DNA from: Bacteroidota bacterium
GTDB lineage: Bacteria > Bacteroidota > Bacteroidia > Bacteroidales > CAIXZF01
DNA length: 64,000 bases
Direction: 5' to 3'
NCBI GenBank assembly: GCA_022709385.1
Contig: JAKLIX010000010.1
Location: forward strand, 89,529-153,528
In this document: one piece after another, positions 1 to 64,000 of the stretch
How the letters are laid out: each line of letters begins with the position of its first letter
Numbering within the stretch: the first letter of the stretch is position 1
The notes under the pieces: generated by a model
The model's input: only the letters and a program-made list of their open reading frames with translations
The model's database searches: none
Told to the model about the DNA's origin: nothing
Made by a program: the position numbers and the translations under genes

Positions 1-1101
1 CAGTTCAATGCTGAGCCCGCTGCCCGCTTTCACTTTCTGCCAGGCAATCCTGCTGCCGTCTGTCGCCCAGATCAGCAGATCGCCCTTTCCGGTGAGCGCA
101 CTGGTTTTCCCGTCCTTAGCGGTGGTGGTCTTAAGGATGGGGAAAAACTCAGCGTAATTGAATAATCTGAATTCGACAGTTGCATTCCTGACCGGCCTGC
201 CGCTGCTGTCGGTCACCCTGATGAAGGTATAAGCTGCATCAGCATAATTCTGTATCAGGTTTAGTTCGGAAAAGCGCTCCTGCCGCTGGATGACCGGCTC
301 ATGACCAAAATAGGGTCCGTACACCCTGGCATGGACCAGCATGGTTCTTTTTGCCGGTTCTTCAAACCAGCCTTTATCCAGGCAGTGCGCCGGTTCGCAG
401 GCTCCCATGAAGTGCCACTTCCCGTCTATCCATACTTCCACCCAGGCATGGTTGTCGTCGGTGTGGGCCCAGCGCGGGGTGTAGACCTGCCTCGCTGGGA
501 TGCCGGCTGCTCTTAAAGCGGCCACCGTGAAGGTGGATTCTTCACCGCACCTGCCCCAGGAAGTGCGCATGGTGGCGAGGGGTGCGCTGGTACGTTCATC
601 ACTGCCCCGGTAAGTCACTTTTTCATGACACCAGTGATTGATCTCCAGGGCCGCGTCTTGCATCGACAGGCCTCGGACCCTTTCCCTGAGTTCGGGGTAT
701 ACCGCAGAACGGAAAGTGTCAAGATTCTCGTTGTTCACCCTGAGCGGCAGGACGAAATGAAGGAATACCGCTTCCGGGATCGATCTGCCCCAGGGCATCT
801 CTTCCCTGGCTTTCAGACTGGCCCGGACTTCCTTCAGGAAAAACTTTCCGTCATAATCTGCCAGGTCGGACAGGGGAGCGAAGGCAAGCAGGAAGCGCAT
901 GGCATCTGTTTCAAGGCTGGTCAGTCCTGAATCCAGAACCCCAAACAGGGCAGTGTCCCTGCCTTTGGCCAGTTCCCTGGTTTTGTCGAACATCCGGTCG
1001 GTTTCCGCACGGTAGGCAACCTGACGGATCAGCCTTTCTTCCCGGTGGCAGGAGGAAAAGAACAGTGTCAGTGTGATGGCAGTGAGAAGCAGTTTTTTCA
1101 T
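1..1101 (-). CDS. Transglutaminase-like (Cys/His/Asp core) lipoprotein; C-terminus runs off the window start
   Basis: Absent from the supplied ORF track because it is open at the window edge. My minus-strand translation from the ATG at 1099-1101 reads MKKLLLTAITLTLFFSSCHREE (lipobox FSSC). It continues TSWGRCGEESTFTVAALRAAGIPARQVYTPRWAHTDDNHAWVEVWIDGKWHFMGACEP, a transglutaminase-core signature. The frame stays open to base 1. Confidence 0.75.
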   Translation of the reverse strand, partial: MKKLLLTAITLTLFFSSCHREERLIRQVAYRAETDRMFDKTRELAKGRDTALFGVLDSGLTSLETDAMRFLLAFAPLSDLADYDGKFFLKEVRASLKAREEMPWGRSIPEAVFLHFVLPLRVNNENLDTFRSAVYPELRERVRGLSMQDAALEINHWCHEKVTYRGSDERTSAPLATMRTSWGRCGEESTFTVAALRAAGIPARQVYTPRWAHTDDNHAWVEVWIDGKWHFMGACEPAHCLDKGWFEEPAKRTMLVHARVYGPYFGHEPVIQRQERFSELNLIQNYADAAYTFIRVTDSSGRPVRNATVEFRLFNYAEFFPILKTTTAKDGKTSALTGKGDLLIWATDGSRIAWQKVKAGSGLSIEL

Positions 1102-1120
1102 ATACATGGTTTAAGTGCCG

Positions 1121-1128
1121 CAAAGGTA
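1121..1128 (-). promoter_or_regulatory. Bacteroidota -7 box TACCTTTG (TAnnTTTG)
   Basis: Plus strand reads caaaggta, which is TACCTTTG on the minus strand. It lies 19 nt upstream of the ATG at 1101. Confidence 0.4.
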
Positions 1129-1145
1129 GTGAATGGGGGGGTCTG

Positions 1146-1202
1146 AAAAAGGGATGTCATCCCGGCGTTGATTTAAATCAATGCCGGGATGACATCCCTT
1201 TT
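1146..1202 (-). terminator. Rho-independent terminator hairpin after the DUF2202-like gene
   Basis: Perfect 21-bp stem aaaaagggatgtcatcccggc / gccgggatgacatcccttttt with a 16-nt loop. Each arm includes an A/T run. It sits between two minus-strand genes. Confidence 0.6.
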
Positions 1203-1298
1203 GACAGTTTCGCCCTGAATACCTTGTAAAATATATGGTTCTGCGGTAAAAGACCAGACCATTCCCCAGCACAAGCCCGGCTTCTTCCTTTCGCCTTC

Positions 1299-1982
1299 TT
1301 ATTGAACTATCGCATCAAGTTCTGCCTGCGTGATGTACTGAGCCATATAGGTAACACCCCTGAATTTCAAATGATTATAAAAGGCCTTCATGTGGTTTTT
1401 TGAACCTTTTAAAAGATTGTTCAGAACAAAAACGATATCGGGATTATCGATTCCGTTGCCGAGGTGATGCTGGATATCATAGATATCATAATCTTCAATC
1501 GTTGCACCGACGTACAGGGCATCCACAAGGGACTGACTACCCTGGGCAAGCAGCGCGTTATACAATGTCTGTATATCCTGGTTGCTGAAAATACCCGGCT
1601 GATGACCTGCAGCGGGATCCGGCAACTGGTACTTGTTCAGCATGAAAAGAATGGCATTGGCATGAGCTTGTTCGGACTTTGATATATTGTTAAACACCGG
1701 CAGATTCCACAGTGCTTTCATGGCAAGATATATGTCTCTTGCCATCAGTTCCTCCTCTCTGATGAAAGTCAGGGCGGTGATCTCGGCGGAATCCAGTGTG
1801 GATGGACTGGCAGGGTTAAAGCTCATTAGTTTGGCAGCCAGGGCTGCATCTTCAACAAACAATTCCGCTGATACCGCATCTGCGGTCATAGCTTCTTCAT
1901 CGTTTGTCTTTGAACAGGAAAGCAGGAATGAAGCGCTCGCAACTGATGCCAGCAGAATCGTGAAAAACCAATTTGTTCTCAT
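1299..1982 (-). CDS. Ferritin-like DUF2202-type lipoprotein
   Basis: Signal peptide with lipobox (FLLSCSK). Motifs EEELMARDIYLAM, ISKSEQAHANAILFMLNKY and NLLKGSKNHMKAF match my memory of DUF2202 ferritin-like proteins. Confidence 0.65.
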   Translation of the reverse strand: MRTNWFFTILLASVASASFLLSCSKTNDEEAMTADAVSAELFVEDAALAAKLMSFNPASPSTLDSAEITALTFIREEELMARDIYLAMKALWNLPVFNNISKSEQAHANAILFMLNKYQLPDPAAGHQPGIFSNQDIQTLYNALLAQGSQSLVDALYVGATIEDYDIYDIQHHLGNGIDNPDIVFVLNNLLKGSKNHMKAFYNHLKFRGVTYMAQYITQAELDAIVQ

Positions 1983-2149
1983 AGGGTTTAAGATTTAAAA
2001 AGCTAAATAAGTGAATTAATCAATATTATGACAAATCACAGGCGGATATCTTGCGGAGGGTGTCGAAAATTTTCTTGAGGCGGGTAAAGACGCGGCTTGA
2101 GCGCGTGTGCGCGTGTGCAGCGTTTGCACGTATGCACGTGGCGTGGGAA

Positions 2150-2195
2150 CGTGAAAACGATATACCAGCACACTATCATCAGCAAACCAGCACAT
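2150..2195 (-). repeat. Inverted copy of a dispersed intergenic repeat module (GTGTTGATTTGCTGATGATAGTGTGCTGGTATATCGTTT)
   Basis: aaacgatataccagcacactatcatcagcaaaccagcacat is the reverse complement of the module seen at 42159-42196, 54655-54690, 59557-59595 and 59885-59925. Confidence 0.6.
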
Positions 2196-2363
2196 TAGCA
2201 AATATCCACACCAAAAAACTGTAACTTCCCTTTTCCTTCAACCTTCACTTTTATCTTCAATTTTCTGCATTTTCACTTAGATTCAGAATACTTCTAAACA
2301 TCTAAACTAATAAACTACTAAACCGGCTCCTATAGACAAAAACAAGAGATTTGTGACGAACAG

Positions 2364-2384
2364 TAACTTTGTTCGGTACCTTTG
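2364..2384 (+). promoter_or_regulatory. Two tandem TAnnTTTG -7 boxes (TAACTTTG, TACCTTTG)
   Basis: taactttg at 2364-2371 and tacctttg at 2377-2384. The second lies 28 nt upstream of the ATG at 2413. Confidence 0.4.
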
Positions 2385-2412
2385 CACCTCTGTAAACCAA
2401 ATACTCCCATAC

Positions 2413-3045
2413 ATGCGATTCTTTCTTGCATTAATCCTGTTGCCTGTTTTTTCCCAGGGCCAGGAACTGAATGAAATTCAACTGCCTCCGCCCCAGACAT
2501 CGGGCGGTATACCCCTGATGGACGCCCTGAGGGAAAGACATTCGTCCAGGGAATTTTCCGCCAGGAAACCTGATCTCCAAACCCTTTCCGACTTATTATG
2601 GGCCGCCGACGGATTCAACCGTCCAACGGAGCAGAAACGTACGGCACCGAGCTCCATGAACTACCAGGAGATAGATATTTACCTGGCGATGGAAGATGGA
2701 CTGTATTTGTGGGATGCCGTAACAAACAAGCTGAAACCCGTCGTCAGGCGGGATATCCGCGAACATACCGGCAAACAGGATTTCGTGAAGACGGCGGGAC
2801 TGAACCTGGTCTATGTGGCTGATTTTGCCCGGTGCAGGGACGGTAAAACGGAGCATCAGGTGCATGCATCCCATATCAATTCGGGCTTTATTGCACAGAA
2901 TGTTTATCTGTTTTGCGCTTCCCGCGGCCTGAACACCGTAGTCCGGGCTTATTTCGACGCCGGATTGCTGGCAAAGGCCATGGGTCTGACCGAAAACCAG
3001 TTTGTGATCCTGACCCAGACTGTGGGCTTTCCTCCCGGGGAGTGA
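2413..3045 (+). CDS. Nitroreductase-family protein with N-terminal signal peptide
   Basis: MRFFLALILLPVFSQGQE signal peptide. RHSSREFS and the overall pattern fit the nitroreductase/SagB-like fold. I prefer ATG 2413 over the GTG at 2353 because the -7 boxes lie between them. Confidence 0.7.
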   Translation: MRFFLALILLPVFSQGQELNEIQLPPPQTSGGIPLMDALRERHSSREFSARKPDLQTLSDLLWAADGFNRPTEQKRTAPSSMNYQEIDIYLAMEDGLYLWDAVTNKLKPVVRRDIREHTGKQDFVKTAGLNLVYVADFARCRDGKTEHQVHASHINSGFIAQNVYLFCASRGLNTVVRAYFDAGLLAKAMGLTENQFVILTQTVGFPPGE

Positions 3046-3059
3046 TGTAACAGCCTAAG

Positions 3060-4190
3060 ATGGATGCATCAGTTCACTTACTTCCATTGCAGCCCGGCTG
3101 CCATGCCGGGTGCCCGGCATGTCCGCACAGGCATTTCCGGCTGCAGGACAGCCTTGAGGCCAAGGCCGGCTTCCTGAAAGCCAGGCTCTCGCCCTATGCA
3201 GAGGTGCTTGCAGCTGTCCATACGGCAGGAGAGGCTTTCCGCCGGGGATATCGCGATAAGGTATGTCTCGCTGCCGTTTATGAAAGCGGGATGTGGCACA
3301 TCGGGACCCGGAGCAGGGGAAAGGTCATTTCTATTCCCGGATGTCCGGTACACACAGGACGTGTAAGGAATATCCACGCATATTTACTGGATCAACTTCC
3401 TCCTGCGGAAGACTTTCCGCTTGCCTATGTGGTTCAGACTGCAGCCCAGTTGTGTCTGGTGTTGAAATCCCGCTTGCTGCCTGCAGATGAAACACTGGCA
3501 TTCCTGCGGACCCTGATGACAGAAGCCTTTGCCCCGGAAGGGATATGGATTCACCTTCATCCGGCTGCCGGGAAGAAGGTTTTCGGCAAGGGCGGATGGC
3601 ATCTCATTAGCGGGAAAGCGGTTTCGGTGGATGAATCGGGTTTGGTTTATGGGCCGGCGGCTTTTCAGCAGCTTTTACCGGCGCTGTATTATCATGCCCT
3701 GCAAAGCGCCCGTGAATTTCTGTCACCGGGCGATGACAGCCTGCTGGTGGATTTATACAGCGGAACGGGCTCGAGCATCCGTTACTGGGAGCTTCCGCCC
3801 GGCAGGGTGATCGGCGTGGAAGCCGACGGGGAGGCTGTCAGACTGGCCGGGATCAATGTGCCCGCCGTGACCCTGCTGAGGGGGGCCTGCCGTCAGAGAC
3901 TTCCCCAGCTGAATGTCTGGCTGGCGGAAAGAAATGCCGCCGGCAGGAAGCGGCTACTTTATGTCAATCCACCCAGAACCGGGTTGGAGGCGGAGATAAT
4001 CCGCTGGATCATGAGTGATTACAGACCTTCCAGACTGGCATACCTATCATGTTCGGCCGGTACGCTTCGCCGCGACCTTGATCTGCTGGCAGATGCATCC
4101 TACCGCGTCGATAGTCTCATTCCGTATGATTTCTTCCCGGGAACCCGTCATGTGGAGACCCTGGCCTGCCTTTCCGATACCCGGCAGTGA
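3060..4190 (+). CDS. Class I SAM-dependent RNA (m5U, TrmA/RumA-like) methyltransferase
   Basis: N-terminal Cys cluster CHAGCPAC, SAM motif VDLYSGTG, NPPRTGL (motif IV) and YLSCSAGTLRRDL (catalytic Cys motif). Confidence 0.7.
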   Translation: MDASVHLLPLQPGCHAGCPACPHRHFRLQDSLEAKAGFLKARLSPYAEVLAAVHTAGEAFRRGYRDKVCLAAVYESGMWHIGTRSRGKVISIPGCPVHTGRVRNIHAYLLDQLPPAEDFPLAYVVQTAAQLCLVLKSRLLPADETLAFLRTLMTEAFAPEGIWIHLHPAAGKKVFGKGGWHLISGKAVSVDESGLVYGPAAFQQLLPALYYHALQSAREFLSPGDDSLLVDLYSGTGSSIRYWELPPGRVIGVEADGEAVRLAGINVPAVTLLRGACRQRLPQLNVWLAERNAAGRKRLLYVNPPRTGLEAEIIRWIMSDYRPSRLAYLSCSAGTLRRDLDLLADASYRVDSLIPYDFFPGTRHVETLACLSDTRQ

Positions 4191-4252
4191 GAAGGAAAGC
4201 ATGTTTTTTTTAGCGTATTTAAAAAGTATTTGTCCATGTCAGGAAAATCATG

Positions 4253-4260
4253 TAGGTTTG
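4253..4260 (+). promoter_or_regulatory. -7 box TAGGTTTG
   Basis: Matches TAnnTTTG and lies 22 nt upstream of the ATG at 4283. Confidence 0.4.
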
Positions 4261-4282
4261 GCCACATATAAATGCAGTCCTT

Positions 4283-5164
4283 ATGTCACGTTTCCTAACC
4301 ATTCCTGAAGAGATACTGCTGCTTTCCATCGACGAGAGCGGCGGGATCAGCCCCGAAAGCAAAACCCTCGATGTGGTCATCGCCAGCGCATTGCTGATGG
4401 ATCTTGCCATCCGCAAGCGCATCGATTCCGACCTGCATTACCTGATCCATGTGGACGGTTCCCCCACGGGTGATGCCGTTCTGGATGATGCCCTTACCTT
4501 TTTGTTTGAAGATAAAACCCAGAAAGCGCCGGTCTACTGGATCTCACAGCTCGGACTGCGTGCCGACGCCTACAAGGAAGACCTGCTGGCGAGTCTCGTG
4601 CTGAAGCGGGTACTAAAGGTGGAAAACAAACGCATCCTGTGGATGTTTGCCACACGCCGGTATCCGGTGATCGGCAACCAGGAACTCAAGGAGGTGAAGG
4701 CCAGGGTCAGGGAGCTCATCTTCGGCAATGAACTGCCTGAGTTGCAGGATATGGCCATCATCAGCCTGGCATATTACGGCTCTCTGCTGGAGCTGATCTT
4801 CGCCCCGGAAGAAATAGACCAGTATCTGCCCAGGATTGAGCAAATCGCCCGCATGGATCTGATCGGGCAGAATATTGGCAAAGCGCTCCACGAACTGTCG
4901 CTTTCTTTCCAGATCAGTTCAAAAGCCAAAGCCTTGCTTGGGATTAAAACACCTGAACAGAAGCTTGAAGAGCTCGTACTGGAGATCAGAACCAAGTTCC
5001 GTATCGAAAAAGACGAGGATCTTCCCGCCTGGCTGCGGAAAGGGACGGATCAGTACCGGAAAACATTACAGTTCATTGACAAGGAAGGCACTTCCGATGT
5101 GTATTATCATCCCGGCAAGCAGCAGTATTTTGTCAGGGATTATGCGTCTGTGTTCTCACGTTGA
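4283..5164 (+). CDS. GPP34/GOLPH3-family protein
   Basis: The N-terminus LTIPEEILLLSIDESGG...LDVVIASALLMDLAIRKRI is typical of bacterial GPP34-domain proteins. Confidence 0.6.
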   Translation: MSRFLTIPEEILLLSIDESGGISPESKTLDVVIASALLMDLAIRKRIDSDLHYLIHVDGSPTGDAVLDDALTFLFEDKTQKAPVYWISQLGLRADAYKEDLLASLVLKRVLKVENKRILWMFATRRYPVIGNQELKEVKARVRELIFGNELPELQDMAIISLAYYGSLLELIFAPEEIDQYLPRIEQIARMDLIGQNIGKALHELSLSFQISSKAKALLGIKTPEQKLEELVLEIRTKFRIEKDEDLPAWLRKGTDQYRKTLQFIDKEGTSDVYYHPGKQQYFVRDYASVFSR

Positions 5165-5193
5165 TATTAATTACTTGATAATCAATTATTGCA

Positions 5194-5520
5194 ATGGAAT
5201 TAAAGATTTCAACAGAAAATGATATCCGTTATGTCGAGGTGAGCGGACGCCTCGATGCGGTAATCTCCGCCGGGCTTCAGGACAAGCTGATGGACCTGGT
5301 GCAGGCCGGGCATAAGAAAATGCTGGTCTGCATGGATCAGGTTGAGTACATCTCCAGTTCGGGGCTGCGTGCTTTCCTGGCGGTGGCAAAGAAAGTAGGC
5401 CATGACGGTTTCATCCGCTTTTGCTGTATGCAGCCGGGTGTGAAGGAGGTATTCACAATTTCCGGTTTTAACTCCATCTTCGGAATCTACGATACCAAAG
5501 AAGAAGGTTTGGCCGGTTAA
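5194..5520 (+). CDS. STAS-domain anti-sigma-factor antagonist (SpoIIAA-like)
   Basis: 108 aa. The motif VEYISSSGLRAFLAV and the size fit the STAS fold. Confidence 0.8.
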   Translation: MELKISTENDIRYVEVSGRLDAVISAGLQDKLMDLVQAGHKKMLVCMDQVEYISSSGLRAFLAVAKKVGHDGFIRFCCMQPGVKEVFTISGFNSIFGIYDTKEEGLAG

Positions 5521-5615
5521 AAACCGCCTTGGCGGCGTCAGCCAATCCTCCGGGCTTCCAGGTTTTCACTGCTCAAACGGAGGAAATAATCTTTTTCATC
5601 CATAACTCCGGAAGC

Positions 5616-6392
5616 ATGCGTACGATTGGTATTATCGGCGGGTCAGGCCTCGAAAAGCCGGAACATTTCGAATTCAGGGAAGAGATCAGGCTTAGCACGC
5701 CTTATGGGGAGCCGAGTTCTACTTTAAGATCAGGCATGATCGCCGGGGCGCGCGTGCTATTCCTCTCGCGGCATGACCGGGATCACAGCATTCCTCCCAC
5801 CTTCATCAACAACAGGGCTAACATTGCAGCGCTGAAAGCTGCCGGTTGTGACTGCATCCTTGCTTCGGCCGCATGCGGGAGCCTTCGGGAGGAGATCCGC
5901 CCGGGTGACCTGGTGATACCCGATCAGTTCATCGATTTTACCCGTTTGCGGCCATTGAGCTTTTTTGAACATTTTGAAGATGGAAAGCTGATGCATGTGG
6001 CCATGCCGGATCCTTTTGCCGCTCCTTTAAGGAAGGCATTGATCAGCGCCTGTGAGGCATGCGCTTACCCTGCCCATCAGACTGCCACCATCATCACCAT
6101 TGAAGGATCCCGTTTTTCGACCCGCGCCGAATCGCGCATGTTCCGTGCATGGGGCGCCGACCTGGTGAATATGTCTACCGCACCCGAAGTCATTCTGGCC
6201 AATGAGGCCGGGCTGCCCTATGCCGTCATCGCAGTCAGTACCGACTATGATGCCTGGCGCGAACATGACGAAGCCGTTTCCTGGGAGCTGATCCTTGAAA
6301 CCTTCGCAAAAAATGTGGACCGCGTGACCAGGGTCATGATCAAAACCATCGAAAGCCTGAATCAGCTCAATCCGCAGGCCGGGAGTCACTGA
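5616..6392 (+). CDS. mtnP: S-methyl-5'-thioadenosine phosphorylase
   Basis: MRTIGIIGGSGL, FLSRHDRDHSIPP, ITIEGSRFSTRAES and DLVNMSTAPE are PNP/MTAP family motifs. I prefer ATG 5616 to the upstream non-ATG start at 5529. Confidence 0.85.
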   Translation: MRTIGIIGGSGLEKPEHFEFREEIRLSTPYGEPSSTLRSGMIAGARVLFLSRHDRDHSIPPTFINNRANIAALKAAGCDCILASAACGSLREEIRPGDLVIPDQFIDFTRLRPLSFFEHFEDGKLMHVAMPDPFAAPLRKALISACEACAYPAHQTATIITIEGSRFSTRAESRMFRAWGADLVNMSTAPEVILANEAGLPYAVIAVSTDYDAWREHDEAVSWELILETFAKNVDRVTRVMIKTIESLNQLNPQAGSH

Positions 6393-9297
6393 GGATACGG
6401 TAAAACATTTCGTGCAGCCTGGTACGGATGTTCATGTCTGCCAGTCGTTTATTACCTGCATCGGGATGTATCCTGCTCGAAAGAAAGACGAACAGCATCC
6501 GGTTGGCGGGATCTGCCCAGATATAGGTTCCGGTAAACCCGCTGTGGCCGTAACTGTAGGAGGAAGCACTCCCGCACACCGGACCGTTTGTCATGGGCAT
6601 CAGCGGCGGTTTGTCGAATCCGAGTCCCCTGCGGTTGCCGTCTTCTGCAAAGGGGGCAGACGTAAAAATCTTGACAGTCTCAGGATCGAAATACCGGACG
6701 CCGGCATAGGTGCCTTCGTTGAGCAGCATCTGCATCAGGATGGCCAGGTCGGAAGCGCAGGAAAACAGTCCGGCATGCCCGGCAAGCCCGCCCATCAGGG
6801 CGGCTGCCTGGTCGTGGACACTTCCTCTGAGTAAAGTGTCGCGGAAAACGGTATCGTTTTCCGTCGGCATGATGCGTTCCGGCGGAAATTTCTCCAGCGG
6901 CCGGAAGGTCATGGTACTCATGCCAAGAGGTCCGTAAAAATGATGCTGCAGGTAATCTTCAAAGGCTGTGTCCGTCACGGCCTCCACTACCTCTTTTAAA
7001 AGGATGAAACCAAGGTCGCTGTACCTGTATTTACCCCTTCCTTCCACAGGGGAGGTCATGATCATGCTGCGGATGGTGTCGGCATAATCCTTCCGCAGGT
7101 AAAGGCCTGGTGACACGGGAATACTGTAATTGCTGTCGCGGACCGGCCTGAATATCATGGTGTCTGGTTTTCCCTGATGCAGAAAGGACTCATAGAACGG
7201 GATCCAGGCCTGAAGGCCGGCCTGGTGGGCCATGATTTCCTTGAGGTGCAGGTTTTTTTTGTTTGTCTTTCTGAGCCAGGGAAGGTAATGGCTGATTCTG
7301 TCATCCAGATCGATGCGACCTTCTTCGCAGAGTTTCATGACGGCCAGGGTGGTTGCCGCGACTTTGGTGAGGGAGGCCAGGTCGTACAGGTCGGTGAGGC
7401 CTGCAACTTGTCCGGAAGTGTAATCCGCCGTACCGTATGCCTTGTGATAAAACACCTTCCCGTCACGGGCACAAAGTACCTGACAAGCGGGGTAAGCTTT
7501 CATCTCTATACCCTGTAAAATGAGCGAATCGACGGCGGCAAGGGATGCTTCCGGGATGCCCGCTTCGGCCGGACATACATATTTCAGTACATCCAGTGTT
7601 TCTGCGTCGAGGCCGTGACCTTCCCGGTAGGTGTCCGAAACACTCACAGGAAGGTTTCCGCTGAAAGAGGAAGCCCCGAAAATGGCCTGAGACGCCAGAT
7701 CATAAGTAATCGGATTGTCCTGGTAAAAGGCAATCAAGGCAGCAGCGCGATTCACACCAGGTATCTTCCCGAAGGCATATGGATTGCCGAAAAAGCACAA
7801 TACCGTCTTCTTCCTGTTCATCAGGCTGTCAAGGAAAGCCAGTCCCTGGGATGTCATCCCGAATTGCCTTTCTGCATATATGCTGGTATTGACCCATGAG
7901 GCGATGACGAGATTGTAATCGCTCAGCAGCTTCAGCAGGGAATCAGATCCGGCCGGGCTGACATTGCCGGGAATGCAGATATGCCGGACAGGAGCATAGC
8001 GTTCCATTCCGCGCTGGAAATCTGTCACTGTCGCACTGCCAAGGCAGATGCCGGCGATTCTAAGCGTATCAAACCGTTTCAGCGGGATCAGGTGATCATC
8101 GTTCTTCAGCAGGGTGAATGCCTGTCGAAGGATAGCCCGGTGCAGGCTGTCGTCGGAAGCCGGGTTGAGGTCGCGGATAAGATGCTCCGGATCACCCGCT
8201 TTCCAGGGCAGTGGTATGTATTTTTCTTTGAATTTCAGTACTTTCAGACACTTTTCATCGATGTCTTCCGGCCAGATCAGGCAACTGTCCACAGCCTGCC
8301 TGATGGCAGCCATGGCCTTATCCGGGTCCTGCGGCATCAGCAGGATATCATTCCCGGCCAGCAGGGCTTTGACCTCAATCTCCCCAGCCGGGTAGAAATT
8401 TGTTACGCCCCCCATTTCAAGGGCATCGGTGATGATCAGTCCTTTAAAACGATATTCTTTCCTGAGAATGTCATTCAGGATCAGGGGTGACAGGCTTGAG
8501 GCCGCATTGGGTGTGGAGTCCAGCACAGGAACGGCAAGGTGTGCCGTCATAATCCCTTCCAGGCCTTCGCTGATCAATTCCCTGAATGGGTAGAGTTCGA
8601 GCGAGTCGAGGAAAGTCCTGGTATGTTTGATCACCGGAAGAGTGTAATGCGAATCCGATCCCGTGTCCCCATGTCCGGGAAAGTGTTTGGCCGTGTGAAG
8701 GACGGCCTCCTTTTGCAGCCCCCTGACGTACATTTTTCCCCTGGTTGTGACCTTTTCCCTGTTTTCACCGAAACTCCTGCTGTTGATCACGGGATTTGCC
8801 GGGTTGCTGTTGATATCGACCACCGGTGCGAAATTGATATGGATGCCCAGCCTGCGGCATCCCTTGCCGATGCTGCGGGCCATCAGGTAGACCAGGCTGT
8901 CGTTGTCGGATGCGCCCAGCGTCATCGCATAAGGGAAACCGGGGGTGCTGTCGAGCCGCATGGCCAGTCCCCTTTCCGCATCCATGGCCACGAAGAGCGG
9001 AACGGACGAAAGCTTTTGCCACTCATTGGTCGCCTGCAGTTGTCTGGCCGGGTTGCCTTTAAAAAACACGACACCACCGATGCCGTATCTGCTGATCCAT
9101 TCCCCGACCCTGGTGTTTAAAGTGTTGTCTTTGTTGGCCCTGACGAAAATAAGCTGGGCAATTTTCTGGTCCTGGCTGAGGGTGCTGAACACTGAATCTG
9201 CCCAGCCCTGTTTCCATGAGCCTGTAAATACTTCAGATCCCCTGGCTGCATGAAGGAATACCAGGTTCAAAAGAACAAGCCACAGCGCAAACCTCAT
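6367..9297 (-). CDS. Fusion protein: GH3 beta-N-acetylhexosaminidase (NagZ-like) N-terminal part plus serine beta-lactamase/PBP-fold C-terminal part
   Basis: GH3 motifs KHFPGHGDTGSDSH and IITDALEMGG. The C-terminal half has LASLTKV (SxxK) and a beta-lactamase-fold pattern. There is a signal peptide. Its ATG overlaps the GH57 stop (TAATG). Confidence 0.8.
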   Translation of the reverse strand: MRFALWLVLLNLVFLHAARGSEVFTGSWKQGWADSVFSTLSQDQKIAQLIFVRANKDNTLNTRVGEWISRYGIGGVVFFKGNPARQLQATNEWQKLSSVPLFVAMDAERGLAMRLDSTPGFPYAMTLGASDNDSLVYLMARSIGKGCRRLGIHINFAPVVDINSNPANPVINSRSFGENREKVTTRGKMYVRGLQKEAVLHTAKHFPGHGDTGSDSHYTLPVIKHTRTFLDSLELYPFRELISEGLEGIMTAHLAVPVLDSTPNAASSLSPLILNDILRKEYRFKGLIITDALEMGGVTNFYPAGEIEVKALLAGNDILLMPQDPDKAMAAIRQAVDSCLIWPEDIDEKCLKVLKFKEKYIPLPWKAGDPEHLIRDLNPASDDSLHRAILRQAFTLLKNDDHLIPLKRFDTLRIAGICLGSATVTDFQRGMERYAPVRHICIPGNVSPAGSDSLLKLLSDYNLVIASWVNTSIYAERQFGMTSQGLAFLDSLMNRKKTVLCFFGNPYAFGKIPGVNRAAALIAFYQDNPITYDLASQAIFGASSFSGNLPVSVSDTYREGHGLDAETLDVLKYVCPAEAGIPEASLAAVDSLILQGIEMKAYPACQVLCARDGKVFYHKAYGTADYTSGQVAGLTDLYDLASLTKVAATTLAVMKLCEEGRIDLDDRISHYLPWLRKTNKKNLHLKEIMAHQAGLQAWIPFYESFLHQGKPDTMIFRPVRDSNYSIPVSPGLYLRKDYADTIRSMIMTSPVEGRGKYRYSDLGFILLKEVVEAVTDTAFEDYLQHHFYGPLGMSTMTFRPLEKFPPERIMPTENDTVFRDTLLRGSVHDQAAALMGGLAGHAGLFSCASDLAILMQMLLNEGTYAGVRYFDPETVKIFTSAPFAEDGNRRGLGFDKPPLMPMTNGPVCGSASSYSYGHSGFTGTYIWADPANRMLFVFLSSRIHPDAGNKRLADMNIRTRLHEMFYRILSDSRPAD

Positions 9298-10709
9298 TAC
9301 TTCTTTCCCTTAGGGGTTTTGCCGGCCTTTTTCGCAGGTTTTCTTTCAAGGGTCAATTTTACCGCTTTCCCTTCAGGAGTGGATTTAGCAGCTTTTCCGG
9401 CAGGAGCGGATTTAACTGTTTTTCTTGGAGTGGCGGATTTAACAACTTTTCCGGCAGGTGGCGGAACAGGTCTGCTTGCAGCTGTCGGAACAGAAGTGGC
9501 GACGGCCGTTTTCCCTGTGGCCTGTTCAACCCTGATGGTAAAATCAGACAGGACATTCATGTAATTGATGAATGCCTCATAAGGGCTGGCGTAAGGATTG
9601 AAGAATTTATGTACCTCTCCGTCGGAGAACCACTTGGTGGACATATAGTAAAAATGGTCGCTGGTCTGCAGGCGGGTCCAGTCCCTCTGGATGGTTTCGT
9701 CTGCACAGCGGGCTACCAGCGGAGCGAGGGAATACAGCTTACTGACGGCTTCCTGCTGCAGCTCGTTCCCCAGCCAGGCGGTTACATCCCTTTCCTCGTC
9801 GGCCCAGCTGACCGGGTAGGGTGCATGGATGGCGGACACCGGCTGCAGGGTCTCCGCAAGTTCTGAAGGAGTGAGGAAGGTATGTGCGGTGTTTTTCAAT
9901 ACCGCTGCCGGCAATGCTTTCAGGAAGTCAAAGATTCCGGTTTCAGCACCCTGGCGTTCTCCAAGCGCAGGGTAATCGATAAAGATATTGACAACTTCCT
10001 GCTTGGGATCCAGGGCTTTGATCCAGCCGGTGAATTTCTCAGCAGTCAAAGGCCATTCCGACCAGTCCTTCCGGCAAAAACGGAAGGCGATATCGTCGCT
10101 CATCTGGAAATTTTTCAGCAGTATCTTCAGCCTGGGGTTGATGGCGTTGCAATAAAGGTAGTTCGGACTTTTCCAGCCGAGAATGTGTTTGGCTCCTTCC
10201 GTCAGCATGGTAAAATAACCCATGTCGGCGACCATTTCGCCTATGACATCAGAGTAAATCAATTCCGAATTTCTGAAGGTCTTTGGTTTTTGACCGAACA
10301 GACTTTCGATCAGTGCGGCATGCTTGTTCACCTGTGCTATAAACTCCTCACTGTCCTTCAGGGATGCCAGGCTGTGCGCATAGGTTTCGGCAAGAAACTC
10401 CACATTCCCGGTGGTGGCAAGTTTCGTAAACCCTTCCATTGCTTCCGGTGCGTGCTTTTGCATTTGTTCCAGCGCAAGCCCTGAGATGGAGAAGCTGATC
10501 CGGAATTTTTTACCGTGCTTCTTAATCAGATCCAGTAAAACCTTATTGGCAGGGATATAGGACTTCTCGGCCACCCTTCGGATAATGCTTCTGTTCTGGT
10601 AATCATCATAATAATGATGATTTTCGCCTATGTCAAAAAAGCGGTAGGTTCTGAGCCGGTAAGGCTGATGTACCTGGAAATTCAGGCAGATGGCTTTTGT
10701 TGCGTTCAT
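9297..10709 (-). CDS. GH57-family alpha-amylase/glycogen-active enzyme with Lys-rich repeat tail
   Basis: MNATKAICLNFQVHQPYRL...ISFSISGLALEQ is the GH57 N-terminal pattern. The ATG at 10707-10709 overlaps the stop of the upstream GT4 gene (ATGA). The tail reads PAGKVVKSATPRKTVKSAPAGKAAKSTPEGKAVK...KKAGKTPKGKK. Confidence 0.8.
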   Translation of the reverse strand: MNATKAICLNFQVHQPYRLRTYRFFDIGENHHYYDDYQNRSIIRRVAEKSYIPANKVLLDLIKKHGKKFRISFSISGLALEQMQKHAPEAMEGFTKLATTGNVEFLAETYAHSLASLKDSEEFIAQVNKHAALIESLFGQKPKTFRNSELIYSDVIGEMVADMGYFTMLTEGAKHILGWKSPNYLYCNAINPRLKILLKNFQMSDDIAFRFCRKDWSEWPLTAEKFTGWIKALDPKQEVVNIFIDYPALGERQGAETGIFDFLKALPAAVLKNTAHTFLTPSELAETLQPVSAIHAPYPVSWADEERDVTAWLGNELQQEAVSKLYSLAPLVARCADETIQRDWTRLQTSDHFYYMSTKWFSDGEVHKFFNPYASPYEAFINYMNVLSDFTIRVEQATGKTAVATSVPTAASRPVPPPAGKVVKSATPRKTVKSAPAGKAAKSTPEGKAVKLTLERKPAKKAGKTPKGKK

Positions 10710-11995
10710 TGTTTGACAAGTGTTTGATAAACCTGGAAGACGTTTTTGGCCGCATTCTCCCATTTGAGATTCTCTACTTCGGCCTTGCCTTTCCGGCTGA
10801 AAATATCATAAAGCACCGGATAATGCAGGATGCCGTAAATGGCGTCGGCCATGGCCTCGATATCCCAGAAATCAACTTTTACGGCATGTTTCAGGACTTC
10901 GGCCACGCCGCTTTGTTTGGAGATGACCACGGGTACATTGGAGCGCATGGCCTCGAGCGGTGATATCCCGAAGGGTTCGGAGATGGAGGGCATCACATAC
11001 ACATCGCTGAGGGCAAACATCTTATCCACGTCATCACCTTTTAAAAATCCGGTAAAGTGAAAACGGGTGCCGATGCCGAGCTGGGCCACCCGCCTGACCA
11101 TTTTGTTCATCAGGTCTCCCGATCCTGCCATGACAAAACGAACATGAGGATCTTTCTCAAGGATGCGGTAGGCTGCTTCGATAAAGTACTCGGGTCCTTT
11201 CTGGAAGGTGATCCGGCCCAGAAAAGTAACCACCTTCTCCTTCACATGCTTGCGGTATTGAATGTCTTCCCGGCGAATGACCGGTTCAACGGCATTATGT
11301 ACCGTGAAGACCTTGGCAGGATCGATCCCGTACCTTTCGATGACGATCTTACGTGTAAGATTGCTGACGGTAATCACCCGGTCGGCTTCCTCCATGCCTT
11401 TTCTTTCGATGTCGTAAACAACCTGGTTTACGTTCTCGCCGCTGCGGTCAAATTCGGTGGCATGCATGTGAACCACCAGGGGTTTGCCGGATACGTGCTT
11501 GGCCCAGATACCCGCAGGATAGGTAAGCCAGTCGTGGGCATGCACCAGGTCGAACTGCTCCATATCCGCGATCCTGGATGCCACCAGCGCATAGTTGCTC
11601 ACTTCTTCCATCAGGTTGAGCCCGTATTTGCCCGAGAAATCGTATTTGCGTGAATATACCGGCCTGACACTGGTCTCTTCATAAACACGCTGCTCTTCGA
11701 TCAGTCTTTCATATTCCTCGAAACTGGCATAGGGTACGAGGTTTGAACCAACTTCCACATAGGTCAGGTTTTCCCTGATTTCGGAAGTGATGTGCTCTTC
11801 CCCGAAAAAAACCTCGATATCACTGGCATTGATCAGCCTGACAGCCTCCTGGCTTTCGTCACCGTATGCTTTCGGAACGACGAACAATACCTCCGTGCCT
11901 TGTTTCAGCAGGCCTTTGGTCAAACCGAAGCAGGCAGTTCCGAGTCCGCCGGTAATATGCGGAGGAAATTCCCAGCCAAACATCAATACCCTCAT
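10706..11995 (-). CDS. GT4-family glycosyltransferase (glycogen synthase-like)
   Basis: MRVLMFGWEFPPHITGGLGTAC and the C-terminal EPFGISPLEAM motif. It lies between the debranching enzyme and GH57. Confidence 0.8.
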   Translation of the reverse strand: MRVLMFGWEFPPHITGGLGTACFGLTKGLLKQGTEVLFVVPKAYGDESQEAVRLINASDIEVFFGEEHITSEIRENLTYVEVGSNLVPYASFEEYERLIEEQRVYEETSVRPVYSRKYDFSGKYGLNLMEEVSNYALVASRIADMEQFDLVHAHDWLTYPAGIWAKHVSGKPLVVHMHATEFDRSGENVNQVVYDIERKGMEEADRVITVSNLTRKIVIERYGIDPAKVFTVHNAVEPVIRREDIQYRKHVKEKVVTFLGRITFQKGPEYFIEAAYRILEKDPHVRFVMAGSGDLMNKMVRRVAQLGIGTRFHFTGFLKGDDVDKMFALSDVYVMPSISEPFGISPLEAMRSNVPVVISKQSGVAEVLKHAVKVDFWDIEAMADAIYGILHYPVLYDIFSRKGKAEVENLKWENAAKNVFQVYQTLVKQ

Positions 11996-12007
11996 AGGAC
12001 CTTGCTT

Positions 12008-13963
12008 TTATTGTTCATCAGACAATTCATATTCATTCATCAACATTTTCACACGCAACAATTCACCAACGCTCCAGGCCATGGAAATGGCACCTCCGAA
12101 ATGATGCGGCGGATCTCCGTCGTAAATCTCTGAAATGCTGCCAATGCCATGTTCCCTGATGCTTGATTCAAAGCCTGAGTAAACCTTGTTTATCAACGAA
12201 AGGCCTGATTTTCCGTGGATTCGCAGGTATGCAGCCGCGAAATGCCCGAACAGCCATGGATATACAGTTCCCTGGTGGGCTGCGGATTCCCTGGCTTCAT
12301 GCCTGCCGTGGCAGATGCCATGGTATTTAGGATCTTTTGGTGAGAGCGTGCGCAAACCGCGTGGTGTGAGTAATTCGGATTTTACCGTATCCAATGCTTT
12401 TTTCCGTATTTCTTCAGAAAGAGGGCTGTATGGCAGGGAGGCGGCAATCACCTGGTTTGGTCTGATACTCCAGTCCTGACGCCCCTGGCAAACTACATCT
12501 GCAAGATATCCCCTTTCTTCGTTCCAGAATAGCGTTTCGAAGGCCTTCCCAACCTTCGCAGCAAGTGCTTCCCATTCCCGGGCTGCTTTTTTATCTGCCG
12601 CCGTCTGGAGCAACTCAGCTGTAAAACACAGGGCATTGTACCATAAAGCATTGACCTCTACTGCCTTGCCTCTGCGAAGGCATACCGCCTTACCATCTAA
12701 CATGGCATCCATCCAGGTCATGGGCAGTTTTTCTTCCCTGATTTCAAGCAGACCATCCTGATCCATGGCAATATTATCCCATTGCCCGTCCCTGTATGCA
12801 TTGAGAATCTCCAGAAGGAAGGGGGCATAGCGTTTGCGGATTTCTTTCAGTGTTCCGGTATATGCCGCGTACTGTTGCAGTGCCGCAAAAAGCCAGAGCA
12901 AACTGTCGGCCGTAGCAGGCTGTTGGTTTTCGTTCTTATCCGTAAAGAAAAAGTATCTGTCTTTTTCGCGGATCATGGTGTCTGCCACACTGAGGAAGTT
13001 CTGGGTACGGCCGTCCACCAGGCACAGACCCGGCAAAGCGACCAGGGCATCCCTGGCCCGGACACCGTACCAGGGAAAACCCGCCAGCACTTCCGTATTG
13101 CCTTCCCGTTTAAAAATAAACTGATGGGCAGAATTGATCAGACAATTCTCAAATGTGTTTCTCGGGATTCTTCTGTCCACTTCCAGGTCGAACAGTTTCT
13201 TCAGATCTTTCGGATCAACCTCATTGAGGCCGGCCGTAAAATAGACGCTTTCTCCCTTTTTCAGCGGCAGCTCGAAATAGCCGGGAACGAACAGATCTTC
13301 CAGGTAGTCGTATCCCCGCTCCAGTTCTTCAATATACTCAATGTTATGATACCAGTCCGGCACGTGGATGTAGTCATGTTTCTTCGAAAGCTGTATCATC
13401 ATCGGGTAGTAACCCTCGTACAGGCACATCCGTATTCCGTTGGGAATGGCCTGGTACCTGGTATCGGCAAAGATGTTTTCCTTCGAAAGGCTGTGCCGGC
13501 TGCGGAAAGCCAGAAATGGCCTCAGCCTGATCAGGGTGGGGGAGTGGGCGTCCTGCAGGGTGTACTTGATGATAACCCTGGCTTCGTCGTGCGTGAACAA
13601 CATCTCCTTGGTAAGGAAAACTCCTCCGATCCGGAAGGTGAGTTTGGGTATGGGTTCAGTGGTAAAGTCCCTGAGGTATTTATGTCCCTTGGGGTTGTAA
13701 TAACCACCTTTGTACCGGTGGATCCCGAGATTGAAGGGAGCATCCTGCTGAATCACAGTCTCGTCGACACTCGATAACAGCACGTGATATTCACCGTCCA
13801 GCGCAGGCTGCCTGGTGATCAGCAAGCCGTGGTATTTGCGTGTGTTGCATCCGGTCAGGGTAGTGCTGGAAAACGATCCTGCGCGGTTGGATCGCAACAA
13901 TTCCTTGGTCAGGGAATACTCCAGGTTGATCAGTTGCAATTTGTCAAATTCTATATAACTCAT
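12008..13963 (-). CDS. Glycogen debranching enzyme (amylo-alpha-1,6-glucosidase family)
   Basis: SNRAGSFSSTTLTGCNTRKYHGLL N-terminal motif and a C-terminal (alpha/alpha)6 GDE-like region (HQGTVYPWLFGHF). Confidence 0.8.
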   Translation of the reverse strand: MSYIEFDKLQLINLEYSLTKELLRSNRAGSFSSTTLTGCNTRKYHGLLITRQPALDGEYHVLLSSVDETVIQQDAPFNLGIHRYKGGYYNPKGHKYLRDFTTEPIPKLTFRIGGVFLTKEMLFTHDEARVIIKYTLQDAHSPTLIRLRPFLAFRSRHSLSKENIFADTRYQAIPNGIRMCLYEGYYPMMIQLSKKHDYIHVPDWYHNIEYIEELERGYDYLEDLFVPGYFELPLKKGESVYFTAGLNEVDPKDLKKLFDLEVDRRIPRNTFENCLINSAHQFIFKREGNTEVLAGFPWYGVRARDALVALPGLCLVDGRTQNFLSVADTMIREKDRYFFFTDKNENQQPATADSLLWLFAALQQYAAYTGTLKEIRKRYAPFLLEILNAYRDGQWDNIAMDQDGLLEIREEKLPMTWMDAMLDGKAVCLRRGKAVEVNALWYNALCFTAELLQTAADKKAAREWEALAAKVGKAFETLFWNEERGYLADVVCQGRQDWSIRPNQVIAASLPYSPLSEEIRKKALDTVKSELLTPRGLRTLSPKDPKYHGICHGRHEARESAAHQGTVYPWLFGHFAAAYLRIHGKSGLSLINKVYSGFESSIREHGIGSISEIYDGDPPHHFGGAISMAWSVGELLRVKMLMNEYELSDEQ

Positions 13964-14010
13964 GTGATGCTAAAGACTGTTTCCTGATTTATAATGACTT
14001 AAATTACCTG

Positions 14011-14018
14011 CAAAGGTA
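14011..14018 (-). promoter_or_regulatory. -7 box TACCTTTG for the glycogen operon
   Basis: caaaggta on the plus strand, 47 nt upstream of the ATG at 13963. Confidence 0.4.
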
Positions 14019-14094
14019 ATGGATATCTTTTTAACGGGTCTGTGGCCCGCGTGGAATGCGTAAAGTTAACACTTATTTAATGATTCAGTTCACC

Positions 14095-14197
14095 ATATAT
14101 ACCGAAAAAGTACAGGAATGCGAAAAAAGTGTTCCCAGAGTCATCGGTATAACTGAATCTAAGCGAAAACTGCTTCGCATTTTCACTAAGATTCAGT
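14095..14197. repeat. Dispersed hairpin-forming intergenic repeat (TATACCGATGACTCTGGGAACAC / CTGAATCTTAGT...CTTAGATTC family)
   Basis: Reverse complement matches 54921-55015 and 57280-57374 almost base for base. Confidence 0.6.
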
Positions 14198-14287
14198 TAA
14201 TTATAATTTGATTGCAATAAAGATGCCTGCCGGCAGTTTATGTCTACTGCATCAGCCTGTATGACAATAAGCTTTACCTTTGCACGC

Positions 14288-15757
14288 ATGATCAAACTTT
14301 CGGATAAATTGTTTCAGGGTTTTATTCCCGGACTGGCATTGCTGTTGTTGCTCCAGGCCATGATGTTTTCCTCCTGCCGTAAGGAGGAGGATTTCGATAC
14401 AAGCCCTTCCCTGAAGTTGTCTTTCTCTGAAGATTCTGTGCTGTTCGATACTGTTTTTTCTACGCTTGGCAGTGCTACCAGGATACTGATGGTATACAAC
14501 AGCAGCAAAAAGCCTGTGCTGATCAGTGCAGCCGGACTGGAGAAAGGGCCGGAGAGCCAGTTCCGTCTGAATGTTGACGGAATCTCATCCCACCTGGCAA
14601 ATGATATCGAAATTGGAGCGGAGGACAGCATCTATGTGTTCGTGAAGGTCAGGGTTGATCCGACCAGTCAGAACAGTCCGCTGGTTGTAACCGACAGGCT
14701 GTTCTTTGAAACCAACGGCAACCTGCAGACGGTCGATCTGGTGGCCTGGGGACAGGATGCACACTATATCGTTGCCAACAAATTTGTGGAAGGATTGCCT
14801 CCTTACAGGATCGTTGCATCCGGGAATCAAACTGTCACCTGGTCCAACGACAAACCCTTTCTGATCTACGGCTATGCCGTGGTGGATTCCCTGGGTGTGC
14901 TGAATATTGAAAAGGGCTGCCGCATTCACTTTCACAACAACAGCGGGCTGTGGGTTTACCGTTTTGGTTCCCTGCGGGTGAACGGAACCCTGGATGAAAG
15001 GGTGGTTTTTCAGGGCGACCGCCTGGAGGAGTCCTATCAGGATGTTTCAGGGCAGTGGGACAGGATATGGCTGAACGAAGGCAGTGTGGACAATGTGATC
15101 AATTATGCCGTCATCAAAAACGGTTTTATCGGCCTGCAGCTCGAAACCCTGCTCAGCAGTGAAGGGAACAAGCTGATGCTCTCCAATACGGTGATCCACA
15201 ATATGTCGGGATGGGGTATATTCACCCGTTTCTACCGGCTTGAAGCCTGGAACTGTGAAATTTCCGGATGCGGCCTGGATAATGTGTATCTCTCAACCGG
15301 AGGTGACTATGATTTCAGGCATTGTACGATGGGCAATTACTGGTCGGGAACGGTGAGGAAGACACCGGCAGTGTTGATCAGTAATTTTTACAAGAACGAA
15401 TATACGCAGACGCTGTACACCGGGGATCTGAAACGGGCGTTTTTCGGAAACTGCATCATTTACGGCAATCTGGAAGATGAGTTTATCACGGCAAAGGAAG
15501 AAGGCGTCATGTTCAATTACAGGCTCGATCATTGCCTGGTGAAAACGGCGCATGTGTCAGACAGCCTGGTATCCTGTATTCGTAACCAGGATCCCCTGTT
15601 TCTTGACATTGAAAAGCACGATTATACCCTGAAGGAAAGTTCCCCTGCCAGGGGGGCAGGCAGTGTGGAGATTGCCACTCCTTTTCCCAACGATCTTCCT
15701 GGTAACCCGCGCCTGCCTTCGCCGGATCTGGGCGCCTACCAGTTTATGCCCAGGTAA
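14288..15757 (+). CDS. Hypothetical lipoprotein, possibly a right-handed beta-helix
   Basis: MIKLSDKLFQGFIPGLALLLLLQAMMFSSC lipoprotein signal. There is an ORF-length coding signal but no motif I can name. A TACCTTTG box at 14275-14282 argues against the upstream start at 14240. Confidence 0.5.
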   Translation: MIKLSDKLFQGFIPGLALLLLLQAMMFSSCRKEEDFDTSPSLKLSFSEDSVLFDTVFSTLGSATRILMVYNSSKKPVLISAAGLEKGPESQFRLNVDGISSHLANDIEIGAEDSIYVFVKVRVDPTSQNSPLVVTDRLFFETNGNLQTVDLVAWGQDAHYIVANKFVEGLPPYRIVASGNQTVTWSNDKPFLIYGYAVVDSLGVLNIEKGCRIHFHNNSGLWVYRFGSLRVNGTLDERVVFQGDRLEESYQDVSGQWDRIWLNEGSVDNVINYAVIKNGFIGLQLETLLSSEGNKLMLSNTVIHNMSGWGIFTRFYRLEAWNCEISGCGLDNVYLSTGGDYDFRHCTMGNYWSGTVRKTPAVLISNFYKNEYTQTLYTGDLKRAFFGNCIIYGNLEDEFITAKEEGVMFNYRLDHCLVKTAHVSDSLVSCIRNQDPLFLDIEKHDYTLKESSPARGAGSVEIATPFPNDLPGNPRLPSPDLGAYQFMPR

Positions 15758-15766
15758 GGCCGGGAA

Positions 15767-16639
15767 TCACTTTTGTAAAAGTTCCGCCATCTTTGAGCCG
15801 ATCTCGGCAGGTGAATCCACCACTGTAATGCCGCATTCCCGGAGAATGGCCTTCTTTGCTTCGGCAGTGTCGGCTTTGCCTCCTACAATGGCCCCGGCAT
15901 GTCCCATGGTTCTTCCTTTGGGAGCGGTAGCTCCGGCGATAAAGCCCACAACAGGCTTGGTTCCGTGTGCTTTAATCCACAGGGCCGCATCAGCCTCCAT
16001 ATTTCCCCCGATCTCGCCTATCATCACGATGCCTTTGGTTTCCGGATCTTCCATCAGGAGTTGCACGGCTTCCACCGTCGTGGTACCGGGAATGGGATCT
16101 CCGCCTATCCCGATGGCCGTCGTTTGTCCGAGTCCTGCCTTGGTAAGCTGATCCACGGCTTCGTAAGTGAGTGTTCCGGAACGAGAAACAAGTCCGACAA
16201 CCCCTTTCTGATGGATGAAACCGGGCATGATCCCGACTTTGGCTTCATCCGGAGTGATAATCCCCGGACAGTTGGGGCCAACCAGCCGGCAGGGTTTTCC
16301 CTTAAGTGCCTGCTTCACCATCATCATATCTTTGACGGGAATGCCTTCGGTGATACAGACGATGACTTTGATGCCGGCGTCTGCGGCTTCGAGTATGGCA
16401 TCGGCTGCATAGGAGGCAGGGACAAAGATAACGGAAACGTCAGCTCCTGCATGGTCAACAGCATCCTTCACGGTGTTAAAGACAGGACGGTCGAGGTGGG
16501 TGGTGCCGCCTTTGCCGGGAGTGACTCCTCCCACGACATTGGTACCATATTCTATCATCTGGCCGGCGTGGAAGGTGCCTTCATTACCGGTAAAGCCCTG
16601 GACGATGATGCGGGAGGTTTTATTGACGAGAACACTCAT
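15767..16639 (-). CDS. sucD: Succinyl-CoA synthetase alpha subunit
   Basis: [20 protein letters not shown] and SRSGTLTYE, with the phosphohistidine-loop MGHAGAI. Confidence 0.9.
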
Positions 16640-16764
16640 TGGGGTTTAAAGTTTAAGGTTTAGGGGTTTAGTCATGCTGAGCGGAGTCGAAGCATTGGTT
16701 CTGTTCAGGGTTAAGTTTCCTGAACTCAGATAACCTGGTGCTTTGACTCTTGAAATTTCCGCAG

Positions 16765-16772
16765 CAAAGGTA
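16765..16772 (-). promoter_or_regulatory. -7 box TACCTTTG upstream of sucD
   Basis: caaaggta on the plus strand, 125 nt upstream of the sucD ATG. Confidence 0.3.
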
Positions 16773-16833
16773 GGGAATGTTCATGAATCCTCAAATATAT
16801 CCCTCCATGTCGGGATAGCTCGTGCCCTCTGGT

Positions 16834-17550
16834 TCAGAAGGTGATCAGATAATAAAACCCAGTTGCCAGTAAGAGGATACCACCTGTGTATTTTACAGGA
16901 AGAGAAATTCTTTCAAATCTTTGCGATGCCTGGTTCACCCCGACACTCATACCTGCCATTCCGATGGCAAGGGGGAAACCGAAACCCAGGCTGAAGAACA
17001 GCATGATTAGCGTACCCCAGGCAATGTTATTGTGAATAAAGGCAGCTCCCAGGGCAATGGAGAAAACAGGGTTGCAAAGGGAGTTGCAAACTGCGGATGA
17101 ACTCGCCAGTGCAATACCGAAGAGCACGGATGTCCACACTCCCGGCCTCCATTTGCCTTGGATTGGTTTAAGCGGGGATAGCTTTACATTGATCAGGCCG
17201 GTTGTGGACAATCCAAAGAAGACAAACAGGCAGCCCGTGATCAGTTTCCAGTATCCCCCGGTAGCGCTGAACAGCATCTGTCCGGACAGACTCACGGCAA
17301 TCCCTGTCAGCAGGAGTGTAAAGATGACTCCCAGAAGGAAAAAGAAAGAGGATATGAGGAGGTATTTCTTCCCTGAACCGGTCATTGAGCCTGAGTATCC
17401 TGCAACTGCTGTCAATACAGGTACAGTGCAACAGGAGGTTGCCAGACCAAGAAAACCTAAAAGGGAAGCTGTAAGCAGGCTTAAAGGATTGTGACTTCCC
17501 GCGCTTAATTCAGAGATCCATTGTTCTGCCATTATTTCGTGTTTGTGCAT
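16834..17550 (-). CDS. CcdA/DsbD-like thiol-disulfide transmembrane electron transporter
   Basis: Polytopic membrane protein with the paired Cys motif ATSCCTVPVL and a second Cys region (AVCNSLCNP). An alternative ATG at 17530-17532 overlaps the upstream stop (TAATG). Confidence 0.65.
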   Translation of the reverse strand: MHKHEIMAEQWISELSAGSHNPLSLLTASLLGFLGLATSCCTVPVLTAVAGYSGSMTGSGKKYLLISSFFFLLGVIFTLLLTGIAVSLSGQMLFSATGGYWKLITGCLFVFFGLSTTGLINVKLSPLKPIQGKWRPGVWTSVLFGIALASSSAVCNSLCNPVFSIALGAAFIHNNIAWGTLIMLFFSLGFGFPLAIGMAGMSVGVNQASQRFERISLPVKYTGGILLLATGFYYLITF

Positions 17551-17750
17551 CCTTTATTGTCCGTGCAACAGCCTTCTGAGCCACATGCGGGTGCAGGAGC
17601 AGGGGTGAGAAACTTATACAGGATGATGCCGGCTGCTATTACGACAATGGCGTACAGAGCGATTTTTTTCCAGCGGTTTGCCGGACGTGGTGCACAGCAG
17701 CCTGGATCATTACAGCTGCAGGAAGCTGAGGGGTCTAGTGTATTTTTCAT
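17532..17750 (-). CDS. Cys-rich bitopic mini-protein (72 aa)
   Basis: MKNTLDPSASCSCNDPGCCAPRPANRWKK, then one TM helix (IALYAIVVIAAGIILY), then PACGSEGCCTDNKGCTNTK. I chose ATG 17750 because the longer ORF would overlap arsM. Confidence 0.5.
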   Translation of the reverse strand: MKNTLDPSASCSCNDPGCCAPRPANRWKKIALYAIVVIAAGIILYKFLTPAPAPACGSEGCCTDNKGCTNTK

Positions 17751-17767
17751 AATGTCCGGATTAAGGT

Positions 17768-18616
17768 TTAACAACAAGCCCCATGTCCCTGGCAACAAGC
17801 AGATACTGCTTTCTCGGCATACACACTGATGCTGAATATTCCGGTGCCCCCGGCTTTAAATGCTTCCAGTTCTTCCGGGTTCAGATAATTCAGGAGGACA
17901 TCATCCGGAATAAGTATTTGCTTTTCATTGGGAACTTTGATATTGGTCAATCCGGACTCACGCATCAGGTCAAGGTATTCCTCCTTCTGAATGGCTCCTG
18001 AAACACAACCTGCATACATTTCAGCAGCCTGCATGATTTTTTCGGGCAGGACACCGTTCAATACCACATCAGAAATGGAAAGATGTCCGCCGGGCTTTAA
18101 AACCCTGTATATCTCCTTAAATGCCTTTTGTTTATCCGGTACAAGATTCAATACGCAATTGCTGATGACTACATCGGCTTTACCGGCCGTAACCGGCAAG
18201 TTTTCGATATCACCCAGGCGGAACTGGACATTGTGAAGGCTAAGTTTGCAGGCATTCTCCCTGGCTTTTTCAATCATGGCCTCCGTCATGTCGATGCCAA
18301 TTACCAGACCGGACATGCCCACAAGCGATCTTGCCACGAAACAGTCATTGCCTGCACCGGAACCAAGATCAATCACGGTATCACCTTCCCTGATACGTGC
18401 GAAGGCAGTTGGAATGCCACATCCGAGTCCAAGATCAGCATCCGGATTGTAGCCCTCCAGATGGTCGTAACTTTCACTGAAGACCGCATAATCGAAGTCT
18501 CCGCAGCAAGCGGTTGAGCCACAGCAGGATGTTTGGTTCTCGGTTTTGGTCTGGCTTGCAATCTCGCGATACTTGTTCCTGACCAGTTCTTTCAGATCGT
18601 CATTTGTATTACTCAT
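17768..18616 (-). CDS. arsM: Arsenite S-adenosylmethionine methyltransferase
   Basis: N-terminal CCGSTACCG, SAM motif VIDLGSGAGND, DVVISNCVLNL, and a Cys-rich C-terminus CCQGHGACC. Confidence 0.85.
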   Translation of the reverse strand: MSNTNDDLKELVRNKYREIASQTKTENQTSCCGSTACCGDFDYAVFSESYDHLEGYNPDADLGLGCGIPTAFARIREGDTVIDLGSGAGNDCFVARSLVGMSGLVIGIDMTEAMIEKARENACKLSLHNVQFRLGDIENLPVTAGKADVVISNCVLNLVPDKQKAFKEIYRVLKPGGHLSISDVVLNGVLPEKIMQAAEMYAGCVSGAIQKEEYLDLMRESGLTNIKVPNEKQILIPDDVLLNYLNPEELEAFKAGGTGIFSISVYAEKAVSACCQGHGACC

Positions 18617-18649
18617 GTCAGATTGGTTTATGTAATTTTTCTGCTTTGG

Positions 18650-19021
18650 TTAGTTCCGGATGTCCGTATTACAGGAGAGGTTCTCATGCTCACAAGAACA
18701 GATGAAATCTGAGATTGATGATGAAAAGAAGTCGTTGAAGCTTTGCCTGTTACTTTCGAGAATGTGCATATCGAGACAATAATGGATTCTCAGTCCATCA
18801 ATGCTTCCCTGTATAATTCCGCACTCTTTCAGTACCTTGAGATGTCTCGATACAGTCGGCCTGGCGATGGGTAAATCGTCCGAGATATTACCTGTTTTTA
18901 TCTCCTTTTTTTCTGCAAGTACCCTGATAATGGCAAGGCGGGCCGGATGAGACAACGCTTTGGCAATATTGGCCAGTTGCTGCAATTCAGGGTCAAACTC
19001 ACGTGATTTGTTATTGGACAT
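18650..19021 (-). CDS. arsR: ArsR/SmtB-family metalloregulator
   Basis: LANIAKALSHPARLAIIRVLA...ISDDLPIARPTVSRHLKVLKECGII is a winged HTH. I prefer ATG 19021 to the TTG at 19030. Confidence 0.85.
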   Translation of the reverse strand: MSNNKSREFDPELQQLANIAKALSHPARLAIIRVLAEKKEIKTGNISDDLPIARPTVSRHLKVLKECGIIQGSIDGLRIHYCLDMHILESNRQSFNDFFSSSISDFICSCEHENLSCNTDIRN

Positions 19022-19035
19022 TACGATCAATGTTT

Positions 19036-19057
19036 AATGTTGCAAACATACAACATT
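19036..19057 (-). promoter_or_regulatory. Candidate ArsR operator (AATGTTG-N8-CAACATT) overlapping a TATGTTTG -7 box
   Basis: A 7-bp inverted repeat encloses caaacata (19043-19050), which is TATGTTTG on the minus strand. It lies 21 nt upstream of the arsR ATG. Confidence 0.4.
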
Positions 19058-19323
19058 ATCAGCAACAGGGATCGTATGCGTACATTTTTTATTGTGACTA
19101 TTGGGTCACTACCTTAACGACGCCTGTGGTGTACCTCTTTTTCCGGTGAAAGATTTCCTGCGGGAAATCCCGCTGAGCCATGAACAGGTGGGCCTGAAGC
19201 ACGACCTTTGCCGTTCCCTTTCCTCAGCTGATGTATCGATCTCGCAATCATGGCGCTGTTTTTTTTGTAACTCTGCAGCATCCGGATATGTTTAAAGGAA
19301 TGTAGCCTTAGTTTACACCAAGG

Positions 19324-20730
19324 ATGAAAGGACTCCAGAATATTGTCAGGGACGATGTGATCTGTGCCCTTGCCACATCGCCGGGAGTGGGAGCTGTTGC
19401 CCTGATAAGGGTTTCCGGTAACGGCTGCCTGCAACTGCTTGACGGCATCTTCAGGGCTTCCGGCAAGGGCAAGCGCTTGCAGGAACAACCCGGATACACC
19501 ATCCTTCACGGTTGGATCATGGATGGCGATAGTCCTTTGGATGAGGTGCTGGTCAGTGTTTTCCGCTCACCGCACAGCTATACCGGAGAGGAAATGGCTG
19601 AGATCGGCATTCATGGATCCTTATTTATTCAGGAAAAGGTGCTTGCATTACTGGTTTCGCGATCCTGCCGCATGGCCGGTCCTGGTGAATTCACCCTGAG
19701 AGCCTTTTTGAACGGGAAGCTTGATCTTTCGCAGGCTGAGGCCGTCGCAGATCTGATCGCAAGCAATTCGGTCACTTCCCATGGCCTGGCCCTGAACCAG
19801 ATGCGGGGTAACTTTTCATTGAAAATAAAAGCGCTGCGGCAACAGTTGATCGACCTGGCCGCCTTGCTCGAACTGGAGTTGGATTTCAGTGAGGAAGAGG
19901 TGGAATTTGCTGACAGGGATCAGTTCATGGAGATACTGTCGCAGCTTGAGAAGGAGATCCGGGAACTGCTTCGTTCCTTTTCAACCGGCAATGTGATGAA
20001 ACACGGCATTCCTGTGGCCATCACGGGCAAGCCCAACGTAGGAAAATCCACCCTGCTGAATGCCATATTGAACGAAGACCGGGCCCTGGTTTCAGAGGTA
20101 CCCGGCACCACAAGGGATACCATCGAGGACATCATCAACCTGGGCGGCAACGTGTTCCGTTTCATTGATACGGCCGGCCTGCGGCATACCACCGACCATG
20201 TCGAGAACATGGGCATCGAACGCAGCAGGGAAAAGATCGCACAAGCCCACATTGTACTTTATGTGTTTGACATCACTGCCATAGAACCGGCAGATCTGCA
20301 GGAAGCCCTGCATGAGGTCGGGAGCTGGGCGGAGGAAAGAGAACTGCTGATCATTCCGGTTGCCAATAAAACTGATCTGCTGGTGGAGTCGCCGGCTCAT
20401 TTCGCCAAACTGGTGGAGATGGGGACGATCTTTGTTTCGGCCAAGCGAAAGGAGAATATCAACCTGATCCTTGAAACCCTGCAACGCTCGGCCATGAAAC
20501 CCGGAGGCAGCGACCAGGTCATCCTTTCCAGCAACCGGCATATGGAGGCCCTCGACCTTGCCCTGCAATCCCTGCTGGCTGTCCGGGATGGTTTTCGTAA
20601 TCAGCAGCTTCCCGATCTCATCGCGGCCGATCTCCGCCTCGCCCTCCATCACCTGGGTACCATCACCGGTGAGATCGTCCCCGACGATATCCTCGGTTCG
20701 GTGTTCAGCAGGTTTTGTATCGGAAAGTAA
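19324..20730 (+). CDS. mnmE: tRNA modification GTPase MnmE (TrmE)
   Basis: G-domain GKPNVGKSTLLN, DTAGLR and NKTD, with the C-terminal FCIGK tetrapeptide motif. Confidence 0.9.
   Translation: MKGLQNIVRDDVICALATSPGVGAVALIRVSGNGCLQLLDGIFRASGKGKRLQEQPGYTILHGWIMDGDSPLDEVLVSVFRSPHSYTGEEMAEIGIHGSLFIQEKVLALLVSRSCRMAGPGEFTLRAFLNGKLDLSQAEAVADLIASNSVTSHGLALNQMRGNFSLKIKALRQQLIDLAALLELELDFSEEEVEFADRDQFMEILSQLEKEIRELLRSFSTGNVMKHGIPVAITGKPNVGKSTLLNAILNEDRALVSEVPGTTRDTIEDIINLGGNVFRFIDTAGLRHTTDHVENMGIERSREKIAQAHIVLYVFDITAIEPADLQEALHEVGSWAEERELLIIPVANKTDLLVESPAHFAKLVEMGTIFVSAKRKENINLILETLQRSAMKPGGSDQVILSSNRHMEALDLALQSLLAVRDGFRNQQLPDLIAADLRLALHHLGTITGEIVPDDILGSVFSRFCIGK
20713..20730 (+). repeat. 18-bp direct repeat, left copy (last 18 nt of mnmE including the stop)
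   Basis: TTTTGTATCGGAAAGTAA is identical to 22309-22326. Confidence 0.7.
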
Positions 20731-20755
20731 ATATCATTGATAACGATCTGTTTTA

Positions 20756-20857
20756 ATACCGACACGAAATGAGTTTGCGAAGAAATTGCGATACAAGGGT
20801 GTACTGCATTACTCATGCTAAACAGCTTTGCATTCGCAAACCATTCCGCGTCGGTAT
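20756..20857. mobile_element. MITE-like 102-bp element with 17-bp imperfect terminal inverted repeats
   Basis: Left end ATACCGACACGAAATGA; the reverse complement of the right end is ATACCGACGCGGAATGG. There is a subterminal inverted repeat GTTTGCGAA/TTCGCAAAC. A related inverted copy lies at 38605-38691, and terminal fragments lie at 55078-55106 and 57437-57465. Confidence 0.5.
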
Positions 20858-20896
20858 AATTTCAAATCAAGTTAATAAAAATGACCAATCAATAAT

Positions 20897-22000
20897 ATGA
20901 TGGCGCTTCATCCTGAAATACCAAATAATGAACTGCCTTTGTTGCCACCCGACAGGGATGCAATTGAAACCAAAGCCATTTTAAGGCAGGAAAGCAAGGC
21001 AGCCGTTGCACTGGCTGAGTTAAAAGGTTTGGCGCATACACTGCCAAACCAGAATATTCTTATCAATGCAATTGTTCTGAAAGAAGCTAAAGCTTCATCC
21101 GAAATTGAGAACGTGATAACCACCCACGATTCATTATACCAGGCATTAACAGCCAAATCATTCAAACCCGATTCTGCCACCAAAGAGGTGCTTCGCTACC
21201 GGGAGGCCTTGTTTGCAGGTACTGAGTTTATCCGCAACAACCGATTTTTAAGCACAAATGGCATCATTCAGGTACAGAATATTCTTGAAGGAAACACCGC
21301 AGGGCTTCGCCAATTGCCCGGTACAACCTTAAAAAACGATGTCACCGGAGAGACAATCTACACCCCACCCGATGATAAAGATGCCATTAAAGAGCTGATG
21401 TCTAATCTGGAGAAATTCCTCAATATAGATGAAGATGATGATATTTCGCCACTCATCAAGCTTGCGGTTCAGCATTACCAGTTTGAAAGCATCCATCCAT
21501 TTTATGATGGCAACGGCAGAACAGGTCGAATAGTAAATGTCCTTTACCTGATGCTGAAAGGCTTATTGGATAGTCCGATATTGTACCTCAGCGGATTCAT
21601 CATTCGTAACAAAGGTGAGTATTACCGCCTTTTAAGAGATGTTACTTTTAACTCTAATTGGGAACCCTGGGTACTTTACATTCTGAAAGGCATTGAGCAA
21701 ACTGCAGCAGAAACCATCGGACAGGTAAACAATATTAATGGCCTGATCCTCGAAACCATAAACATTGTAAAGGAAAAAACACCTCGTATTTACAGTAAAG
21801 ATTTGATTGAGATACTTTTTGAACAGCCCTATTGTAAAATTGATTTTTTGGTAGACAATCTAAAAATTGAAAGAAAAGCAGCATCAAGATATTTGCAAAG
21901 TCTGGAAGAAACAGGTATTCTCACTGTTCAGAAAATCGGTCGGGAAAACATTTACATCAATACAAAACTGTTTGAATTGTTGAAGGGAAATAACAAATAA
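20897..22000 (+). CDS. Fic-family protein (AMPylase type, class II auto-inhibited)
   Basis: Canonical Fic motif HPFYDGNGRTGR. The N-terminal inhibitory-helix motif SSEIEN fits (S/T)xxxE(G/N). The C-terminus is winged-helix-like. Confidence 0.85.
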   Translation: MMALHPEIPNNELPLLPPDRDAIETKAILRQESKAAVALAELKGLAHTLPNQNILINAIVLKEAKASSEIENVITTHDSLYQALTAKSFKPDSATKEVLRYREALFAGTEFIRNNRFLSTNGIIQVQNILEGNTAGLRQLPGTTLKNDVTGETIYTPPDDKDAIKELMSNLEKFLNIDEDDDISPLIKLAVQHYQFESIHPFYDGNGRTGRIVNVLYLMLKGLLDSPILYLSGFIIRNKGEYYRLLRDVTFNSNWEPWVLYILKGIEQTAAETIGQVNNINGLILETINIVKEKTPRIYSKDLIEILFEQPYCKIDFLVDNLKIERKAASRYLQSLEETGILTVQKIGRENIYINTKLFELLKGNNK

Positions 22001-22213
22001 CATGACCCAAGATGGTACTCATATTTAAAACGTGTACCATAATTTTATTTTTTGGTACACATAAAAAGAATATGAGACATTTTGGTACAGATACAAAACT
22101 ACTGATAATGAATAAATTAAAGGTAAAGCAATTGAAAATGTTGAATCAGGACAATAATCAGGACATGCTGTCCCGATTATCAGAAACAAGGGCAAATTCC
22201 CCAAAATTCTTCC

Positions 22214-22221
22214 TATCTTTG
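22214..22221 (+). promoter_or_regulatory. -7 box TATCTTTG
   Basis: Matches TAnnTTTG, 120 nt upstream of the ATG at 22342. It lies inside the segment bounded by the 18-bp repeats. Confidence 0.3.
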
Positions 22222-22308
22222 CATTACGATTTCAGTTGATATTTGATTTTTTGTTGCCCATTCGTTGCTCAAAATACATAATTAACTGATAATCAATATC
22301 ACTTTACA

Positions 22309-22326
22309 TTTTGTATCGGAAAGTAA
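22309..22326 (+). repeat. 18-bp direct repeat, right copy
   Basis: TTTTGTATCGGAAAGTAA is identical to the mnmE 3' end at 20713-20730. Confidence 0.7.
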
Positions 22327-22341
22327 TCAATACCCCTGTAG

Positions 22342-22644
22342 ATGGAACAAAACTCCCAACTTCTTGGAGAGATTGCGCAGATACTGAATAAGATGAACAG
22401 GCAGGAACTGCTGTCGGTGAATAAGATGCTTATCCAACGCATCAGAATACTGGATGAGATCAGGCTGCTTTCGGAGAAGGCAGGCTTTCAGGTTGGATGC
22501 AGGGTGTCATGGACCGACGGGGAGGGGATGCTCCGAAGAGGGACTGTCGCCCGGATCAATCAAAAAACGATTTCAGTGATTGAGGACGGGATTACCGACG
22601 GGAGATGGAAGATTTCAGCTTCATTGCTGACGAGGCTTCCTTAG
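22342..22644 (+). CDS. Hypothetical 100-aa protein
   Basis: ORF followed by a strong hairpin. No recognisable motif. Confidence 0.4.
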   Translation: MEQNSQLLGEIAQILNKMNRQELLSVNKMLIQRIRILDEIRLLSEKAGFQVGCRVSWTDGEGMLRRGTVARINQKTISVIEDGITDGRWKISASLLTRLP

Positions 22645-22648
22645 TAAA

Positions 22649-22685
22649 AAAACCGGGATTCCACTGTGGGTGAAATCCCGGTTTT
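22649..22685. terminator. Bidirectional terminator hairpin between convergent genes
   Basis: aaaaccgggatt / aatcccggtttt, a 12-bp stem with a 13-nt loop. The A-run and T-run flanks let it work in both directions. Confidence 0.65.
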
Positions 22686-22716
22686 CTGCTGCAAGGCAGC
22701 TGTATTCAGAGAAACC

Positions 22717-23712
22717 TTACGGAGTCACATAGTCATATCCCATGATCTCTGTGTCTTTCCAGGTGGTGAGACCGGCAGTGGTCATCAGGTCATAGATCAT
22801 TCCGTTTGCCCCATAAAGCAGCGATTTGGCATCGTAGCCCAGCAGCCTGAGATAGAGCGCCAGGAAAGCGCTGGTCTGGCCGGTGTAGCAATACACGACC
22901 ACGGTTTTGTCGGTGGGCAGGGTTTTGAGGGTGGTGGAGAGCTTGAGGGATTCTTTGGGGGTGTACTGCATGGCGCCGGGGATGTGGCCGGGATTATTGT
23001 AGTGGGCTTCGGACCAGTAGTTCACGATGTAATAATTCGAGGTATTGCCGAAGACGGTTTCCTTGGTGATGGTGGCGGGAGTAAAGCCTTCAGCCAGCAT
23101 GGCAGCGACACGGGCTTCGAAAATTTCGGGACCGGTGGTTTTTCCGGTACTGAGCACGGGAAGTTCGTTGGCTGCTCCTTTGGCGGTGGCAGTTGTCACA
23201 AACTGTGAAGCATAGGTGTTGCTGATGTTGTTTTTCCACCTTGCGGCAAAGTCTTCATGCCAGGAGCACATGCCCCATTTCATGGAGAAGACCTTTGAAT
23301 AACCCAGCAGGCGCAGCAGGCTGGTTGCCCAGCCGGCGGTCTGGCCGGAGTAGCATACGATGGCCACCTTGGTGTAATTGTTCATGTTGATGCCTTTCAC
23401 GTGGTCCACGATACCTGCGAGGGTCACGTTCACGGCATTGGCAATGTGCCCGGTAGCGAAATCGGCGGCAGACCTGATGTCGATAATGTAGATCTGGCCG
23501 GTTTCATTCAGGGTTTTCACTTCGGAAGCAGCGATGATGGAAGGCAGGTCGGTGCTGACATAGTCCTTGCCAAGCGGAGAATCCGATGATTCGAGGTAAT
23601 TGACAAGAACCTCCGATTCATTCACGGCGGGGTCGTCATCGTCCTTTTTACAGGAAGTTACAAATACGAAGGCCAGTAAAAGGCCAAGCAACCATAAATT
23701 GTGTTTTTTCAT
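22717..23712 (-). CDS. Tandem rhodanese-domain lipoprotein
   Basis: MKKHNLWLLGLLLAFVFVTSC lipobox. Two rhodanese modules carry active-site loops CYSGQTAG and CYTGQTSA. ATG 23712 is chosen because the longer ORF would overlap the cytochrome gene. Confidence 0.8.
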   Translation of the reverse strand: MKKHNLWLLGLLLAFVFVTSCKKDDDDPAVNESEVLVNYLESSDSPLGKDYVSTDLPSIIAASEVKTLNETGQIYIIDIRSAADFATGHIANAVNVTLAGIVDHVKGINMNNYTKVAIVCYSGQTAGWATSLLRLLGYSKVFSMKWGMCSWHEDFAARWKNNISNTYASQFVTTATAKGAANELPVLSTGKTTGPEIFEARVAAMLAEGFTPATITKETVFGNTSNYYIVNYWSEAHYNNPGHIPGAMQYTPKESLKLSTTLKTLPTDKTVVVYCYTGQTSAFLALYLRLLGYDAKSLLYGANGMIYDLMTTAGLTTWKDTEIMGYDYVTP

Positions 23713-23762
23713 AGAGATGTTTCTGATTTGGTTTAACATATTTACTTTAAAGAAAGTCTGAT

Positions 23763-25115
23763 TTAACGGAACCAGCCGGCCGGAAGTTTGCCATCGACCG
23801 TGATCCAGGCAGAGGCACCCACTTCCCAGGCAAGCAGGTCGCTTTCGAAGAGGTATAGTTCTTTGTTTATCAGGGTGCCGTTGTCGTTTCTGATATGGCA
23901 TTTTGATGAACAGGAGGCGCCAGCTTCGACCTGGGTGCGGTCGGTCCAGCGCAGCAGGTTATGAGGGGATGTGTAGTTATAAGTTGGTAAGGCCTCGAAG
24001 TTGGCATAGAACGGCACACCGTATTCTGTCCAGTTGTCGGGTGCGGCCAGGGTACGGCGTACCAGGGTGAAATCGAAGCCGGTTTTCAGGTTGGGGATGG
24101 GGTTGACTGCGATTTTAAACCCGAGATAGGCCGGAATCCTTGCCCCTTCACCATGAATATGACAACTGCCGCAATTGTTGTACACCTGGGAGTGGCAAAC
24201 CTGACAGTTAAAATCCCGGTAGTGGGTGGCATGATAAGTATTGCTTGTTTCCAGACCGCTATGGCAGTTGTCGCAACTCGGAAGTTTTGAATAAGCATAG
24301 CGTTGATCCACCTTCTTCCCGTCACCGTGCAGTTCTGCTCCGCTGTGGCAATCCATGCAGTCGAAACCTGCTTTGGTCAGGTGGGCATCGGGTTTGGTAC
24401 CGGCAGCCACACCAAGGTAGGCATGTCCGCCTCTGGAAGTGTGGCAGGCCACACAAACGGTGATCATGTCGGGTTTTTTGGTGAACATATGTCCGTTGGC
24501 CAATCCGCCTCCGCCGATGGGTGGCCGGACAATATGACATTCCCCGCAGGAGGCATGGCAGGTCGCGCAATTCTTGTTATAACCTTCTTTCTGATGTGCC
24601 GGTAACTGTTCGAAATCGTCTGCACCGCTAAGCCCGCTCCGGATCGCCACTTTCCGCTTTTGTCCTGTCCCGTTGTGCAGACTGGTGCCAAATCTCTCCA
24701 CAATCTCACCGTGGCAGTTCTTACACAGGTCCTTGTAAAAAACAGAAGGATGCCTGATAAAATCACCGGAATGGGCAATGTTTTTATCATCTGTATTGTC
24801 CACCCCTTTGTGGCAGCCTGTACAGCCGATGCGGTAGTGGGCTGATTGTTTGTATGCTTCATAGCCTGTCCCTCCCATGAAAACCCTGTCGTAAGGCTCA
24901 TAGTGAGGGGCTGAACCGCCACAGCCGCCCGCAGGTTCGGTAGTGTCCGGCGAATAGACTTTCTGTAAATGCTTGTAATTGGTATGACAACCTTCACAGG
25001 AGGCCACAGTGCCGATGGCTCCGTCTTTCAGGGGATGATCCTTTGTACAGGCATAAATGAAGATACCCAGTAATATGGCTGTCAAAGGCAACAGGATAAT
25101 GCGTCGGATTCTCAT
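23763..25115 (-). CDS. Multiheme c-type cytochrome lipoprotein (10 CxxCH plus 1 CxxxCH)
   Basis: Lipobox FIYAC. Heme sites are CEGCH, CTGCH, CKNCH, CATCH, CGECH, CVACH, CMDCH, CDNCH, CQVCH and CGSCH, plus CSSKCH. Confidence 0.85.
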   Translation of the reverse strand: MRIRRIILLPLTAILLGIFIYACTKDHPLKDGAIGTVASCEGCHTNYKHLQKVYSPDTTEPAGGCGGSAPHYEPYDRVFMGGTGYEAYKQSAHYRIGCTGCHKGVDNTDDKNIAHSGDFIRHPSVFYKDLCKNCHGEIVERFGTSLHNGTGQKRKVAIRSGLSGADDFEQLPAHQKEGYNKNCATCHASCGECHIVRPPIGGGGLANGHMFTKKPDMITVCVACHTSRGGHAYLGVAAGTKPDAHLTKAGFDCMDCHSGAELHGDGKKVDQRYAYSKLPSCDNCHSGLETSNTYHATHYRDFNCQVCHSQVYNNCGSCHIHGEGARIPAYLGFKIAVNPIPNLKTGFDFTLVRRTLAAPDNWTEYGVPFYANFEALPTYNYTSPHNLLRWTDRTQVEAGASCSSKCHIRNDNGTLINKELYLFESDLLAWEVGASAWITVDGKLPAGWFR

Positions 25116-25270
25116 ATTATAAAAGTGTTATAAGTCAATGTAAATGCAGCACAAAGTTCTTCAGAATGCGTGAATTGGCCAAGGGTGCCCTATTGACCTA
25201 GACTGCCCTTAAAGCTGATGCCGGATAATGAAAATCATGATTTGGATCAGGCTTTATGCTGATTTATTTC

Positions 25271-25291
25271 TATCTTTGTACAATTATACAA
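25271..25291 (+). promoter_or_regulatory. -7 box TATCTTTG overlapping the palindrome TTGTA-N6-TACAA (possible Crp/Fnr-type site)
   Basis: tatctttg at 25271-25278 and ttgtacaattatacaa at 25276-25291, 12-25 nt upstream of the crp/fnr-like ATG at 25304. Confidence 0.35.
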
Positions 25292-25303
25292 TGTGGATGA
25301 AGC

Positions 25304-25996
25304 ATGACGCGTGAGAATTATTCGAGTTGTACCATCAATACCAGACCGTGTTTTCCTTTCGGGAAGCTGACGGCTGAGGAACAGCAGTTGCTGGACGAGC
25401 GGACAAGCAGGATCAGGTACAGCAGGGGAGAGTTGATCTGCAAGGCAGGAAGTTTTGCCTCCCATGTGATGTATGTGGAAAAGGGCCTGGTGAAGGTATT
25501 CCTCGACAACGGGAATGACAGCCTGGTATTGAAGATCATTCCGGAGGGAGGCTTGCTGGGTTTGTCTTCTGTCAGCATGGAAACACCCGTCTTCCATTAT
25601 TCTGCCATGGCCTATATCGATACCGAAATCAAACAGATCGATATGTCCCTGCTGAAGCAGTTGCTGAAGCAAAACCACGATTTTGTGATGGAGGTGATCG
25701 ATATTTTAAGTACCAACAGCGTGCAGATCAACGGCAGGTTTTTCAGTCTTACCCATAAACAATCATACGGCCGCCTTGCTGATATTATCCTTTGCCTTGC
25801 CGACAGGGTTTTCAAGTCGTCGGATTTCGAACTGGCACTGTCCCGCAAGGAACTCGGGGAGCTTTCAGGCATGACACCCGAAACCGTAATCAGGATGCTG
25901 AAGCAATTTCAGGAAGAGGGCCTCATCCGGATGTCCGGCAAAACCTTTACGGTAGTTGATTACGATAAACTTCGCCGGATCAGCGAAACCGGCTGA
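25304..25996 (+). CDS. Crp/Fnr-family transcriptional regulator
   Basis: A cNMP-binding-like beta-roll followed by the C-terminal HTH SRKELGELSGMTPETVIRMLKQFQEEGLI. Confidence 0.85.
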   Translation: MTRENYSSCTINTRPCFPFGKLTAEEQQLLDERTSRIRYSRGELICKAGSFASHVMYVEKGLVKVFLDNGNDSLVLKIIPEGGLLGLSSVSMETPVFHYSAMAYIDTEIKQIDMSLLKQLLKQNHDFVMEVIDILSTNSVQINGRFFSLTHKQSYGRLADIILCLADRVFKSSDFELALSRKELGELSGMTPETVIRMLKQFQEEGLIRMSGKTFTVVDYDKLRRISETG

Positions 25997-26171
25997 CAAT
26001 AGCAGGGTATCCACAGGCGATTTTTCTTTCAGCCTTAAAAGTCATGTCTTGGTAGAGAAGCATGAGGCGTTGACCGATTTTAGGATTCTTTAACACATTG
26101 AGATAAAACAGAATGGGTAATATTGTGTTCTCATTTTTAATGTGACACATTAATCCCATATTTTAAATATT

Positions 26172-28085
26172 ATGAAAAAACAAGCATTCATGATGATGGC
26201 AATTGCCCTGATTGTGCTGGCTTCTGCCTGCAAAACCGAAAAAAAGGAAGCGGCTGCGCCTTTTATTGAAATGGAAAAGTTCTTTAAAAATGGCGAAAAA
26301 TCAAGTTTCCGTATTTCACCCGATGGAAAGTACTATTCCTACCGCTCTGATTTTAAAGGGAAAATGAACATTTTTGTTCAGAAGGTCGGCGACACTGCTG
26401 CGGTCAGGGTCACGAGCGATACCATGAGAAGCATCGGCATGTATTTCTGGAAAACCGACCGTATTGTTTACCTCCAGGATGTGGGAGGCGACGAGAATTA
26501 CCAGATCTTCAGCGTCAACACTGAGGGTACCGACCTGAAAGCACTGACTCCCTTCCCCGGCGTCCGCTCCGGTATCCTCGATGCCATGCGCTTTGTCCCC
26601 GGAAGGGAAAAAGAAATGCTGGTTACCATCAATAAAAGGGATCCCCAGTATTTCGATCCATATCTGCTGAATATCGAAACCGGTGAGCTGAACCTGGTCT
26701 ATGAGAACAAAGAAAACTTCGATGGCTGGTATACCGACAATAACGGGATCATCCGGATGGCTTCCAAAACAGATGGGGTGAACGTCACCTACCTTTACCG
26801 TAACAATGAGCAAGAAGCTTTTGCAGAGCTGCTTACCACCTCTTTTAAAGAATCCTTCTCCCCGCAAAATTTCGATGCCGACAATAAAAATCTTTACGTA
26901 CTATCGAATATCGGCAGGGATAAGGTTGCCCTGGTTGAATACGACCCGATTAACAAAAAGGAAGTGAAGGAGTTATTCTCCAATCCCGAATTCGACCTGT
27001 CCTATATTTTCTATGATGAGAAAAGGAAGGTGCTGGCCGCCGTCATTTGGTCTGCCGAAAAGAGCGAGATCCATTTCTTCGATCAGGAATGGAAGAAGAT
27101 ATACGAGGGGCTTCAGGAACAGTTCAAGGATTATGAGATTTCCCTGGCCGGAAGTGATGACGCACGGACCACCGGTATCCTGAGTGTCCACAGCGACAGG
27201 CTGCCCGGGAAATATTATGTCTATGATTTTGCCACCTTGAAGACCACGGAGGTGGCCAACCCCTATCCCTGGATTGATGAAAACCACATGGCCTCCATGA
27301 AGCCGGTGAAATACACCACCCGCGACGGCCTGACCATCCATGGTTACCTGACCCTGCCCAAAGGGGTGGAAGCAAAGAACCTGCCGGTGGTGGTCAATCC
27401 GCACGGCGGTCCCTGGGCCCGGGATGAGTGGTATTATAACCCCGAAATCCAGTTCCTTGCAAACCGCGGTTATGCGGTATTCCAAATGAATTTCCGCGGA
27501 AGTACGGGCTACGGAAGGAAATTCTGGGAGGCTTCCTTTAAGGAATGGGGCAAAAAGATGCAGGATGATATTACCGACGGTGTGGAATACCTTGTGAAAG
27601 AAGGAATTGCAGATCCAAAACGCGTTGCCATTTACGGTGGCAGTTACGGAGGATACGCTACCCTGGCGGGGATTACCCTTACTCCCGATCTGTATTGCTG
27701 TGCCGTGGATTATGTCGGGGTTTCCAACCTCTTTACTTTCATGAATACCATTCCTCCTTACTGGAAACCTTACCTTGACCAGTTTCACGAAATGGTCGGC
27801 GACCCGGTGAAAGACAGTGTCATGTTGAGAGAAGCCTCACCGGTATTTCATGCCGATAAAATCAAAGTTCCTCTCTTTATCGCCCAGGGCGCCAATGACC
27901 CCAGGGTGAATAAGGCTGAAAGCGATCAGATGGTGGAAGCCTTGAAGGCCAGGGGAATAGAAGTGGAATATATGGTAAAGGATGATGAAGGTCACGGCTT
28001 TCATAACCAGGATAACCAGTATGACTTTTACGGTGCTATGGAAAAGTTCTTCGATAAGCACCTGAAACCTGCCAAAACGGAATAG
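26172..28085 (+). CDS. S9-family serine peptidase (prolyl oligopeptidase/DPP type) with beta-propeller N-domain
   Basis: Lipoprotein signal LASAC. Nucleophile motif GGSYGGY, with the Asp and His regions QGANDPRV and DEGHGF. Confidence 0.85.
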   Translation: MKKQAFMMMAIALIVLASACKTEKKEAAAPFIEMEKFFKNGEKSSFRISPDGKYYSYRSDFKGKMNIFVQKVGDTAAVRVTSDTMRSIGMYFWKTDRIVYLQDVGGDENYQIFSVNTEGTDLKALTPFPGVRSGILDAMRFVPGREKEMLVTINKRDPQYFDPYLLNIETGELNLVYENKENFDGWYTDNNGIIRMASKTDGVNVTYLYRNNEQEAFAELLTTSFKESFSPQNFDADNKNLYVLSNIGRDKVALVEYDPINKKEVKELFSNPEFDLSYIFYDEKRKVLAAVIWSAEKSEIHFFDQEWKKIYEGLQEQFKDYEISLAGSDDARTTGILSVHSDRLPGKYYVYDFATLKTTEVANPYPWIDENHMASMKPVKYTTRDGLTIHGYLTLPKGVEAKNLPVVVNPHGGPWARDEWYYNPEIQFLANRGYAVFQMNFRGSTGYGRKFWEASFKEWGKKMQDDITDGVEYLVKEGIADPKRVAIYGGSYGGYATLAGITLTPDLYCCAVDYVGVSNLFTFMNTIPPYWKPYLDQFHEMVGDPVKDSVMLREASPVFHADKIKVPLFIAQGANDPRVNKAESDQMVEALKARGIEVEYMVKDDEGHGFHNQDNQYDFYGAMEKFFDKHLKPAKTE

Positions 28086-28114
28086 CTAAAGCTGCAAAGC
28101 AATGTTTTATCCGG

Positions 28115-28148
28115 AGTGCCCTGCAGTGTGATTTAACTGCAGGGCACT
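28115..28148 (+). terminator. Terminator hairpin after the S9 peptidase gene
   Basis: agtgccctgcag / ctgcagggcact, a 12-bp stem followed by ttgcgtttt. Confidence 0.55.
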
Positions 28149-28170
28149 TTGCGTTTTACGGCTAAAGAAA

Positions 28171-28178
28171 TACTTTTG
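28171..28178 (+). promoter_or_regulatory. -7 box TACTTTTG
   Basis: Matches TAnnTTTG, 43 nt upstream of the ATG at 28222. Confidence 0.35.
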
Positions 28179-28221
28179 TCTATCATATAATAGGATTGTT
28201 CCGAAATCAAAAGGAGTAACC

Positions 28222-29457
28222 ATGAAGCTGATTATAAGACTGTTTCTCTTTCTGCTTGCAGGATCCGTTCTTCTGCCTGCCTGCCGGAAAGACCATCCTG
28301 ATGAGGGCAGTGGTGAAATCACGATAGGGCTGTTGCTGCCGCTGAGCGGCGCCGGTTCTTCACCGGGTCTGGCAGTGCAAAAGGCTCTGGAGTTTGCCCT
28401 TGAAGACATCGCTGATTACCTGGCTGCCGCGGGCTCAGACTTGAAAGTCAATTTGAAACTCGCAGATACACAAACGGATACATTGAAGGCAAAACAGGTC
28501 ATTGAAGAAATGTACCATGAGGGAGTCCATGTTTTCATTGGTCCCCTTACCAGTGCGGAAGTCCGGGCTGTGAAACCATTTGCCGACATGCATGACGTGC
28601 TGGTGCTGAGCCCTGCCAGTGTCGCCATTTCTCTTGCCCAGGAAGCGGATCATGTATTCCGGCTGGTGCCCGACGACAACACCCAGGCCGTGGCCTTGGA
28701 TGCCTGGCTGGCGGCCGATACCGTTGAAGTCCTGCTTGCCATCGTACGCGATGATATCTGGGGAAGGGAATTGTATGCCGCCACCGCTGCACATTTTATA
28801 CAGCATGGTGGCATGGTGTTGCCCCCGGTATATTATGGTACGACGGAAACAGATTTCACGCAGGAGTTGCAAATGCTTGATAATCTGGCCAAACAGGCTG
28901 AAGCATCCTATCCCGGTAAAAAGACGGGGATCTACCTCTTGTCGTTCAACGAGGGCACCGCATTGCTGGAAACCGCTGCAATCAGCGGTAATTTCAGCCA
29001 TCTCCCGTGGTACGGCAGTTCCGGCTTTGCTGAAAATGCCAGTCTGCCCGGAAACTGGCAGGCAGCCGCATTCGCTGCCGGCCGGGGCATGCCCTGTCCC
29101 GTCTTCGGACTCGATGAAGCTGCAGCTGTCAAATGGGAACCCTTAACTGAGCGTTTACAACTCGCACTGGGGAGAAAACCGGAAGTCTATGCCCTGGTTG
29201 CTTATGATGCGTTATGGCTTGCGGTACTGACCTATCTGAGTACAGAAAAATTCACTGATATTCAGTCTTATATGGATATCTTCACACGGACTGCCGCAAA
29301 TTATTTTGGTGTAACGGGCTGGACCAGCCTGAATGAAGCCGGTGACCGGAAATACGCGGTTTATGATTTCTGGGGCATGCGTCTCTTTCTCAATGAATTC
29401 ACCTGGCGACGGATTGGTACCTACGATAACCTGACAGCAAAGCTGGAACGTTGGTAA
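28222..29457 (+). CDS. Type-1 periplasmic-binding-fold lipoprotein (Leu/Ile/Val-binding-like), with no transporter genes adjacent
   Basis: Lipobox LLPAC. ITIGLLLPLSGAGSSPGLAVQKALEFALEDI is the typical PBP1 N-terminal pattern. Confidence 0.6.
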   Translation: MKLIIRLFLFLLAGSVLLPACRKDHPDEGSGEITIGLLLPLSGAGSSPGLAVQKALEFALEDIADYLAAAGSDLKVNLKLADTQTDTLKAKQVIEEMYHEGVHVFIGPLTSAEVRAVKPFADMHDVLVLSPASVAISLAQEADHVFRLVPDDNTQAVALDAWLAADTVEVLLAIVRDDIWGRELYAATAAHFIQHGGMVLPPVYYGTTETDFTQELQMLDNLAKQAEASYPGKKTGIYLLSFNEGTALLETAAISGNFSHLPWYGSSGFAENASLPGNWQAAAFAAGRGMPCPVFGLDEAAAVKWEPLTERLQLALGRKPEVYALVAYDALWLAVLTYLSTEKFTDIQSYMDIFTRTAANYFGVTGWTSLNEAGDRKYAVYDFWGMRLFLNEFTWRRIGTYDNLTAKLERW

Positions 29458-29490
29458 TCCCGCTGTAATCCTTGATAGGGAGCTGGTTGT

Positions 29491-29910
29491 TCAGTCGGAA
29501 ATTTTTGGTCTGGCTCTCACAGGGATGGTCACCATCAGGTTCATTTTGATGATTACCCCGTTTTGGACAGAAGGGGCATACTTCAATTGCCTGAACAGCC
29601 TGACCACCTCCTCGTCCACACCAAAACCCACTCCGTCTATGACCACGATTTCACTGAGGCTGCTGTCGGGCATCACATCAAAGCTCACCATCACCTGGCC
29701 GTTCACCCTGTTGTCGATGGCTTCCTGGGAATAGTGAAGGCTGTCCCTGAAGTATTTCAGCAATGCACCCATCCCTGCGGGAAAACGGGCTTCTTCCTGA
29801 ACAACCACCGGCATATTCTGCGCATCATTATACTGTTTCCGTGTTTCCTGTGCGAGGGATGTCAATGACAAGAGCGCCGGCAGGAGAAACATATAAAATA
29901 CTGGTTTCAT
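29491..29910 (-). CDS. TonB C-terminal-domain protein
   Basis: MKPVFYMFLLPALLSLTSLA signal peptide. EARFPAGMGALLKYFRDSLHYSQEAIDNRVNGQVMVSFDV fits a TonB_C fold. ATG 29910 avoids overlap with rarA. Confidence 0.7.
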   Translation of the reverse strand: MKPVFYMFLLPALLSLTSLAQETRKQYNDAQNMPVVVQEEARFPAGMGALLKYFRDSLHYSQEAIDNRVNGQVMVSFDVMPDSSLSEIVVIDGVGFGVDEEVVRLFRQLKYAPSVQNGVIIKMNLMVTIPVRARPKISD

Positions 29911-29929
29911 GGGCGATCGTTTGTAAAAT

Positions 29930-31198
29930 TTAATAGCCATAACGGTTTTTCCAGCAATGTTTAAGGTATTTTCTGATCTCTTCTTCCCTCGGGTTCTGCT
30001 GGGGATTGTAAAACCTGTGACCCTGCAGTTTCCCGGGAAGGAAGTCCATCTCGGCAAAATTACCCGCGAAGTCATGAGCGTATCGGTAATCCTTCCCATA
30101 TGCCATTTGTTTCATCAGTTTGGTCGGTGCGTTACGGATTGGCAGCGGTACCGGCAGATCCCCGTATTCTTTCACGCTTTTCTGTGCTGCCCTGATGGCC
30201 TGGTAACAGGCGTTGCTTTTCGGGGATGAGGCCAGGTAAATGGCAGTCTGGGCAAGGATCAGATCGCATTCGGGGTATCCGATCGTATGAACGGCCTGAA
30301 AGCAGCTGTTTGCGAGCAACAGGGCGTTGGGATTGGCATTGCCGATATCTTCCGAAGCCAGGATCAGCATTCTCCGGGCGATGAAGAGCGGATCTTCGCC
30401 GGCTTCCACCATCCTGGCGAGCCAGTATACTGCGGCATTCGGGTCGCTGCCCCTCATGGATTTGATGAAGGCGCTGATCACATCGTAGTGCATTTCCCCG
30501 CCTTTGTCGTAGATGGCTAGGTTCTGCTGGATGGTGTCAAGCAGGATCTCATTGGTGATCTCAAGGGTCTCACTCCTGCCGGGCAGCACATTTACTGCCA
30601 GTTCCAGCGCATTCAGCAGTTTGCGTGCGTCTCCGCCGGATATTCTCAAAAAGGCTTCGGTTTCGCTGATGGTGATTTTGATGCCGAGCCGGGATTCGAG
30701 TTTCTGCCTGCCCTTTTCCAGCAGCACGAGCAGGTCTTTTTCTTCAAGGGGTTTGAGGATATACACCTGGCAACGGCTGAGCAGGGGAGCGATCACCTCG
30801 AAGGAAGGATTCTCGGTAGTGGCCCCGATCAGGGTCACGATTCCTTTCTCCACTGCTCCCAGCAGTGAATCCTGCTGCGATTTGCTGAAGCGGTGGATCT
30901 CATCGATGAACAGCAGGCCGGCTTTCGAACCTTTTCCGGAGGCCAGGATCACCTCCCTGACATCCTTCACACCGGCATTCACCGCGCTCAGGGTGTAAAA
31001 CGGTCTGTCTGTCTGCTGCGAGATGATGCTGGCCAGGGTCGTTTTGCCCACTCCGGGCGGACCCCAGAAGATCATCGACGGGATGTTGCCGGAGGCTATG
31101 GCTTTCCGCAGGATGGAATCCTGACCGGTCAGATGATCCTGGCCAAGGTAATCATCCAGGGTGGACGGTCTCAGTAATTCTGCCAGCGGTTGCTTCAC
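29930..31198 (-). CDS. rarA: Replication-associated recombination protein A (AAA+ ATPase)
   Basis: Walker A GPPGVGKTT, LFIDEIHRFSK, and the MgsA C-terminal region YDVISAFIKSMRGSDPNAAVYWLARM. Confidence 0.9.
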   Translation of the reverse strand: MKQPLAELLRPSTLDDYLGQDHLTGQDSILRKAIASGNIPSMIFWGPPGVGKTTLASIISQQTDRPFYTLSAVNAGVKDVREVILASGKGSKAGLLFIDEIHRFSKSQQDSLLGAVEKGIVTLIGATTENPSFEVIAPLLSRCQVYILKPLEEKDLLVLLEKGRQKLESRLGIKITISETEAFLRISGGDARKLLNALELAVNVLPGRSETLEITNEILLDTIQQNLAIYDKGGEMHYDVISAFIKSMRGSDPNAAVYWLARMVEAGEDPLFIARRMLILASEDIGNANPNALLLANSCFQAVHTIGYPECDLILAQTAIYLASSPKSNACYQAIRAAQKSVKEYGDLPVPLPIRNAPTKLMKQMAYGKDYRYAHDFAGNFAEMDFLPGKLQGHRFYNPQQNPREEEIRKYLKHCWKNRYGY

Positions 31199-31390
31199 AA
31201 TTTGTCGAAAGAGTCGCAGTAAAATTAGCCACTAAACCAATCAGGCTGCAAGGTTTTTTTTAGTTTTGCAGTTTCCGGAAAAACAGCCGGGCTGGAGGCA
31301 GTGCTGCGAACGGCGTCATTTTCAGTGCTTAGAAAGTCACTGTAATTCATAAAAAAAGTTAAAAAATCAAGATGGCAGCATATCTTGCTA

Positions 31391-31398
31391 TAAATTTG
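31391..31398 (+). promoter_or_regulatory. -7 box TAAATTTG
   Basis: Lies 28 nt upstream of the ATG at 31427. Confidence 0.35.
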
Positions 31399-31426
31399 CC
31401 TCAAAATTCTAAAACTAATCAAGATC

Positions 31427-31657
31427 ATGAAAAAAGTTGCCGCCGTATTATTTGTAGCCGGAATGTTCGCATTCTTCGCTTGTGGTCCCAGCGCTGAAGA
31501 AAAAGCCGCTATGGAAAAAGCAAAACAGGATTCTATCGCTGCCGTTCAGAAAGCCTATGACGATTCAGTCGCTATGGCTCTCGAGCAGGTAAGGCAGGAT
31601 TCCATCAGAATTGCTGATTCTATTGCCGCTGCTGCTGAAGCCGGAAAGAAAAAGTAA
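31427..31657 (+). CDS. Small helical lipoprotein (76 aa)
   Basis: Lipobox FFAC, an Ala/Lys/Glu-rich helix, its own promoter box and a downstream terminator. Confidence 0.5.
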   Translation: MKKVAAVLFVAGMFAFFACGPSAEEKAAMEKAKQDSIAAVQKAYDDSVAMALEQVRQDSIRIADSIAAAAEAGKKK

Positions 31658-31692
31658 TCCCCGACCTTGTTAAGGTTAATAGGTGGACTAAG

Positions 31693-31724
31693 AAAAGAGG
31701 AGTGGCAACACTCCTTTTTTTTTT
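31693..31724. terminator. Bidirectional terminator (small lipoprotein gene / uvrB)
   Basis: aaaagaggagtg-gcaa-cactcctttt hairpin followed by a T-run. It sits between convergent genes. Confidence 0.65.
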
Positions 31725-31742
31725 GTCTTTATTTCCGGACAA

Positions 31743-33773
31743 TCACTGATGTTCTTTTTCTTTCATCATCTGTTGCAGGGCTAACCATTCATCCCTAAGC
31801 CGGGCGGCTTCCAGAAAGTCCATGTCCTTCACTGCCGATTCCATGGCTTTTTCAGCCCGGGATACGGCTTTCTTTAATTCTCCGGCACTCATATACTGAT
31901 ACACAGGGTCAGCAGCAACGGACAGGGTATCCGTTTGTATATAAGGTCTGCTTCCTCTTGCCCCGGAATCGGCCACGGCTGTCTGACCCATGATGGCTTC
32001 CGTGGACTTCACAATCTGTGTCGGAATGATACCATGTGCTTCGTTATATTGCACTTGCTTCTGCCGTCTTCTCAGGGTTTCATCCAGGGTACGCTGCATG
32101 GAATCCGTGATGGTATCCGCATACATGATCACTTTGCTGTTGATGTTTCTGGCGGCTCTCCCGGCCGTTTGTGTCAGCGATCTTTCCGACCTGAGAAATC
32201 CTTCCTTGTCCGCATCCAGGATGGCCACCAGCGACACCTCGGGAAGGTCGAGCCCTTCCCTGAGCAGGTTGACGCCTATCAGCACATCAATCACTCCGAG
32301 CCTCAGGTCCCTCATGATCTCCACCCTTTCCAGCGTGTCCACGTCGGAATGTATGTATTTACAACGGATGTCCATACGGCTCATATACTTTGTCAGCTCT
32401 TCCGCCATCTTTTTTGTCAGGGTCGTTACCAGCACCCTTTCATTCCTCTGAACAACCTGGTTGATCTCATCCAGCAGGTCATCAATCTGGTCCTTGCTCG
32501 GCTTCACCACGATCTCAGGGTCGAGCAGGCCGGTGGGCCTGATAAGCTGCTCCACCACCACCCCTTCCGACTTCTGCAGTTCATAGTCGGCCGGTGTGGC
32601 GCTCACGTAAATCACCTGCTGCATCATGGATTCAAACTCGGGAAACTTCAGGGGACGGTTGTCCATGGCTGATGGCAGCCTGAATCCGTACTCCACCAGG
32701 TTCAGCTTGCGGCTCCTGTCTCCTCCGTACATGGCCCTCACCTGCGGAATGGTCACATGGCTTTCGTCCACCACCAGCAGAAAATCGTCAGGGAAATAAT
32801 CGATCAGGCAAAAGGGCCTGGAACCAGGATCCCTTCCGTCGAAATAGCGGGAGTAGTTTTCGATGCCCGGGCAATAACCCAGTTCCCTCAGCATCTCAAT
32901 ATCGAATGTTACCCTGTCTTCCAGCCTTTTGGCTTCCATTCCTTTCCCATTGTCATTGAAAAACTGGATCTGCCTGACCAGATCGTCCTGTATGTCACTG
33001 ATCGCCCTTTTCATGCTGTCCTGGGAGGTGACGAATATGTTGGCGGGGTAAACGGTCAGGCTTTCCATCCTGTCAATCTTCATCCCGCTCAGGGGATCGA
33101 AGCTTTCAATGCTTTCTACCTGGTCGTCAAAGAAGATAATACGGTAAGCCAGATCCAGATAAGCGGGGTATAAATCCACGGTATCCCCTTTCACCCGAAA
33201 CTTTCCCCGGCTAAACTCCACCTCGGTCCTGGAATAAAGGCTGTTTACCAGTTGATGGAGGAATTTTCTCATACCCGTCATTTCACCTTCAGCGATCCGG
33301 ATCACATTTTTATTGAAATCATCCGGGTTCCCGATGCCGTATATACATGAAACCGACGACACGATGATGACGTCCCTGCGCCCCGACAACAGGGCGGAAG
33401 ATGCCCTGAGCCGCAGCTTTTCAATCTCGTCGTTGATCGACAAATCCTTCTCGATATAGGTATTGGTTACGGGAATATAGGCTTCCGGCTGGTAATAATC
33501 GTAGTAGGAGACAAAGAATTCCACCGCATTTTCAGGAAAAAACTGCCTGAACTCCCCGTAGAGCTGTGCCGCGAGGGTTTTATTATGACTCAGCACCAGG
33601 GTGGGACGCTGCACGCGGTCGATGACATTGGCGATGGTAAAGGTCTTGCCCGATCCGGTAACACCCAGCAGGGTCTGGTGCCTGTCGCCGCGCAGCAAAC
33701 CTTCCGTCAGTTGCCGGATGGCTTCCGGTTGGTCCCCCGTGGGGGTGAACTCGCTGATGATCCTGAATCTCAC
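31743..33773 (-). CDS. uvrB: Excinuclease ABC subunit B
   Basis: GVTGSGKTFT, helicase motifs, and the C-terminal UVR domain ELKKAVSRAEKAMESAVKDMDFLEAARLRDE. Confidence 0.95.
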   Translation of the reverse strand: MRFRIISEFTPTGDQPEAIRQLTEGLLRGDRHQTLLGVTGSGKTFTIANVIDRVQRPTLVLSHNKTLAAQLYGEFRQFFPENAVEFFVSYYDYYQPEAYIPVTNTYIEKDLSINDEIEKLRLRASSALLSGRRDVIIVSSVSCIYGIGNPDDFNKNVIRIAEGEMTGMRKFLHQLVNSLYSRTEVEFSRGKFRVKGDTVDLYPAYLDLAYRIIFFDDQVESIESFDPLSGMKIDRMESLTVYPANIFVTSQDSMKRAISDIQDDLVRQIQFFNDNGKGMEAKRLEDRVTFDIEMLRELGYCPGIENYSRYFDGRDPGSRPFCLIDYFPDDFLLVVDESHVTIPQVRAMYGGDRSRKLNLVEYGFRLPSAMDNRPLKFPEFESMMQQVIYVSATPADYELQKSEGVVVEQLIRPTGLLDPEIVVKPSKDQIDDLLDEINQVVQRNERVLVTTLTKKMAEELTKYMSRMDIRCKYIHSDVDTLERVEIMRDLRLGVIDVLIGVNLLREGLDLPEVSLVAILDADKEGFLRSERSLTQTAGRAARNINSKVIMYADTITDSMQRTLDETLRRRQKQVQYNEAHGIIPTQIVKSTEAIMGQTAVADSGARGSRPYIQTDTLSVAADPVYQYMSAGELKKAVSRAEKAMESAVKDMDFLEAARLRDEWLALQQMMKEKEHQ

Positions 33774-34900
33774 CCCGGATGTTTTGTCTGAACCAGTTCA
33801 ACCATAACCGGATAGTGGTCTGAGTATTTCTTCCTGAAAGTTCTGTAAAGCGTGGCCTTCAGATTATCCGAGTACAATACATAATCGATCCTGAACGAAG
33901 GAAACAATCCTGCATAGGTTCGTCCCAGTCCCAAACCCGACTGTACAAATCCGTCTTTCAGCCCTTTTGACAGCTGATGATACGTATAGGACAGGGGCGT
34001 ATCGTTGAAATCCCCGCATACGATCACAGGGCAGGGCGATTGTGCTATATGGTCATGTACCTTGTCCACCTGGCGGCTCCTTTTACCATAGGCCCGGGTC
34101 AGCTTCTTAAACAGCCGGAATGATCCCCTGCCTACCTCCATCGGCTCTGCCGGATTGTTGGTGAGTTCTTCATAAAACTTGTAATCAGCCCTTGAAAAAC
34201 GAATCGATTCCAGGTGATTGTTGTATATGCGTATACGTTCACCCTGCCAGGTAATATCCGCAAAGATGGTAAAATTAGTGTGTCCCTGCCGGATGTGAAT
34301 GCTTCCGGTGTCTTTGATGGGATAGCGGCTGAAAATGGCCAGTCCGAAATGATTGCTGCTTTCCCGCAAAGGGACATATTTGGTGAAAACATAGGGCATG
34401 CCGAGGATCGTCTTCAGGCTGTCCAGTACCGGAAAACGCTCAGGATTGTCAAAAAATTCCTGGAAACAGATCACATCTGCACCGGCAGATTCAAGAAAGG
34501 CAAAAATATTGTTTCTGGTTTCCGTCTTCTTTATTTCTTCGTAATACCCGAATAAATGCACATTGTAACTGATCACCTTCAGTCCCGGGGCTTCTGTGGC
34601 GCTGCTTTCCGGTCTGAAATGGAACTGAAGATGGGTCATGATATGCCGCACACCCAGCAGGACGGCAAGCAGGGATATCAGAAAGATCCATTTTCCCCTT
34701 ACCAGCCACAGGATCACGAAAATGAGGTTGGCTGTCAGCAGGAAGGGATAGGTCAGACCCATCATCGCCAGATAGGGGAAACGGGCCGGTGATATGTAAG
34801 GAATAAGATAGGTAAGCAGTAACAGGAAAACAAGGATAATATTGATTATCAATAATATACGTGAAACGAATGAAACCTTTGCTTTGCGCTTCCCTTTCAT
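33770..34900 (-). CDS. Endonuclease/exonuclease/phosphatase-family protein with N-terminal TM helices
   Basis: Three or four N-terminal TM helices followed by EEP motifs (VISYNV, ICFQEF, GDFNDTP, SDHYPV). Confidence 0.75.
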   Translation of the reverse strand: MKGKRKAKVSFVSRILLIINIILVFLLLLTYLIPYISPARFPYLAMMGLTYPFLLTANLIFVILWLVRGKWIFLISLLAVLLGVRHIMTHLQFHFRPESSATEAPGLKVISYNVHLFGYYEEIKKTETRNNIFAFLESAGADVICFQEFFDNPERFPVLDSLKTILGMPYVFTKYVPLRESSNHFGLAIFSRYPIKDTGSIHIRQGHTNFTIFADITWQGERIRIYNNHLESIRFSRADYKFYEELTNNPAEPMEVGRGSFRLFKKLTRAYGKRSRQVDKVHDHIAQSPCPVIVCGDFNDTPLSYTYHQLSKGLKDGFVQSGLGLGRTYAGLFPSFRIDYVLYSDNLKATLYRTFRKKYSDHYPVMVELVQTKHPG

Positions 34901-34909
34901 ATCCGGGCT

Positions 34910-35839
34910 TTATTTTTTCCCTGCCTTGAACAGGATTTCTTTTTCTTCCCTGCTCAGTCCGTCGTATCCGTGTTTGGCGATCTTGTCCAGGATTGCATCG
35001 ATGATTTCCTGCTGGTCTCTTTTTCTGGCATTGTATTCTTCATCGGTCATGGGACGGGTATTGGTATATAAGCCCCGGAAGGCTTTTTTCCGCTTTTTCT
35101 TTGTGCTGAATTGAAAGATGCCGCTTTGTTTCCATCCCTTATTGAGCAGGAACCTGATATAGAGAAACCCCCAGGCGGCACCGCCGAGATGGGCGATATG
35201 ACCACCCGGATTGCTTCTGGAAATGCTGAGGATATCGACCAGGACAAAGGCAAGGGCAATGTATTTCAGCTTCACCCTTCCCAGCAGGAAAAGATTCACT
35301 TCCAGTCCGGGTGCATAGGTGGCGGCAGCGATGAGCACGGCCAGCACGGAGGCAGAAGCGCCGATGGCAAGGGCCTGGTCCACTGAATCACTGAATACAG
35401 GGAATACATTGTACGACAGGATAAAGAACACAGCACCCGTAAAGCCTCCCAGGATGTATGTCGACAGCATTTTCCGGGAGTTGAGCAGCTGCAGGAAGAT
35501 TTGTCCTCCGAAATAAAGGGTTATCATGTTGAACAGCAGGTGGAAAAAACCTTCATGCGTGAACATATAGGTAAAGATTCCCCATGGTCTGTATGCGAGT
35601 TCCGGCAGAGAAGCCGGCACCGACAGCCAGAAAGTGAGGGGGCTGATGCTGGTGAACACTGGTCCGGTCTGTACCTGGAACAGCCACAGGAACAGGTCCG
35701 CGATCCGGATCAGCAGGAAAACGGCGGCGTTGATGATGATCAGCCGCATCATCACCGATCCTTGTCTGAAAACAGAGGCGGGTGGATCTATCCGGAAATT
35801 GCCTGCGATCATTGGAAGTATTTTGGTTTTCTGTGCCAC
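34910..35839 (-). CDS. Rhomboid-family intramembrane protease-like protein
   Basis: HEGFFHLLFNM, GASASVLAV and HLGGAAWG motifs. An alternative ATG at 35812 forms an ATGA overlap with the upstream rhomboid stop. Confidence 0.7.
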   Translation of the reverse strand: MAQKTKILPMIAGNFRIDPPASVFRQGSVMMRLIIINAAVFLLIRIADLFLWLFQVQTGPVFTSISPLTFWLSVPASLPELAYRPWGIFTYMFTHEGFFHLLFNMITLYFGGQIFLQLLNSRKMLSTYILGGFTGAVFFILSYNVFPVFSDSVDQALAIGASASVLAVLIAAATYAPGLEVNLFLLGRVKLKYIALAFVLVDILSISRSNPGGHIAHLGGAAWGFLYIRFLLNKGWKQSGIFQFSTKKKRKKAFRGLYTNTRPMTDEEYNARKRDQQEIIDAILDKIAKHGYDGLSREEKEILFKAGKK

Positions 35840-36660
35840 AGCCGGATCAAAAAGAATCCGAAGACCATTCCCCCGAGGTGGGCGAAATGAGCCACATTGC
35901 TTCCTTCGTTGGTGATGCCTGCATAAAGTTCAAGAGCCCCGTAAATAATTACGAACCACTTGGCTTTAATCGGGAAGGCGAAGTATATGTAAATAAGGGA
36001 GTTGGGAAAAAGCATGCCGAAAGCCAGCAGGATCCCGAAAACAGCCCCCGATGCCCCGATCATAACAGGTGCATTTAAAAATTCTCTTTTATAATGGACC
36101 ATGAAATCCACAGCATTCTGAAGGGCCATGTCCGGATCGGTGCTGATCAGCTGGTTATATTGAGACAAAAAATTCTTGAGATAATCTCGAAGTTTATCTG
36201 GGACGATGGAATCCTGGGAGGAGTTCACGAAAGCATTGAAGCTGTCGGGATTGGGGTTTGCCAGGAATTGATTGATGGTTTGCAGGCTCGGTGCAAGATC
36301 CACGAAATACATGATGAGGTAATGACAGATGGCTGCGCCTACCCCGGTCACCAGGTAGTATATCAGGAATCGTTTGCCGCCCCAGACATGCTCCAGCGCG
36401 TTCCCGAACATCCATACTGCAAACATGTTAAATAAAATGTGTGTAAAGCCGCCATGCATAAACATGTAGGTGATGATCTGGTAAGGCTCGAAAGCGCTGG
36501 CGCCGAAATAATGAAGACCTAGAATTTTCACCAGGTCGATATTCATGCTTTTCCCCAGAGCAAGCGTGGCCAGGAAGAAGATTACGTTAATGATAAGGAT
36601 ATTCTTGACTACCGGGGGCAGGACACGGAAATGTTGCGGACTGTGTTGCTGGAATGACAT
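35809..36660 (-). CDS. Rhomboid-family intramembrane serine protease
   Basis: HGGFTHILFNM, GASGAVFG (catalytic Ser) and AHLGGMVFG (catalytic His). Confidence 0.8.
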   Translation of the reverse strand: MSFQQHSPQHFRVLPPVVKNILIINVIFFLATLALGKSMNIDLVKILGLHYFGASAFEPYQIITYMFMHGGFTHILFNMFAVWMFGNALEHVWGGKRFLIYYLVTGVGAAICHYLIMYFVDLAPSLQTINQFLANPNPDSFNAFVNSSQDSIVPDKLRDYLKNFLSQYNQLISTDPDMALQNAVDFMVHYKREFLNAPVMIGASGAVFGILLAFGMLFPNSLIYIYFAFPIKAKWFVIIYGALELYAGITNEGSNVAHFAHLGGMVFGFFLIRLWHRKPKYFQ

Positions 36661-36693
36661 CGGGAGGTATCGTATCAGTGAATAAGAATGGCG

Positions 36694-38529
36694 TTATTGT
36701 CTGGCTGTTTGTTTGAACCTGTTTTCAATCTCATCTGTGGTGATGATCACCAGTGTTTTTTTGCCGTCGGGAGTGAGTTCAGGTATTTTACAACTGAACA
36801 GGTCGTTGATCAGTTTGTTCATTTCCGCAGCCTGCAGGGGTTTATTGTTCCTGATCCCCAGGTTGCGTGCCAGGGAGGCGGCCATGCGCGTGGCTTTGTC
36901 CCACTGCAGCCCGCTGCCGATGGTTTTAAAGGAATCAACGATTTCTTCCAGGCTTTGTTGTAACATGCTTTCTTCCATACCTGTCGGGATACCTGACACC
37001 ACGAAGCTGTTTTCATGGTGCAGGGCTTCTTCAATGACAAATCCCATCTGCCTTAAATCAGGCAGCAGTTCTTTGAGCAATTTCGCATCAGGAAGGGGAA
37101 AGACACAGGTGGACGGAAAGAGCTCCTGCTGGGAGACCACTTCCTGCTTTTGCTGCAATTCGAGAAAACGTTCAAAAAGGATCCTTTCATGGGCTCGTTC
37201 CTGGTCCACGATCAGCATGCCCGACCTCACGGCTGCGATGATATACCTGTTTTTCAACTGAAACAGCTCTCGTGCTTCTTCTTCCCGGGATGGGATTTCA
37301 CCGGTTTCTGCCTGTGCTGACGCTGTTCGAAGTTGTTCTCCTTCGGTATTCAATACCTTCTCCCATGGCTGGGAACTTCCGGGATAAGGTCGGGTCCTGA
37401 GCGGATCGGACGGTTTTTGTGTCTGAAAAGGGTTATAATCCGGATTGATGGTGATCTTTGGCGGCACAATGGGCCGGTTCGGATCGCGACTGACCGGGTC
37501 AAGGCTGTTTTCCAGGTCAAAATCAAGGGAAGGGGTCAGGCTGAATTTACCGAGACTTTGACGGACTGATGCAAGAAGAATGGCGTATATTGCTTTCTCA
37601 TTCAGGAATTTAACTTCCGTTTTGGTCGGGTGGATGTTGACATCCAGGTCGGCAGGATCCAACTCAAAAAAGATGAAGTAGGCAGGAAAATGTTTTTCGG
37701 GAATCAATTGCCGGTAAGCGGTATCCACGGCATGATGAAAATAGGGATGCCTTATAAAGCGGCCGTTCACGAAAAAATATTGTTCGCCCCTTGTTTTTCT
37801 GGCATGTTGAGGCTTGCCCGCGAATCCCCTGATGTTTACCACAACGGTATCCTGCTCCACCGGTACAAGTTTTTCGTTCATATGGTTTCCGAAGATCTGG
37901 AGTATCCTTTGTCTGAGATTACCCGGAATCAGGTGATAGGTCTCTTTGCCGTTGAGAAAGAAGCTGAAAGCTGTTTCCGGATGGACAAGCGCCACACGGA
38001 AGAACTCTTCCATCATCTGATTGGTTTCCATTGTATCAGATTTGAGGAAGTTTCTTCTGGCCGGTACATTGAAAAACAAGTTTTTAACAGAGACGGAAGT
38101 ACCTGTCGGACAAGCTGTTGATTCCTGAGTCTTCACCTTTGATCCTTCTATCAGGATCAGATTACCCAGCTCGTCACTGCTTCTTCTGGTCTTCAGTTCT
38201 ACCTGCGCAACGGCAGCTATACTGGCTAAGGCCTCTCCCCTGAAGCCCATGGTTTTGATGGCAAACAGGTCATCGGCAGTACGCAGTTTGGAGGTGGCGT
38301 GTCTTTCAAAACACATGCGGGCATCATCGGGCGACATGCCGGAACCGTCATCAATCACCTGGATCAGCGCCTTCCCGGCATCCTTGATCAGGATTCTGAT
38401 GTTTTTCCCGCCGGCATCGATGGCATTCTCAAGGAGTTCCTTCACCACGGAGGCAGGCCTGAGGATCACCTCCCCGGCTGCAATCTGGTTGGCTACGTGT
38501 TCCGGCAGTAATTTGATGCTTTCAGGCAT
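36694..38529 (-). CDS. mutL: DNA mismatch repair protein MutL
   Basis: MPESIKLLPEHVANQIAAGEVILRPASVVKELLENAIDAG and GFRGEALASI. ATG 38529 is supported by a -7 box at 38582-38589 that lies inside the longer ORF. Confidence 0.9.
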   Translation of the reverse strand: MPESIKLLPEHVANQIAAGEVILRPASVVKELLENAIDAGGKNIRILIKDAGKALIQVIDDGSGMSPDDARMCFERHATSKLRTADDLFAIKTMGFRGEALASIAAVAQVELKTRRSSDELGNLILIEGSKVKTQESTACPTGTSVSVKNLFFNVPARRNFLKSDTMETNQMMEEFFRVALVHPETAFSFFLNGKETYHLIPGNLRQRILQIFGNHMNEKLVPVEQDTVVVNIRGFAGKPQHARKTRGEQYFFVNGRFIRHPYFHHAVDTAYRQLIPEKHFPAYFIFFELDPADLDVNIHPTKTEVKFLNEKAIYAILLASVRQSLGKFSLTPSLDFDLENSLDPVSRDPNRPIVPPKITINPDYNPFQTQKPSDPLRTRPYPGSSQPWEKVLNTEGEQLRTASAQAETGEIPSREEEARELFQLKNRYIIAAVRSGMLIVDQERAHERILFERFLELQQKQEVVSQQELFPSTCVFPLPDAKLLKELLPDLRQMGFVIEEALHHENSFVVSGIPTGMEESMLQQSLEEIVDSFKTIGSGLQWDKATRMAASLARNLGIRNNKPLQAAEMNKLINDLFSCKIPELTPDGKKTLVIITTDEIENRFKQTARQ

Positions 38530-38581
38530 GGAAACAGATTCCTTGTAAATGAAATGAGAGCCGGAAATGATATCCGGATTG

Positions 38582-38589
38582 CAAAGATA
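38582..38589 (-). promoter_or_regulatory. -7 box TATCTTTG for mutL
   Basis: caaagata on the plus strand, 52 nt upstream of ATG 38529. Confidence 0.4.
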
Positions 38590-38604
38590 TACGCATACTT
38601 GACA

Positions 38605-38691
38605 GGTTTGCGAATGCAAAGCTGTTTAGTAGGAGTAATACCGTACACCCCTGGATCGTAATTTTCTCCCAAACTCATTCCGTGTCGGTAT
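38605..38691. repeat. Inverted, partly degenerate copy of the MITE-like element at 20756-20857
   Basis: ggtttgcgaatgcaaagctgtttag...caaactcattccgtgtcggtat aligns to the reverse complement of 20756-20842. Confidence 0.5.
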
Positions 38692-38735
38692 AATTGCTTT
38701 CGGCTTTTTTAATGTCCCGGGCTTCCGGGAAGCGG

Positions 38736-39263
38736 TCAGGATACTTTCTGCAGGGCCGGAATGTATTGCCTGGCGAAATAAAAACCGCCGAAAAATATCC
38801 CGTTGAAAAAGAGGTCGCCCAATATCCCGTTGTGAAAGAAGGGTACTGCCACGGTATAGCATTGCATCAATCCCTGAAAGTCCTGGCTGAAATTGGGATT
38901 ACCCATCCACACGGCGAAGTTGGTGATCAGGAAGAAAAGCAGGGAAGAAAGCAGGGATGCTCCGGTAAGCTGCAGGAAACCAATACGTTTGCTGATCAGT
39001 AATCCCAGTGCCACGGTCAGGACAAAACTGCCGTAAACGGCCAGGAGATATGGATGGAACCCCAGAAAGAGGTCACTGAGCAGCAATGCGGCCAGCGGAA
39101 TGAGAAAGGCAAGCCATTTTTTGGAAATATATGCTCCGCCGAACAGGGCGATGGCAGCCACAGGAGTGAAGTTGGGCCAGTGCGGGATCAGCCGGAAAAC
39201 GGCTGCCGCAACAATGACGGTGAGGATCACACTGAACCTGGGTGTAAACAGTTTGGATGTCAT
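38736..39263 (-). CDS. Polytopic membrane protein (DUF6580-like)
   Basis: Five or six TM helices. ATG 39263 is chosen because a TACTTTTG box (39285-39292) overlaps the longer start at 39287. Confidence 0.5.
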   Translation of the reverse strand: MTSKLFTPRFSVILTVIVAAAVFRLIPHWPNFTPVAAIALFGGAYISKKWLAFLIPLAALLLSDLFLGFHPYLLAVYGSFVLTVALGLLISKRIGFLQLTGASLLSSLLFFLITNFAVWMGNPNFSQDFQGLMQCYTVAVPFFHNGILGDLFFNGIFFGGFYFARQYIPALQKVS

Positions 39264-39284
39264 GGGCTTTCGATTATGCACAGG

Positions 39285-39292
39285 CAAAAGTA
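39285..39292 (-). promoter_or_regulatory. -7 box TACTTTTG
   Basis: caaaagta on the plus strand, 21 nt upstream of ATG 39263. Confidence 0.4.
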
Positions 39293-39440
39293 AGGTATTC
39301 TTTAAACAATGGAACAGGCCTTTTGCTTAATTTTTAACAGAAAATTCAACAGGCATCGGACTGGTCAGCGCTCCAAAAAAGCAATCCATTCCTTGTCAGG
39401 GTGAATCTGCGCCTTCAATGGCAGGCTGCTTACAGCAGGG

Positions 39441-40745
39441 TTATTTCTTCCTGAAATAGATGGTCAGCGGTACGCCGTGGAAATTAAACCTGCTTCGCAA
39501 CTGGTTTTCCAGGAAGCGCTGGTAGGAGTCTTTGATATATTGCGGCAGGTTGCAAAAGAATACGAAGGCGGGGTAGGCGAGGGGCAGCTGGGTGATGTAT
39601 TTGATCTGGATTGTCTTTCCTTTGGTGATGGGTGGCGGATTGGCCTTAATGACCGGCAGCAGCACCTCGTTCAGCTGGGAAGTGGGTACCCTGCGACCCC
39701 GGTTCTCCGCAATCTGTTTCACCAGTTCCAGCGCCTTGATGATCCTTTGCTTTTTCACCACAGAAGTAAAGATGATGGGATAATCCTGGAAAGGTGCGGT
39801 TTTTTCCCGGATAAACGCTTCAAAATGCCTGGTACTGTGCTGGTCTTTCTCTACCAGGTCCCATTTGTTGACAAGCATGATCATGCCTTTGTGGTTCTTC
39901 TCGATCAGGTGGAGGATGCTCAGATCTTGTGCCTCGAATCCGCTTTCGGCATCGATCATCAACAGGCAGATGTCCGCATTCTCAATCGCCCTGATCGATC
40001 GCATCACGGAATAAAACTCAATATCATCCTTCACTTTGCCTTTTTTCCTCAGTCCGGCGGTATCCACCAGCAGCAGTTCCAGGCCGAAACCCTTGAAAGG
40101 GGTGAAAACGGCATCCCTTGTCGTACCCGGTACCGGTGTGACAATAGCCCTGTCCTGCCCCAGCAGGGAGTTGATCAGGGATGATTTGCCCACATTGGGT
40201 CGCCCTACCACCGCCACCCGCGGAAGATCGGGAAGGTCTTCCTCCTGCGGCCGGCTGAAATTGCCGACGAGCGCATCCAGCAGTTCTCCCGTACCGCTGC
40301 CGTTCACTGCCGAAATCCCGAATACCTCCGTCATCCCAAGCCGGTAGAATTCGCCGATACCCTCCAGTTTAATCGGAGTATCTACTTTATTAACAACAAG
40401 ATATGCTTTTTTGCCTGATTTTCTCAGCAGGCTGGCCACGTCTTCATCCATGGGGGTAAGCCCCTCGGTCAGATCGACCATGAACAGGATCAGGTCTGAT
40501 TCTTCGATGGCCAGTTGGACCTGCTTTTTGATTTCGAGTTCGAATACATCACCCGAGTCGTGCACATAGCCTCCGGTGTCTATCACCGAAAAGGGAATGC
40601 CGTTCCAGTCGGAAGTGCCATAGTGCCGGTCCCTGGTCACCCCGCTGACGGGATCCACAATGGCTTCTCTCATTCCTGTCAGGCGGTTGAAGAAGGTCGA
40701 TTTTCCGACATTCGGACGGCCTACGATGGCTACGATATTTGACAT
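39441..40745 (-). CDS. der: Ribosome-associated GTPase Der (EngA), double G-domain
   Basis: Two GRPNVGKS P-loops, DTGG/DTAG, NKVD/NKWD and a KH-like C-terminus. Confidence 0.9.
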
Positions 40746-40754
40746 GTTCCTGTA

Positions 40755-41633
40755 TTACAATTGGTAGCCGAAACGTTTCAGCATCAGTTCATTATCCCGC
40801 CAGTCGCGGCTGACTTTCACAAACAGTTCCAGAAAGACATGCCGGCCGGTAAAGGATTCGATTTTTTTTCTGGAAGTGATCCCCAGCCTGCGGATGGCCT
40901 TTCCGCCTTCACCGATCAGGATTACTTTCTGGGTTTCCCTTGCCACGTGGATTACCGCCCTGATATGCAGGGTATGTCCTTCTTCCCTGAATTCCTCCAC
41001 TACCACTTCTACGCTGTAAGGCACTTCCCTGTGGTATTGTTCCAGGATGCAGGCCCTGATGATCTCTGAAGTGAGGAAGCGCTCCGAACGGTCGGTCAGG
41101 TCTTCTTTGTTGAAATAGGGAGGATGTTCCGGCAGCCACTCCAGAATGTGTTGCAGTACGGCTTCAATATTGAAAGCGTGCAGGGCGGAAACGGGGATGA
41201 CGGCGGCGGAAGGAAGGAGTTTTTGCCATTCGCCGATACCCGCAAGAATGGCTTCCTGGCTTGCCAGGTCAATCTTGTTCAGGATGACCACGCAGGGGAT
41301 ACCGGAATCCCTGAGATGTGACAGGATGGAGGGATGATCGAATCCCTCGGCGGGGTCGATCACCAGCAGGTAGATATCGGCATCTTCCAGGGCCGATTCA
41401 AACTCCCTGCGCATGGACTTTTGCAGGGCATACTTCGGCTCGAGGATGCCGGGAGTGTCGGAAAATACGATCTGGTAATCATCCGTGTTCAGCATGCCGA
41501 GGATACGATGCCTGGTAGTCTGGGCCTTGGACGTGATCACGGCAAGCTTCTCCCCGAGCAGGCAGTTCAGCAGCGAAGATTTTCCTGCGTTTGGATTACC
41601 GATGATATTGACAAATCCGGCCCTGTGTGTCAT
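40755..41633 (-). CDS. era: GTPase Era
   Basis: GNPNAGKSSLLN, DTPG, NKID and a C-terminal KH domain (VEEFRE...IGEGGKAIRRLG). Confidence 0.9.
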   Translation of the reverse strand: MTHRAGFVNIIGNPNAGKSSLLNCLLGEKLAVITSKAQTTRHRILGMLNTDDYQIVFSDTPGILEPKYALQKSMRREFESALEDADIYLLVIDPAEGFDHPSILSHLRDSGIPCVVILNKIDLASQEAILAGIGEWQKLLPSAAVIPVSALHAFNIEAVLQHILEWLPEHPPYFNKEDLTDRSERFLTSEIIRACILEQYHREVPYSVEVVVEEFREEGHTLHIRAVIHVARETQKVILIGEGGKAIRRLGITSRKKIESFTGRHVFLELFVKVSRDWRDNELMLKRFGYQL

Positions 41634-41980
41634 TTTATACGAAACTCATTTATTTTACAAAGAAACAAAATATGCCGGTACCATCCAACATCGCATGTCT
41701 GGCTCAATATCAACATGATACGGACACGCCCCCGGAAGCATCCTCACGCTCGCACCCGCTCTCACGCTGATCCAGCCCGGCGGACTGAGAGAAAAAAAAG
41801 GTAAAAGGTAAAAAATTGAGGGTACAAGACACGTGCACACGCAAACGCCACCTCCCTACGACACTGGTAAATCAACCAACTGATTCCCCGTAATCACATT
41901 TGACCCCTGCGGGGTCATGAAATCAACCGGGCATTCCTGCTATAAACATATGACCCCTCCGGGGTCGCGGGATTTTAAAG

Positions 41981-42200
41981 CAGCTTATGCGACCGGAAGT
42001 TACTCTGCTCTCATTCTCATTCTCGCTCCCGCTCTCACGCTCACACTGCTCCAGCCCCGCGGCCTGAGCGAAAAGAAAAATAAACAGGGTTCCGTTGGCA
42101 ATCTGGTGTGGCAATCCGAAGGCCATTTTCAGTGTGCTGGTGTGAAAATGTGTTCATGTGTTGATTTGCTGATGATAGTGTGCTGGTATATCGTTTGGAA
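41981..42200 (+). repeat. Left flanking copy of the composite repeat that brackets the toxin island
   Basis: ccggaagttact...(ctcatt)n...ccccgcggcctgagcgaaaag...gtggcaatccgaaggccattttcag...gtgttgatttgctgatgatagtgtgctggtatatcgtttgg aligns in direct orientation with 59366-59600. Confidence 0.65.
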
Positions 42201-42471
42201 GAAGATTTCATAATCGCTGCATTAACAGGCATTATAAACCAACAGATATACAAAAGTGCAGTTAATATAAAGAAGCAATTACATTTTGATCAGTTAGAAA
42301 GAATGATTTGTTAATAACCCTGTTAATAAGTCGATATAGAATAGGTGGGACATTTCGAGATTCATGATATAAATAATTGGACAAGCACCTCATTAACGCA
42401 ACATAAGATTCTTATCCACTAATCTGGTTTGAAACTTGACATGTTTTTCTAAATAAATGAATCAATATTAA

Positions 42472-45400
42472 ATGAGAATCAAACATTTTATTCTAATTGC
42501 ACTTGCCACAATATATGGCACACTGCATGGGCAAATAATTGGTGAAGAGAATGATCCTCTTTATTCAGCACCTATCTTACCGCCCTCTCCCACTGCGAGT
42601 GAATTGGGTAAATATGGACAAATTCCAATCGGACTTTTCACTGGAACACCAGATATCAAAATCCCCCTTTTTACCCTAGAAGGTAAGAATTTAAATTTGC
42701 CTATTTCTCTCAGTTATAACTGCAACGGTGTGAAAGTAGACCAGATAGCTTCCTGGGTTGGAATGGGCTGGTCCTTGAATGCGGGTGGTGTTATAACAAG
42801 AGTGGTGCGGGACGAACCCGACGATCTTGAAGAGCGAAATATGAGAGATGACTTTGAACCCATTACTGAAGAATTACTTGAGTACATGCAGGCAACCTTT
42901 ACGAATTCAAGTATATACGACACAGAACCAGATCTTTTTTGTTTTAATTTTTGTGGATTTTCAGGAAAGTTCGTTTTAGATAATGAACTGAAGCCTGTTC
43001 AGATTCCACATTCAAATCTAATTATTGAAACAAATAACCTTGAAACAGGAGAACTTACTGACATTGTCATCATCGGGCCAGATGGCGTTAAATATTACTT
43101 TGGCGGGATTTACACTGAAAAGTCAAAAACACTACAATCCGGAGGAGCAATGTGCGGTAAAAACTATAGTGAATTAGTAAATACTGCCTGGTATCTCTAT
43201 AAAATTGAAAATATTTACAGTGAAAAAATCCTGTTAACCTATTCATCTAATCAGTATTCCACGTACACCGGAATTTCACAAACCATTCGGATTAACTATG
43301 GTAATGAGAACGTTCCTGATGGTTGTCCTGATCAATTCAGCACCGGAACATGTTACTCCCTTTTGTCCGTATTATCATATCATTTAACGAATATCAGTTC
43401 CGATTTTGGCGGTACGGTGGATTTTATAAGCTCAAATGACAGACAGGATATGAGTACCCCAGGTGATGCCAAATTAAACGAAATCATATACAAAGATAGT
43501 CAGGGGAATGTCATGGCCTCGGATTCTCTTATCTATACCTACTCATCAGCAAGCGGTCAGGTTCATGGTGATCTTGAACATCTCCGGAAAAGACTTTTCC
43601 TGACGCAGGTAATAACCAGGGATGAAAATAAGAATACTGAGATGAAGCATCTTTTATATTATAATAACATTGACGGATTGCCACCCAGGCTATCATTTTC
43701 TCAGGATCATTGGGGATATTATAATGGACAGGAGAATACTATATTTGTCCCACATGTTGATGATTGGGAAAGTCTGTTCGGACTTTCGGGTGTTGGTGGC
43801 GGTAACAGAGAACCTTTTGACCCATACAGTAAATACGGGCTTCTTTCGTCAATCATTTACCCAACTGGCGGCCATACTGATTTTGAATATGAACCGAATA
43901 CTGTTTTTGACGATGTTACCATTTATCCTCCACATAGCATTGATTATGCAGATATAAACGGATTGCATGAACCCAATTACGAATCCATTACGGTACTTAA
44001 TCAACTTAGTCAGAAATTCGACATCAAGGTCGGAGTTACATCGACAGAACCGCCACCAGGTCTGCCACATGATCACAAAGGCCAGTTTATTTTATTTGAC
44101 AACACAACATCAACCACCATTTTGAACTGCTATATATCATTTAACAATCCAAATCTAATATTCAAACCTGAATTAGAGGAAAATCACAGTTATACTTTTA
44201 CTATCTATGCCTTTGGTGATGGTACAACCACTAACCTAACAATTAAATACTACACTTCAGCACCCATGGTAAATCAGACTAATGTTCTGAGTGGAGGCTG
44301 CCGCGTCAAGAAGGTGACATCAGTAGCTTCAATTGATTCAGAACCGGTTATTCTTCGATACTTCTATAACAAGCTTTCAAATATGGAAGAATCCTCCGGT
44401 GTTAGCTGCATACCACCTGTTTACTTTTTCAATAACCAGGTTCAGATTAGAACACCAACCTCGGGATCAATCCCTTGCCTTTCCGGAACTTGCTATTATG
44501 TAACCAAGACATCCAACAGTATACATCCTCTTTATAACTATTGTAATAACACAACTGTTTATGAGTGGGTAACTGTTTCTCAGGGGGAAAATTTTGAAAA
44601 TGGAGGTGAGGAACATCAATACCTCATTACAGAAGATCAGGCTGGCCAGCAAATTGCCGGATTCCAGATGATTCCAAACGCACTTAGATCTAATAACAGT
44701 TGGCAGTCAGGTGAAGAAAAATACTATCGCATTTTTTCAAAATCTTCGACCGGAGAATTTATTACACTGACGGAAACCAACAATTTCTTTTCAATAGACA
44801 ACAGTAACAACAATAGTTTATTTGGGCTTGTTGGCAGACAGATATCACCTTATCCCCCTTGTTATGATATGAACGCATATTATTTGCTTTTCAATTTCTA
44901 TGATTTGATCAAGTATGAAATTTTTTCTCAATGGAAATATCTAAGTTATTCTGTTACAAAAAAATATGATCAGAACGGATTAAATCCCATTGTTGATACA
45001 TTACAATTCTTCTATGAAAATCCCCTTCATTGTAACCTCTCAAAAAAGATTCAGCCCAAATCAGGCCATGGCAGATTTATTCAGACTTACAAATACCCTC
45101 TTGATTTTATCTGTCCCGAGAGCCCTGTTGATCCTGTTGTTTCAGGAGTTAAACAATTGCAGGATCATAACCTTATAAATACTGTCCTGGAACGTTCAAA
45201 CTGGATTATTTCCCCAAACAGCGCAGAATCCAGATTGGTTAACAGTGAGATGATTAAATATATTCCTTCCTCATCAGGCATTCCTTTCGCTTCGGAGGTG
45301 TTTCAGTTAGAAATCAACGAACCTATAACGGATTTCAGTCCCATAAGTATTGATAACGGTACCTTTATTCATGATTTCCGATATGTGAATTCAATTACCC

Positions 45401-46143
45401 TGAACGAATATGATGCCGATGGTAACATTTTGGAGCTTTTTGACAGGACTGAAGGATATAAATCCTTCAAATGGAACCCTAATTCGAAACGACTGGAAGC
45501 GGTCGTTCAGAATGCACGTAACAATGCGTGCAGTTACACTGGATTCGAAGTGCAACAGACCAATAACTGGAACAGCTACCTGGATGCAGGAAACAGCATT
45601 GAATATAACATAAGTCATGTGCATTCGGGATTGTCCTCACTGAAAGTAAACTCCGCAACTGGTGCAGTTCATGATTTTCATATCTCATCAGATATTGTCG
45701 GTAATCATCCGGGTTTCAAGGCTTCAGTCTGGGTAAAGGGCAACAACTATGCCTATATAAATATTGAAGTAAAAGATAATCATGCCGCAACCTTCAGACG
45801 GAAATACAATTTCGGCAGCGAAAATGAATGGCACCTTCTGGAGATTGAATTGCCAAGAGAGGTACTGATACTCCACCAGTATAATCTTTGGATACGGGTA
45901 TATGCAGGAAATGACGGAGGGAGTGCCGTTTATCTTGATGATATCCGTTTCCTGCCAATAGATGCTGAAATGGTGACCTATTCATTTGACTATATGGGAA
46001 GAATCATTTCAAGGACAGATGAAAGGAATTTCCCATCTTATTATGAATATGACGCCATGGGTCGTTTAAACATCATCAGAGATCACCTGGGTAACATTGT
46101 CAAAAAGCATAACTATAACTTTAAGGAAATCAGCAATTATTGA
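42472..46143 (+). CDS. 1223-aa secreted protein: SpvB/TcB-N-terminal-like motif, long unassigned middle, two YD-type repeats at the C-terminus
   Basis: Signal peptide MRIKHFILIALATIYGTLHGQ. Residues about 40-115 read GLFTGTPDIKIPLFTLEGKNLNLPISLSYNCNG...SWVGMGWSLNAGGVITRVVRDEPDD, resembling the SpvB-domain start of TcB proteins. The C-terminal end reads YSFDYMGRIISRTDERNFPSYYEYDAMGRLNIIRDHLGN. Confidence 0.6.
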   Translation: MRIKHFILIALATIYGTLHGQIIGEENDPLYSAPILPPSPTASELGKYGQIPIGLFTGTPDIKIPLFTLEGKNLNLPISLSYNCNGVKVDQIASWVGMGWSLNAGGVITRVVRDEPDDLEERNMRDDFEPITEELLEYMQATFTNSSIYDTEPDLFCFNFCGFSGKFVLDNELKPVQIPHSNLIIETNNLETGELTDIVIIGPDGVKYYFGGIYTEKSKTLQSGGAMCGKNYSELVNTAWYLYKIENIYSEKILLTYSSNQYSTYTGISQTIRINYGNENVPDGCPDQFSTGTCYSLLSVLSYHLTNISSDFGGTVDFISSNDRQDMSTPGDAKLNEIIYKDSQGNVMASDSLIYTYSSASGQVHGDLEHLRKRLFLTQVITRDENKNTEMKHLLYYNNIDGLPPRLSFSQDHWGYYNGQENTIFVPHVDDWESLFGLSGVGGGNREPFDPYSKYGLLSSIIYPTGGHTDFEYEPNTVFDDVTIYPPHSIDYADINGLHEPNYESITVLNQLSQKFDIKVGVTSTEPPPGLPHDHKGQFILFDNTTSTTILNCYISFNNPNLIFKPELEENHSYTFTIYAFGDGTTTNLTIKYYTSAPMVNQTNVLSGGCRVKKVTSVASIDSEPVILRYFYNKLSNMEESSGVSCIPPVYFFNNQVQIRTPTSGSIPCLSGTCYYVTKTSNSIHPLYNYCNNTTVYEWVTVSQGENFENGGEEHQYLITEDQAGQQIAGFQMIPNALRSNNSWQSGEEKYYRIFSKSSTGEFITLTETNNFFSIDNSNNNSLFGLVGRQISPYPPCYDMNAYYLLFNFYDLIKYEIFSQWKYLSYSVTKKYDQNGLNPIVDTLQFFYENPLHCNLSKKIQPKSGHGRFIQTYKYPLDFICPESPVDPVVSGVKQLQDHNLINTVLERSNWIISPNSAESRLVNSEMIKYIPSSSGIPFASEVFQLEINEPITDFSPISIDNGTFIHDFRYVNSITLNEYDADGNILELFDRTEGYKSFKWNPNSKRLEAVVQNARNNACSYTGFEVQQTNNWNSYLDAGNSIEYNISHVHSGLSSLKVNSATGAVHDFHISSDIVGNHPGFKASVWVKGNNYAYINIEVKDNHAATFRRKYNFGSENEWHLLEIELPREVLILHQYNLWIRVYAGNDGGSAVYLDDIRFLPIDAEMVTYSFDYMGRIISRTDERNFPSYYEYDAMGRLNIIRDHLGNIVKKHNYNFKEISNY

Positions 46144-46261
46144 TAACCCCATTAAATGACAATGTTTGACAGACTGCAACAGTAAATGATCATAAACCTT
46201 GACATTCTCCAGCATGAAACGGGACATCCATGTGACCATTGAAATCTAAAATTATGAACAA

Positions 46262-48370
46262 ATGAAAAAATTAAAGTTCCTTATTATCTGCTTATTAGCA
46301 CTTTATCCACCCTCTGCTATGGCACAATATTATTCATTAAAATGGAACAGAACCATTGGCAATCCGGGATGGGAACTGGTAAGCACAGCAGTAAGTGATA
46401 CCAGTCGCAATTTTTACATTGCAGGCAGCACGTGCAATAAAGCATTATCGGACCAATTATTAACCACCGCACTCCATAACCGTCAGGCCTTCATCCTTAA
46501 AACAGATTCATCCGGTTTGCATGTCTGGATAAAGTATCTTGGTGACAAGGCTAACTGTGACATTCATTCGATGCAATATAATGATAACACAATATACGTT
46601 TCAGGAGGCTTCTCCGATACCTTGGTTATCGATGGTTTTCGGATATCCGCTTCCGGCAGAAGGGGACTCTTCATTGCAGCATTTTCAACTGACGGTACTA
46701 CAAAATGGTTAACAAAACTGGAATATGACTCCTTTAAACCACTCAGATCGAATCTTTGCATTTCTCCTGACGGGAAAGAAATGTACATTATAGTTACTTT
46801 CTCAGGAGATATTATTCGTGTACCTCGGAAGAAAAATCCTGACAATCAGGTGAAACTTGCAGTTTTTAAGCTTAGTACTGAAGGACTTCATTCAGATTAC
46901 TTTATATGCGGTTCTGACAAAGAGATTGTGGGAACTTCATTGCTTCTGAATCAAAATAAACTTTTCCTTGCAGGTCGTTTTAAGGGTGAAATAAGCTTCA
47001 ACGATAAACTGATACAATCAGCTGGCGGGTATGATGCCTATATTGCTGTTCTTACGGATAGCCTGAAACCTGTGAGAATTTCAACATATGGCAGTTTCCT
47101 GGATGATGAGGTCTCAAACCTTATTTCGGATTGCAACAATGATATTATCGCAGCAGGTTCATTTATGGAAAGCGTTTGGTTTAATCCGCAGATTACTACT
47201 GCAAAGGGATGTAAAGATGTTTTCCTCTTAAAAGCTGATTCAGCATTAGCGATCCATTGGGTTAAGCAAATATCCGGCAAGGGTAATGAACAGGTTTATT
47301 CAATTGGATGCGGAAATAACGGAGATATAATTGTTTCAGGCAGTCATTCTCAGGACTGCATTTTTAATATCCACGATGTGGCAAAAGATATCCCTAAATC
47401 TGAAAGTGGCTTTAATAATGCATTTCTTGCCATTTTCAGCAGCCAGGGAGTTTTCCTGTCCTCAGTCCATTTCCCCGGAACATCGGAAACAACCTGTAAG
47501 GCAGTACTTACTGAAAGCAACAACGATCTTTATTGCATAGGAAATTTCACCGGTCAGATATCAGTTCCATCGTATGACAAAAAGACTACATCATCCAGGT
47601 ATCATACCAAAGGTGATCAGGACATTTTTATGGCATGTTACGGATACAATTGTGACAACATTAACCTGAATCTCAATAACGACAGCATATTGTGCATAAA
47701 CAAATTCTTGACCATTGATGCAGGGCCGGATTATGTAAACTATCAATGGCTGCCTTCAGGTAATGATACTCGTTTTGAATATATAAATCAACCTGGCTGG
47801 TACTCAGTAACAGTCAAAGACACTTTTGGCTGTATTGCAAAGGACAGCATTCGGATAAAACTGTCAGAATATCCTTTGGTATATGCCGGACAAGATACCT
47901 CCATTGCTCGCGGCAAAGAATATCTGTGCAGATCTGCTTTCACAAAAAATACGACCGGTTATTACTGGACTACGCAGGGTAATGGTACATTCGATGATTA
48001 CTCCAAACTGCATCCCATGTATTATCCTTCATGGAGTGACTTGCTTGGAGACCGGATAATATTGGAACTGCATGGATCAAACGATTGTGGTGATCATGTA
48101 GATAATATTACTATTGATCTTCTTGATGAAGGAATTGTAACTGTCAGTCCAAATCCAACTACCGGAATGATAACAATTTTAACAAATCAAGACAATAATA
48201 CATTCGGGTTTGTAGATATTTTAACCGGTGAAGGAACGCTGCTGAAACGATTGACATCATCTGAGTTATCATCCTTAAGTGTTGACCTTTCAAAATATCC
48301 TTCTGGTACTTACCTTATAAGATATTTTGATAACGAGGGTTCAGGAGTATTCCGCATTACAAAACTGTAA
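46262..48370 (+). CDS. Secreted beta-propeller-like (SBBP-type repeat) protein with T9SS C-terminal sorting domain
   Basis: Signal peptide. Repeated pattern ...FYIAGS...AFILKTDSSGLHVW / IYVSGGF...LFIAAFSTDGTTKW / LFLAGRF...DAYIAVL. The C-terminus VSPNPTTGMITIL...YPSGTYLIRYFDNEGSGVFRITKL fits a Por/T9SS type-A CTD. Confidence 0.65.
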   Translation: MKKLKFLIICLLALYPPSAMAQYYSLKWNRTIGNPGWELVSTAVSDTSRNFYIAGSTCNKALSDQLLTTALHNRQAFILKTDSSGLHVWIKYLGDKANCDIHSMQYNDNTIYVSGGFSDTLVIDGFRISASGRRGLFIAAFSTDGTTKWLTKLEYDSFKPLRSNLCISPDGKEMYIIVTFSGDIIRVPRKKNPDNQVKLAVFKLSTEGLHSDYFICGSDKEIVGTSLLLNQNKLFLAGRFKGEISFNDKLIQSAGGYDAYIAVLTDSLKPVRISTYGSFLDDEVSNLISDCNNDIIAAGSFMESVWFNPQITTAKGCKDVFLLKADSALAIHWVKQISGKGNEQVYSIGCGNNGDIIVSGSHSQDCIFNIHDVAKDIPKSESGFNNAFLAIFSSQGVFLSSVHFPGTSETTCKAVLTESNNDLYCIGNFTGQISVPSYDKKTTSSRYHTKGDQDIFMACYGYNCDNINLNLNNDSILCINKFLTIDAGPDYVNYQWLPSGNDTRFEYINQPGWYSVTVKDTFGCIAKDSIRIKLSEYPLVYAGQDTSIARGKEYLCRSAFTKNTTGYYWTTQGNGTFDDYSKLHPMYYPSWSDLLGDRIILELHGSNDCGDHVDNITIDLLDEGIVTVSPNPTTGMITILTNQDNNTFGFVDILTGEGTLLKRLTSSELSSLSVDLSKYPSGTYLIRYFDNEGSGVFRITKL

Positions 48371-48404
48371 TTGTTTTTTATTTTGATTGAACAATCTGTA
48401 ATCT

Positions 48405-51400
48405 ATGAACAAAGCAATCTTTACTGTTTTCATCACAGTATCGTTAACGAATGGTCTGTTCCCTCAGGGTGTGGAGCTGAATTACATACAAACCTTTGAG
48501 CTGCTGAACACCGGATATAACCTATCAAGTCAGGTCAATTCTTCCATGAATGCCTTTGACGTAAAGGAAACAGTGCAATTTTTTGATGGACTTGGACGGC
48601 CGGTACAAACTACCCAAAGACGAACGGCCCCCGGTCAGAATGATCTTGTTCAGTTCTTTACTTACGATGCTTTCAGCCGTGATGTAAATAATTATTTACC
48701 TTTTGTTACACAAGCATTTGGATATCTTCTGGCTGATCCTGTGAGTGCCCAAAGTAATTTTTACACAAGTAGTCCGGATGTTGCTCATGATCCCTACCCA
48801 AAATCCCCGCTTGTCTATGAGAATTCTCCCATGAACAGAAACATCGCATCAGGGCATCCCGGAGAAAGTGGTCAAACACCAGAGGATCATATGGTAATCA
48901 CTGAATACCTTACCAATGTGGCTGCTGATGAAATGCTTAGCGCAAGCAGGTGGTCAGTTGATGATGCCGGTGATTGTGTTTTTAATGGTGAATTTGCTAC
49001 AGGACATCTTAATGTCTTGAAGACCACGGATGAAAACGGAAATATCATCCTTGAATTTAAAAATAAGCAGGAGCAGGTTGTTCTGAAACGATCACATTCG
49101 TGTAGCATTAACATGGACACGTATTATGTGTACGATGATTTCGGATTACTGCGTTTCGTAATTTCACCCAAAGGATCGGATTTGCTGAACAGTACTTTTA
49201 TCGCCCAGTGCATGCTGGCACGAATGTATGTCTACAGTTACCAATACGATAAAAGGCACAGGATGATATCGAAGAAGATACCAGGCAAAGAAATTGAATA
49301 TTTTGTCTATGACAACAGCGACAGGATCACTCTGAGTCAGGATGGCAATCTGCGGGCGGAAGGTCAATGGTTATTTCATAAGTATGACGCACTTGGCCGA
49401 ATAGTAATCACAGGAATAAGCGATTACGGATCTTCATATTCTCAGCAACAGATGCAACAATATATTGATGGTCAGGATTTTGTCTCGGAATACCGCTGCT
49501 ATGATAATATGGCCGTACTGCATGGATATACCAACCGTGTTGCACCGGACCTGATAAATGATGCGGTTGATATTCTGACTGTTAACTATTACGATAATTA
49601 TTCAATATGGGAACAGACTCAACAGGGTCTTGCTTCACACCCTGTTTATGATGATGCAGCACTTGCATTTACGACAAACTCAATTACTTCTTTGTATGAA
49701 CCGGAACATCTCGACGGAAAATTAACTGTAAGTAAGGTGAAATATATCAATGAATATGACACTCCCCTCTGGCTGACCACCTGCAATTATTATGATATTT
49801 ACGGAAGACTTATCCAAATAAACAGCAATAACCAAAAAGGTGGGTATGAACGCACATCAAATGCTTATAATGGACTAAGTAACAACATTATTCAAAGTTT
49901 AAACACCCACTCATCAATCATATCTAACATCAGCAATACATTCACAAGGCATGTGAGCTATACCTATGATCACGCACAGCGTCCTTTGACCACACAATAT
50001 CTTTTCAACAATGATCTTTCCTGCACAGTGGCATATGAATACAACAGTCTGGGACAACTGATTGAAAAGAATGTAAGTGAGGCAGTTGATCTGCAATCCA
50101 CTGACTTCACTTATAATATCAGGGGATGGCTGGAGAAGATCAATAATTCACTCCTGACTACCAATGGTGAAACCCCAACGGATCTTTTCGGCATGGAGTT
50201 GTATTACGATCAGGTTCATGCTTCCTTCGGCAATATCCCCCAGTACAATGGCAATATTTCAGCCATGGTATGGCAGTCGAACCCTCACGGACGTTTTGCC
50301 TATACATTCGCCTATGACGGATTAAACCGCCTGCTTGACGGAAACTTCCATGAGCAAAGTGAGGGCAGTTGGGACCAAACTGATCATTATTCTGAAAAAC
50401 AACTCAGTTATGACAAAAATGGCAATATCCTTACCCTTCACCGTTACGGTCAGATATTACCTACCGGCACGGCAGGAATGATCGATGATCTGAACCAGTT
50501 TTATTATTTCGGCAACCAGCTTATCGGATTAAATGACAGCCAGTTAGCTCCAACCGAAAGAGATTTCCAGGACAATGGTTCCACGGAAGCAGCCAATCAG
50601 AACAACCTGGAAACATGGGAGTATCACTATGACCCAAATGGCAATCTGGTAATTGACAAGAACAAAGGCATCCTTGCCATTCACTATAACCATCTGAACC
50701 TCCCCACAGAAATAATTTTTCAGGATAATAACAGGATGAAGTACTTTTACGATGCCGCAGGCAGCAAAAGAAGGAAAGAAGTGTATACCGAAGGCATTAA
50801 AACCTCCGTCCTGGATTATGCCGGCTCCGTCGTTTACCGCGATGATGCCCCTTCTTATGCGGTGTTTGAAGAAGGAAGAATCCTGATCAATCCAGAAGAA
50901 ACCAACTTTATCGAGTATCACCTGAAAGATCACCTTGGCAACGTAAGGGTGGCATACAAGGAGGACAACGGCCTGCCGGTGGCCCTGCAAACCAACACCT
51001 ACTACCCATTTGGGATGCTGATCTCCGAACTTTCCACTCCAGACCTCAACTGTCCCAATCCCCTGAAATACAACGCCAAAGAGCTCCAGCCGGACTTCGG
51101 GCTGGATTGGTATGATTACGGAGCCAGGTTCTATGACCCGCAGGTTGGGAGATGGTGGGGAGTGGATCCGTTGGCGGAGAAATCCCGGAGATGGTCTCCT
51201 TATCATTATTGCATGAACAACCCGATCCGGTTTATCGATCCGGACGGGATGGACACTATATCCGCCCAACAAGGTGACAAGCAACCAGTTAAGAAAGATG
51301 ATGTTGTTAAATTGGAAGATGGAACTGAAATAACTGTAAGTTGTGATGAAGTTGAGGTGGTTGGAAGTAAAACCGAAAATGCAACAAAGAACCAAGAACA

Positions 51401-51767
51401 ACCAAGTTCTAAAACATCAGCTGGCATTGTTATTTCTATCCCAACTATTACAATAAGGGTTTCCCCAGTGGTTGAAGTCTTCTTAGGGGCTGTAGCTAGA
51501 TTTTTACCCTTGATTTTTCTTCAAGGAGATACTTCTCCAAATCAAAAAATGGATCAAGCAAGAAGCAAGGCTAAAGATGAAAATAAAATGAAAGGAGGAA
51601 AACAAAATGCCAGAGATCGAGATTATGGAATTAAAGATCCAGATTTTTGGAAGTGGTGGCATAGAAAAGGGAAACCTCAGAGTGGAGGGAAAGATATTGG
51701 CAGCAAAAGCCAAGCAGAGGAAATATTCAAAGATTGGGTAAATAAAGGGAAACCAAAAGCGAAATGA
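48405..51767 (+). CDS. Rhs/YD-repeat polymorphic toxin: DUF6443-like N-terminus, YD repeats, Rhs core ending [10 protein letters not shown], and a 171-aa variable tip (CT1)
   Basis: Signal-like N-terminus. NYIQTFELL...VQFFDGLGRPVQT...FTYDAFSRDVNNYLPF is DUF6443-like. There are at least 10 YD repeats. The core reads [48 protein letters not shown]. Confidence 0.85.
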   Translation: MNKAIFTVFITVSLTNGLFPQGVELNYIQTFELLNTGYNLSSQVNSSMNAFDVKETVQFFDGLGRPVQTTQRRTAPGQNDLVQFFTYDAFSRDVNNYLPFVTQAFGYLLADPVSAQSNFYTSSPDVAHDPYPKSPLVYENSPMNRNIASGHPGESGQTPEDHMVITEYLTNVAADEMLSASRWSVDDAGDCVFNGEFATGHLNVLKTTDENGNIILEFKNKQEQVVLKRSHSCSINMDTYYVYDDFGLLRFVISPKGSDLLNSTFIAQCMLARMYVYSYQYDKRHRMISKKIPGKEIEYFVYDNSDRITLSQDGNLRAEGQWLFHKYDALGRIVITGISDYGSSYSQQQMQQYIDGQDFVSEYRCYDNMAVLHGYTNRVAPDLINDAVDILTVNYYDNYSIWEQTQQGLASHPVYDDAALAFTTNSITSLYEPEHLDGKLTVSKVKYINEYDTPLWLTTCNYYDIYGRLIQINSNNQKGGYERTSNAYNGLSNNIIQSLNTHSSIISNISNTFTRHVSYTYDHAQRPLTTQYLFNNDLSCTVAYEYNSLGQLIEKNVSEAVDLQSTDFTYNIRGWLEKINNSLLTTNGETPTDLFGMELYYDQVHASFGNIPQYNGNISAMVWQSNPHGRFAYTFAYDGLNRLLDGNFHEQSEGSWDQTDHYSEKQLSYDKNGNILTLHRYGQILPTGTAGMIDDLNQFYYFGNQLIGLNDSQLAPTERDFQDNGSTEAANQNNLETWEYHYDPNGNLVIDKNKGILAIHYNHLNLPTEIIFQDNNRMKYFYDAAGSKRRKEVYTEGIKTSVLDYAGSVVYRDDAPSYAVFEEGRILINPEETNFIEYHLKDHLGNVRVAYKEDNGLPVALQTNTYYPFGMLISELSTPDLNCPNPLKYNAKELQPDFGLDWYDYGARFYDPQVGRWWGVDPLAEKSRRWSPYHYCMNNPIRFIDPDGMDTISAQQGDKQPVKKDDVVKLEDGTEITVSCDEVEVVGSKTENATKNQEQPSSKTSAGIVISIPTITIRVSPVVEVFLGAVARFLPLIFLQGDTSPNQKMDQARSKAKDENKMKGGKQNARDRDYGIKDPDFWKWWHRKGKPQSGGKDIGSKSQAEEIFKDWVNKGKPKAK
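50728..51252 (+). repeat. 525-bp Rhs-core 3' block shared with orphan cassettes 2 and 3 (and its last 145 bp with orphan 1)
   Basis: Aligns without gaps to 55103-55627 and 57462-57986; I found 6 mismatches. 51108-51252 aligns to 52434-52578. Confidence 0.85.
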
Positions 51768-52162
51768 AAGAGTTATTAGTCTTAAAGAATAAAATTAGCA
51801 ATGAAGACATCGAGATAATCGAGTCTTCATTGAGAGTACTAAAGTCTCACGATAAAAAGAAATTCATTCAAACTATTAATAGAATGAAACTCATTTTTAT
51901 TGAAATAGATGATATTCAAATACTTAATAAAATATCATTAATATTTTCAGCCTTTTCGATTCATTCTTCAGTACCCATATTGATTGGCAAATTGATCAGT
52001 GGTAAATACGATAATAATGGAGGAACACTAGTATATTCCTTAAAAGGTTTGAAATTTTTAGACTATAAAGAGGAATTATCATATCTTTGGGAAAAGAATA
52101 TTAGTTATGAGATGAAAGAAATGTTAAAGTTGATAAATATTTACCCCCCCCCCGCCGCTTGA
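51764..52162 (+). CDS. Candidate immunity protein for CT1 (132 aa)
   Basis: ATGA start/stop overlap with the rhs gene. AT-rich, with no signal peptide. The call rests on position only. Confidence 0.55.
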   Translation: MKELLVLKNKISNEDIEIIESSLRVLKSHDKKKFIQTINRMKLIFIEIDDIQILNKISLIFSAFSIHSSVPILIGKLISGKYDNNGGTLVYSLKGLKFLDYKEELSYLWEKNISYEMKEMLKLINIYPPPAA

Positions 52163-52418
52163 ATTGACACATAATAAAGAGAAAGAACAGCAAAACCCCA
52201 AGCAATTACTTGGGGTAATTGTTAATCCGTGAGGGGGCAGAAGCCCCCAAAACAAGCGGAGGGAGAGGTGATAGGGGGCGAAAGACTGCCTTTTTTTCTT
52301 TTTCTGAAGAAAACAACTGATAAAAATGATGTTCAATTAAAAGAAAATGTTCATACATTTAGTGGAACAAAGCGTTCTTTGAATAAGCAATTTGGAGCAG
52401 AAGCTGAAAAACAGGTAA

Positions 52419-53660
52419 AGAAGTTGCACAAACTGGTATGATTACATAGCTCGGTTCTATGACCCGCAGGTTGGGAGATGGTGGGGAGTGGATCCGTTGG
52501 TGGAGAAATCCCGGAGATGGTCTCCTTATCATTATTGCATGAACAACCCGATCCGGTTTATCGATCCGGACGGGATGGCTGTGTTTCACAGCAAAGCGCT
52601 GGGCTCGCACTGGGCCGACGATCTGGTGCAGGATCATTCTTACCAGGAATTACTGCAATCAACTATGGCCAGTAATGATGAAGCTGCAGAAAAAGAATCA
52701 TCTGCAGACGAGTTCTCACCGCAGGATGGCAGCCAGACCGAAATGAATGCCGGGAATGGTGGTGGGGGGGATAAGAAGAAGAAGAGTAGTTCTGCCTCAT
52801 CCACAGGAGGTAACGCCAAAGGCCAAGGAGGTAAAACATTAGACAATTTAAATACTATTAATAATATTGCTGATGTAGGAATGGATATTGCAGAGGAAAG
52901 TGGGTATGTTGCTACCGTTGGAAGAACTGGATATTACTCTTCAGGCTGGAATGGAAATCAATATGTAAAGACATTAGGAGTAGCAAAAGGATTGGGTTAT
53001 GTTTTCTTTGGCGCAGGTATTGTTTTAGACGGCATAATGTATTTTACAGGACAGCAGTCCGGCGCTAAAACATCTGTAAATATTGGAGTTAGTGCAGCAT
53101 CTTTAATTATTGGTGGAATACCTGGTATTATTCTTGGAGGAGGCTATTTCGCTGTAGATAAAACTGTTGGCTGGGACAGAATGATGACCCCAGCATCAAA
53201 CAACCAGTGGGTTCCTAACCGTGCTGTTTTTCCTGATGGCACAACAATTTACGTTTGTTTTAAAGCCGGTACAGAAATCCTTGCTCAAGGAGGTTCCAAG
53301 CCAATAGAACAAATCGTTGTGGGGGATAGCATTTACTCATATAACCTGGAAAAGAATGCCATTGAACTGAGCAAGGTTGTAAAATCGTTTGAGAGAAAAA
53401 CTCAGGAAATCTATAAGCTTACAACGGATATCCAAAAAATATATGTAACAGCAGAACATCCGTTCTATGTAGTAGGCAGCGGCTGGGTAAAAGTAAAAGA
53501 CTTGCAAGCTGGTGCAGTGTTGAAAACAAAAGTTGGTTCAATCGAACATGTTGTAAACTCTGTGCTCGAAAAACACCCCGAAACGGTTTATAATATTGAA
53601 GTAGAAGGCAATCATAATTATTTTGTAACTAATAGCAATATATTGGTACACAATAAGTAA
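52419..53660 (+). CDS. Orphan Rhs tip 1 (no ATG at its 5' end): core remnant, shared linker, glycine-zipper-like hydrophobic region and terminal Hint domain
   Basis: The frame opens after the stop at 52416-52418. [48 protein letters not shown] is followed by the linker, then [19 protein letters not shown]...[18 protein letters not shown], then CFKAGTEIL...TAEHPFYV...[14 protein letters not shown]...ILVHNK-stop. Confidence 0.7.
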
Positions 53661-53707
53661 TTGTTTGCTAAAAGAATTACTCATATTAAAATTAAATAAA
53701 TTAAGCC

Positions 53708-54085
53708 ATGCGATATTTTTATTATAGAATATACAAAGGATTGACTAAAGTAAAAACAAATGATACCCCAGCTTTAAATGCGATGATTTTACTTATCGCA
53801 TTACAAGCGATAAACATTCTTTCGGTTTTTGGTATAATTAATTATTTCTTTCGGTTAGAGTTTGATAAACAACAAGTTATTATAGGAGGAATATCATTAT
53901 ACATTATTTTATTAGTTCCAAATTACATTTATTTGTTTCGTAAACGAAATGAAATAATTAAGCGTTACCAAAATGAAACAGCCCCCCAAAAAACAAAGGG
54001 AGTTATTTTATTGCTGCTTTACATAGTAATTACAATAACAGTTTTTTTTGTATTAGGAGAAACGATAGTACAAAACCATTATTAA
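53708..54085 (+). CDS. Candidate immunity protein for orphan tip 1: 125-aa membrane protein with 3 predicted TM helices
   Basis: Hydrophobic stretches ALNAMILLIALQAINILSVFGIINYFF, VIIGGISLYIILLVPNYIYLF and GVILLLLYIVITITVFFVLG. A terminator hairpin follows. Confidence 0.55.
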   Translation: MRYFYYRIYKGLTKVKTNDTPALNAMILLIALQAINILSVFGIINYFFRLEFDKQQVIIGGISLYIILLVPNYIYLFRKRNEIIKRYQNETAPQKTKGVILLLLYIVITITVFFVLGETIVQNHY

Positions 54086-54118
54086 ACAGAAAAGCCCGGT
54101 TATCTGGGGTTTTCTGTT
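54085..54118 (+). terminator. Terminator hairpin after the orphan-1 cassette
   Basis: aacagaaaagccc-ggttatct-ggggttttctgtt. Confidence 0.55.
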
Positions 54119-54539
54119 ATAATGCAGCTACGTTTTTCTGAAAAAAGTCTTAAACTTCTTATTGGTAAGCATTATGTCAATCATAGAGAGTACAATGCTT
54201 TTATCCTTTTCGTCTTGTTCCTGAATGAGCCTCATTTACTCGCTGGTGGTCTTGTCCTACTATAGAGAAAACCACTTTTTTTTCTTCATCGCTTAGTGCT
54301 TCTACAAGCCGGACTTTTTCCATCAACGATTTATCCACGGAATTTACATTCATCGCTCAGGCTGGTATTAAACACCAAATGCTTATCCGAAAATCGTATA
54401 GCATCGTAAGCATTCGGCCTGTGCATATTGACCGTGATGATCTGCCGATGTAGGTTTGCGGGTTCAAACGGACACAGAGCGGAATATGAGAAACAGAAAC
54501 AGAGCAGAGCAGAGCATGAGGAAAGATGATGTTGAATAT

Positions 54540-55102
54540 GCATTCTTAAAATTGCCGTCAGCTTCAGCTGACGGACCAGGGAGCAGGAGCATATCAGGGC
54601 TTCAGCCCGAAAACGCAAGCGTATTTTAGTCTGGTGGTTTGGTAATTTGCTAATGTGTTGATTTGCTGATGATAGTGTGCTGGTAAATTGTTCGGAAATT
54701 GATTCTGGAATCGCGGTTTTAACCTGGCAGTTTCAACCTGACCAATAATAAATCGGGAAAATAATTCAATTGGCAGGAAAGAAACGATTCCAGGATTGGC
54801 AGAGAAACCTAGGGGAGCGGACTGAGGTTGTGAGCCACAGGCGAACGACCGAGGGAGCTTCCCAGTTTCGGCGCCAATCCGAGGCCCCGCGGCCTGAGCG
54901 AAAAGATAAATATACTGAATCTTAGTAAAAATGCGAAGCAATTTTCGCTTAGATTCTTTATACCGATGACTCTGGGAACACTTTTATCTCATTCCTGTGT
55001 TCTTTCGGTATAATCGCTCAGGTGCGGAGTAGAAATGAAAAGGAAGACAATTGAGTGTACAGGTGAAGTTGTAAATATTTCGCAACCCCATTCGGTGTCG
55101 GT
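54540..55102. repeat. Composite block of dispersed intergenic repeat modules between cassettes 1 and 2
   Basis: Contains the palindrome ccgtcagcttcagctgacgg (also at 60001-60020). Also contains the gtgttgatttgctgatgatagtgtgctgg module, the 190-bp module shared with 59600-59785, the ggcgccaatccgaggccccgcggcctgagcgaaaag module, the 14095-14197 family and a MITE end. Confidence 0.65.
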
Positions 55103-55863
55103 ATAACAGGATGACGTACTTTTACGATGCCGCAGGCAGCAAAAGAAGGAAAGAAGTGTATACCGAAGGCATTAAAACCTCCGTCCTGGATTATGCCGGC
55201 TCCGTCGTTTACCGCGATGATGCCCCTTCTTATGCGGTGTTTGAAGAAGGAAGAATCCTGATCAATCCCGAAGAAACCAACTTTATCGAGTATCACCTGA
55301 AAGATCACCTTGGCAACGTAAGGGTGGCATACAAGGAGGACAACGGCCTGCCGGTGGCCCTGCAAACCAACACCTACTACCCATTCGGGATGCTGATCTC
55401 CGAACTTTCCACTCCAGACCTCAACTGTCCCAATCCCCTGAAATACAACGCCAAAGAGCTGCAGCCGGACTTCGGGCTGGATTGGTATGATTACGGAGCC
55501 AGGTTCTATGACCCGCAGGTTGGGAGATGGTGGGGTGTGGATCCGTTGGCGGAGAAAGCCCGGAGATGGTCTCCTTATCATTATTGCATGAACAACCCGA
55601 TCCGGTTTATCGATCCGGACGGGATGGCTGTGTTTCACAGCAAAGCGCTGGGCTTGCACTGGGCTGACGATCTGGTGCAGGATCATTCTTACCAGGAACT
55701 TCTGCAATCAACGATGGCCAGTAATGATGAAGCTGCAGAAAAAGAATCATCTGCAGACGAGTTCTCACCGCAGGATGGCAGCCAGACCGAAATGAATGCC
55801 GGGAATGGTGGCGGGGGGGATAAGAAGAAGAAGCGTAGTTCTGCCTCATCCACTGGAGGTAAC
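54857..55863 (+). repeat. 1,007-bp direct repeat, copy A (upstream repeats, Rhs core block and linker)
   Basis: Gap-free alignment to 57216-58222 at an offset of 2,359 bp. I found 3 mismatches. Confidence 0.85.
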
Positions 55864-56334
55864 CCTTCCGCACGTGAGGGTAGTGATGGGGTAACTTTTG
55901 CTGCCGCTTTAGGGATGGCCGCAGTGGCATTATCGCCTGAATGGACTGCGTCCTCTTCTGTCCCAGTGTGGGGACAGGTTGCAATGAGTGTTGCAACAAT
56001 TGCCACCGCAGCATATATTCATGCGAACTCCAAAAGCAGCCAAAAACCTAACATCGTCTATGAAATATATTCATTTAACTTAGCGGGTTATTATCAAACG
56101 ATGAAATACGGAGTTTCAAGTCGTTCCGATTTTGTAACACGTACAGGAAATCCAAGACCAGAGTATCAGTGTGTAGCACTTAATTCAATAGCACCCCCTG
56201 GTGTTTATTATTGGTATTCAATACTTGCTAGGACGCCTGACAGGGCTTCGGCTTTATCAATCGAACAAAGTTATGTGCGTGCATATCAAGCTGCAAATGG
56301 TGGATTAAGACCTCCATTGCAAATTAGACCTTAA
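55111..56334 (+). CDS. Orphan Rhs tip 2: 172-aa core remnant, shared linker, hydrophobic segment and a possible GIY-YIG-like domain
   Basis: MTYFYDAAGSKRRKE...IRFIDPDGM is near-identical to the main gene. The tip contains PNIVYEIYSFNLAGYYQTMKYGVSSRSDFVTR...ALSIEQSYVRAYQAANGG. Confidence 0.65.
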   Translation: MTYFYDAAGSKRRKEVYTEGIKTSVLDYAGSVVYRDDAPSYAVFEEGRILINPEETNFIEYHLKDHLGNVRVAYKEDNGLPVALQTNTYYPFGMLISELSTPDLNCPNPLKYNAKELQPDFGLDWYDYGARFYDPQVGRWWGVDPLAEKARRWSPYHYCMNNPIRFIDPDGMAVFHSKALGLHWADDLVQDHSYQELLQSTMASNDEAAEKESSADEFSPQDGSQTEMNAGNGGGGDKKKKRSSASSTGGNPSAREGSDGVTFAAALGMAAVALSPEWTASSSVPVWGQVAMSVATIATAAYIHANSKSSQKPNIVYEIYSFNLAGYYQTMKYGVSSRSDFVTRTGNPRPEYQCVALNSIAPPGVYYWYSILARTPDRASALSIEQSYVRAYQAANGGLRPPLQIRP

Positions 56335-56339
56335 TTTTG
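56332..56339 (+). promoter_or_regulatory. -7 box TAATTTTG overlapping the stop codon of orphan tip 2
   Basis: Matches TAnnTTTG and ends 8 nt before the ATG at 56348. The context is AT-rich, so a chance match is possible. Confidence 0.25.
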
Positions 56340-56347
56340 AGCTGATT

Positions 56348-57142
56348 ATGATGAGTAAACTATTTTTAGAATTAGGCTTCTCGGATGAAGACAAGCAGGT
56401 CAAGTATAGTCAGGAGTGTCTTTTTATATCTAAACTCTATAGTAGATTTATATCTGATGTTAAAATTGAAAATTTGCGAAAGATTGCAATTCAATTGGTG
56501 AATTCTCATGATGCAGCCTATATCATTCCAACAAACAAGTTGACAAAAGTATGTTTAGTTTATAGATATTTTGAATGGAAGAATTTTGAAAATGAATCCT
56601 TAGAAGCCAATAGGTATAAGATTTTATTGGACTTGATATTAGATACGTTACTCGAAATGGCAGGGAAATTTAATTGGCCAGTAGAGCCGTTTAAAAACGC
56701 TTATTTAGAAGTAACTAAAACAGACTTTAAGAACGAATATGTTTTATTAGCTCCTAAGTTGTCAAGTGATAGGAGATATAGCACTTCATTGGTTGTTGTC
56801 AGAGAAAAAGAATACAGTTCAATTTTCATCGAACTGATAGATAAAAAACATGAATGTGAGATAAAGAAATTTGAACTTATAAAGGTATCATTTTACGAGG
56901 ACGATTTATCTTGTGTAGTAAAAAGTCTTAAATGGATTAATAATGAGGAATTTGTTGTGTCAAATAAAGATGGTGAGATAAATTTTAAATACTCTACTCA
57001 GAATAATATCCTGGAAATGTTTTTAACGCCTCAGACACATGATGAAAAGTACTTGCAAGATGAGTTGAAACTATTGAACCCTGAAACTTCTAAAGAAGAG
57101 TATTTAGAGATAAATAACAAGAGAATTGCTGCCCTTCCCTGA
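56348..57142 (+). CDS. Candidate immunity protein for orphan tip 2 (264 aa)
   Basis: Starts 13 nt after the toxin stop. AT-rich and cytoplasmic-looking, with no motif recognised. Confidence 0.5.
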   Translation: MMSKLFLELGFSDEDKQVKYSQECLFISKLYSRFISDVKIENLRKIAIQLVNSHDAAYIIPTNKLTKVCLVYRYFEWKNFENESLEANRYKILLDLILDTLLEMAGKFNWPVEPFKNAYLEVTKTDFKNEYVLLAPKLSSDRRYSTSLVVVREKEYSSIFIELIDKKHECEIKKFELIKVSFYEDDLSCVVKSLKWINNEEFVVSNKDGEINFKYSTQNNILEMFLTPQTHDEKYLQDELKLLNPETSKEEYLEINNKRIAALP

Positions 57143-57215
57143 ATAGCGTTGGCAGTTTTTACTTACTTTTCACTTCACTTTCCTCTTCCGTTTTGTCCCT
57201 TTTACCTTTAATTCT

Positions 57216-58222
57216 GCTTCCCGGTTTCGGCGCCAATCCGAGGCCCCGCGGCCTGAGCGAAAAGTTAAATATACTGAATCTTAGTAAAAATGCGAAGCAA
57301 TTTTCGCTTAGATTCTTTATACCGATGACTCTGGGAACACTTTTATCTCATTCCTGTGTTCTTTCGGTATAATCGCTCAGGTGCGGAGTAGAAATGAAAA
57401 GGAAGACAATTGAGTGTACAGGTGAAGTTGTAAATATTTCGCAACCCCATTCGGTGTCGGTATAACAGGATGACGTACTTTTACGATGCCGCAGGCAGCA
57501 AAAGAAGGAAAGAAGTGTATACCGAAGGCATTAAAACCTCCGTCCTGGATTATGCCGGCTCCGTCGTTTACCGCGATGATGCCCCTTCTTATGCGGTGTT
57601 TGAAGAAGGAAGAATCCTGATCAATCCCGAAGAAACCAACTTTATCGAGTATCACCTGAAAGATCACCTTGGCAACGTAAGGGTGGCATACAAGGAGGAC
57701 AACGGCCTGCCGGTGGCCCTGCAAACCAACACCTACTACCCATTCGGGATGCTGATCTCCGAACTTTCCACTCCAGACCTCAACTGTCCCAATCCCCTGA
57801 AATACAACGCCAAAGAGCTGCAGCCGGACTTCGGGCTGGATTGGTATGATTACGGAGCCAGGTTCTATGACCCGCAGGTTGGGAGATGGTGGGGTGTGGA
57901 TCCGTTGGCGGAGAAAGCCCGGAGATGGTCTCCTTATCATTATTGCATGAACAACCCGATCCGGTTTATCGATCCGGACGGGATGGCTGTGTTTCACAGC
58001 AAAGCGCTGGGCTTGCACTGGGCTGACGATCTGGTGCAGGATCATTCTTACCAGGAACTTCTGCAATCAACGATGGCCAGTAATGATGAAGCTGCAGAAA
58101 AAGAATCATCTGCAGACGAGTTCTCACCGCAGGATGGCAGCCAGACCGAAATGAATGCCGGGAATGGTGGTGGGGGGGATAAGAAGAAGAAGCGTAGTTC
58201 TGCCTCATCCACTGGAGGTAAC
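57216..58222 (+). repeat. 1,007-bp direct repeat, copy B
   Basis: See 54857-55863. Confidence 0.85.
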
Positions 58223-58657
58223 GCCTCATCCACAGGTGGTAACCCCAACTCCACAGGGGGTAATGTTCAGCATGCAGGAGTTGAAGGAGGAGAACATTAT
58301 ATTGGACCCGCTCTTATCCTACTTGGTCAACCTTTAAAGGTCTTAAAACCCGTTGGCGCTTTGGGTTCGAAACCAGGCTCTTCGATTGCTTCATACACCC
58401 TTTCAAAAGTTTTTCCTCAAACTTTCATAAAAGTTCTTGGGAAGGAGACGGGAACAAAAATAGCCACATCACTAGGCACAAATGTTATTGGTCGTGCAGC
58501 AGGTAGATTTGTACCTTATGTTGGCTGGGCTTGGACTGCTTGGGATATTGGGTGGACTTTAGGTGAGAATTATGGCCCGAGCAAATGGTTTACACCCGAG
58601 CCTCCTAAATCTATACTTTTAGAATACATGCGTGAACATGGTATGCTTGATGAATAA
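57470..58657 (+). CDS. Orphan Rhs tip 3: core remnant, shared linker with extra STGGN repeats, and an unassigned Gly/Trp-rich tip
   Basis: Identical to orphan 2 up to ...SSASSTGGN. It then reads ASSTGGNPNSTGGNVQHAGVEGGEHYIGPALILLGQPLKVL...GRFVPYVGWAWTAWDIGWTLGENYGPSKWF. Confidence 0.65.
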   Translation: MTYFYDAAGSKRRKEVYTEGIKTSVLDYAGSVVYRDDAPSYAVFEEGRILINPEETNFIEYHLKDHLGNVRVAYKEDNGLPVALQTNTYYPFGMLISELSTPDLNCPNPLKYNAKELQPDFGLDWYDYGARFYDPQVGRWWGVDPLAEKARRWSPYHYCMNNPIRFIDPDGMAVFHSKALGLHWADDLVQDHSYQELLQSTMASNDEAAEKESSADEFSPQDGSQTEMNAGNGGGGDKKKKRSSASSTGGNASSTGGNPNSTGGNVQHAGVEGGEHYIGPALILLGQPLKVLKPVGALGSKPGSSIASYTLSKVFPQTFIKVLGKETGTKIATSLGTNVIGRAAGRFVPYVGWAWTAWDIGWTLGENYGPSKWFTPEPPKSILLEYMREHGMLDE

Positions 58658-58988
58658 TTTTAATGATATGACAGATAGTAATTTTGACAATATTAAATCC
58701 TTTGTTGAAGAAATAAGGTGGAAGTATCCTTTTGAACTTCAACGTGAAACGAGAGTTGAACAAGATCTTGGATTAACAGGGGATGAGGCGTATGAATTTA
58801 TGGAAACCTTCAGCAAAAGGTTTAGCATTGATATTACAAATTTTGAGTTTTCAAATTACTTTGAGCCAGAAGGTGACAAGATATTACCTGCGATAATACG
58901 CCTTTTCACAGGAAAGAAGAAAGAGAAAAAAAAGGTTTTAACTCTTGGAGATTTGGAAAAGGCTATAGAATCAAAAATACTCTCATAG
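58650..58988 (+). CDS. Candidate immunity protein for orphan tip 3, DUF1493-like (acyl-carrier-protein-like fold)
   Basis: The ATG at 58650 overlaps the toxin stop (ATGAATAA). VEQDLGLTGDEAYEFMETFSKRFSIDITNFEFSNYFEPE ... LTLGDLEKAI matches my memory of DUF1493. Confidence 0.55.
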   Translation: MNNFNDMTDSNFDNIKSFVEEIRWKYPFELQRETRVEQDLGLTGDEAYEFMETFSKRFSIDITNFEFSNYFEPEGDKILPAIIRLFTGKKKEKKKVLTLGDLEKAIESKILS

Positions 58989-59365
58989 TTCTAAACCAAT
59001 AGTAAGGAAGCCATGCAACGCTGGGCTTCTTGCTTTTATCCGAACCTCTTCATGACAAGGACAGTAGAATATTAAGATAAGAACCGAATGCAGTGGGCTT
59101 TGCGCAGGTATATTTTCAGCGGTTGGGGTAGCAGTACCCCCGTCCATTCAAGGGTAGTCTCAGCTATCAAGGCGACTGCCAAGGCACTGCCAGCGTAGTG
59201 CCAAAGAGAAAATCTATACCCGTAACTATCATTATTTGAATTACTTACAAAATGCAGGTGTTTAAGTTCAGTTAAACTTCTTTTTGGTAAGGAAAATATA
59301 CATAAGCCTTCGGCCTAATGCATATTACCCGTGATGATCTGCCGATGTAGGTTTGCGGGTTGAAA

Positions 59366-59600
59366 TAAGCTTATCCGGCCGGAGGTTACTCCACTCTCAT
59401 TCTCATTCTCATTCTCATTCCCATTCTCGCTCTCACTCCCACGCTCGCGCTGTTCCAGGCCTAGCGGCCTGAGCGAAAAGGTAAATTAACAGGGTTGGCG
59501 ATCAGGTGTGGCAATCCGAAGGCCATTTTCAGTTTGCTGATGTGAAAATGTGTTCATGTGTTGATTTGCTGATGATAGTGTGCTGGTTTATCGTTTGGGA
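59366..59600 (+). repeat. Right flanking copy of the composite repeat that brackets the toxin island
   Basis: Direct-orientation match to 41981-42200, with a longer (CTCATT)n run. Confidence 0.65.
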
Positions 59601-59950
59601 ATTGATTCTGGAATCGCGGTTTTAACCTGGCAGTTTCAACCTGACCAATAATAAATCGGGAAAATAATTCAATTGGCAGGAAAGAAACGATTCCAGGATT
59701 GGCAGAGAAACCTAGGGGAGCGGACTGAGGTTGTGAGCCACAGGCGAACGACCGAGGGAGCTTCCCAGTTTCGGCGCCAATCCGAGGCCTAGCGGCCTGA
59801 GCGGAAAGGTAAATTAACAGGGTTCCGTTGGCGATCAGGTGTGGCAATCCGAAGGCCATTTTCAGTTTGCTGATGTGAAAATGTGTTCATGTGTTGGTTT
59901 GCTGATGATAGTGTGCTGGTTTATCGTTTGGGAATTGATTCTGGAATCGT
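59458..59950 (+). repeat. About 1.5 tandem copies of a 328-bp unit
   Basis: ggcctagcggcctgagcg starts at 59458 and again at 59786. The unit re-uses modules also present at 54640-54900. Confidence 0.7.
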
Positions 59951-60182
59951 AGTTTTGACTTGGTGGCAGGTTCAGCCGGCAATAATACTTTAAAATTGCC
60001 GTCAGCTTCAGCTGACGGACCAGGGAGCAGGCGGATTTCCGGGCTTTAGCCCAAAAAAACACTGTGTCCGGAATCTCCCATGCAAGATCAGCAAAGACCT
60101 CATATTGGATCGTCTGTGTTCCAGTGCAAGAGTGCGTACTTAGGAAATATCAGCGCGCGTGCTATAGATGGAAAGTCTTCTT

Positions 60183-60190
60183 TAATTTTG
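60183..60190 (+). promoter_or_regulatory. -7 box TAATTTTG
   Basis: Lies 19 nt upstream of the ATG at 60210. Confidence 0.4.
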
Positions 60191-60209
60191 TGCCAAGTCC
60201 ATTCATACC

Positions 60210-60596
60210 ATGGAAGACACACACCGTATCGACAAATGGCTCTGGTGCGTCAGGTTGTTCAAAACCCGCACACAGGCTGTAGATGCCTGCAGGGGCGGCA
60301 AGGTGAAGGTAAACCAGCAATCGGTAAAACCTTCACGGGAGATCCATCCCGGAGATGTGCTGATTGTGAATACCGGCCTGCTGACCCGTACCATCAGGGT
60401 TGTGGCCCTGCTTCCTGCCAGGGTGTCGGCCAGGCTGGTGTCAGGATACATGGAAGACCTGACTCCGGCTGCGGAATATGAGAAGCTTCAGATGATGAGG
60501 GAATTGAACCATGAAAAGTGGGACAGGGGAGTTGGGCGGCCCACCAAGAAAGACCGGAGACGCATCGTGAAACTAAAAAACAAAACGAATGAGTGA
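60210..60596 (+). CDS. S4-domain RNA-binding protein (Hsp15/HslR-like)
   Basis: RIDKWLWCVRLFKTRTQAVDACRGGKVKVNQQSVKPSREI is an S4 alpha-L motif, followed by a basic tail. Confidence 0.8.
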   Translation: MEDTHRIDKWLWCVRLFKTRTQAVDACRGGKVKVNQQSVKPSREIHPGDVLIVNTGLLTRTIRVVALLPARVSARLVSGYMEDLTPAAEYEKLQMMRELNHEKWDRGVGRPTKKDRRRIVKLKNKTNE

Positions 60597-61506
60597 ACAG
60601 CAGGAAATCTTCCACTGCCTGAATTGCGGAGGGCAGATGGATACCCAAATGAAGTATTGCCCCTTTTGCGGACAGAAAGTGCTTCAGCCCCGGGACTTCA
60701 GTTTCGGGAAGTTCTTCTGGCATGCCTTGGGGGATTATTTCCACGTGGACGGGAAATTCTTTTCCAGTTTCAAGGCCCTGATGTTCAAACCGGGATTGAT
60801 GACGGCTGAATACCTGGCAGGGAAAAGACTGAAATACCTCCATCCATTCAGGTTTTTCCTCTTTGTCAGCATTGCGTATTTTCTTCTGATCGCTGCCGGA
60901 GGAAACAAGCACGGGACCCTCCAAACCACATCAGGTTCTGCGGATACTACTGATCATCTAAACCTTACGCTGACCTTCGGCGACCGCCACCTTCCGCTCG
61001 ATTCAGTCCGCAAGGCAGTGGAAACACAGGGAATAGATACCGTGGTATCAAGACTATATCAAAATCCAAATTGGTTTCAAAGACTCTTTGCCAGAAAGGT
61101 CGTCGAGTCTTCCCTGTCAGGGCCGGATCATTTCCTTAGTAAACTGCTGCATCATGCTTCCAAAGTCATCTTTGTCCTCATTCCCTTCATTGCACTCCTG
61201 CTTAAATTGTTGTATATCAGAAGGAAAAGACTGTATTACGATCACCTGGTGTTTTCCATTCATTTTCATACCCTGCTGTTCATTCTCCTGATCATTGTTC
61301 AGCTTACGGGAATGTTCCTGTTTCAGCTACCCCTGTGGATCATCCTGCTGCTGACCTTGAGCTATCTGCTGATCACCATCCAGAAAGTATACAGGCAGTC
61401 CTGGCTCAGGACATCCCTGAAAATGATTGTTCTGGTACTGATGTACCTCGTCATCGCCATTCCGCTCTTTGCGATGCTGCTGCTGTTTACAGCCGTTTTA
61501 ATCTGA
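60589..61506 (+). CDS. DUF3667-like membrane protein with N-terminal zinc ribbon
   Basis: CLNCGGQMDTQMKYCPFCGQK followed by several TM helices. It overlaps the upstream gene by 8 nt. Confidence 0.65.
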   Translation: MSEQQEIFHCLNCGGQMDTQMKYCPFCGQKVLQPRDFSFGKFFWHALGDYFHVDGKFFSSFKALMFKPGLMTAEYLAGKRLKYLHPFRFFLFVSIAYFLLIAAGGNKHGTLQTTSGSADTTDHLNLTLTFGDRHLPLDSVRKAVETQGIDTVVSRLYQNPNWFQRLFARKVVESSLSGPDHFLSKLLHHASKVIFVLIPFIALLLKLLYIRRKRLYYDHLVFSIHFHTLLFILLIIVQLTGMFLFQLPLWIILLLTLSYLLITIQKVYRQSWLRTSLKMIVLVLMYLVIAIPLFAMLLLFTAVLI

Positions 61507-62064
61507 TCCTGCAGGCTGCACGGGACGTTTGATAATCAGGCCGGTGATCAGGCCGAGCACTGCCCAGAGAAGGATATTGTGCAAGGCCAGGATCAGGGCA
61601 TCATGCAGGGGATAGTTGCCGATACCATAGTTTCTGAGGTCATGGGAAACAGCAAATATTAACCCTATCAAGATAAAAAAAAGTACTTTCCGGTAATAGC
61701 TGGAAATGATCTTGTCCGATGTCAGAGATAGGAGGAATGCTGCTATCGTTACCGTGATTATTGCAAGCAGAAAGTCCAGAACAACGGACAGGGGACCTGC
61801 CGCTTCATGGCCCACGCCGCCGTATAGGATACCGTAAACCGGCTCGTTCAGGGGAAACATACCTGATTCGGTCAGACCGGGATTACAAAGGTATTTTCCG
61901 GGTTCGGCAATGTGCTGTTTCAGCACCTGATAAACCACGGCCTCATTTGGAACCTTTTTCATGTCAATGCTTTGCCGGAAGCCGAAAATTCCGTTGACCA
62001 GAAAAGCCCAGACCATTAGGGTTAAGCCTCCGGCTATCCCTGCGATGATTACTTTTTTAAGCAT
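61498..62064 (-). CDS. Hypothetical membrane protein (188 aa, 4 TM)
   Basis: Hydrophobicity pattern only. Confidence 0.45.
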   Translation of the reverse strand: MLKKVIIAGIAGGLTLMVWAFLVNGIFGFRQSIDMKKVPNEAVVYQVLKQHIAEPGKYLCNPGLTESGMFPLNEPVYGILYGGVGHEAAGPLSVVLDFLLAIITVTIAAFLLSLTSDKIISSYYRKVLFFILIGLIFAVSHDLRNYGIGNYPLHDALILALHNILLWAVLGLITGLIIKRPVQPAGSD

Positions 62065-62158
62065 AGAAATTGTTTAATTGGTTAAGAAAAATTAAAGAAT
62101 CACTGTATTGGATAAATCCAGTACACTATTTTTTATTCCGATTTGAATGAGACCCCGA

Positions 62159-64000
62159 TCAGTCTTTAATCATTTTCACGGCCTTTACTCCTCCGCTCTG
62201 TTTTCCTTCAAATTCAAGAAGTATCAGATATATCCCGGGACTGAACCTGGCAGCATCCACGACAAGCTGATGCCAGCCGGCCGGCATCTGTTCCTGCACG
62301 AGGTATCTCAGCGTCTGTCCGTTGCCTGACTTCAGGCTGAGTTTTACCAGGCCTCCTTCCGGCAGGCAGAAGCTGACCAGGCTTGTTGTGCTGACCGGAT
62401 TCGGCCGGTTTTGTTCGAGGATAAGCCCGGGGGCAGTGGCTTTGACAGCCGGTATGTTCATTACAAGAGGCGTAATGGACTGGCCTGCAGCATCGGCTAT
62501 CGAAGCGTTTTCATGCAATTCCCAGGGATCATCACCCCGTGGAATTCCTTCCAGCCTTAACCACAGCAGGGCGGTACCCTGATTCACCTGCAGGGGGTTC
62601 AGGCTGTACCACGCGATCCGCAGGCGATTGCCTCTCAGGTTCCAGATCACGGCTTCGGTTTCATCCCTGAATGAATGGGAGCGGGCAGTCCGCACACCCC
62701 TGACCATGAGGCCTTCCGGAACCTGTAAATCAAGGGATATGGCCCCGGCCTGAAGATCCCTGTCTGCGTACAAAGGCAGTTCAAAGGGATCACTGCCTGC
62801 AGCTGCGAAAAGACCTCCGGTTTGCAGTTCAATTTCCCGTGAAAGCTTTGCAGCCGGCACATAGGAACCGTTGACATCGCCGAATACGATCCCTTCCAGG
62901 TTTTCAGTGATGCTTCCGCTGCCGGAGGCATTCACCGTTTTCACATCCGAGAGCCAGTCGCCTGCCGGGAAAGTGGAAATGATCTCGGCATACCTGCGGG
63001 CGATCAGCAGCGCATCGATGGCATTGATGTTAGCGGTGGCATTGACATCGGCAGCCTCCAGGCGGAGTCCGTTCAGGAAGATGATGGAAGCGAAATGCTG
63101 CAGGACAAGCATGGCATCCGTGGCATTCACCCCTCCCCAGGGTTTGGATGAAGTGGCAGAAAGGGAATAATTCCCGGCCGGGATGCCCTGGATGACGAAG
63201 TCACCGTTTGCACCGGTGGTGGCGGAAGCGATCAGCTCACTACCCTGTTTCAGCATCACGGTGGCATCGTTCAGCGGGCTCATCAGGGCGTTGTCGTATG
63301 TGAAGTTTCCTTCTACCTGGGTTCCGGGAGGCAAACCCACGTAAATGGTGACCTGGTCACTGCCCTGGCAGCCGTAAGCATCTGTGACGTAAAGCGTGAA
63401 GACAGTGGTTTCATTGACATAGGCCGTGGCATTGGGGATGTAAGGGTTGTTCAGATGATACCAGGGGTTCCAGTAATATGTGTAAGGTTCTGTGCCTCCC
63501 GTCACCACCGGGGCCATGATGGCAGAGTCGTTGAAAGGGATGTTCTGGTCCGGACCTGCATCCACCACGGGCAGTGGCCTGATATTGACATAGATGGATG
63601 AAGAACTTCCTGTTCCGCAGGCATTGAGCGGCGTAACGGTAATTGTGCCGGATTGCGTCACATTGCTGAAATCGAGCAGGATACCGTTCTGGTTGGCGTT
63701 GCTGTTGAGTACGGCTCCGTCGGGATAGGTCCATTGATATACCGTTGCGTACAGCACCGGGTTGATCCAGTACCAGCTGTTTCCCGATCCCATACAGAGG
63801 TTATCGCTTCCGGAAATGGTACCGGCGGCCTGGGGCAGGGGATAGACTTCATATTCAATGGGAATACCGGTGTATAGCCCTGTGTAGTACACATCCTGTA
63901 CCTGCAGGATACGCGCGGTATGGGTCCCGTGCCAGGTGGGGGCCACATCGAAGAGGTAAGGACTGTTCATGATCCCCTGAGCGGTAATGGTGTCTTCCCC
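62159..64000 (-). CDS. Large secreted protein with dockerin-like and cohesin-like modules and a T9SS C-terminal sorting domain; N-terminus is outside the window
   Basis: The frame stays open from 63970 to base 64000. It contains DVNATANINAIDALLIARRY and GVNATDAMLVLQHF (dockerin-like). The C-terminus NRPNPVSTTSLVSFCLPEGGLVKLSL...SPGIYLILLEFEGKQSGGVKAVKMIKD fits a T9SS CTD. Confidence 0.65.
   Translation of the reverse strand, partial: GEDTITAQGIMNSPYLFDVAPTWHGTHTARILQVQDVYYTGLYTGIPIEYEVYPLPQAAGTISGSDNLCMGSGNSWYWINPVLYATVYQWTYPDGAVLNSNANQNGILLDFSNVTQSGTITVTPLNACGTGSSSSIYVNIRPLPVVDAGPDQNIPFNDSAIMAPVVTGGTEPYTYYWNPWYHLNNPYIPNATAYVNETTVFTLYVTDAYGCQGSDQVTIYVGLPPGTQVEGNFTYDNALMSPLNDATVMLKQGSELIASATTGANGDFVIQGIPAGNYSLSATSSKPWGGVNATDAMLVLQHFASIIFLNGLRLEAADVNATANINAIDALLIARRYAEIISTFPAGDWLSDVKTVNASGSGSITENLEGIVFGDVNGSYVPAAKLSREIELQTGGLFAAAGSDPFELPLYADRDLQAGAISLDLQVPEGLMVRGVRTARSHSFRDETEAVIWNLRGNRLRIAWYSLNPLQVNQGTALLWLRLEGIPRGDDPWELHENASIADAAGQSITPLVMNIPAVKATAPGLILEQNRPNPVSTTSLVSFCLPEGGLVKLSLKSGNGQTLRYLVQEQMPAGWHQLVVDAARFSPGIYLILLEFEGKQSGGVKAVKMIKD

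Follow-up and report, generated by a model that had tools for sequence, protein, structure and literature searches.

The 64-kb window, by which we mean the whole stretch of DNA analysed (64,000 nucleotides of a Bacteroidota bacterium), carries directly behind its mnmE gene a 1.6-kb islet. We consider this islet likely to be what internal deletions have left, without an integrase, of a Bacteroidales integrative island for defence that targeted the last 18 nt of mnmE. A Fic gene is its only real gene; there is no integrase, excisionase or transfer gene inside, and tblastn with four integrase queries found no integrase in the islet or in the 64-kb window. The islet reveals no new mechanism: the type of scar is familiar, and use of this site was not known from this bacterial group.

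The mnmE-end repeat and the limits of the islet

The sequence TTTTGTATCGGAAAGTAA occurs exactly twice in the window (attL and attR cores in Table 1). The first copy comprises the five last codons of mnmE and the stop (FCIGK and stop), and the second follows after 1,578 bp (20731–22308). No further match with up to three mismatches was found in the 64-kb window. The repeat is exactly 18 nt long, with the bases beyond both copies differing on each side. By chance, 64 kb would contain 0.03 exact 18-mer pairs, none of 100 shuffles held two TTTTGTATCGGAAAGTAA matches, and outside the repeat-rich RHS toxin zone (42–60 kb) the mnmE-end pair is the only exact repeat of at least 18 nt. A second copy of the locus's own gene end (up to two mismatches) was found at 0 of 78 other mnmE loci within the flanking DNA retrieved, at most 10 kb. 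GC content falls from ~0.52–0.56 in the flanks to 0.30–0.44 within the islet. The repeat, its spacing and about 300 bp of AT-rich non-coding DNA had been described in the earlier note, and each is borne out; the AT-rich part measures 308 bp (22001–22308) at ~30% GC. The attL and attR cores are identical at 18 of 18 positions, which is consistent with a recent event and likewise with continuing recombination.

Table 1. Features of the mnmE locus and its islet (positions in the window)
Feature	Position	Strand	Evidence
mnmE, tRNA modification GTPase, 468 aa, target gene, ends FCIGK and stop	19324..20730	+	ORF; TrmE_N, MnmE_helical, MMR_HSR1 domains
attL core, final 18 nt of mnmE with stop, now in functional gene end	20713..20730	+	exact repeat
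Residual left junction, 26 bp, core to MITE	20731..20756	.	
MITE-like element, 100 bp, TIRs ~25 nt, TAA/TAA flanks	20757..20856	.	inverted repeat I1; hairpin z-score -3.7
SoFic-type class II Fic AMP-transferase (predicted), 367 aa, sole cargo gene	20897..22000	+	Pfam, NCBIfam, PDB, PADLOC
Non-coding segment travelling with Fic	22001..22201	+	homology to L091 to 22201, L097 to 22100, L120 to ~22122
Right arm (P arm) of integrative element, 106 bp	22203..22308	+	homology to element termini
attR core, second mnmE-end copy	22309..22326	+	exact repeat
Host gene, 100-aa protein of unknown family	22342..22644	+	ORF; host-like GC

By analogy with loci L124 and L134 described below, the 3′ part of the attL core was probably supplied by the element. 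The attR core is probably in large part the displaced original gene end; equivalent cores elsewhere vary at codon third positions and in the stop codon. The residual left junction showed no detectable homology to the left ends of other elements. The 100-aa protein encoded past attR has no Pfam, NCBIfam or PADLOC match, and its gene is followed by a hairpin terminator at 22649–22685. In the reconstructed empty site, the ATG of this gene would lie 15 nt past the mnmE stop. The reconstructed empty-site junction would read CAGCAGG-core-TCAATACCCC (synthetic form GTGTTCAGCAGGTTTTGTATCGGAAAGTAATCAATACCCCTGTAG), and the reconstructed circle junction CACTTTACA-core-ATATCATTG (synthetic form ATCAATATCACTTTACATTTTGTATCGGAAAGTAAATATCATTGATAACG). 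An inverted repeat between the attL core and 22076–22099 (75% complementary) and a 20-nt direct repeat around attR (D7) were treated as chance, neither being conserved in family members. Rfam and tRNA scans of the window returned nothing, and a scan for sigma-70 promoters and terminators did not exceed the shuffled expectation, the sigma-70 model being inappropriate for Bacteroidota.

The MITE-like element seen in the earlier note is real. It is short and non-coding, has TIRs, a target-site duplication (its TAA flanks) and a predicted hairpin, and occurs in multiple copies. A second copy lies at 38605–38691 with 87% identity, and the window contains four occurrences of the terminal motif, where 0.01 would be expected. 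The element is not present in the related islets L091 and L120, and it is a secondary insertion into the islet.

The right terminus and the core in other hosts

The right arm is 87–92% identical to the right termini in L120, L122, L123, L124/L125, and L134/L135. This family thus extends to at least five other hosts, and each time the arm is followed by an FCIGK-stop-like core and then by unrelated host DNA, which differs in every host. Genes downstream of the arm and core elsewhere include Ldh_2, a QSregVF_b-like gene, and a 230-aa ORF. The earlier note had allowed that the second copy might be part of a conserved regulatory element of the 22342 gene; the arm and core stand before unrelated genes elsewhere, so this objection fails. 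L124 and L134, which come from different hosts, are 95–98% identical up to position 10846, where homology ends within the core, which reads TATTGTATCGGAAAGTAG in L124 and TATTGCATCGGAAAGTAA in L134 and differs at codon third positions. The cores of L120, L124, and L134 start with TAT, not with the Phe codon of the gene end; hence, the copies there cannot both be host duplicates as a TSD requires.

A tyrosine integrase stands beside the same core in other element families. In the IMG/VR contigs L108, L112, and L116, the mnmE C-terminus and core precede an integrase whose domains are Arm-DNA-bind_5, SAM_5, and Phage_integrase, and in L110 right-arm-like DNA and core are followed by 195 bp and then by an integrase. 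By analogy with these families, we infer that a tyrosine recombinase served the family of the islet. The interpretation of the repeat as an attL/attR pair gains from the conserved right terminus beside FCIGK-stop cores in other hosts, from the end of L124/L134 homology inside the core, from the IMG/VR contigs in which mnmE and the same core precede a tyrosine integrase by 0.2–0.9 kb, and from the comparable Fic islet of the distantly related species L091, where a separate mnmE-end repeat is present.

Larger relatives and a deletion intermediate

L124 (the fetched part of JGI contig Ga0645977_000006, 3300078562) and L134 carry a larger cargo before the same right arm: hsdR, SoFic, pAgo, TmtA, a DnaJ-like gene, and DUF6266. 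Both sequences end before the left end and integrase of the right-arm family are reached. Their Fic gene has 84–85% DNA identity to 20912–21851 of the window and lies ~9.5 kb upstream of the right arm. In L120, Fic is followed by what is left of the 3′ end of DUF6266 and by a terminator, after which come the right arm and then the core; this locus shows an intermediate deletion product. The spacing in L124 and L134 and the DUF6266 fossil in L120 both speak for derivation from a larger element by deletion. The islet in the window is best described as an internal-deletion derivative in which nothing but the SoFic module and right arm is left, together with the 100-bp MITE. The earlier note had offered a decayed remnant or a minimal cargo mobilised in trans; the decayed remnant is the better supported of the two, because the larger relatives have the same Fic gene and right arm ~9.5 kb apart. 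A search of IMG/VR for DUF6266 found none, and the DUF6266 clade P0249 was rejected as a family member, since it occurs in unrelated contexts without mnmE core or right arm.

The events leading to the islet can be pictured as follows. A tyrosine integrase whose N-terminal domain binds arm sites would have recombined an element attP, bearing a near-copy of the mnmE 18 nt, with the mnmE end. This would leave one core per junction and a regenerated gene end. Later deletions would have spared only the SoFic module with its 3′ flank and, of the remainder, the 106-bp right arm, while the left arm and integrase would have been lost and the MITE inserted. Being coding sequence, the attL core would survive. 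With a left arm of at most 26–42 bp, the islet probably cannot move by itself; at best, a related element landing alongside may carry it along as a passive CIME.

The SoFic gene and its 3′ flank

The Fic protein has the Pfam domains Fic_N, Fic, and SoFic-like_C. Its translation contains the core motif HxFx(D/E)GNGRxxR as HPFYDGNGRTGR and the N-terminal inhibitory helix (S/T)xxxE(G/N) as SSEIEN. It aligns over the full length with SoFic structures in the PDB (E~1e-94) and matches the PADLOC SoFic model with E=2.7e-117; the match to NCBIfam ProtAdlyltaseSoFic scores 443.8, under the equivalog cut-off of 550. Domains, motif and full-length SoFic match agree with the earlier assignment to class-II Fic with an inhibitory SSEIEN. 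SoFic is known as an anti-phage defence system of a single gene (PADLOC SoFic; PMC12249575), which the protein resembles in the full-length match to model and structures, the Fic motif, and the inhibitory helix. In relatives, the gene lies in defence-island settings with type I and type III restriction-modification, pAgo, and TmtA. The islet differs in that no conserved AS1-like small gene stands downstream of Fic, and its role in phage defence is predicted. The retained gene is a predicted SoFic-type abortive-infection AMP-transferase. Matches in annotated plasmid and phage collections were to the generic Fic core only.

The non-coding segment after Fic is kept behind this gene in other genomic contexts. 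It holds four GGTAC/GTACC motifs (22014–18, 22034–38, 22054–58, and 22084–88), and a 75-aa ORF at 22012–22239 is broken in the closest relatives. The Fic C-terminal winged helix, in the domain at aa 283–367, comes in two variants, which co-vary with two downstream motif types at all eight of eight loci. The consensus RNA fold of the flank contains a long predicted hairpin without compensatory changes.

Alternative origins of the islet

That the repeat is a chance match, a transposase TSD, or a regulatory element of the 100-aa gene is effectively refuted. The repeat is short, the DNA is AT-rich, and a Bacteroidetes-like TAnnTTTG box (TATCTTTG, 22214–22221) lies upstream of the 22342 gene, but the shuffles and the low chance expectation, the arm and core before unrelated genes, the TAT-initial cores, and the 18-nt duplication recurring at a single conserved site across many hosts, which is not transposase-like, all speak against it. 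An integron cassette or transposon insertion was likewise rejected: there is no integron integrase, the direct repeat sits at one fixed site in many hosts, and cores begin with TAT. Very unlikely as well is a mnmE-Fic block inherited with its repeat, vertically or via homologous recombination, in which chance or gene conversion kept the second copy. All same-species contigs long enough to show the site carry the islet, and the species of L091 shares the synteny upstream of mnmE and also has Fic after mnmE. However, Fic with 200 bp of flank is 85.5% identical in DNA to L091 while host genes are 64–70% identical, which excludes common descent of the islet. The mnmE genes themselves are 67.5% identical, and identity at third codon positions is 70% for Fic versus 43% for mnmE; judged by these comparisons and by the lower GC of the islet (30–44% against ~52–55% in the flanks), the Fic module was acquired horizontally. 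Moreover, no two hosts share the sequence past attR, a second copy that codes for nothing would not be expected to remain 18/18 over such divergence (23/23 in L091), and L090, a relative with 70% MnmE identity, has no islet. In L091 and L096, Fic is enclosed by a separate 23-bp repeat of the mnmE end. The right arm of the L091 islet is unrelated to that of the window and the two islets share neither end, so that they are not simply one and the same element.

The 1.6-kb unit might instead be minimal but still alive, as a CIME or a miniature integrative element moved in trans by a resident or incoming integrase. CIMEs are documented (PMC5704250), the two cores are undamaged and do not differ, the right arm, at 87–92% identity, is well conserved, and small Fic-only islets occur at mnmE of two distant hosts, with L120 as a further short version. 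We nevertheless regard this as unlikely. The left arm is almost lost, with 26 bp before the MITE, whereas the integrases at the core have arm-binding domains and would need arm sites on both sides. The two mnmE islets have no end in common, and the DUF6266 fossil of L120 points to deletion and not to a designed minimal unit. Neither an integrase in the 64 kb nor an empty site or excised circle junction in the assembled contigs of the species was found. A related idea, which we hold to be improbable, is that Fic and the right arm form a still-mobile miniature hitch-hiking on mnmE-island integrases, linked with binding of the Fic winged helix to the downstream motif array, for which the co-variation at eight of eight loci is the ground. 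If true, defence genes throughout Bacteroidales would have the mnmE end as a common "docking bay", and SoFic would be a DNA-binding regulator or sensor of adjacent defence genes.

The source metagenomes are JGI 3300025715, JGI 3300010429, ERZ795054, and SRR5007150. Three short same-species contigs break ~250–275 bp after the mnmE stop, within the conserved Fic N-terminus; polymorphism was rejected as the cause, and the breaks were read as assembly collapse on a community-shared gene. The contig of L089 (MnmE 83% identical) ends 37 bp past the stop and is uninformative on an empty site. Among GTDB representatives searched with MnmE, the best match was 53% identical without shared synteny, and no close empty site was found; a JGI metagenome scan with the 100-aa downstream protein returned no relatives. 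Degenerate CIGK-stop matches after mnmE in L011 (14/18) and L009 (12/18) were set aside as att sites, ~13 chance matches being expected over 80 loci at that stringency.

Comparison with known integrative elements

Bacteroidota elements of the IntDOT/NBU type insert at the 3′ ends of conserved genes. The integrases beside the mnmE core in L108, L112, L116, and L110 have the same architecture (Arm-DNA-bind_5, SAM_5, and catalytic domain), and host-to-host differences in core sequence are likewise tolerated; the window copy differs in having no integrase. In a literature search, mnmE was not described as a target of such elements.

Few bacterial gene ends are as conserved as the last 18 nt of mnmE. 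SGI1 attaches at the last 18 bp of trmE/thdF (PMC3285670), and the statement of the earlier note to this effect is correct. SGI1 and related islands (PMC3285670; PMC9035990) share with the islet the target, the 18-bp direct repeats, the regenerated gene end, and accessory cargo. In contrast to SGI1, the islet has no backbone genes (int/xis, replication, tra-like) and holds Fic only, relatives have integrases of Bacteroidota type that contain Arm-DNA-bind_5, phage defence and not an integron forms the cargo, and the host is Bacteroidales-like and not gammaproteobacterial. The two have converged on an exceptionally conserved gene end and are not homologous.

The islet is a CIME-like integrase-less remnant and not an SGI1 relative. 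Like CIMEs, a documented category (PMC5704250), it has both att sites at its flanks, sits at a conserved gene's 3′ end and derives by deletion from a larger element, and tandem or other occupancy of the same site is seen in its relatives L122 and L089. It differs from them in belonging to Bacteroidota and not Firmicutes, in its nearly lost left arm, and in the window having no accretion partner; cis-mobilisation is doubtful because the left arm is nearly gone. In Bacteroidales, the last 18 nt of mnmE thus serve several distinct integrase-bearing elements and defence islands as attachment site, which takes use of the mnmE end beyond the SGI1-type islands of Gammaproteobacteria and makes it a simple, sequence-defined spot at which to seek defence islands in uncultured Bacteroidota. 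The loci compared here document a decay series from an ~11-kb-plus island with restriction-modification, SoFic, pAgo, and TmtA to a single SoFic gene.

Duplication of the mnmE end around a Fic islet

The sequence TTTTGTATCGGAAAGTAA has two exact copies in the window, referred to as the attL and attR cores (table). The attL core is the gene end of a 468-aa MnmE and codes for FCIGK and the stop codon. The neighbouring bases differ on both sides, which limits the repeat to exactly 18 nt. No further match was found elsewhere in the 64-kb window with up to three mismatches allowed, and two matches occurred in 0 of 100 dinucleotide-preserving shuffles. The chance expectation for a 64-kb sequence is 0.03 exact 18-mer pairs. 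With the RHS-toxin repeat zone (42–60 kb) excluded, the pair is the only exact repeat of at least 18 nt in the window. The repeat and the islet contents are thus as the earlier note had described them, namely a MITE-like element, a class II Fic gene, and AT-rich non-coding DNA. GC content is 30–44% across the 1,578 bp that separate the copies, compared with ca. 52–56% in the flanks.

Features of the islet and of the MITE-like family (window positions)
Feature	Position	Remark
attL core	20713–20730	end of mnmE
MITE-like hairpin element, full copy	20757–20856	100 bp, in islet
SoFic-type class II Fic gene	20897–22000	only gene in islet
Non-coding DNA	Fic stop to attR core	308 bp, ~30% GC
Non-coding, first part: Fic 3′ flank	22001–22201	accompanies Fic in several contexts
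Non-coding, second part: right arm	22203–22308	
attR core	22309–22326	
MITE-like element, partial copy	38605–38693	87% identical
MITE-like terminal motifs, two	55088–55106, 57447–57465	inside RHS cassette repeats

L090, a relative with 70% identical MnmE, lacks the islet and has a convergent Rrf2 gene after mnmE, and another Bacteroidales species (L091/L096) has an islet with a repeat of its own. We examined 78 other mnmE loci, taken from genome representatives and from two closer relatives, with downstream DNA of up to 10 kb per locus. None of them has its own last 18 nt a second time, even with two mismatches allowed. The repeat is no general property of mnmE loci.

Late arrival of the Fic module

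The Fic protein matches the SoFic anti-phage defence model along its full length. SoFic has been described as a toxic AMP-transferase that acts by abortive infection (PMC12249575). In the second Bacteroidales species (L091–L096), a Fic 90% identical to that of the window lies directly 3′ of mnmE. The gene order upstream of mnmE is common to both species, and their MnmE proteins are only 54% identical. At the DNA level, host genes are 64–70% identical and mnmE 67.5%, compared with 85.5% for window 20900–22201, which covers Fic and 200 bp of its 3′ flank. Third-codon-position identity is 70% for Fic and 43% for mnmE. Because the Fic module is far more alike than the host genes, the islet is taken as foreign DNA whose Fic module arrived in at least one of the two lineages long after their split. 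The L091/L096 islet contains Fic and a nonsense-mutated 23S-rRNA-IVP gene, and is edged by a 23-nt direct repeat of that species’ own mnmE end, TCTGTATCGGAAAGTAATCCTTT. Other close Fic relatives have different surroundings, of mobile or defence character: L097 is a type I restriction-modification locus, the island of L101 encodes an integrase and a type III restriction-modification system, and L102 is a WYL region rich in IS elements.

Some strains of the L091 species lose homology to L091 at its position 9618, inside the IVP pseudogene, and have a recombinase trio and IS21 beyond that point (IS21 in L092 and L095). The trio consists of three adjacent tyrosine recombinase genes in a recombinase-in-trio arrangement (L095 3601–6845, minus strand). 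In this species, the mnmE-proximal islet acts as a hot spot of additional insertion. Three independent short assemblies of the window’s species (L004, L005, and L006) end ca. 250–275 bp past the mnmE stop (window ~20977–21006), within the highly conserved Fic N-terminus. These breaks are consistent with a Fic gene common to several community members at 85–96% identity.

The right arm and its element family

The right arm recurs next to core variants in other hosts. In contig L120, a Fic gene 95% identical to the window’s is followed by a DUF6266 3′-end fossil, a terminator, a ~105-bp segment ~90% identical to window 22203–22308, the core variant TATTGTATCGGAAAATAA, and an unrelated host gene. 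We scanned metagenome contigs with a 21-mer from that segment and found two more cases. L123 has two IS21 copies, a DnaJ-like gene, DUF6266, the terminator, the right arm, and the core TTCTGCATCGGAAAGTAA; in L122, the right arm is followed by the core TTTTGCATAGGGAAATAA. Two larger islands, L124 and L134, were reached via protein relatives of DUF6266. Both have the order hsdR, SoFic, a small ORF, pAgo, TmtA, the DnaJ-like gene, DUF6266, terminator, right arm, and core, the latter being TATTGTATCGGAAAGTAG and TATTGCATCGGAAAGTAA, respectively. TmtA is intact in L124 and replaced by two shorter ORFs in L134, and an IS110 before the DnaJ-like gene is present in L134 only. The islands are 95–98% identical, reside in different hosts, and their homology ends at position 10846, within the core.

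The cores of this family vary at codon third positions and the stop codon, and the DNA to their left is conserved element DNA. Host-variable cores, conserved left DNA, and homology ending in the core are the mark of an element family that integrated site-specifically at the mnmE ends of its various hosts. The attR core appears to be mostly the displaced host gene end. From five attR sequences, with no attL of the family among them, we infer a crossover near the left edge of the 18-mer.

Several observations concern the DNA next to this site. In the closest relative (L089, MnmE 83% identical), the 37 bp 3′ of the mnmE stop (9450–9486), up to the contig end, are ~78% identical by eye to the DNA 3′ of the L122 attR core (reverse strand 1008–970). 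Past that stretch, L122 has a 123-aa ORF and an IS200/IS605-like transposase gene. The likeness points to a second element family at the mnmE site, possibly in tandem. L011 is a complete Bacteroidales chromosome in which the gene directly 3′ of mnmE (11504–12511) encodes a RhuM-like protein whose C-terminal motif, HSFVDGNKR, is of Doc/Fic type. At 14066–14083, 2.7 kb downstream and just before a HipA-like toxin pair, the mnmE end recurs in degenerate form; this 14/18 match has no statistical significance on its own. Once the islet is removed, the ATG of a 100-aa gene lies 15 nt past the mnmE stop (window 22327–22344), and the two genes likely form an operon in the islet-free state. With the islet present, the 100-aa gene lies behind the right arm, which has a Bacteroidetes-type TAnnTTTG box, TATCTTTG (22214–22221), and may supply an outward promoter.

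Recombinases at the mnmE core

The earlier note had spoken of an integration scar without an integrase, and indeed the islet has none, and none could be detected anywhere in the 64-kb window. We scanned IMG/VR for TTYTGTATCGGAAAGTAA and obtained 12 contigs. In L108, L112, and L116, an mnmE fragment ends in the core, and a tyrosine integrase gene follows within ca. 0.2–0.9 kb. The domains of this integrase are Arm-DNA-bind_5, Phage_int_SAM_5, and Phage_integrase. L114 and L119 have non-mnmE DNA on both sides of the core and are attP-like. In L110, the core comes after a 217-aa ORF and a segment weakly similar to the right arm (common block CTGATAATCAATA), and 195 bp further on lies an integrase with the same domain architecture. 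These contigs indicate that several Bacteroidota element families use the mnmE core with heterobivalent tyrosine integrases, and by analogy the right-arm family would do likewise. Such integrases normally require arm sites on both sides. Because it has no left arm, the window copy is most likely immobile.

The window islet as a probable deletion derivative

The Fic gene of L124 and L134 shares 84–85% DNA identity with window 20912–21851, and their right arm is 87–88% identical to window 22194–22325. The distance between Fic and the right arm is ~9.5 kb in the islands and 200 bp in the window. Since both parts are present at such different spacings, the simplest reading is that the islet is an internal-deletion derivative of an L124-type island. 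The deletion would have taken all DNA left of Fic, including whatever carried the integrase, as well as the stretch that had separated the Fic 3′ flank from the right arm. L120 appears to be an independent, slightly less complete deletion product. At the left junction of the window islet, 26 bp are left before the MITE, which related islets lack. The islet is also a mosaic, with a Fic 3′ flank of L091 type up to 22201 and a right arm of L120/L123/L124 type. Of the two options in the earlier note, the decayed remnant is thereby the better supported. The note's reading is essentially right, and the islet is what is left, after decay and loss of the integrase, of a site-specific integrative defence island at the mnmE 3′ end, with one SoFic gene and a secondary MITE.

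SGI1 is edged by 18-bp imperfect direct repeats at the thdF/trmE 3′ end, with the last 18 bp of that gene as its attB (PMC3285670), in agreement with the earlier note. The islet uses the same target site, but has no SGI1 backbone and lies outside the SGI1 host range, so it was rejected as an SGI1 member. The FCIGK-stop end is extremely conserved, which best accounts for the common target. The islet resembles a CIME, having both att cores and no integrase, except that its left arm is nearly gone. A literature search found no report of mnmE-end integration in Bacteroidota. The added value is modest and lies in the mnmE end as a multi-family integration hot spot in Bacteroidales, and in a visible decay series from the L124-type island via L120 to the window.

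Co-variation of the Fic C-terminus and its 3′ flank

We compared eight Fic loci (window, L091, L097, L120, L124, L134, L101, and L102; window region 21842–22100). The proteins are 86–96% identical across residues 1–315, and have two variants of a C-terminal winged-helix segment (residues 316–367), which is ~90% identical to the window’s within its variant and ~50% in the other. All four loci of the window’s variant have four GGTAC motifs after the stop; those of the window are four GGTAC/GTACC motifs in 22001–22201. Among the four loci with the other variant, three have four or five GGGCA/TGCCC motifs at this place, and the fourth, L102, has one plus related TACCC motifs. In L124 and L134, this array sits before the pAgo gene. 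The winged-helix domain may bind the motif array in its own 3′ flank; the co-variation may also be simple linkage, with both exchanged as one block.

An RNA hairpin predicted in the Fic 3′ flank lacks covariation support. A 75-aa ORF (22012–22239, plus strand) is annotated as a gene in public metagenome annotations. It is broken in L091, L120, and L097, the three closest relatives, and is therefore probably no gene. Its status is relevant because in E. coli a 47-aa antitoxin gene (AS1) is located downstream of SoFic (PMC12249575). Small ORFs of 34–54 aa follow Fic in the other variant (L124, L134, L101, and L102).

Other repeats in the window

The MITE-like family has the terminal motif CCATTC(C/G)G(C/T)GTCGGTATAA. 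An RHS/YD-repeat polymorphic toxin locus spans 42472–58657. A DUF6443 domain is present in one of its large RHS-repeat ORFs. After these ORFs come repeated cassettes, nearly identical and up to 905 bp long, which code for alternative C-terminal modules (pretoxin-HINT and Tox-URI2) and look like an orphan toxin-tip array. Conserved non-coding repeats occur at 42.05–42.19, 54.4–54.9, 57.2, and 59.3–60.0 kb.

Follow-up and report, generated by a model that had tools for sequence, protein, structure and literature searches.

The window, by which we mean the whole 64,000-nt stretch of Bacteroidota DNA that was analyzed, contains a trio of large genes on the + strand. Gene 1 (42472..46143) encodes a 1223 aa product that we propose to be an exported TcB-like shell protein, gene 2 (46262..48370) a 702 aa protein with an SBBP beta-propeller, an Ig/PKD-like middle part and a T9SS type A sorting domain, and gene 3 (48405..51767) a 1120 aa TcC-like Rhs protein with a predicted signal peptide, a DUF6443 domain, Rhs repeats, an Rhs core and a putative toxin. 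An earlier note on this DNA viewed the trio as a possible split Tc-toxin-like BC module, and the ORF coordinates reproduce exactly the gaps of 118 and 34 nt that it gave; a database entry places the gene 2 start 19 codons later (683 aa), with a first gap of 175 nt. In agreement with that note, neither gap contains a terminator-like site on the + strand or an exact match to the TAnnTTTG box. The region is a low-GC island, with ~39% GC compared to ~50% in the flanks.

Gene 1 begins with a predicted signal peptide (42472..42531, + strand; MRIKHFILIALATIYGTLHG followed by Q) consisting of a basic N-terminus and then a hydrophobic stretch, the pattern by which signal peptides were called heuristically in genes 1 and 3 and their relatives; 104 of 119 relatives of gene 1 and 98 of 116 relatives of gene 3 have such N-termini. 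Alignment A1 is most strongly conserved over an SpvB/TcaC-N-like region (approximately 42574..43221, + strand), and the N-terminal motifs described previously are located at residues ~57–117. The SpvB/TcB-N-like assignment made in the earlier note draws on homologues and on the fold, since the gene 1 sequence itself has no match to Pfam SpvB (PF03534) even at E≤10. Two homologues (P0043 and P0092) do pass the Pfam SpvB model, scoring 30–31 bits (cut-off 22) over their residues 52–267, the stretch that aligns to gene 1's conserved N-terminal block. The protein closes in YD repeats, as had been claimed (45997..46104, + strand), matching Pfam RHS_repeat at residues 1176–1204 (E 3.4e-5) and TIGR01643 at residues 1176–1211. 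Within gene 1, only these repeats align to the gene 3 family at the profile level or to Rhs/teneurin sequences in the PDB, and no sequence similarity to Rhs proteins was found outside them. Only two or three YD repeats are recognizable, all C-terminal, so that the reading of gene 1 as half of a cocoon rests on its fold and not its sequence. The gene 1 family has ~11 conserved cysteine columns and comprises 17,728 cluster representatives at E≤1e-30 (clusters at 50% identity); the gene 3 family looks larger still.

The AlphaFold (AF2) model of gene 1 (pLDDT 84.4, pTM 0.81) is nearly all beta, with long hairpins, and its top PDB matches by Foldseek are the TcB chains 6l7i_F, 4igl_A and 5kis_A. 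The E-values range from 4e-18 to 3e-16 and the TMq of 0.32–0.34, modest in absolute terms, is the highest TM-score of any Rhs-type match to gene 1; the single-chain T6SS Rhs cocoons give a TMq of ~0.1 and the TcC chains an E-value of ~1e-6. No TcB-type propeller is apparent, with no TcdB_toxin_midN or midC Pfam match in gene 1 or seven homologues, and the modelled secondary structure includes only short beta-sandwich inserts of ~110 aa.

To the right of gene 2, gene 3 contains the DUF6443 domain (48534..48908, + strand; residues 44–168, Pfam E 5.6e-29), which reads as a set of N-terminal YD-like hairpins with the consensus IQYFDGLGRP...YDxxGR. The Rhs-associated core (51000..51251, + strand; residues 866–949, TIGR03696 E 5.3e-19) is a predicted aspartyl autoprotease and ends in a DPxG motif, with D921 and G948 invariant in alignment A3. 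The putative C-terminal toxin of 170 aa (51252..51764, + strand) has a hydrophobic stretch and a basic tail; it is of unassigned family, with no Pfam match, and is modelled at a pLDDT below 50. Among gene 3 homologues the equivalent region is variable, and includes Toxin-JAB1, AHH, Tox-REase, M23 and other domains. Gene 3 thus has the Rhs repeats, Rhs core and hypervariable C-terminal toxin typical of TcC, with cleavage as a prediction. The AF2 model has high confidence over residues 22–905, and this folded part of ~885 aa is only somewhat smaller than a self-contained T6SS-type cocoon (~1000 aa). By Foldseek, gene 3 matches TcdB2-TccC3 fusions with E 1e-25, a TMq of 0.46 and an rmsd of ~8 Å, and TcC chains with a TMt of 0.55–0.59, whereas TcB chains match poorly (E 1e-6 to 1e-8). 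Complete T6SS Rhs cores give E-values as good as those for TcC (1e-24), with rmsd values of 13–33 Å. In the Foldseek comparison that the earlier note had proposed, the preferences of these two genes are thus reciprocal, gene 1 preferring TcB, and gene 3 preferring TcC and TcB-TcC fusions.

Synteny points to the same two genes. A DUF6443-Rhs gene lies downstream on the same strand in 54 of the 55 loci that were recruited by gene 1 and have room downstream, at a median spacing of ~15 nt, and in all five loci recruited by gene 3 homologues a gene 1 homologue is directly upstream. There are three natural gene 1-gene 3 fusions (L041, L028 and L056); in the first two, the YD repeats of gene 1 run through a linker of ~30 aa into DUF6443 with no signal peptide at the junction. 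The combined length of genes 1 and 3 (~2100 aa) is near that of the TcB-TcC fusions (~2100 aa target length). The conserved unit is the gene 1/gene 3 pair, which is widespread in Bacteroidota and looks like a TcB/TcC-type pair in the models. The split BC module put forward in the earlier note thus holds for genes 1 and 3, through reciprocal chain preference, synteny and fusions, but not for gene 2 as its propeller gate; likewise, of the three families expected to co-occur, genes 1 and 3 are near-universal partners and a gene 2-type neighbor is missing at ~80% of loci. That genes 1 and 3 would contribute to one common cocoon we infer from the chain-level Foldseek preferences.

Immediately downstream of the trio is a candidate immunity gene (51764..52162, + strand; 132 aa), so assigned by its position; it overlaps the gene 3 stop by 4 nt, has no family match in domain searches, and is followed on its 3′ side by a hairpin at 52195–52216. 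Three orphan cassettes follow, each with a retained Rhs-core tail that shares 93–94% identity with the corresponding stretch of the gene 3 core. In the first (52419..53660, + strand), a tail of 49 residues with 94% identity to gene 3 aa 901–949 is joined to a PT-HINT toxin module (E 6e-19), and the next gene (53708..54085, + strand) encodes a Bfi1-family immunity-like membrane protein (NCBIfam NF053699, E 2.8e-8, under the curated cut-off). The second cassette (55111..56334, + strand), recognized from a domain match and core identity, carries Tox-URI2 and precedes a candidate immunity gene (56348..57142, + strand) assigned from position only. The third (57470..58657, + strand), recognized from core identity, carries a toxin of unassigned family and is followed by a 118 aa ORF (58632–58988, + strand). 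The hallmarks of polymorphic toxins are present, i.e. a conserved delivery part, a variable toxin, an adjacent candidate immunity gene and orphan cassettes. Position and the sub-threshold Bfi1-family match suggest the immunity functions, and because of the immunity gene and the three orphan toxin cassettes downstream we read the locus as probably an antibacterial polymorphic toxin system.

Gene 2 was described in the earlier note as a propeller protein with a T9SS sorting tail, and both features were recovered: there is a weak SBBP family match at residues 25–434 (E 1e-13), and the T9SS C-terminal sorting domain, or CTD (48146..48367, + strand), matches Por_Secre_tail at residues 629–693 (31.7 bits, cut-off 27) and TIGR04183 (26.8 bits, cut-off 23). 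It is the only member of the trio with both the CTD and the signal peptide expected of a T9SS type A cargo protein, no CTD being found in genes 1 and 3. Genes encoding CTD proteins are enriched beside gene 1, occurring immediately upstream in 14 of 78 loci compared to 10 of 432 other genes (odds ratio 9.2, p 7e-7). Gene 2 homologues are upstream of gene 1 in nine loci (L001, L009, L015, L020, L033, L039, L044, L063 and L073) and downstream in three (L081, L084 and L085); L081 (Lentimicrobium) and L085 repeat the order gene 1-gene 2-gene 3 and L084 does so in part, at 28–40% identity, and placement of gene 2 between genes 1 and 3 is restricted to the window's own lineage. No CTD propeller gene adjoins the gene 1/gene 3 pair at ~80% of its loci, and where one is present it is mostly upstream of gene 1. 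A second propeller type, an RCC1 propeller with a CTD, is near gene 1 in L016, and elsewhere the slot of gene 2 is occupied by an OMP-like coiled-coil protein (11 loci) or a fibre-like protein (6 loci). We conclude that gene 2 is an optional, lineage-specific accessory and not a core component. A T9SS link of the gene 1/gene 3 pair is plausible as judged from these sequence features.

We consider it reasonably probable that genes 1 and 3 each supply one half of an Rhs encapsulation module that occurs across the Bacteroidota and is constructed in the manner of the Tc BC subcomplex, with gene 2 as an accessory. Gene 1 would be the TcB-like part, with an SpvB-type N-terminus, a beta shell of long hairpins, two inserted beta-sandwich domains and terminal YD repeats, and gene 3 the TcC-like part, in which the YD-like hairpins of DUF6443 would extend the shell, followed by the Rhs repeats and the Rhs core. 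The core would cleave off the C-terminal toxin, which would stay within the cavity. We infer the assembly site, the crossing of the outer membrane and the target of these proteins; because each has its own predicted Sec signal peptide, the capsule would assemble outside the cytoplasm. We know of no description of an Rhs cocoon assembled in the periplasm, and the T9SS pore is possibly too narrow for a BC-sized capsule. Gene 2 would be a T9SS-secreted, probably surface-attached beta-propeller protein that accompanies the pair in some lineages, most likely as an adaptor or adhesin by which the capsule is attached either to the cell surface or to a target. A more elaborate scheme, which we think unlikely, is an uncharacterized Bacteroidota Rhs route that needs neither TcA nor a T6SS, in which a Sec-exported BC-like cocoon would assemble outside the cytoplasm and, in lineages like the present one, gene 2, anchored through the T9SS, would keep it at the cell surface as a dock, gate or target-binder for contact-dependent killing, its place being taken in other lineages by OMP-anchored coiled-coil or fibre-like partners.

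The BC-like arrangement of genes 1 and 3 has to be weighed against three other explanations. The TM-scores are modest (0.3–0.46), with the T6SS Rhs cocoons nearly equal in E-value. Genes 1 and 3 could be functionally separate, with gene 3 forming a complete Rhs cocoon toxin from one chain, like a T6SS effector or a teneurin-like protein, and gene 1 being an independent exported YD/adhesin-like protein, e.g. a receptor-binding protein or outer-membrane helper. The folded residues of gene 3 together with DUF6443 could make both plug and shell, a further DUF6443-Rhs gene in L081 does not have gene 1 next to it, and the sequence overlap of gene 1 with Rhs proteins is confined to the YD repeats. 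However, the structural preference is reciprocal, gene 3 fits the large BC cocoon far more closely than the small T6SS ones, and the pairing is tight and near-universal, with fusions that join YD repeats to DUF6443; we regard separate functions as rather unlikely. That the locus encodes effectors of a Bacteroidota T6SS (T6SSiii) located elsewhere in the genome we regard as highly improbable. T6SSs typically carry Rhs toxins that come with immunity genes and orphan arrays, and one immunity-like ORF matches the Bfi1 family, known from the Bacteroides T6SS. However, the Sec-type N-termini seen in both genes and in most relatives are lacking in T6SS substrates, no PAAR, prePAAR, VgrG, VgrG-interacting, Hcp or DUF4150 domains were found, and Pfam scans of ~36 window ORFs revealed no T6SS genes, as the earlier note had stated.

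The surface-displayed machine of three proteins envisaged in that note, with the TcB functions split over genes 1 and 2 and gene 2 serving as both gate and T9SS anchor, is quite unlikely. It would account for the lack of a propeller in gene 1, the enrichment of CTD propeller genes beside it, the retention of the trio order in three loci at 28–40% identity, and the RCC1 propeller of L016. The TcB gate operates by docking to TcA, however, and neither the window nor any of 80 related loci contains a TcA-sized ORF; the biggest neighbors are CTD adhesins, kinases and RpoC. Moreover, the searches detected no relationship of the SBBP propeller to either the TcB propeller or the TcdB mid domains, most loci have no such gene or have unrelated neighbors in its slot, and its position varies. 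The claim that gene 2 provides the propeller gate in trans is thus not sustained, and to cast it as the missing TcB gate is speculation.

Among known systems, the Tc BC subcomplexes (TcdB2-TccC3 of Photorhabdus luminescens and YenB-YenC2 of Yersinia entomophaga) give the best structural matches to gene 1 and gene 3 alike, and share the B-then-C adjacency, sometimes with fusion, the hairpin shell of the B part with its SpvB-type N-terminus, which is recognized here through homologues and fold, and the Rhs repeats, Rhs core autoprotease and hypervariable toxin of the C part. Unlike the Tc proteins, which are made in the cytoplasm and have no signal peptides, each protein here has a predicted Sec signal peptide; DUF6443 lies at the seam of the two parts, no TcA partner was found at the loci, gene 1 has no TcdB-mid beta-propeller, and the host belongs to the Bacteroidota and has an optional T9SS-sorted partner. 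The immunity genes and orphan cassettes point to an antibacterial polymorphic toxin, unlike the insecticidal Tc toxins. The T6SS Rhs effectors (RhsA, Tse5, RhsP, Tre23-Rhs and Tse15) likewise have an Rhs cocoon, Rhs core and C-terminal toxin, are followed by an immunity gene and occur with arrays of displaced toxin tips, but each builds its cocoon from one chain, which has a PAAR or VgrG-binding N-terminus and lacks a signal peptide. Their fit to gene 1 is poor, and on gene 3 they superpose less well than the BC structures do.

Bacterial teneurin-like proteins (Nat Commun 2026, PMC13018210) and metazoan teneurins are also Sec-exported surface YD-shell toxins that join the shell with a beta-propeller and adhesion domains, and are a precedent for an extracytoplasmic cocoon. 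They differ in being one polypeptide (FN-plug, NHL propeller and shell) with no two-gene B/C layout; the phyla named there do not include Bacteroidota, and the text mentions neither that phylum nor the T9SS. The TANFOR polymorphic toxins of Bacteroidetes are similarly T9SS-linked and differ, according to the abstract, in having another N-terminal domain and no Rhs cocoon (PMC7073777). There are also Flavobacteriaceae Rhs genes with SpvB/TcdB signatures in Apibacter (PMC8125069) and 'Ca. Ornithobacterium hominis' (PMC6421346), which adjoin T9SS type A sorting-domain genes and for which a T9SS association has been proposed. Their proteins are large and fused and have the TcdB mid domains that the gene 1 family lacks, and the reports are passing genome annotations with no structural, synteny-wide or mechanistic analysis. 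The earlier note did not know a surface-displayed cocoon delivery route to be described, but a T9SS link is not new, Steele and Moran having suggested the same one for Apibacter in passing in 2021 (PMC8125069). In the literature searched, we found no paper mentioning DUF6443 and none describing the gene 1/gene 3 pairing.

The gene 1 family has ~17,700 clusters (50% identity), almost always paired with DUF6443-Rhs toxins, which likewise number in the thousands, and the phylum is a dominant one in the gut, in soil and in the sea. Should the pair prove to be a Sec-exported BC-type cocoon, the delivery of toxins in capsules would no longer be limited to the Tc and T6SS contexts. Work to turn BC cocoons into protein carriers is under way, and a version independent of TcA would for that reason be of interest. 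For the Bacteroidota themselves, such a cocoon would provide a concrete, testable candidate for the way in which Rhs toxins are delivered, and for whether the T9SS has a part in interbacterial antagonism.

The three large genes of the locus are co-oriented on the + strand, with gene 1 (42472-46143, 1223 aa), gene 2 (46262-48370, 702 aa) and gene 3 (48405-51767, 1120 aa) separated by 118 nt and 34 nt, as the earlier note had described; a search of both gaps recovers neither a + strand terminator-like site nor an exact TAnnTTTG box. The trio lies within an island of ~39% GC, against ~50%, with housekeeping genes on either side, those upstream being Der, Era, MutL, and UvrB. Imperfect direct repeats bracket the low-GC island (41974-42216 compared with 59360-59616 and 59787-59949, 76-88% identity) and may represent recombination or insertion boundaries; a third copy is present within the island (54422-54911, 93% identical to 59319-59814). 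Elsewhere in the window, and unrelated to this locus, are genes coding for a 976-aa fusion of GH3 glycosidase and beta-lactamase-fold domains (6367-9297, - strand) and a Fic/SoFic-type adenylyltransferase (20897-22000, + strand).

Gene 1 contains the N-terminal motifs quoted previously, and its C-terminal end is composed of RHS/YD repeats (Pfam RHS_repeat, 1176-1204; TIGR01643), beyond which Pfam and NCBIfam searches find nothing. Sequence searches of PDB chains with either the single query or a family profile recover only these C-terminal repeats, placing TcB out of reach of sequence comparison. The family is very large: a word-indexed search gave about 2000 matches, and an exhaustive one 17,728 cluster representatives at E<=1e-30. 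Nearly all members with a named source, and nearly all of the 80 best genome loci, are from Bacteroidota. Two gene 1 homologues, P0043 and P0092 (30-32% identity), exceed the Pfam SpvB threshold over their residues 52-267, a region that corresponds in the alignment to the best-conserved N-terminal block of gene 1. The AlphaFold2 model of residues 25-1223, built with 50 homologues as input, is confident (pLDDT 84.4, pTM 0.81) and consists almost wholly of long beta-hairpins, interrupted by two insertions about as large as a beta-sandwich; none of its runs of strands reaches propeller length. When the model is compared to the PDB with Foldseek, TcB chains are the top matches (TcdB1 6l7i_F, then YenB 4igl_A and 5kis_A; E from 4e-18, TMq 0.32-0.34); E-values for single-chain T6SS Rhs cocoons are similar, but their TMq is ~0.1, and TcC chains reach E-values of only ~1e-6. 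Fold and transitive homology thus support the description of gene 1 as TcB/SpvB-N-like, although no direct domain match does.

As proposed, gene 3 combines DUF6443 (E 5.6e-29) with Rhs repeats and an Rhs-associated core (E 5e-19). The DUF6443-Rhs proteins of its family number in the thousands and end in toxin domains of many kinds, and the consensus of their DUF6443 (IQYFDGLGRP...YDxxGR) can be read as YD-type hairpins. The gene 3 profile matches SGS1, RhsA, YenC2, TccC2, and teneurin-like proteins in the PDB, mainly across the core, such that TcC and T6SS Rhs proteins are not told apart by sequence. In the gene 3 model, residues 22-905 are predicted with confidence and the toxin is disordered. 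Foldseek matches it to TcdB2-TccC3 fusion crystals (E 1e-25, TMq 0.46, rmsd ~8 A), to the TcC chains 4igl_D, 5kis_B, and 6l7i_G (TMt 0.55-0.59), to TcB chains with E-values of 1e-6 to 1e-8, and to T6SS Rhs cores with rmsd values of 13-33 A. The structural matches of the two proteins are therefore reciprocal, gene 1 preferring the B chains of Tc toxins and gene 3 the C chains.

The relationship between genes 1 and 3 extends well beyond this genome. Scanning one genome per species yielded 80 loci, of which 55 extend 1.5 kb or more past the end of the gene 1 homologue; in 54 of these a same-strand DUF6443-Rhs gene follows it, with a median gap of ~15 nt. The two homologues are joined in a single ORF at three loci; in the fusions at L041 (2547 aa) and L028 the C-terminal YD repeats of gene 1 lead through a ~30-residue linker into DUF6443, and the second signal peptide is absent. 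Sampling in reverse from gene 3 homologues, a gene 1 homologue was immediately upstream in all five look-ups that yielded a contig, and together the two proteins appear to be about as long as a TcB-TcC fusion. Profile-profile alignment of the two families is confined to the YD repeats. The pairing, fusions, reverse sampling, and combined length make a good, though indirect, case that genes 1 and 3 form one BC-like cocoon, a prediction drawn from models of the separate chains.

No large gene was found at the gene 1/gene 3 junction in the 80 loci, and a 2620-nt gap at L033 proved to be a frameshifted gene 1. Small exported ORFs are present at the junction in several loci, and accessory insertions are therefore tolerated there; in some Chitinophagales the product is glutathione peroxidase/thioredoxin-like (L019:14081-14614, L026:4923-5441, L053:4743-5282), and L011 and L074 encode another, different protein. 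Lentimicrobium saccharophilum has a second DUF6443-Rhs gene (L081:13920-17501) with a transposase upstream and no gene 1 homologue beside it, and a single gene 1 could act in trans for several gene 3 paralogues. Locus L020 (CAYLGX010000043.1) is in a MAG labelled Woesearchaeota, probably a binning error, and L056 (JANQRS010000064.1), with a gene 1 homologue fused to DUF6443, is in a Calditrichia MAG.

All three proteins of the trio have a basic-hydrophobic N-terminus followed by Gln, a pattern shared by 104 of the 119 relatives of gene 1 and 98 of the 116 relatives of gene 3. In the gene 1 family cysteine is conserved in about 11 alignment columns, which fits an extracytoplasmic protein. The pair departs from Tc toxins in these signal-peptide-like N-termini, in lacking a nearby ORF of TcA size (none in the window or in the 80 loci), in that no TcdB mid-domain propeller was found, and in having a small overlapping ORF and orphan toxin cassettes downstream.

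The small ORF overlaps the end of gene 3 and is a candidate immunity gene. In the three orphan cassettes (52419-53660, 55111-56334, and 57470-58657, all + strand) the final 49-95 residues of the gene 3 core recur with 93-94% identity, fused to PT-HINT, Tox-URI2, and one unknown module; a small ORF follows each cassette, and one of these ORFs is Bfi1-like. This layout is that of an antibacterial polymorphic toxin locus. Cassettes 2 and 3 (54857-59800) constitute a 2359-nt tandem duplication, 96-99% identical in the 5' part (Rhs-core tail and Gly/Ser-rich linker) with diverged toxin and immunity parts. A 125-aa membrane protein (53708-54085) gives a match below the cut-off (E 2.8e-8) to Bfi1, an immunity family associated with Bacteroides T6SS effectors, suggesting that toxin/immunity modules are common to T6SS cargo and the Rhs system described here.

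In gene 2, the T9SS type A C-terminal sorting domain (CTD) exceeds both curated cut-offs, the SBBP-propeller match (residues 25-434) is weak, and a sequence search of the PDB gave no match. Its close homologues are few, and propeller-CTD genes like it recur next to gene 1. Such a gene lies upstream of gene 1 with gaps of 6-13 nt in 9 of the 80 loci (Bacteroidales, Flavobacterium, Chryseobacterium), and the gene 1-gene 2-gene 3 order of the window is found in L. saccharophilum (L081) and at L085; at L084 a gene 2 homologue follows gene 1, and the contig ends before any gene 3. With CTD genes called using an iterated CTD profile, 14/78 loci have one in the slot just upstream of gene 1, whereas 10/432 of the remaining genes at these loci are of this kind (odds ratio 9.2, p 7e-7). 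This recurrence, yet the absence of such a neighbour from about four fifths of loci, indicates that gene 2 is a real yet lineage-specific partner.

In other lineages the upstream slot has unrelated occupants, and accessory type roughly tracks gene 1 subclades in a crude UPGMA clustering. At 11 loci, mostly Chitinophagaceae (L010:8543-9973, L019:8515-9972, and nine more), it holds a gene for a ~480-aa protein in which a signal peptide and a long coiled coil precede an OMP-like beta-barrel that forms the C-terminus and ends in Phe; this protein may partner the cocoon in the outer membrane. At least six loci (e.g. L022:8747-9946, L076:8563-9867, L087:2141-3151) instead have a fibre-like protein that carries GIGTTxP repeats and has a conserved module at its C-terminus, that of L087 with a faint Phage_T4_gp36 match. 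These two families have no Pfam or NCBIfam matches, and hhalign shows no relationship between them or between either one and the CTD propellers.

In Apibacter, Rhs proteins begin with SpvB/TcdB domains and most rhs genes adjoin T9SS type A sorting-domain genes, and a T9SS association has been proposed (Steele and Moran, mSystems 2021, PMC8125069); SpvB/TcdB signatures were also noted in an rhs gene of >9 kb from 'Ca. Ornithobacterium hominis' (Salter et al. 2019, PMC6421346). Bacterial teneurin-like proteins are a precedent for Sec-exported, surface-exposed YD-shell toxins in a paper whose text names several other phyla and never mentions Bacteroidota (PMC13018210). The broad idea is thus already foreshadowed. 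Searches found no paper naming DUF6443 within the searchable literature, and nothing specific to TcB/TcC in Bacteroidetes or to Rhs cocoons in Bacteroidota; the near-universal two-gene B/C architecture, its size, signal peptides, and optional partners appear uncharacterised so far.

The observations of the earlier note are confirmed, and its interpretation is supported in part. It had proposed a three-part model, in which gene 2 shares the TcB-like functions with gene 1 and its propeller corresponds to the TcB gate. The purpose of that gate is docking on TcA. Gene 2 does recur beside gene 1, but nothing was found to link its SBBP propeller to the gate and most loci have no such neighbour, and we consider this model rather improbable. 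That genes 1 and 3 have separate functions is argued against by their pairing and fusion and seems unlikely. With the Bfi1 match on one side and, on the other, no T6SS genes among the ~36 window ORFs in a Pfam scan, as noted earlier, it is highly improbable that the locus is T6SS cargo. We favor, as moderately probable, a BC-like two-protein Rhs cocoon formed by genes 1 and 3, which would be exported via Sec and carry a polymorphic antibacterial toxin, with gene 2 acting as an optional, T9SS-sorted adaptor or adhesin.
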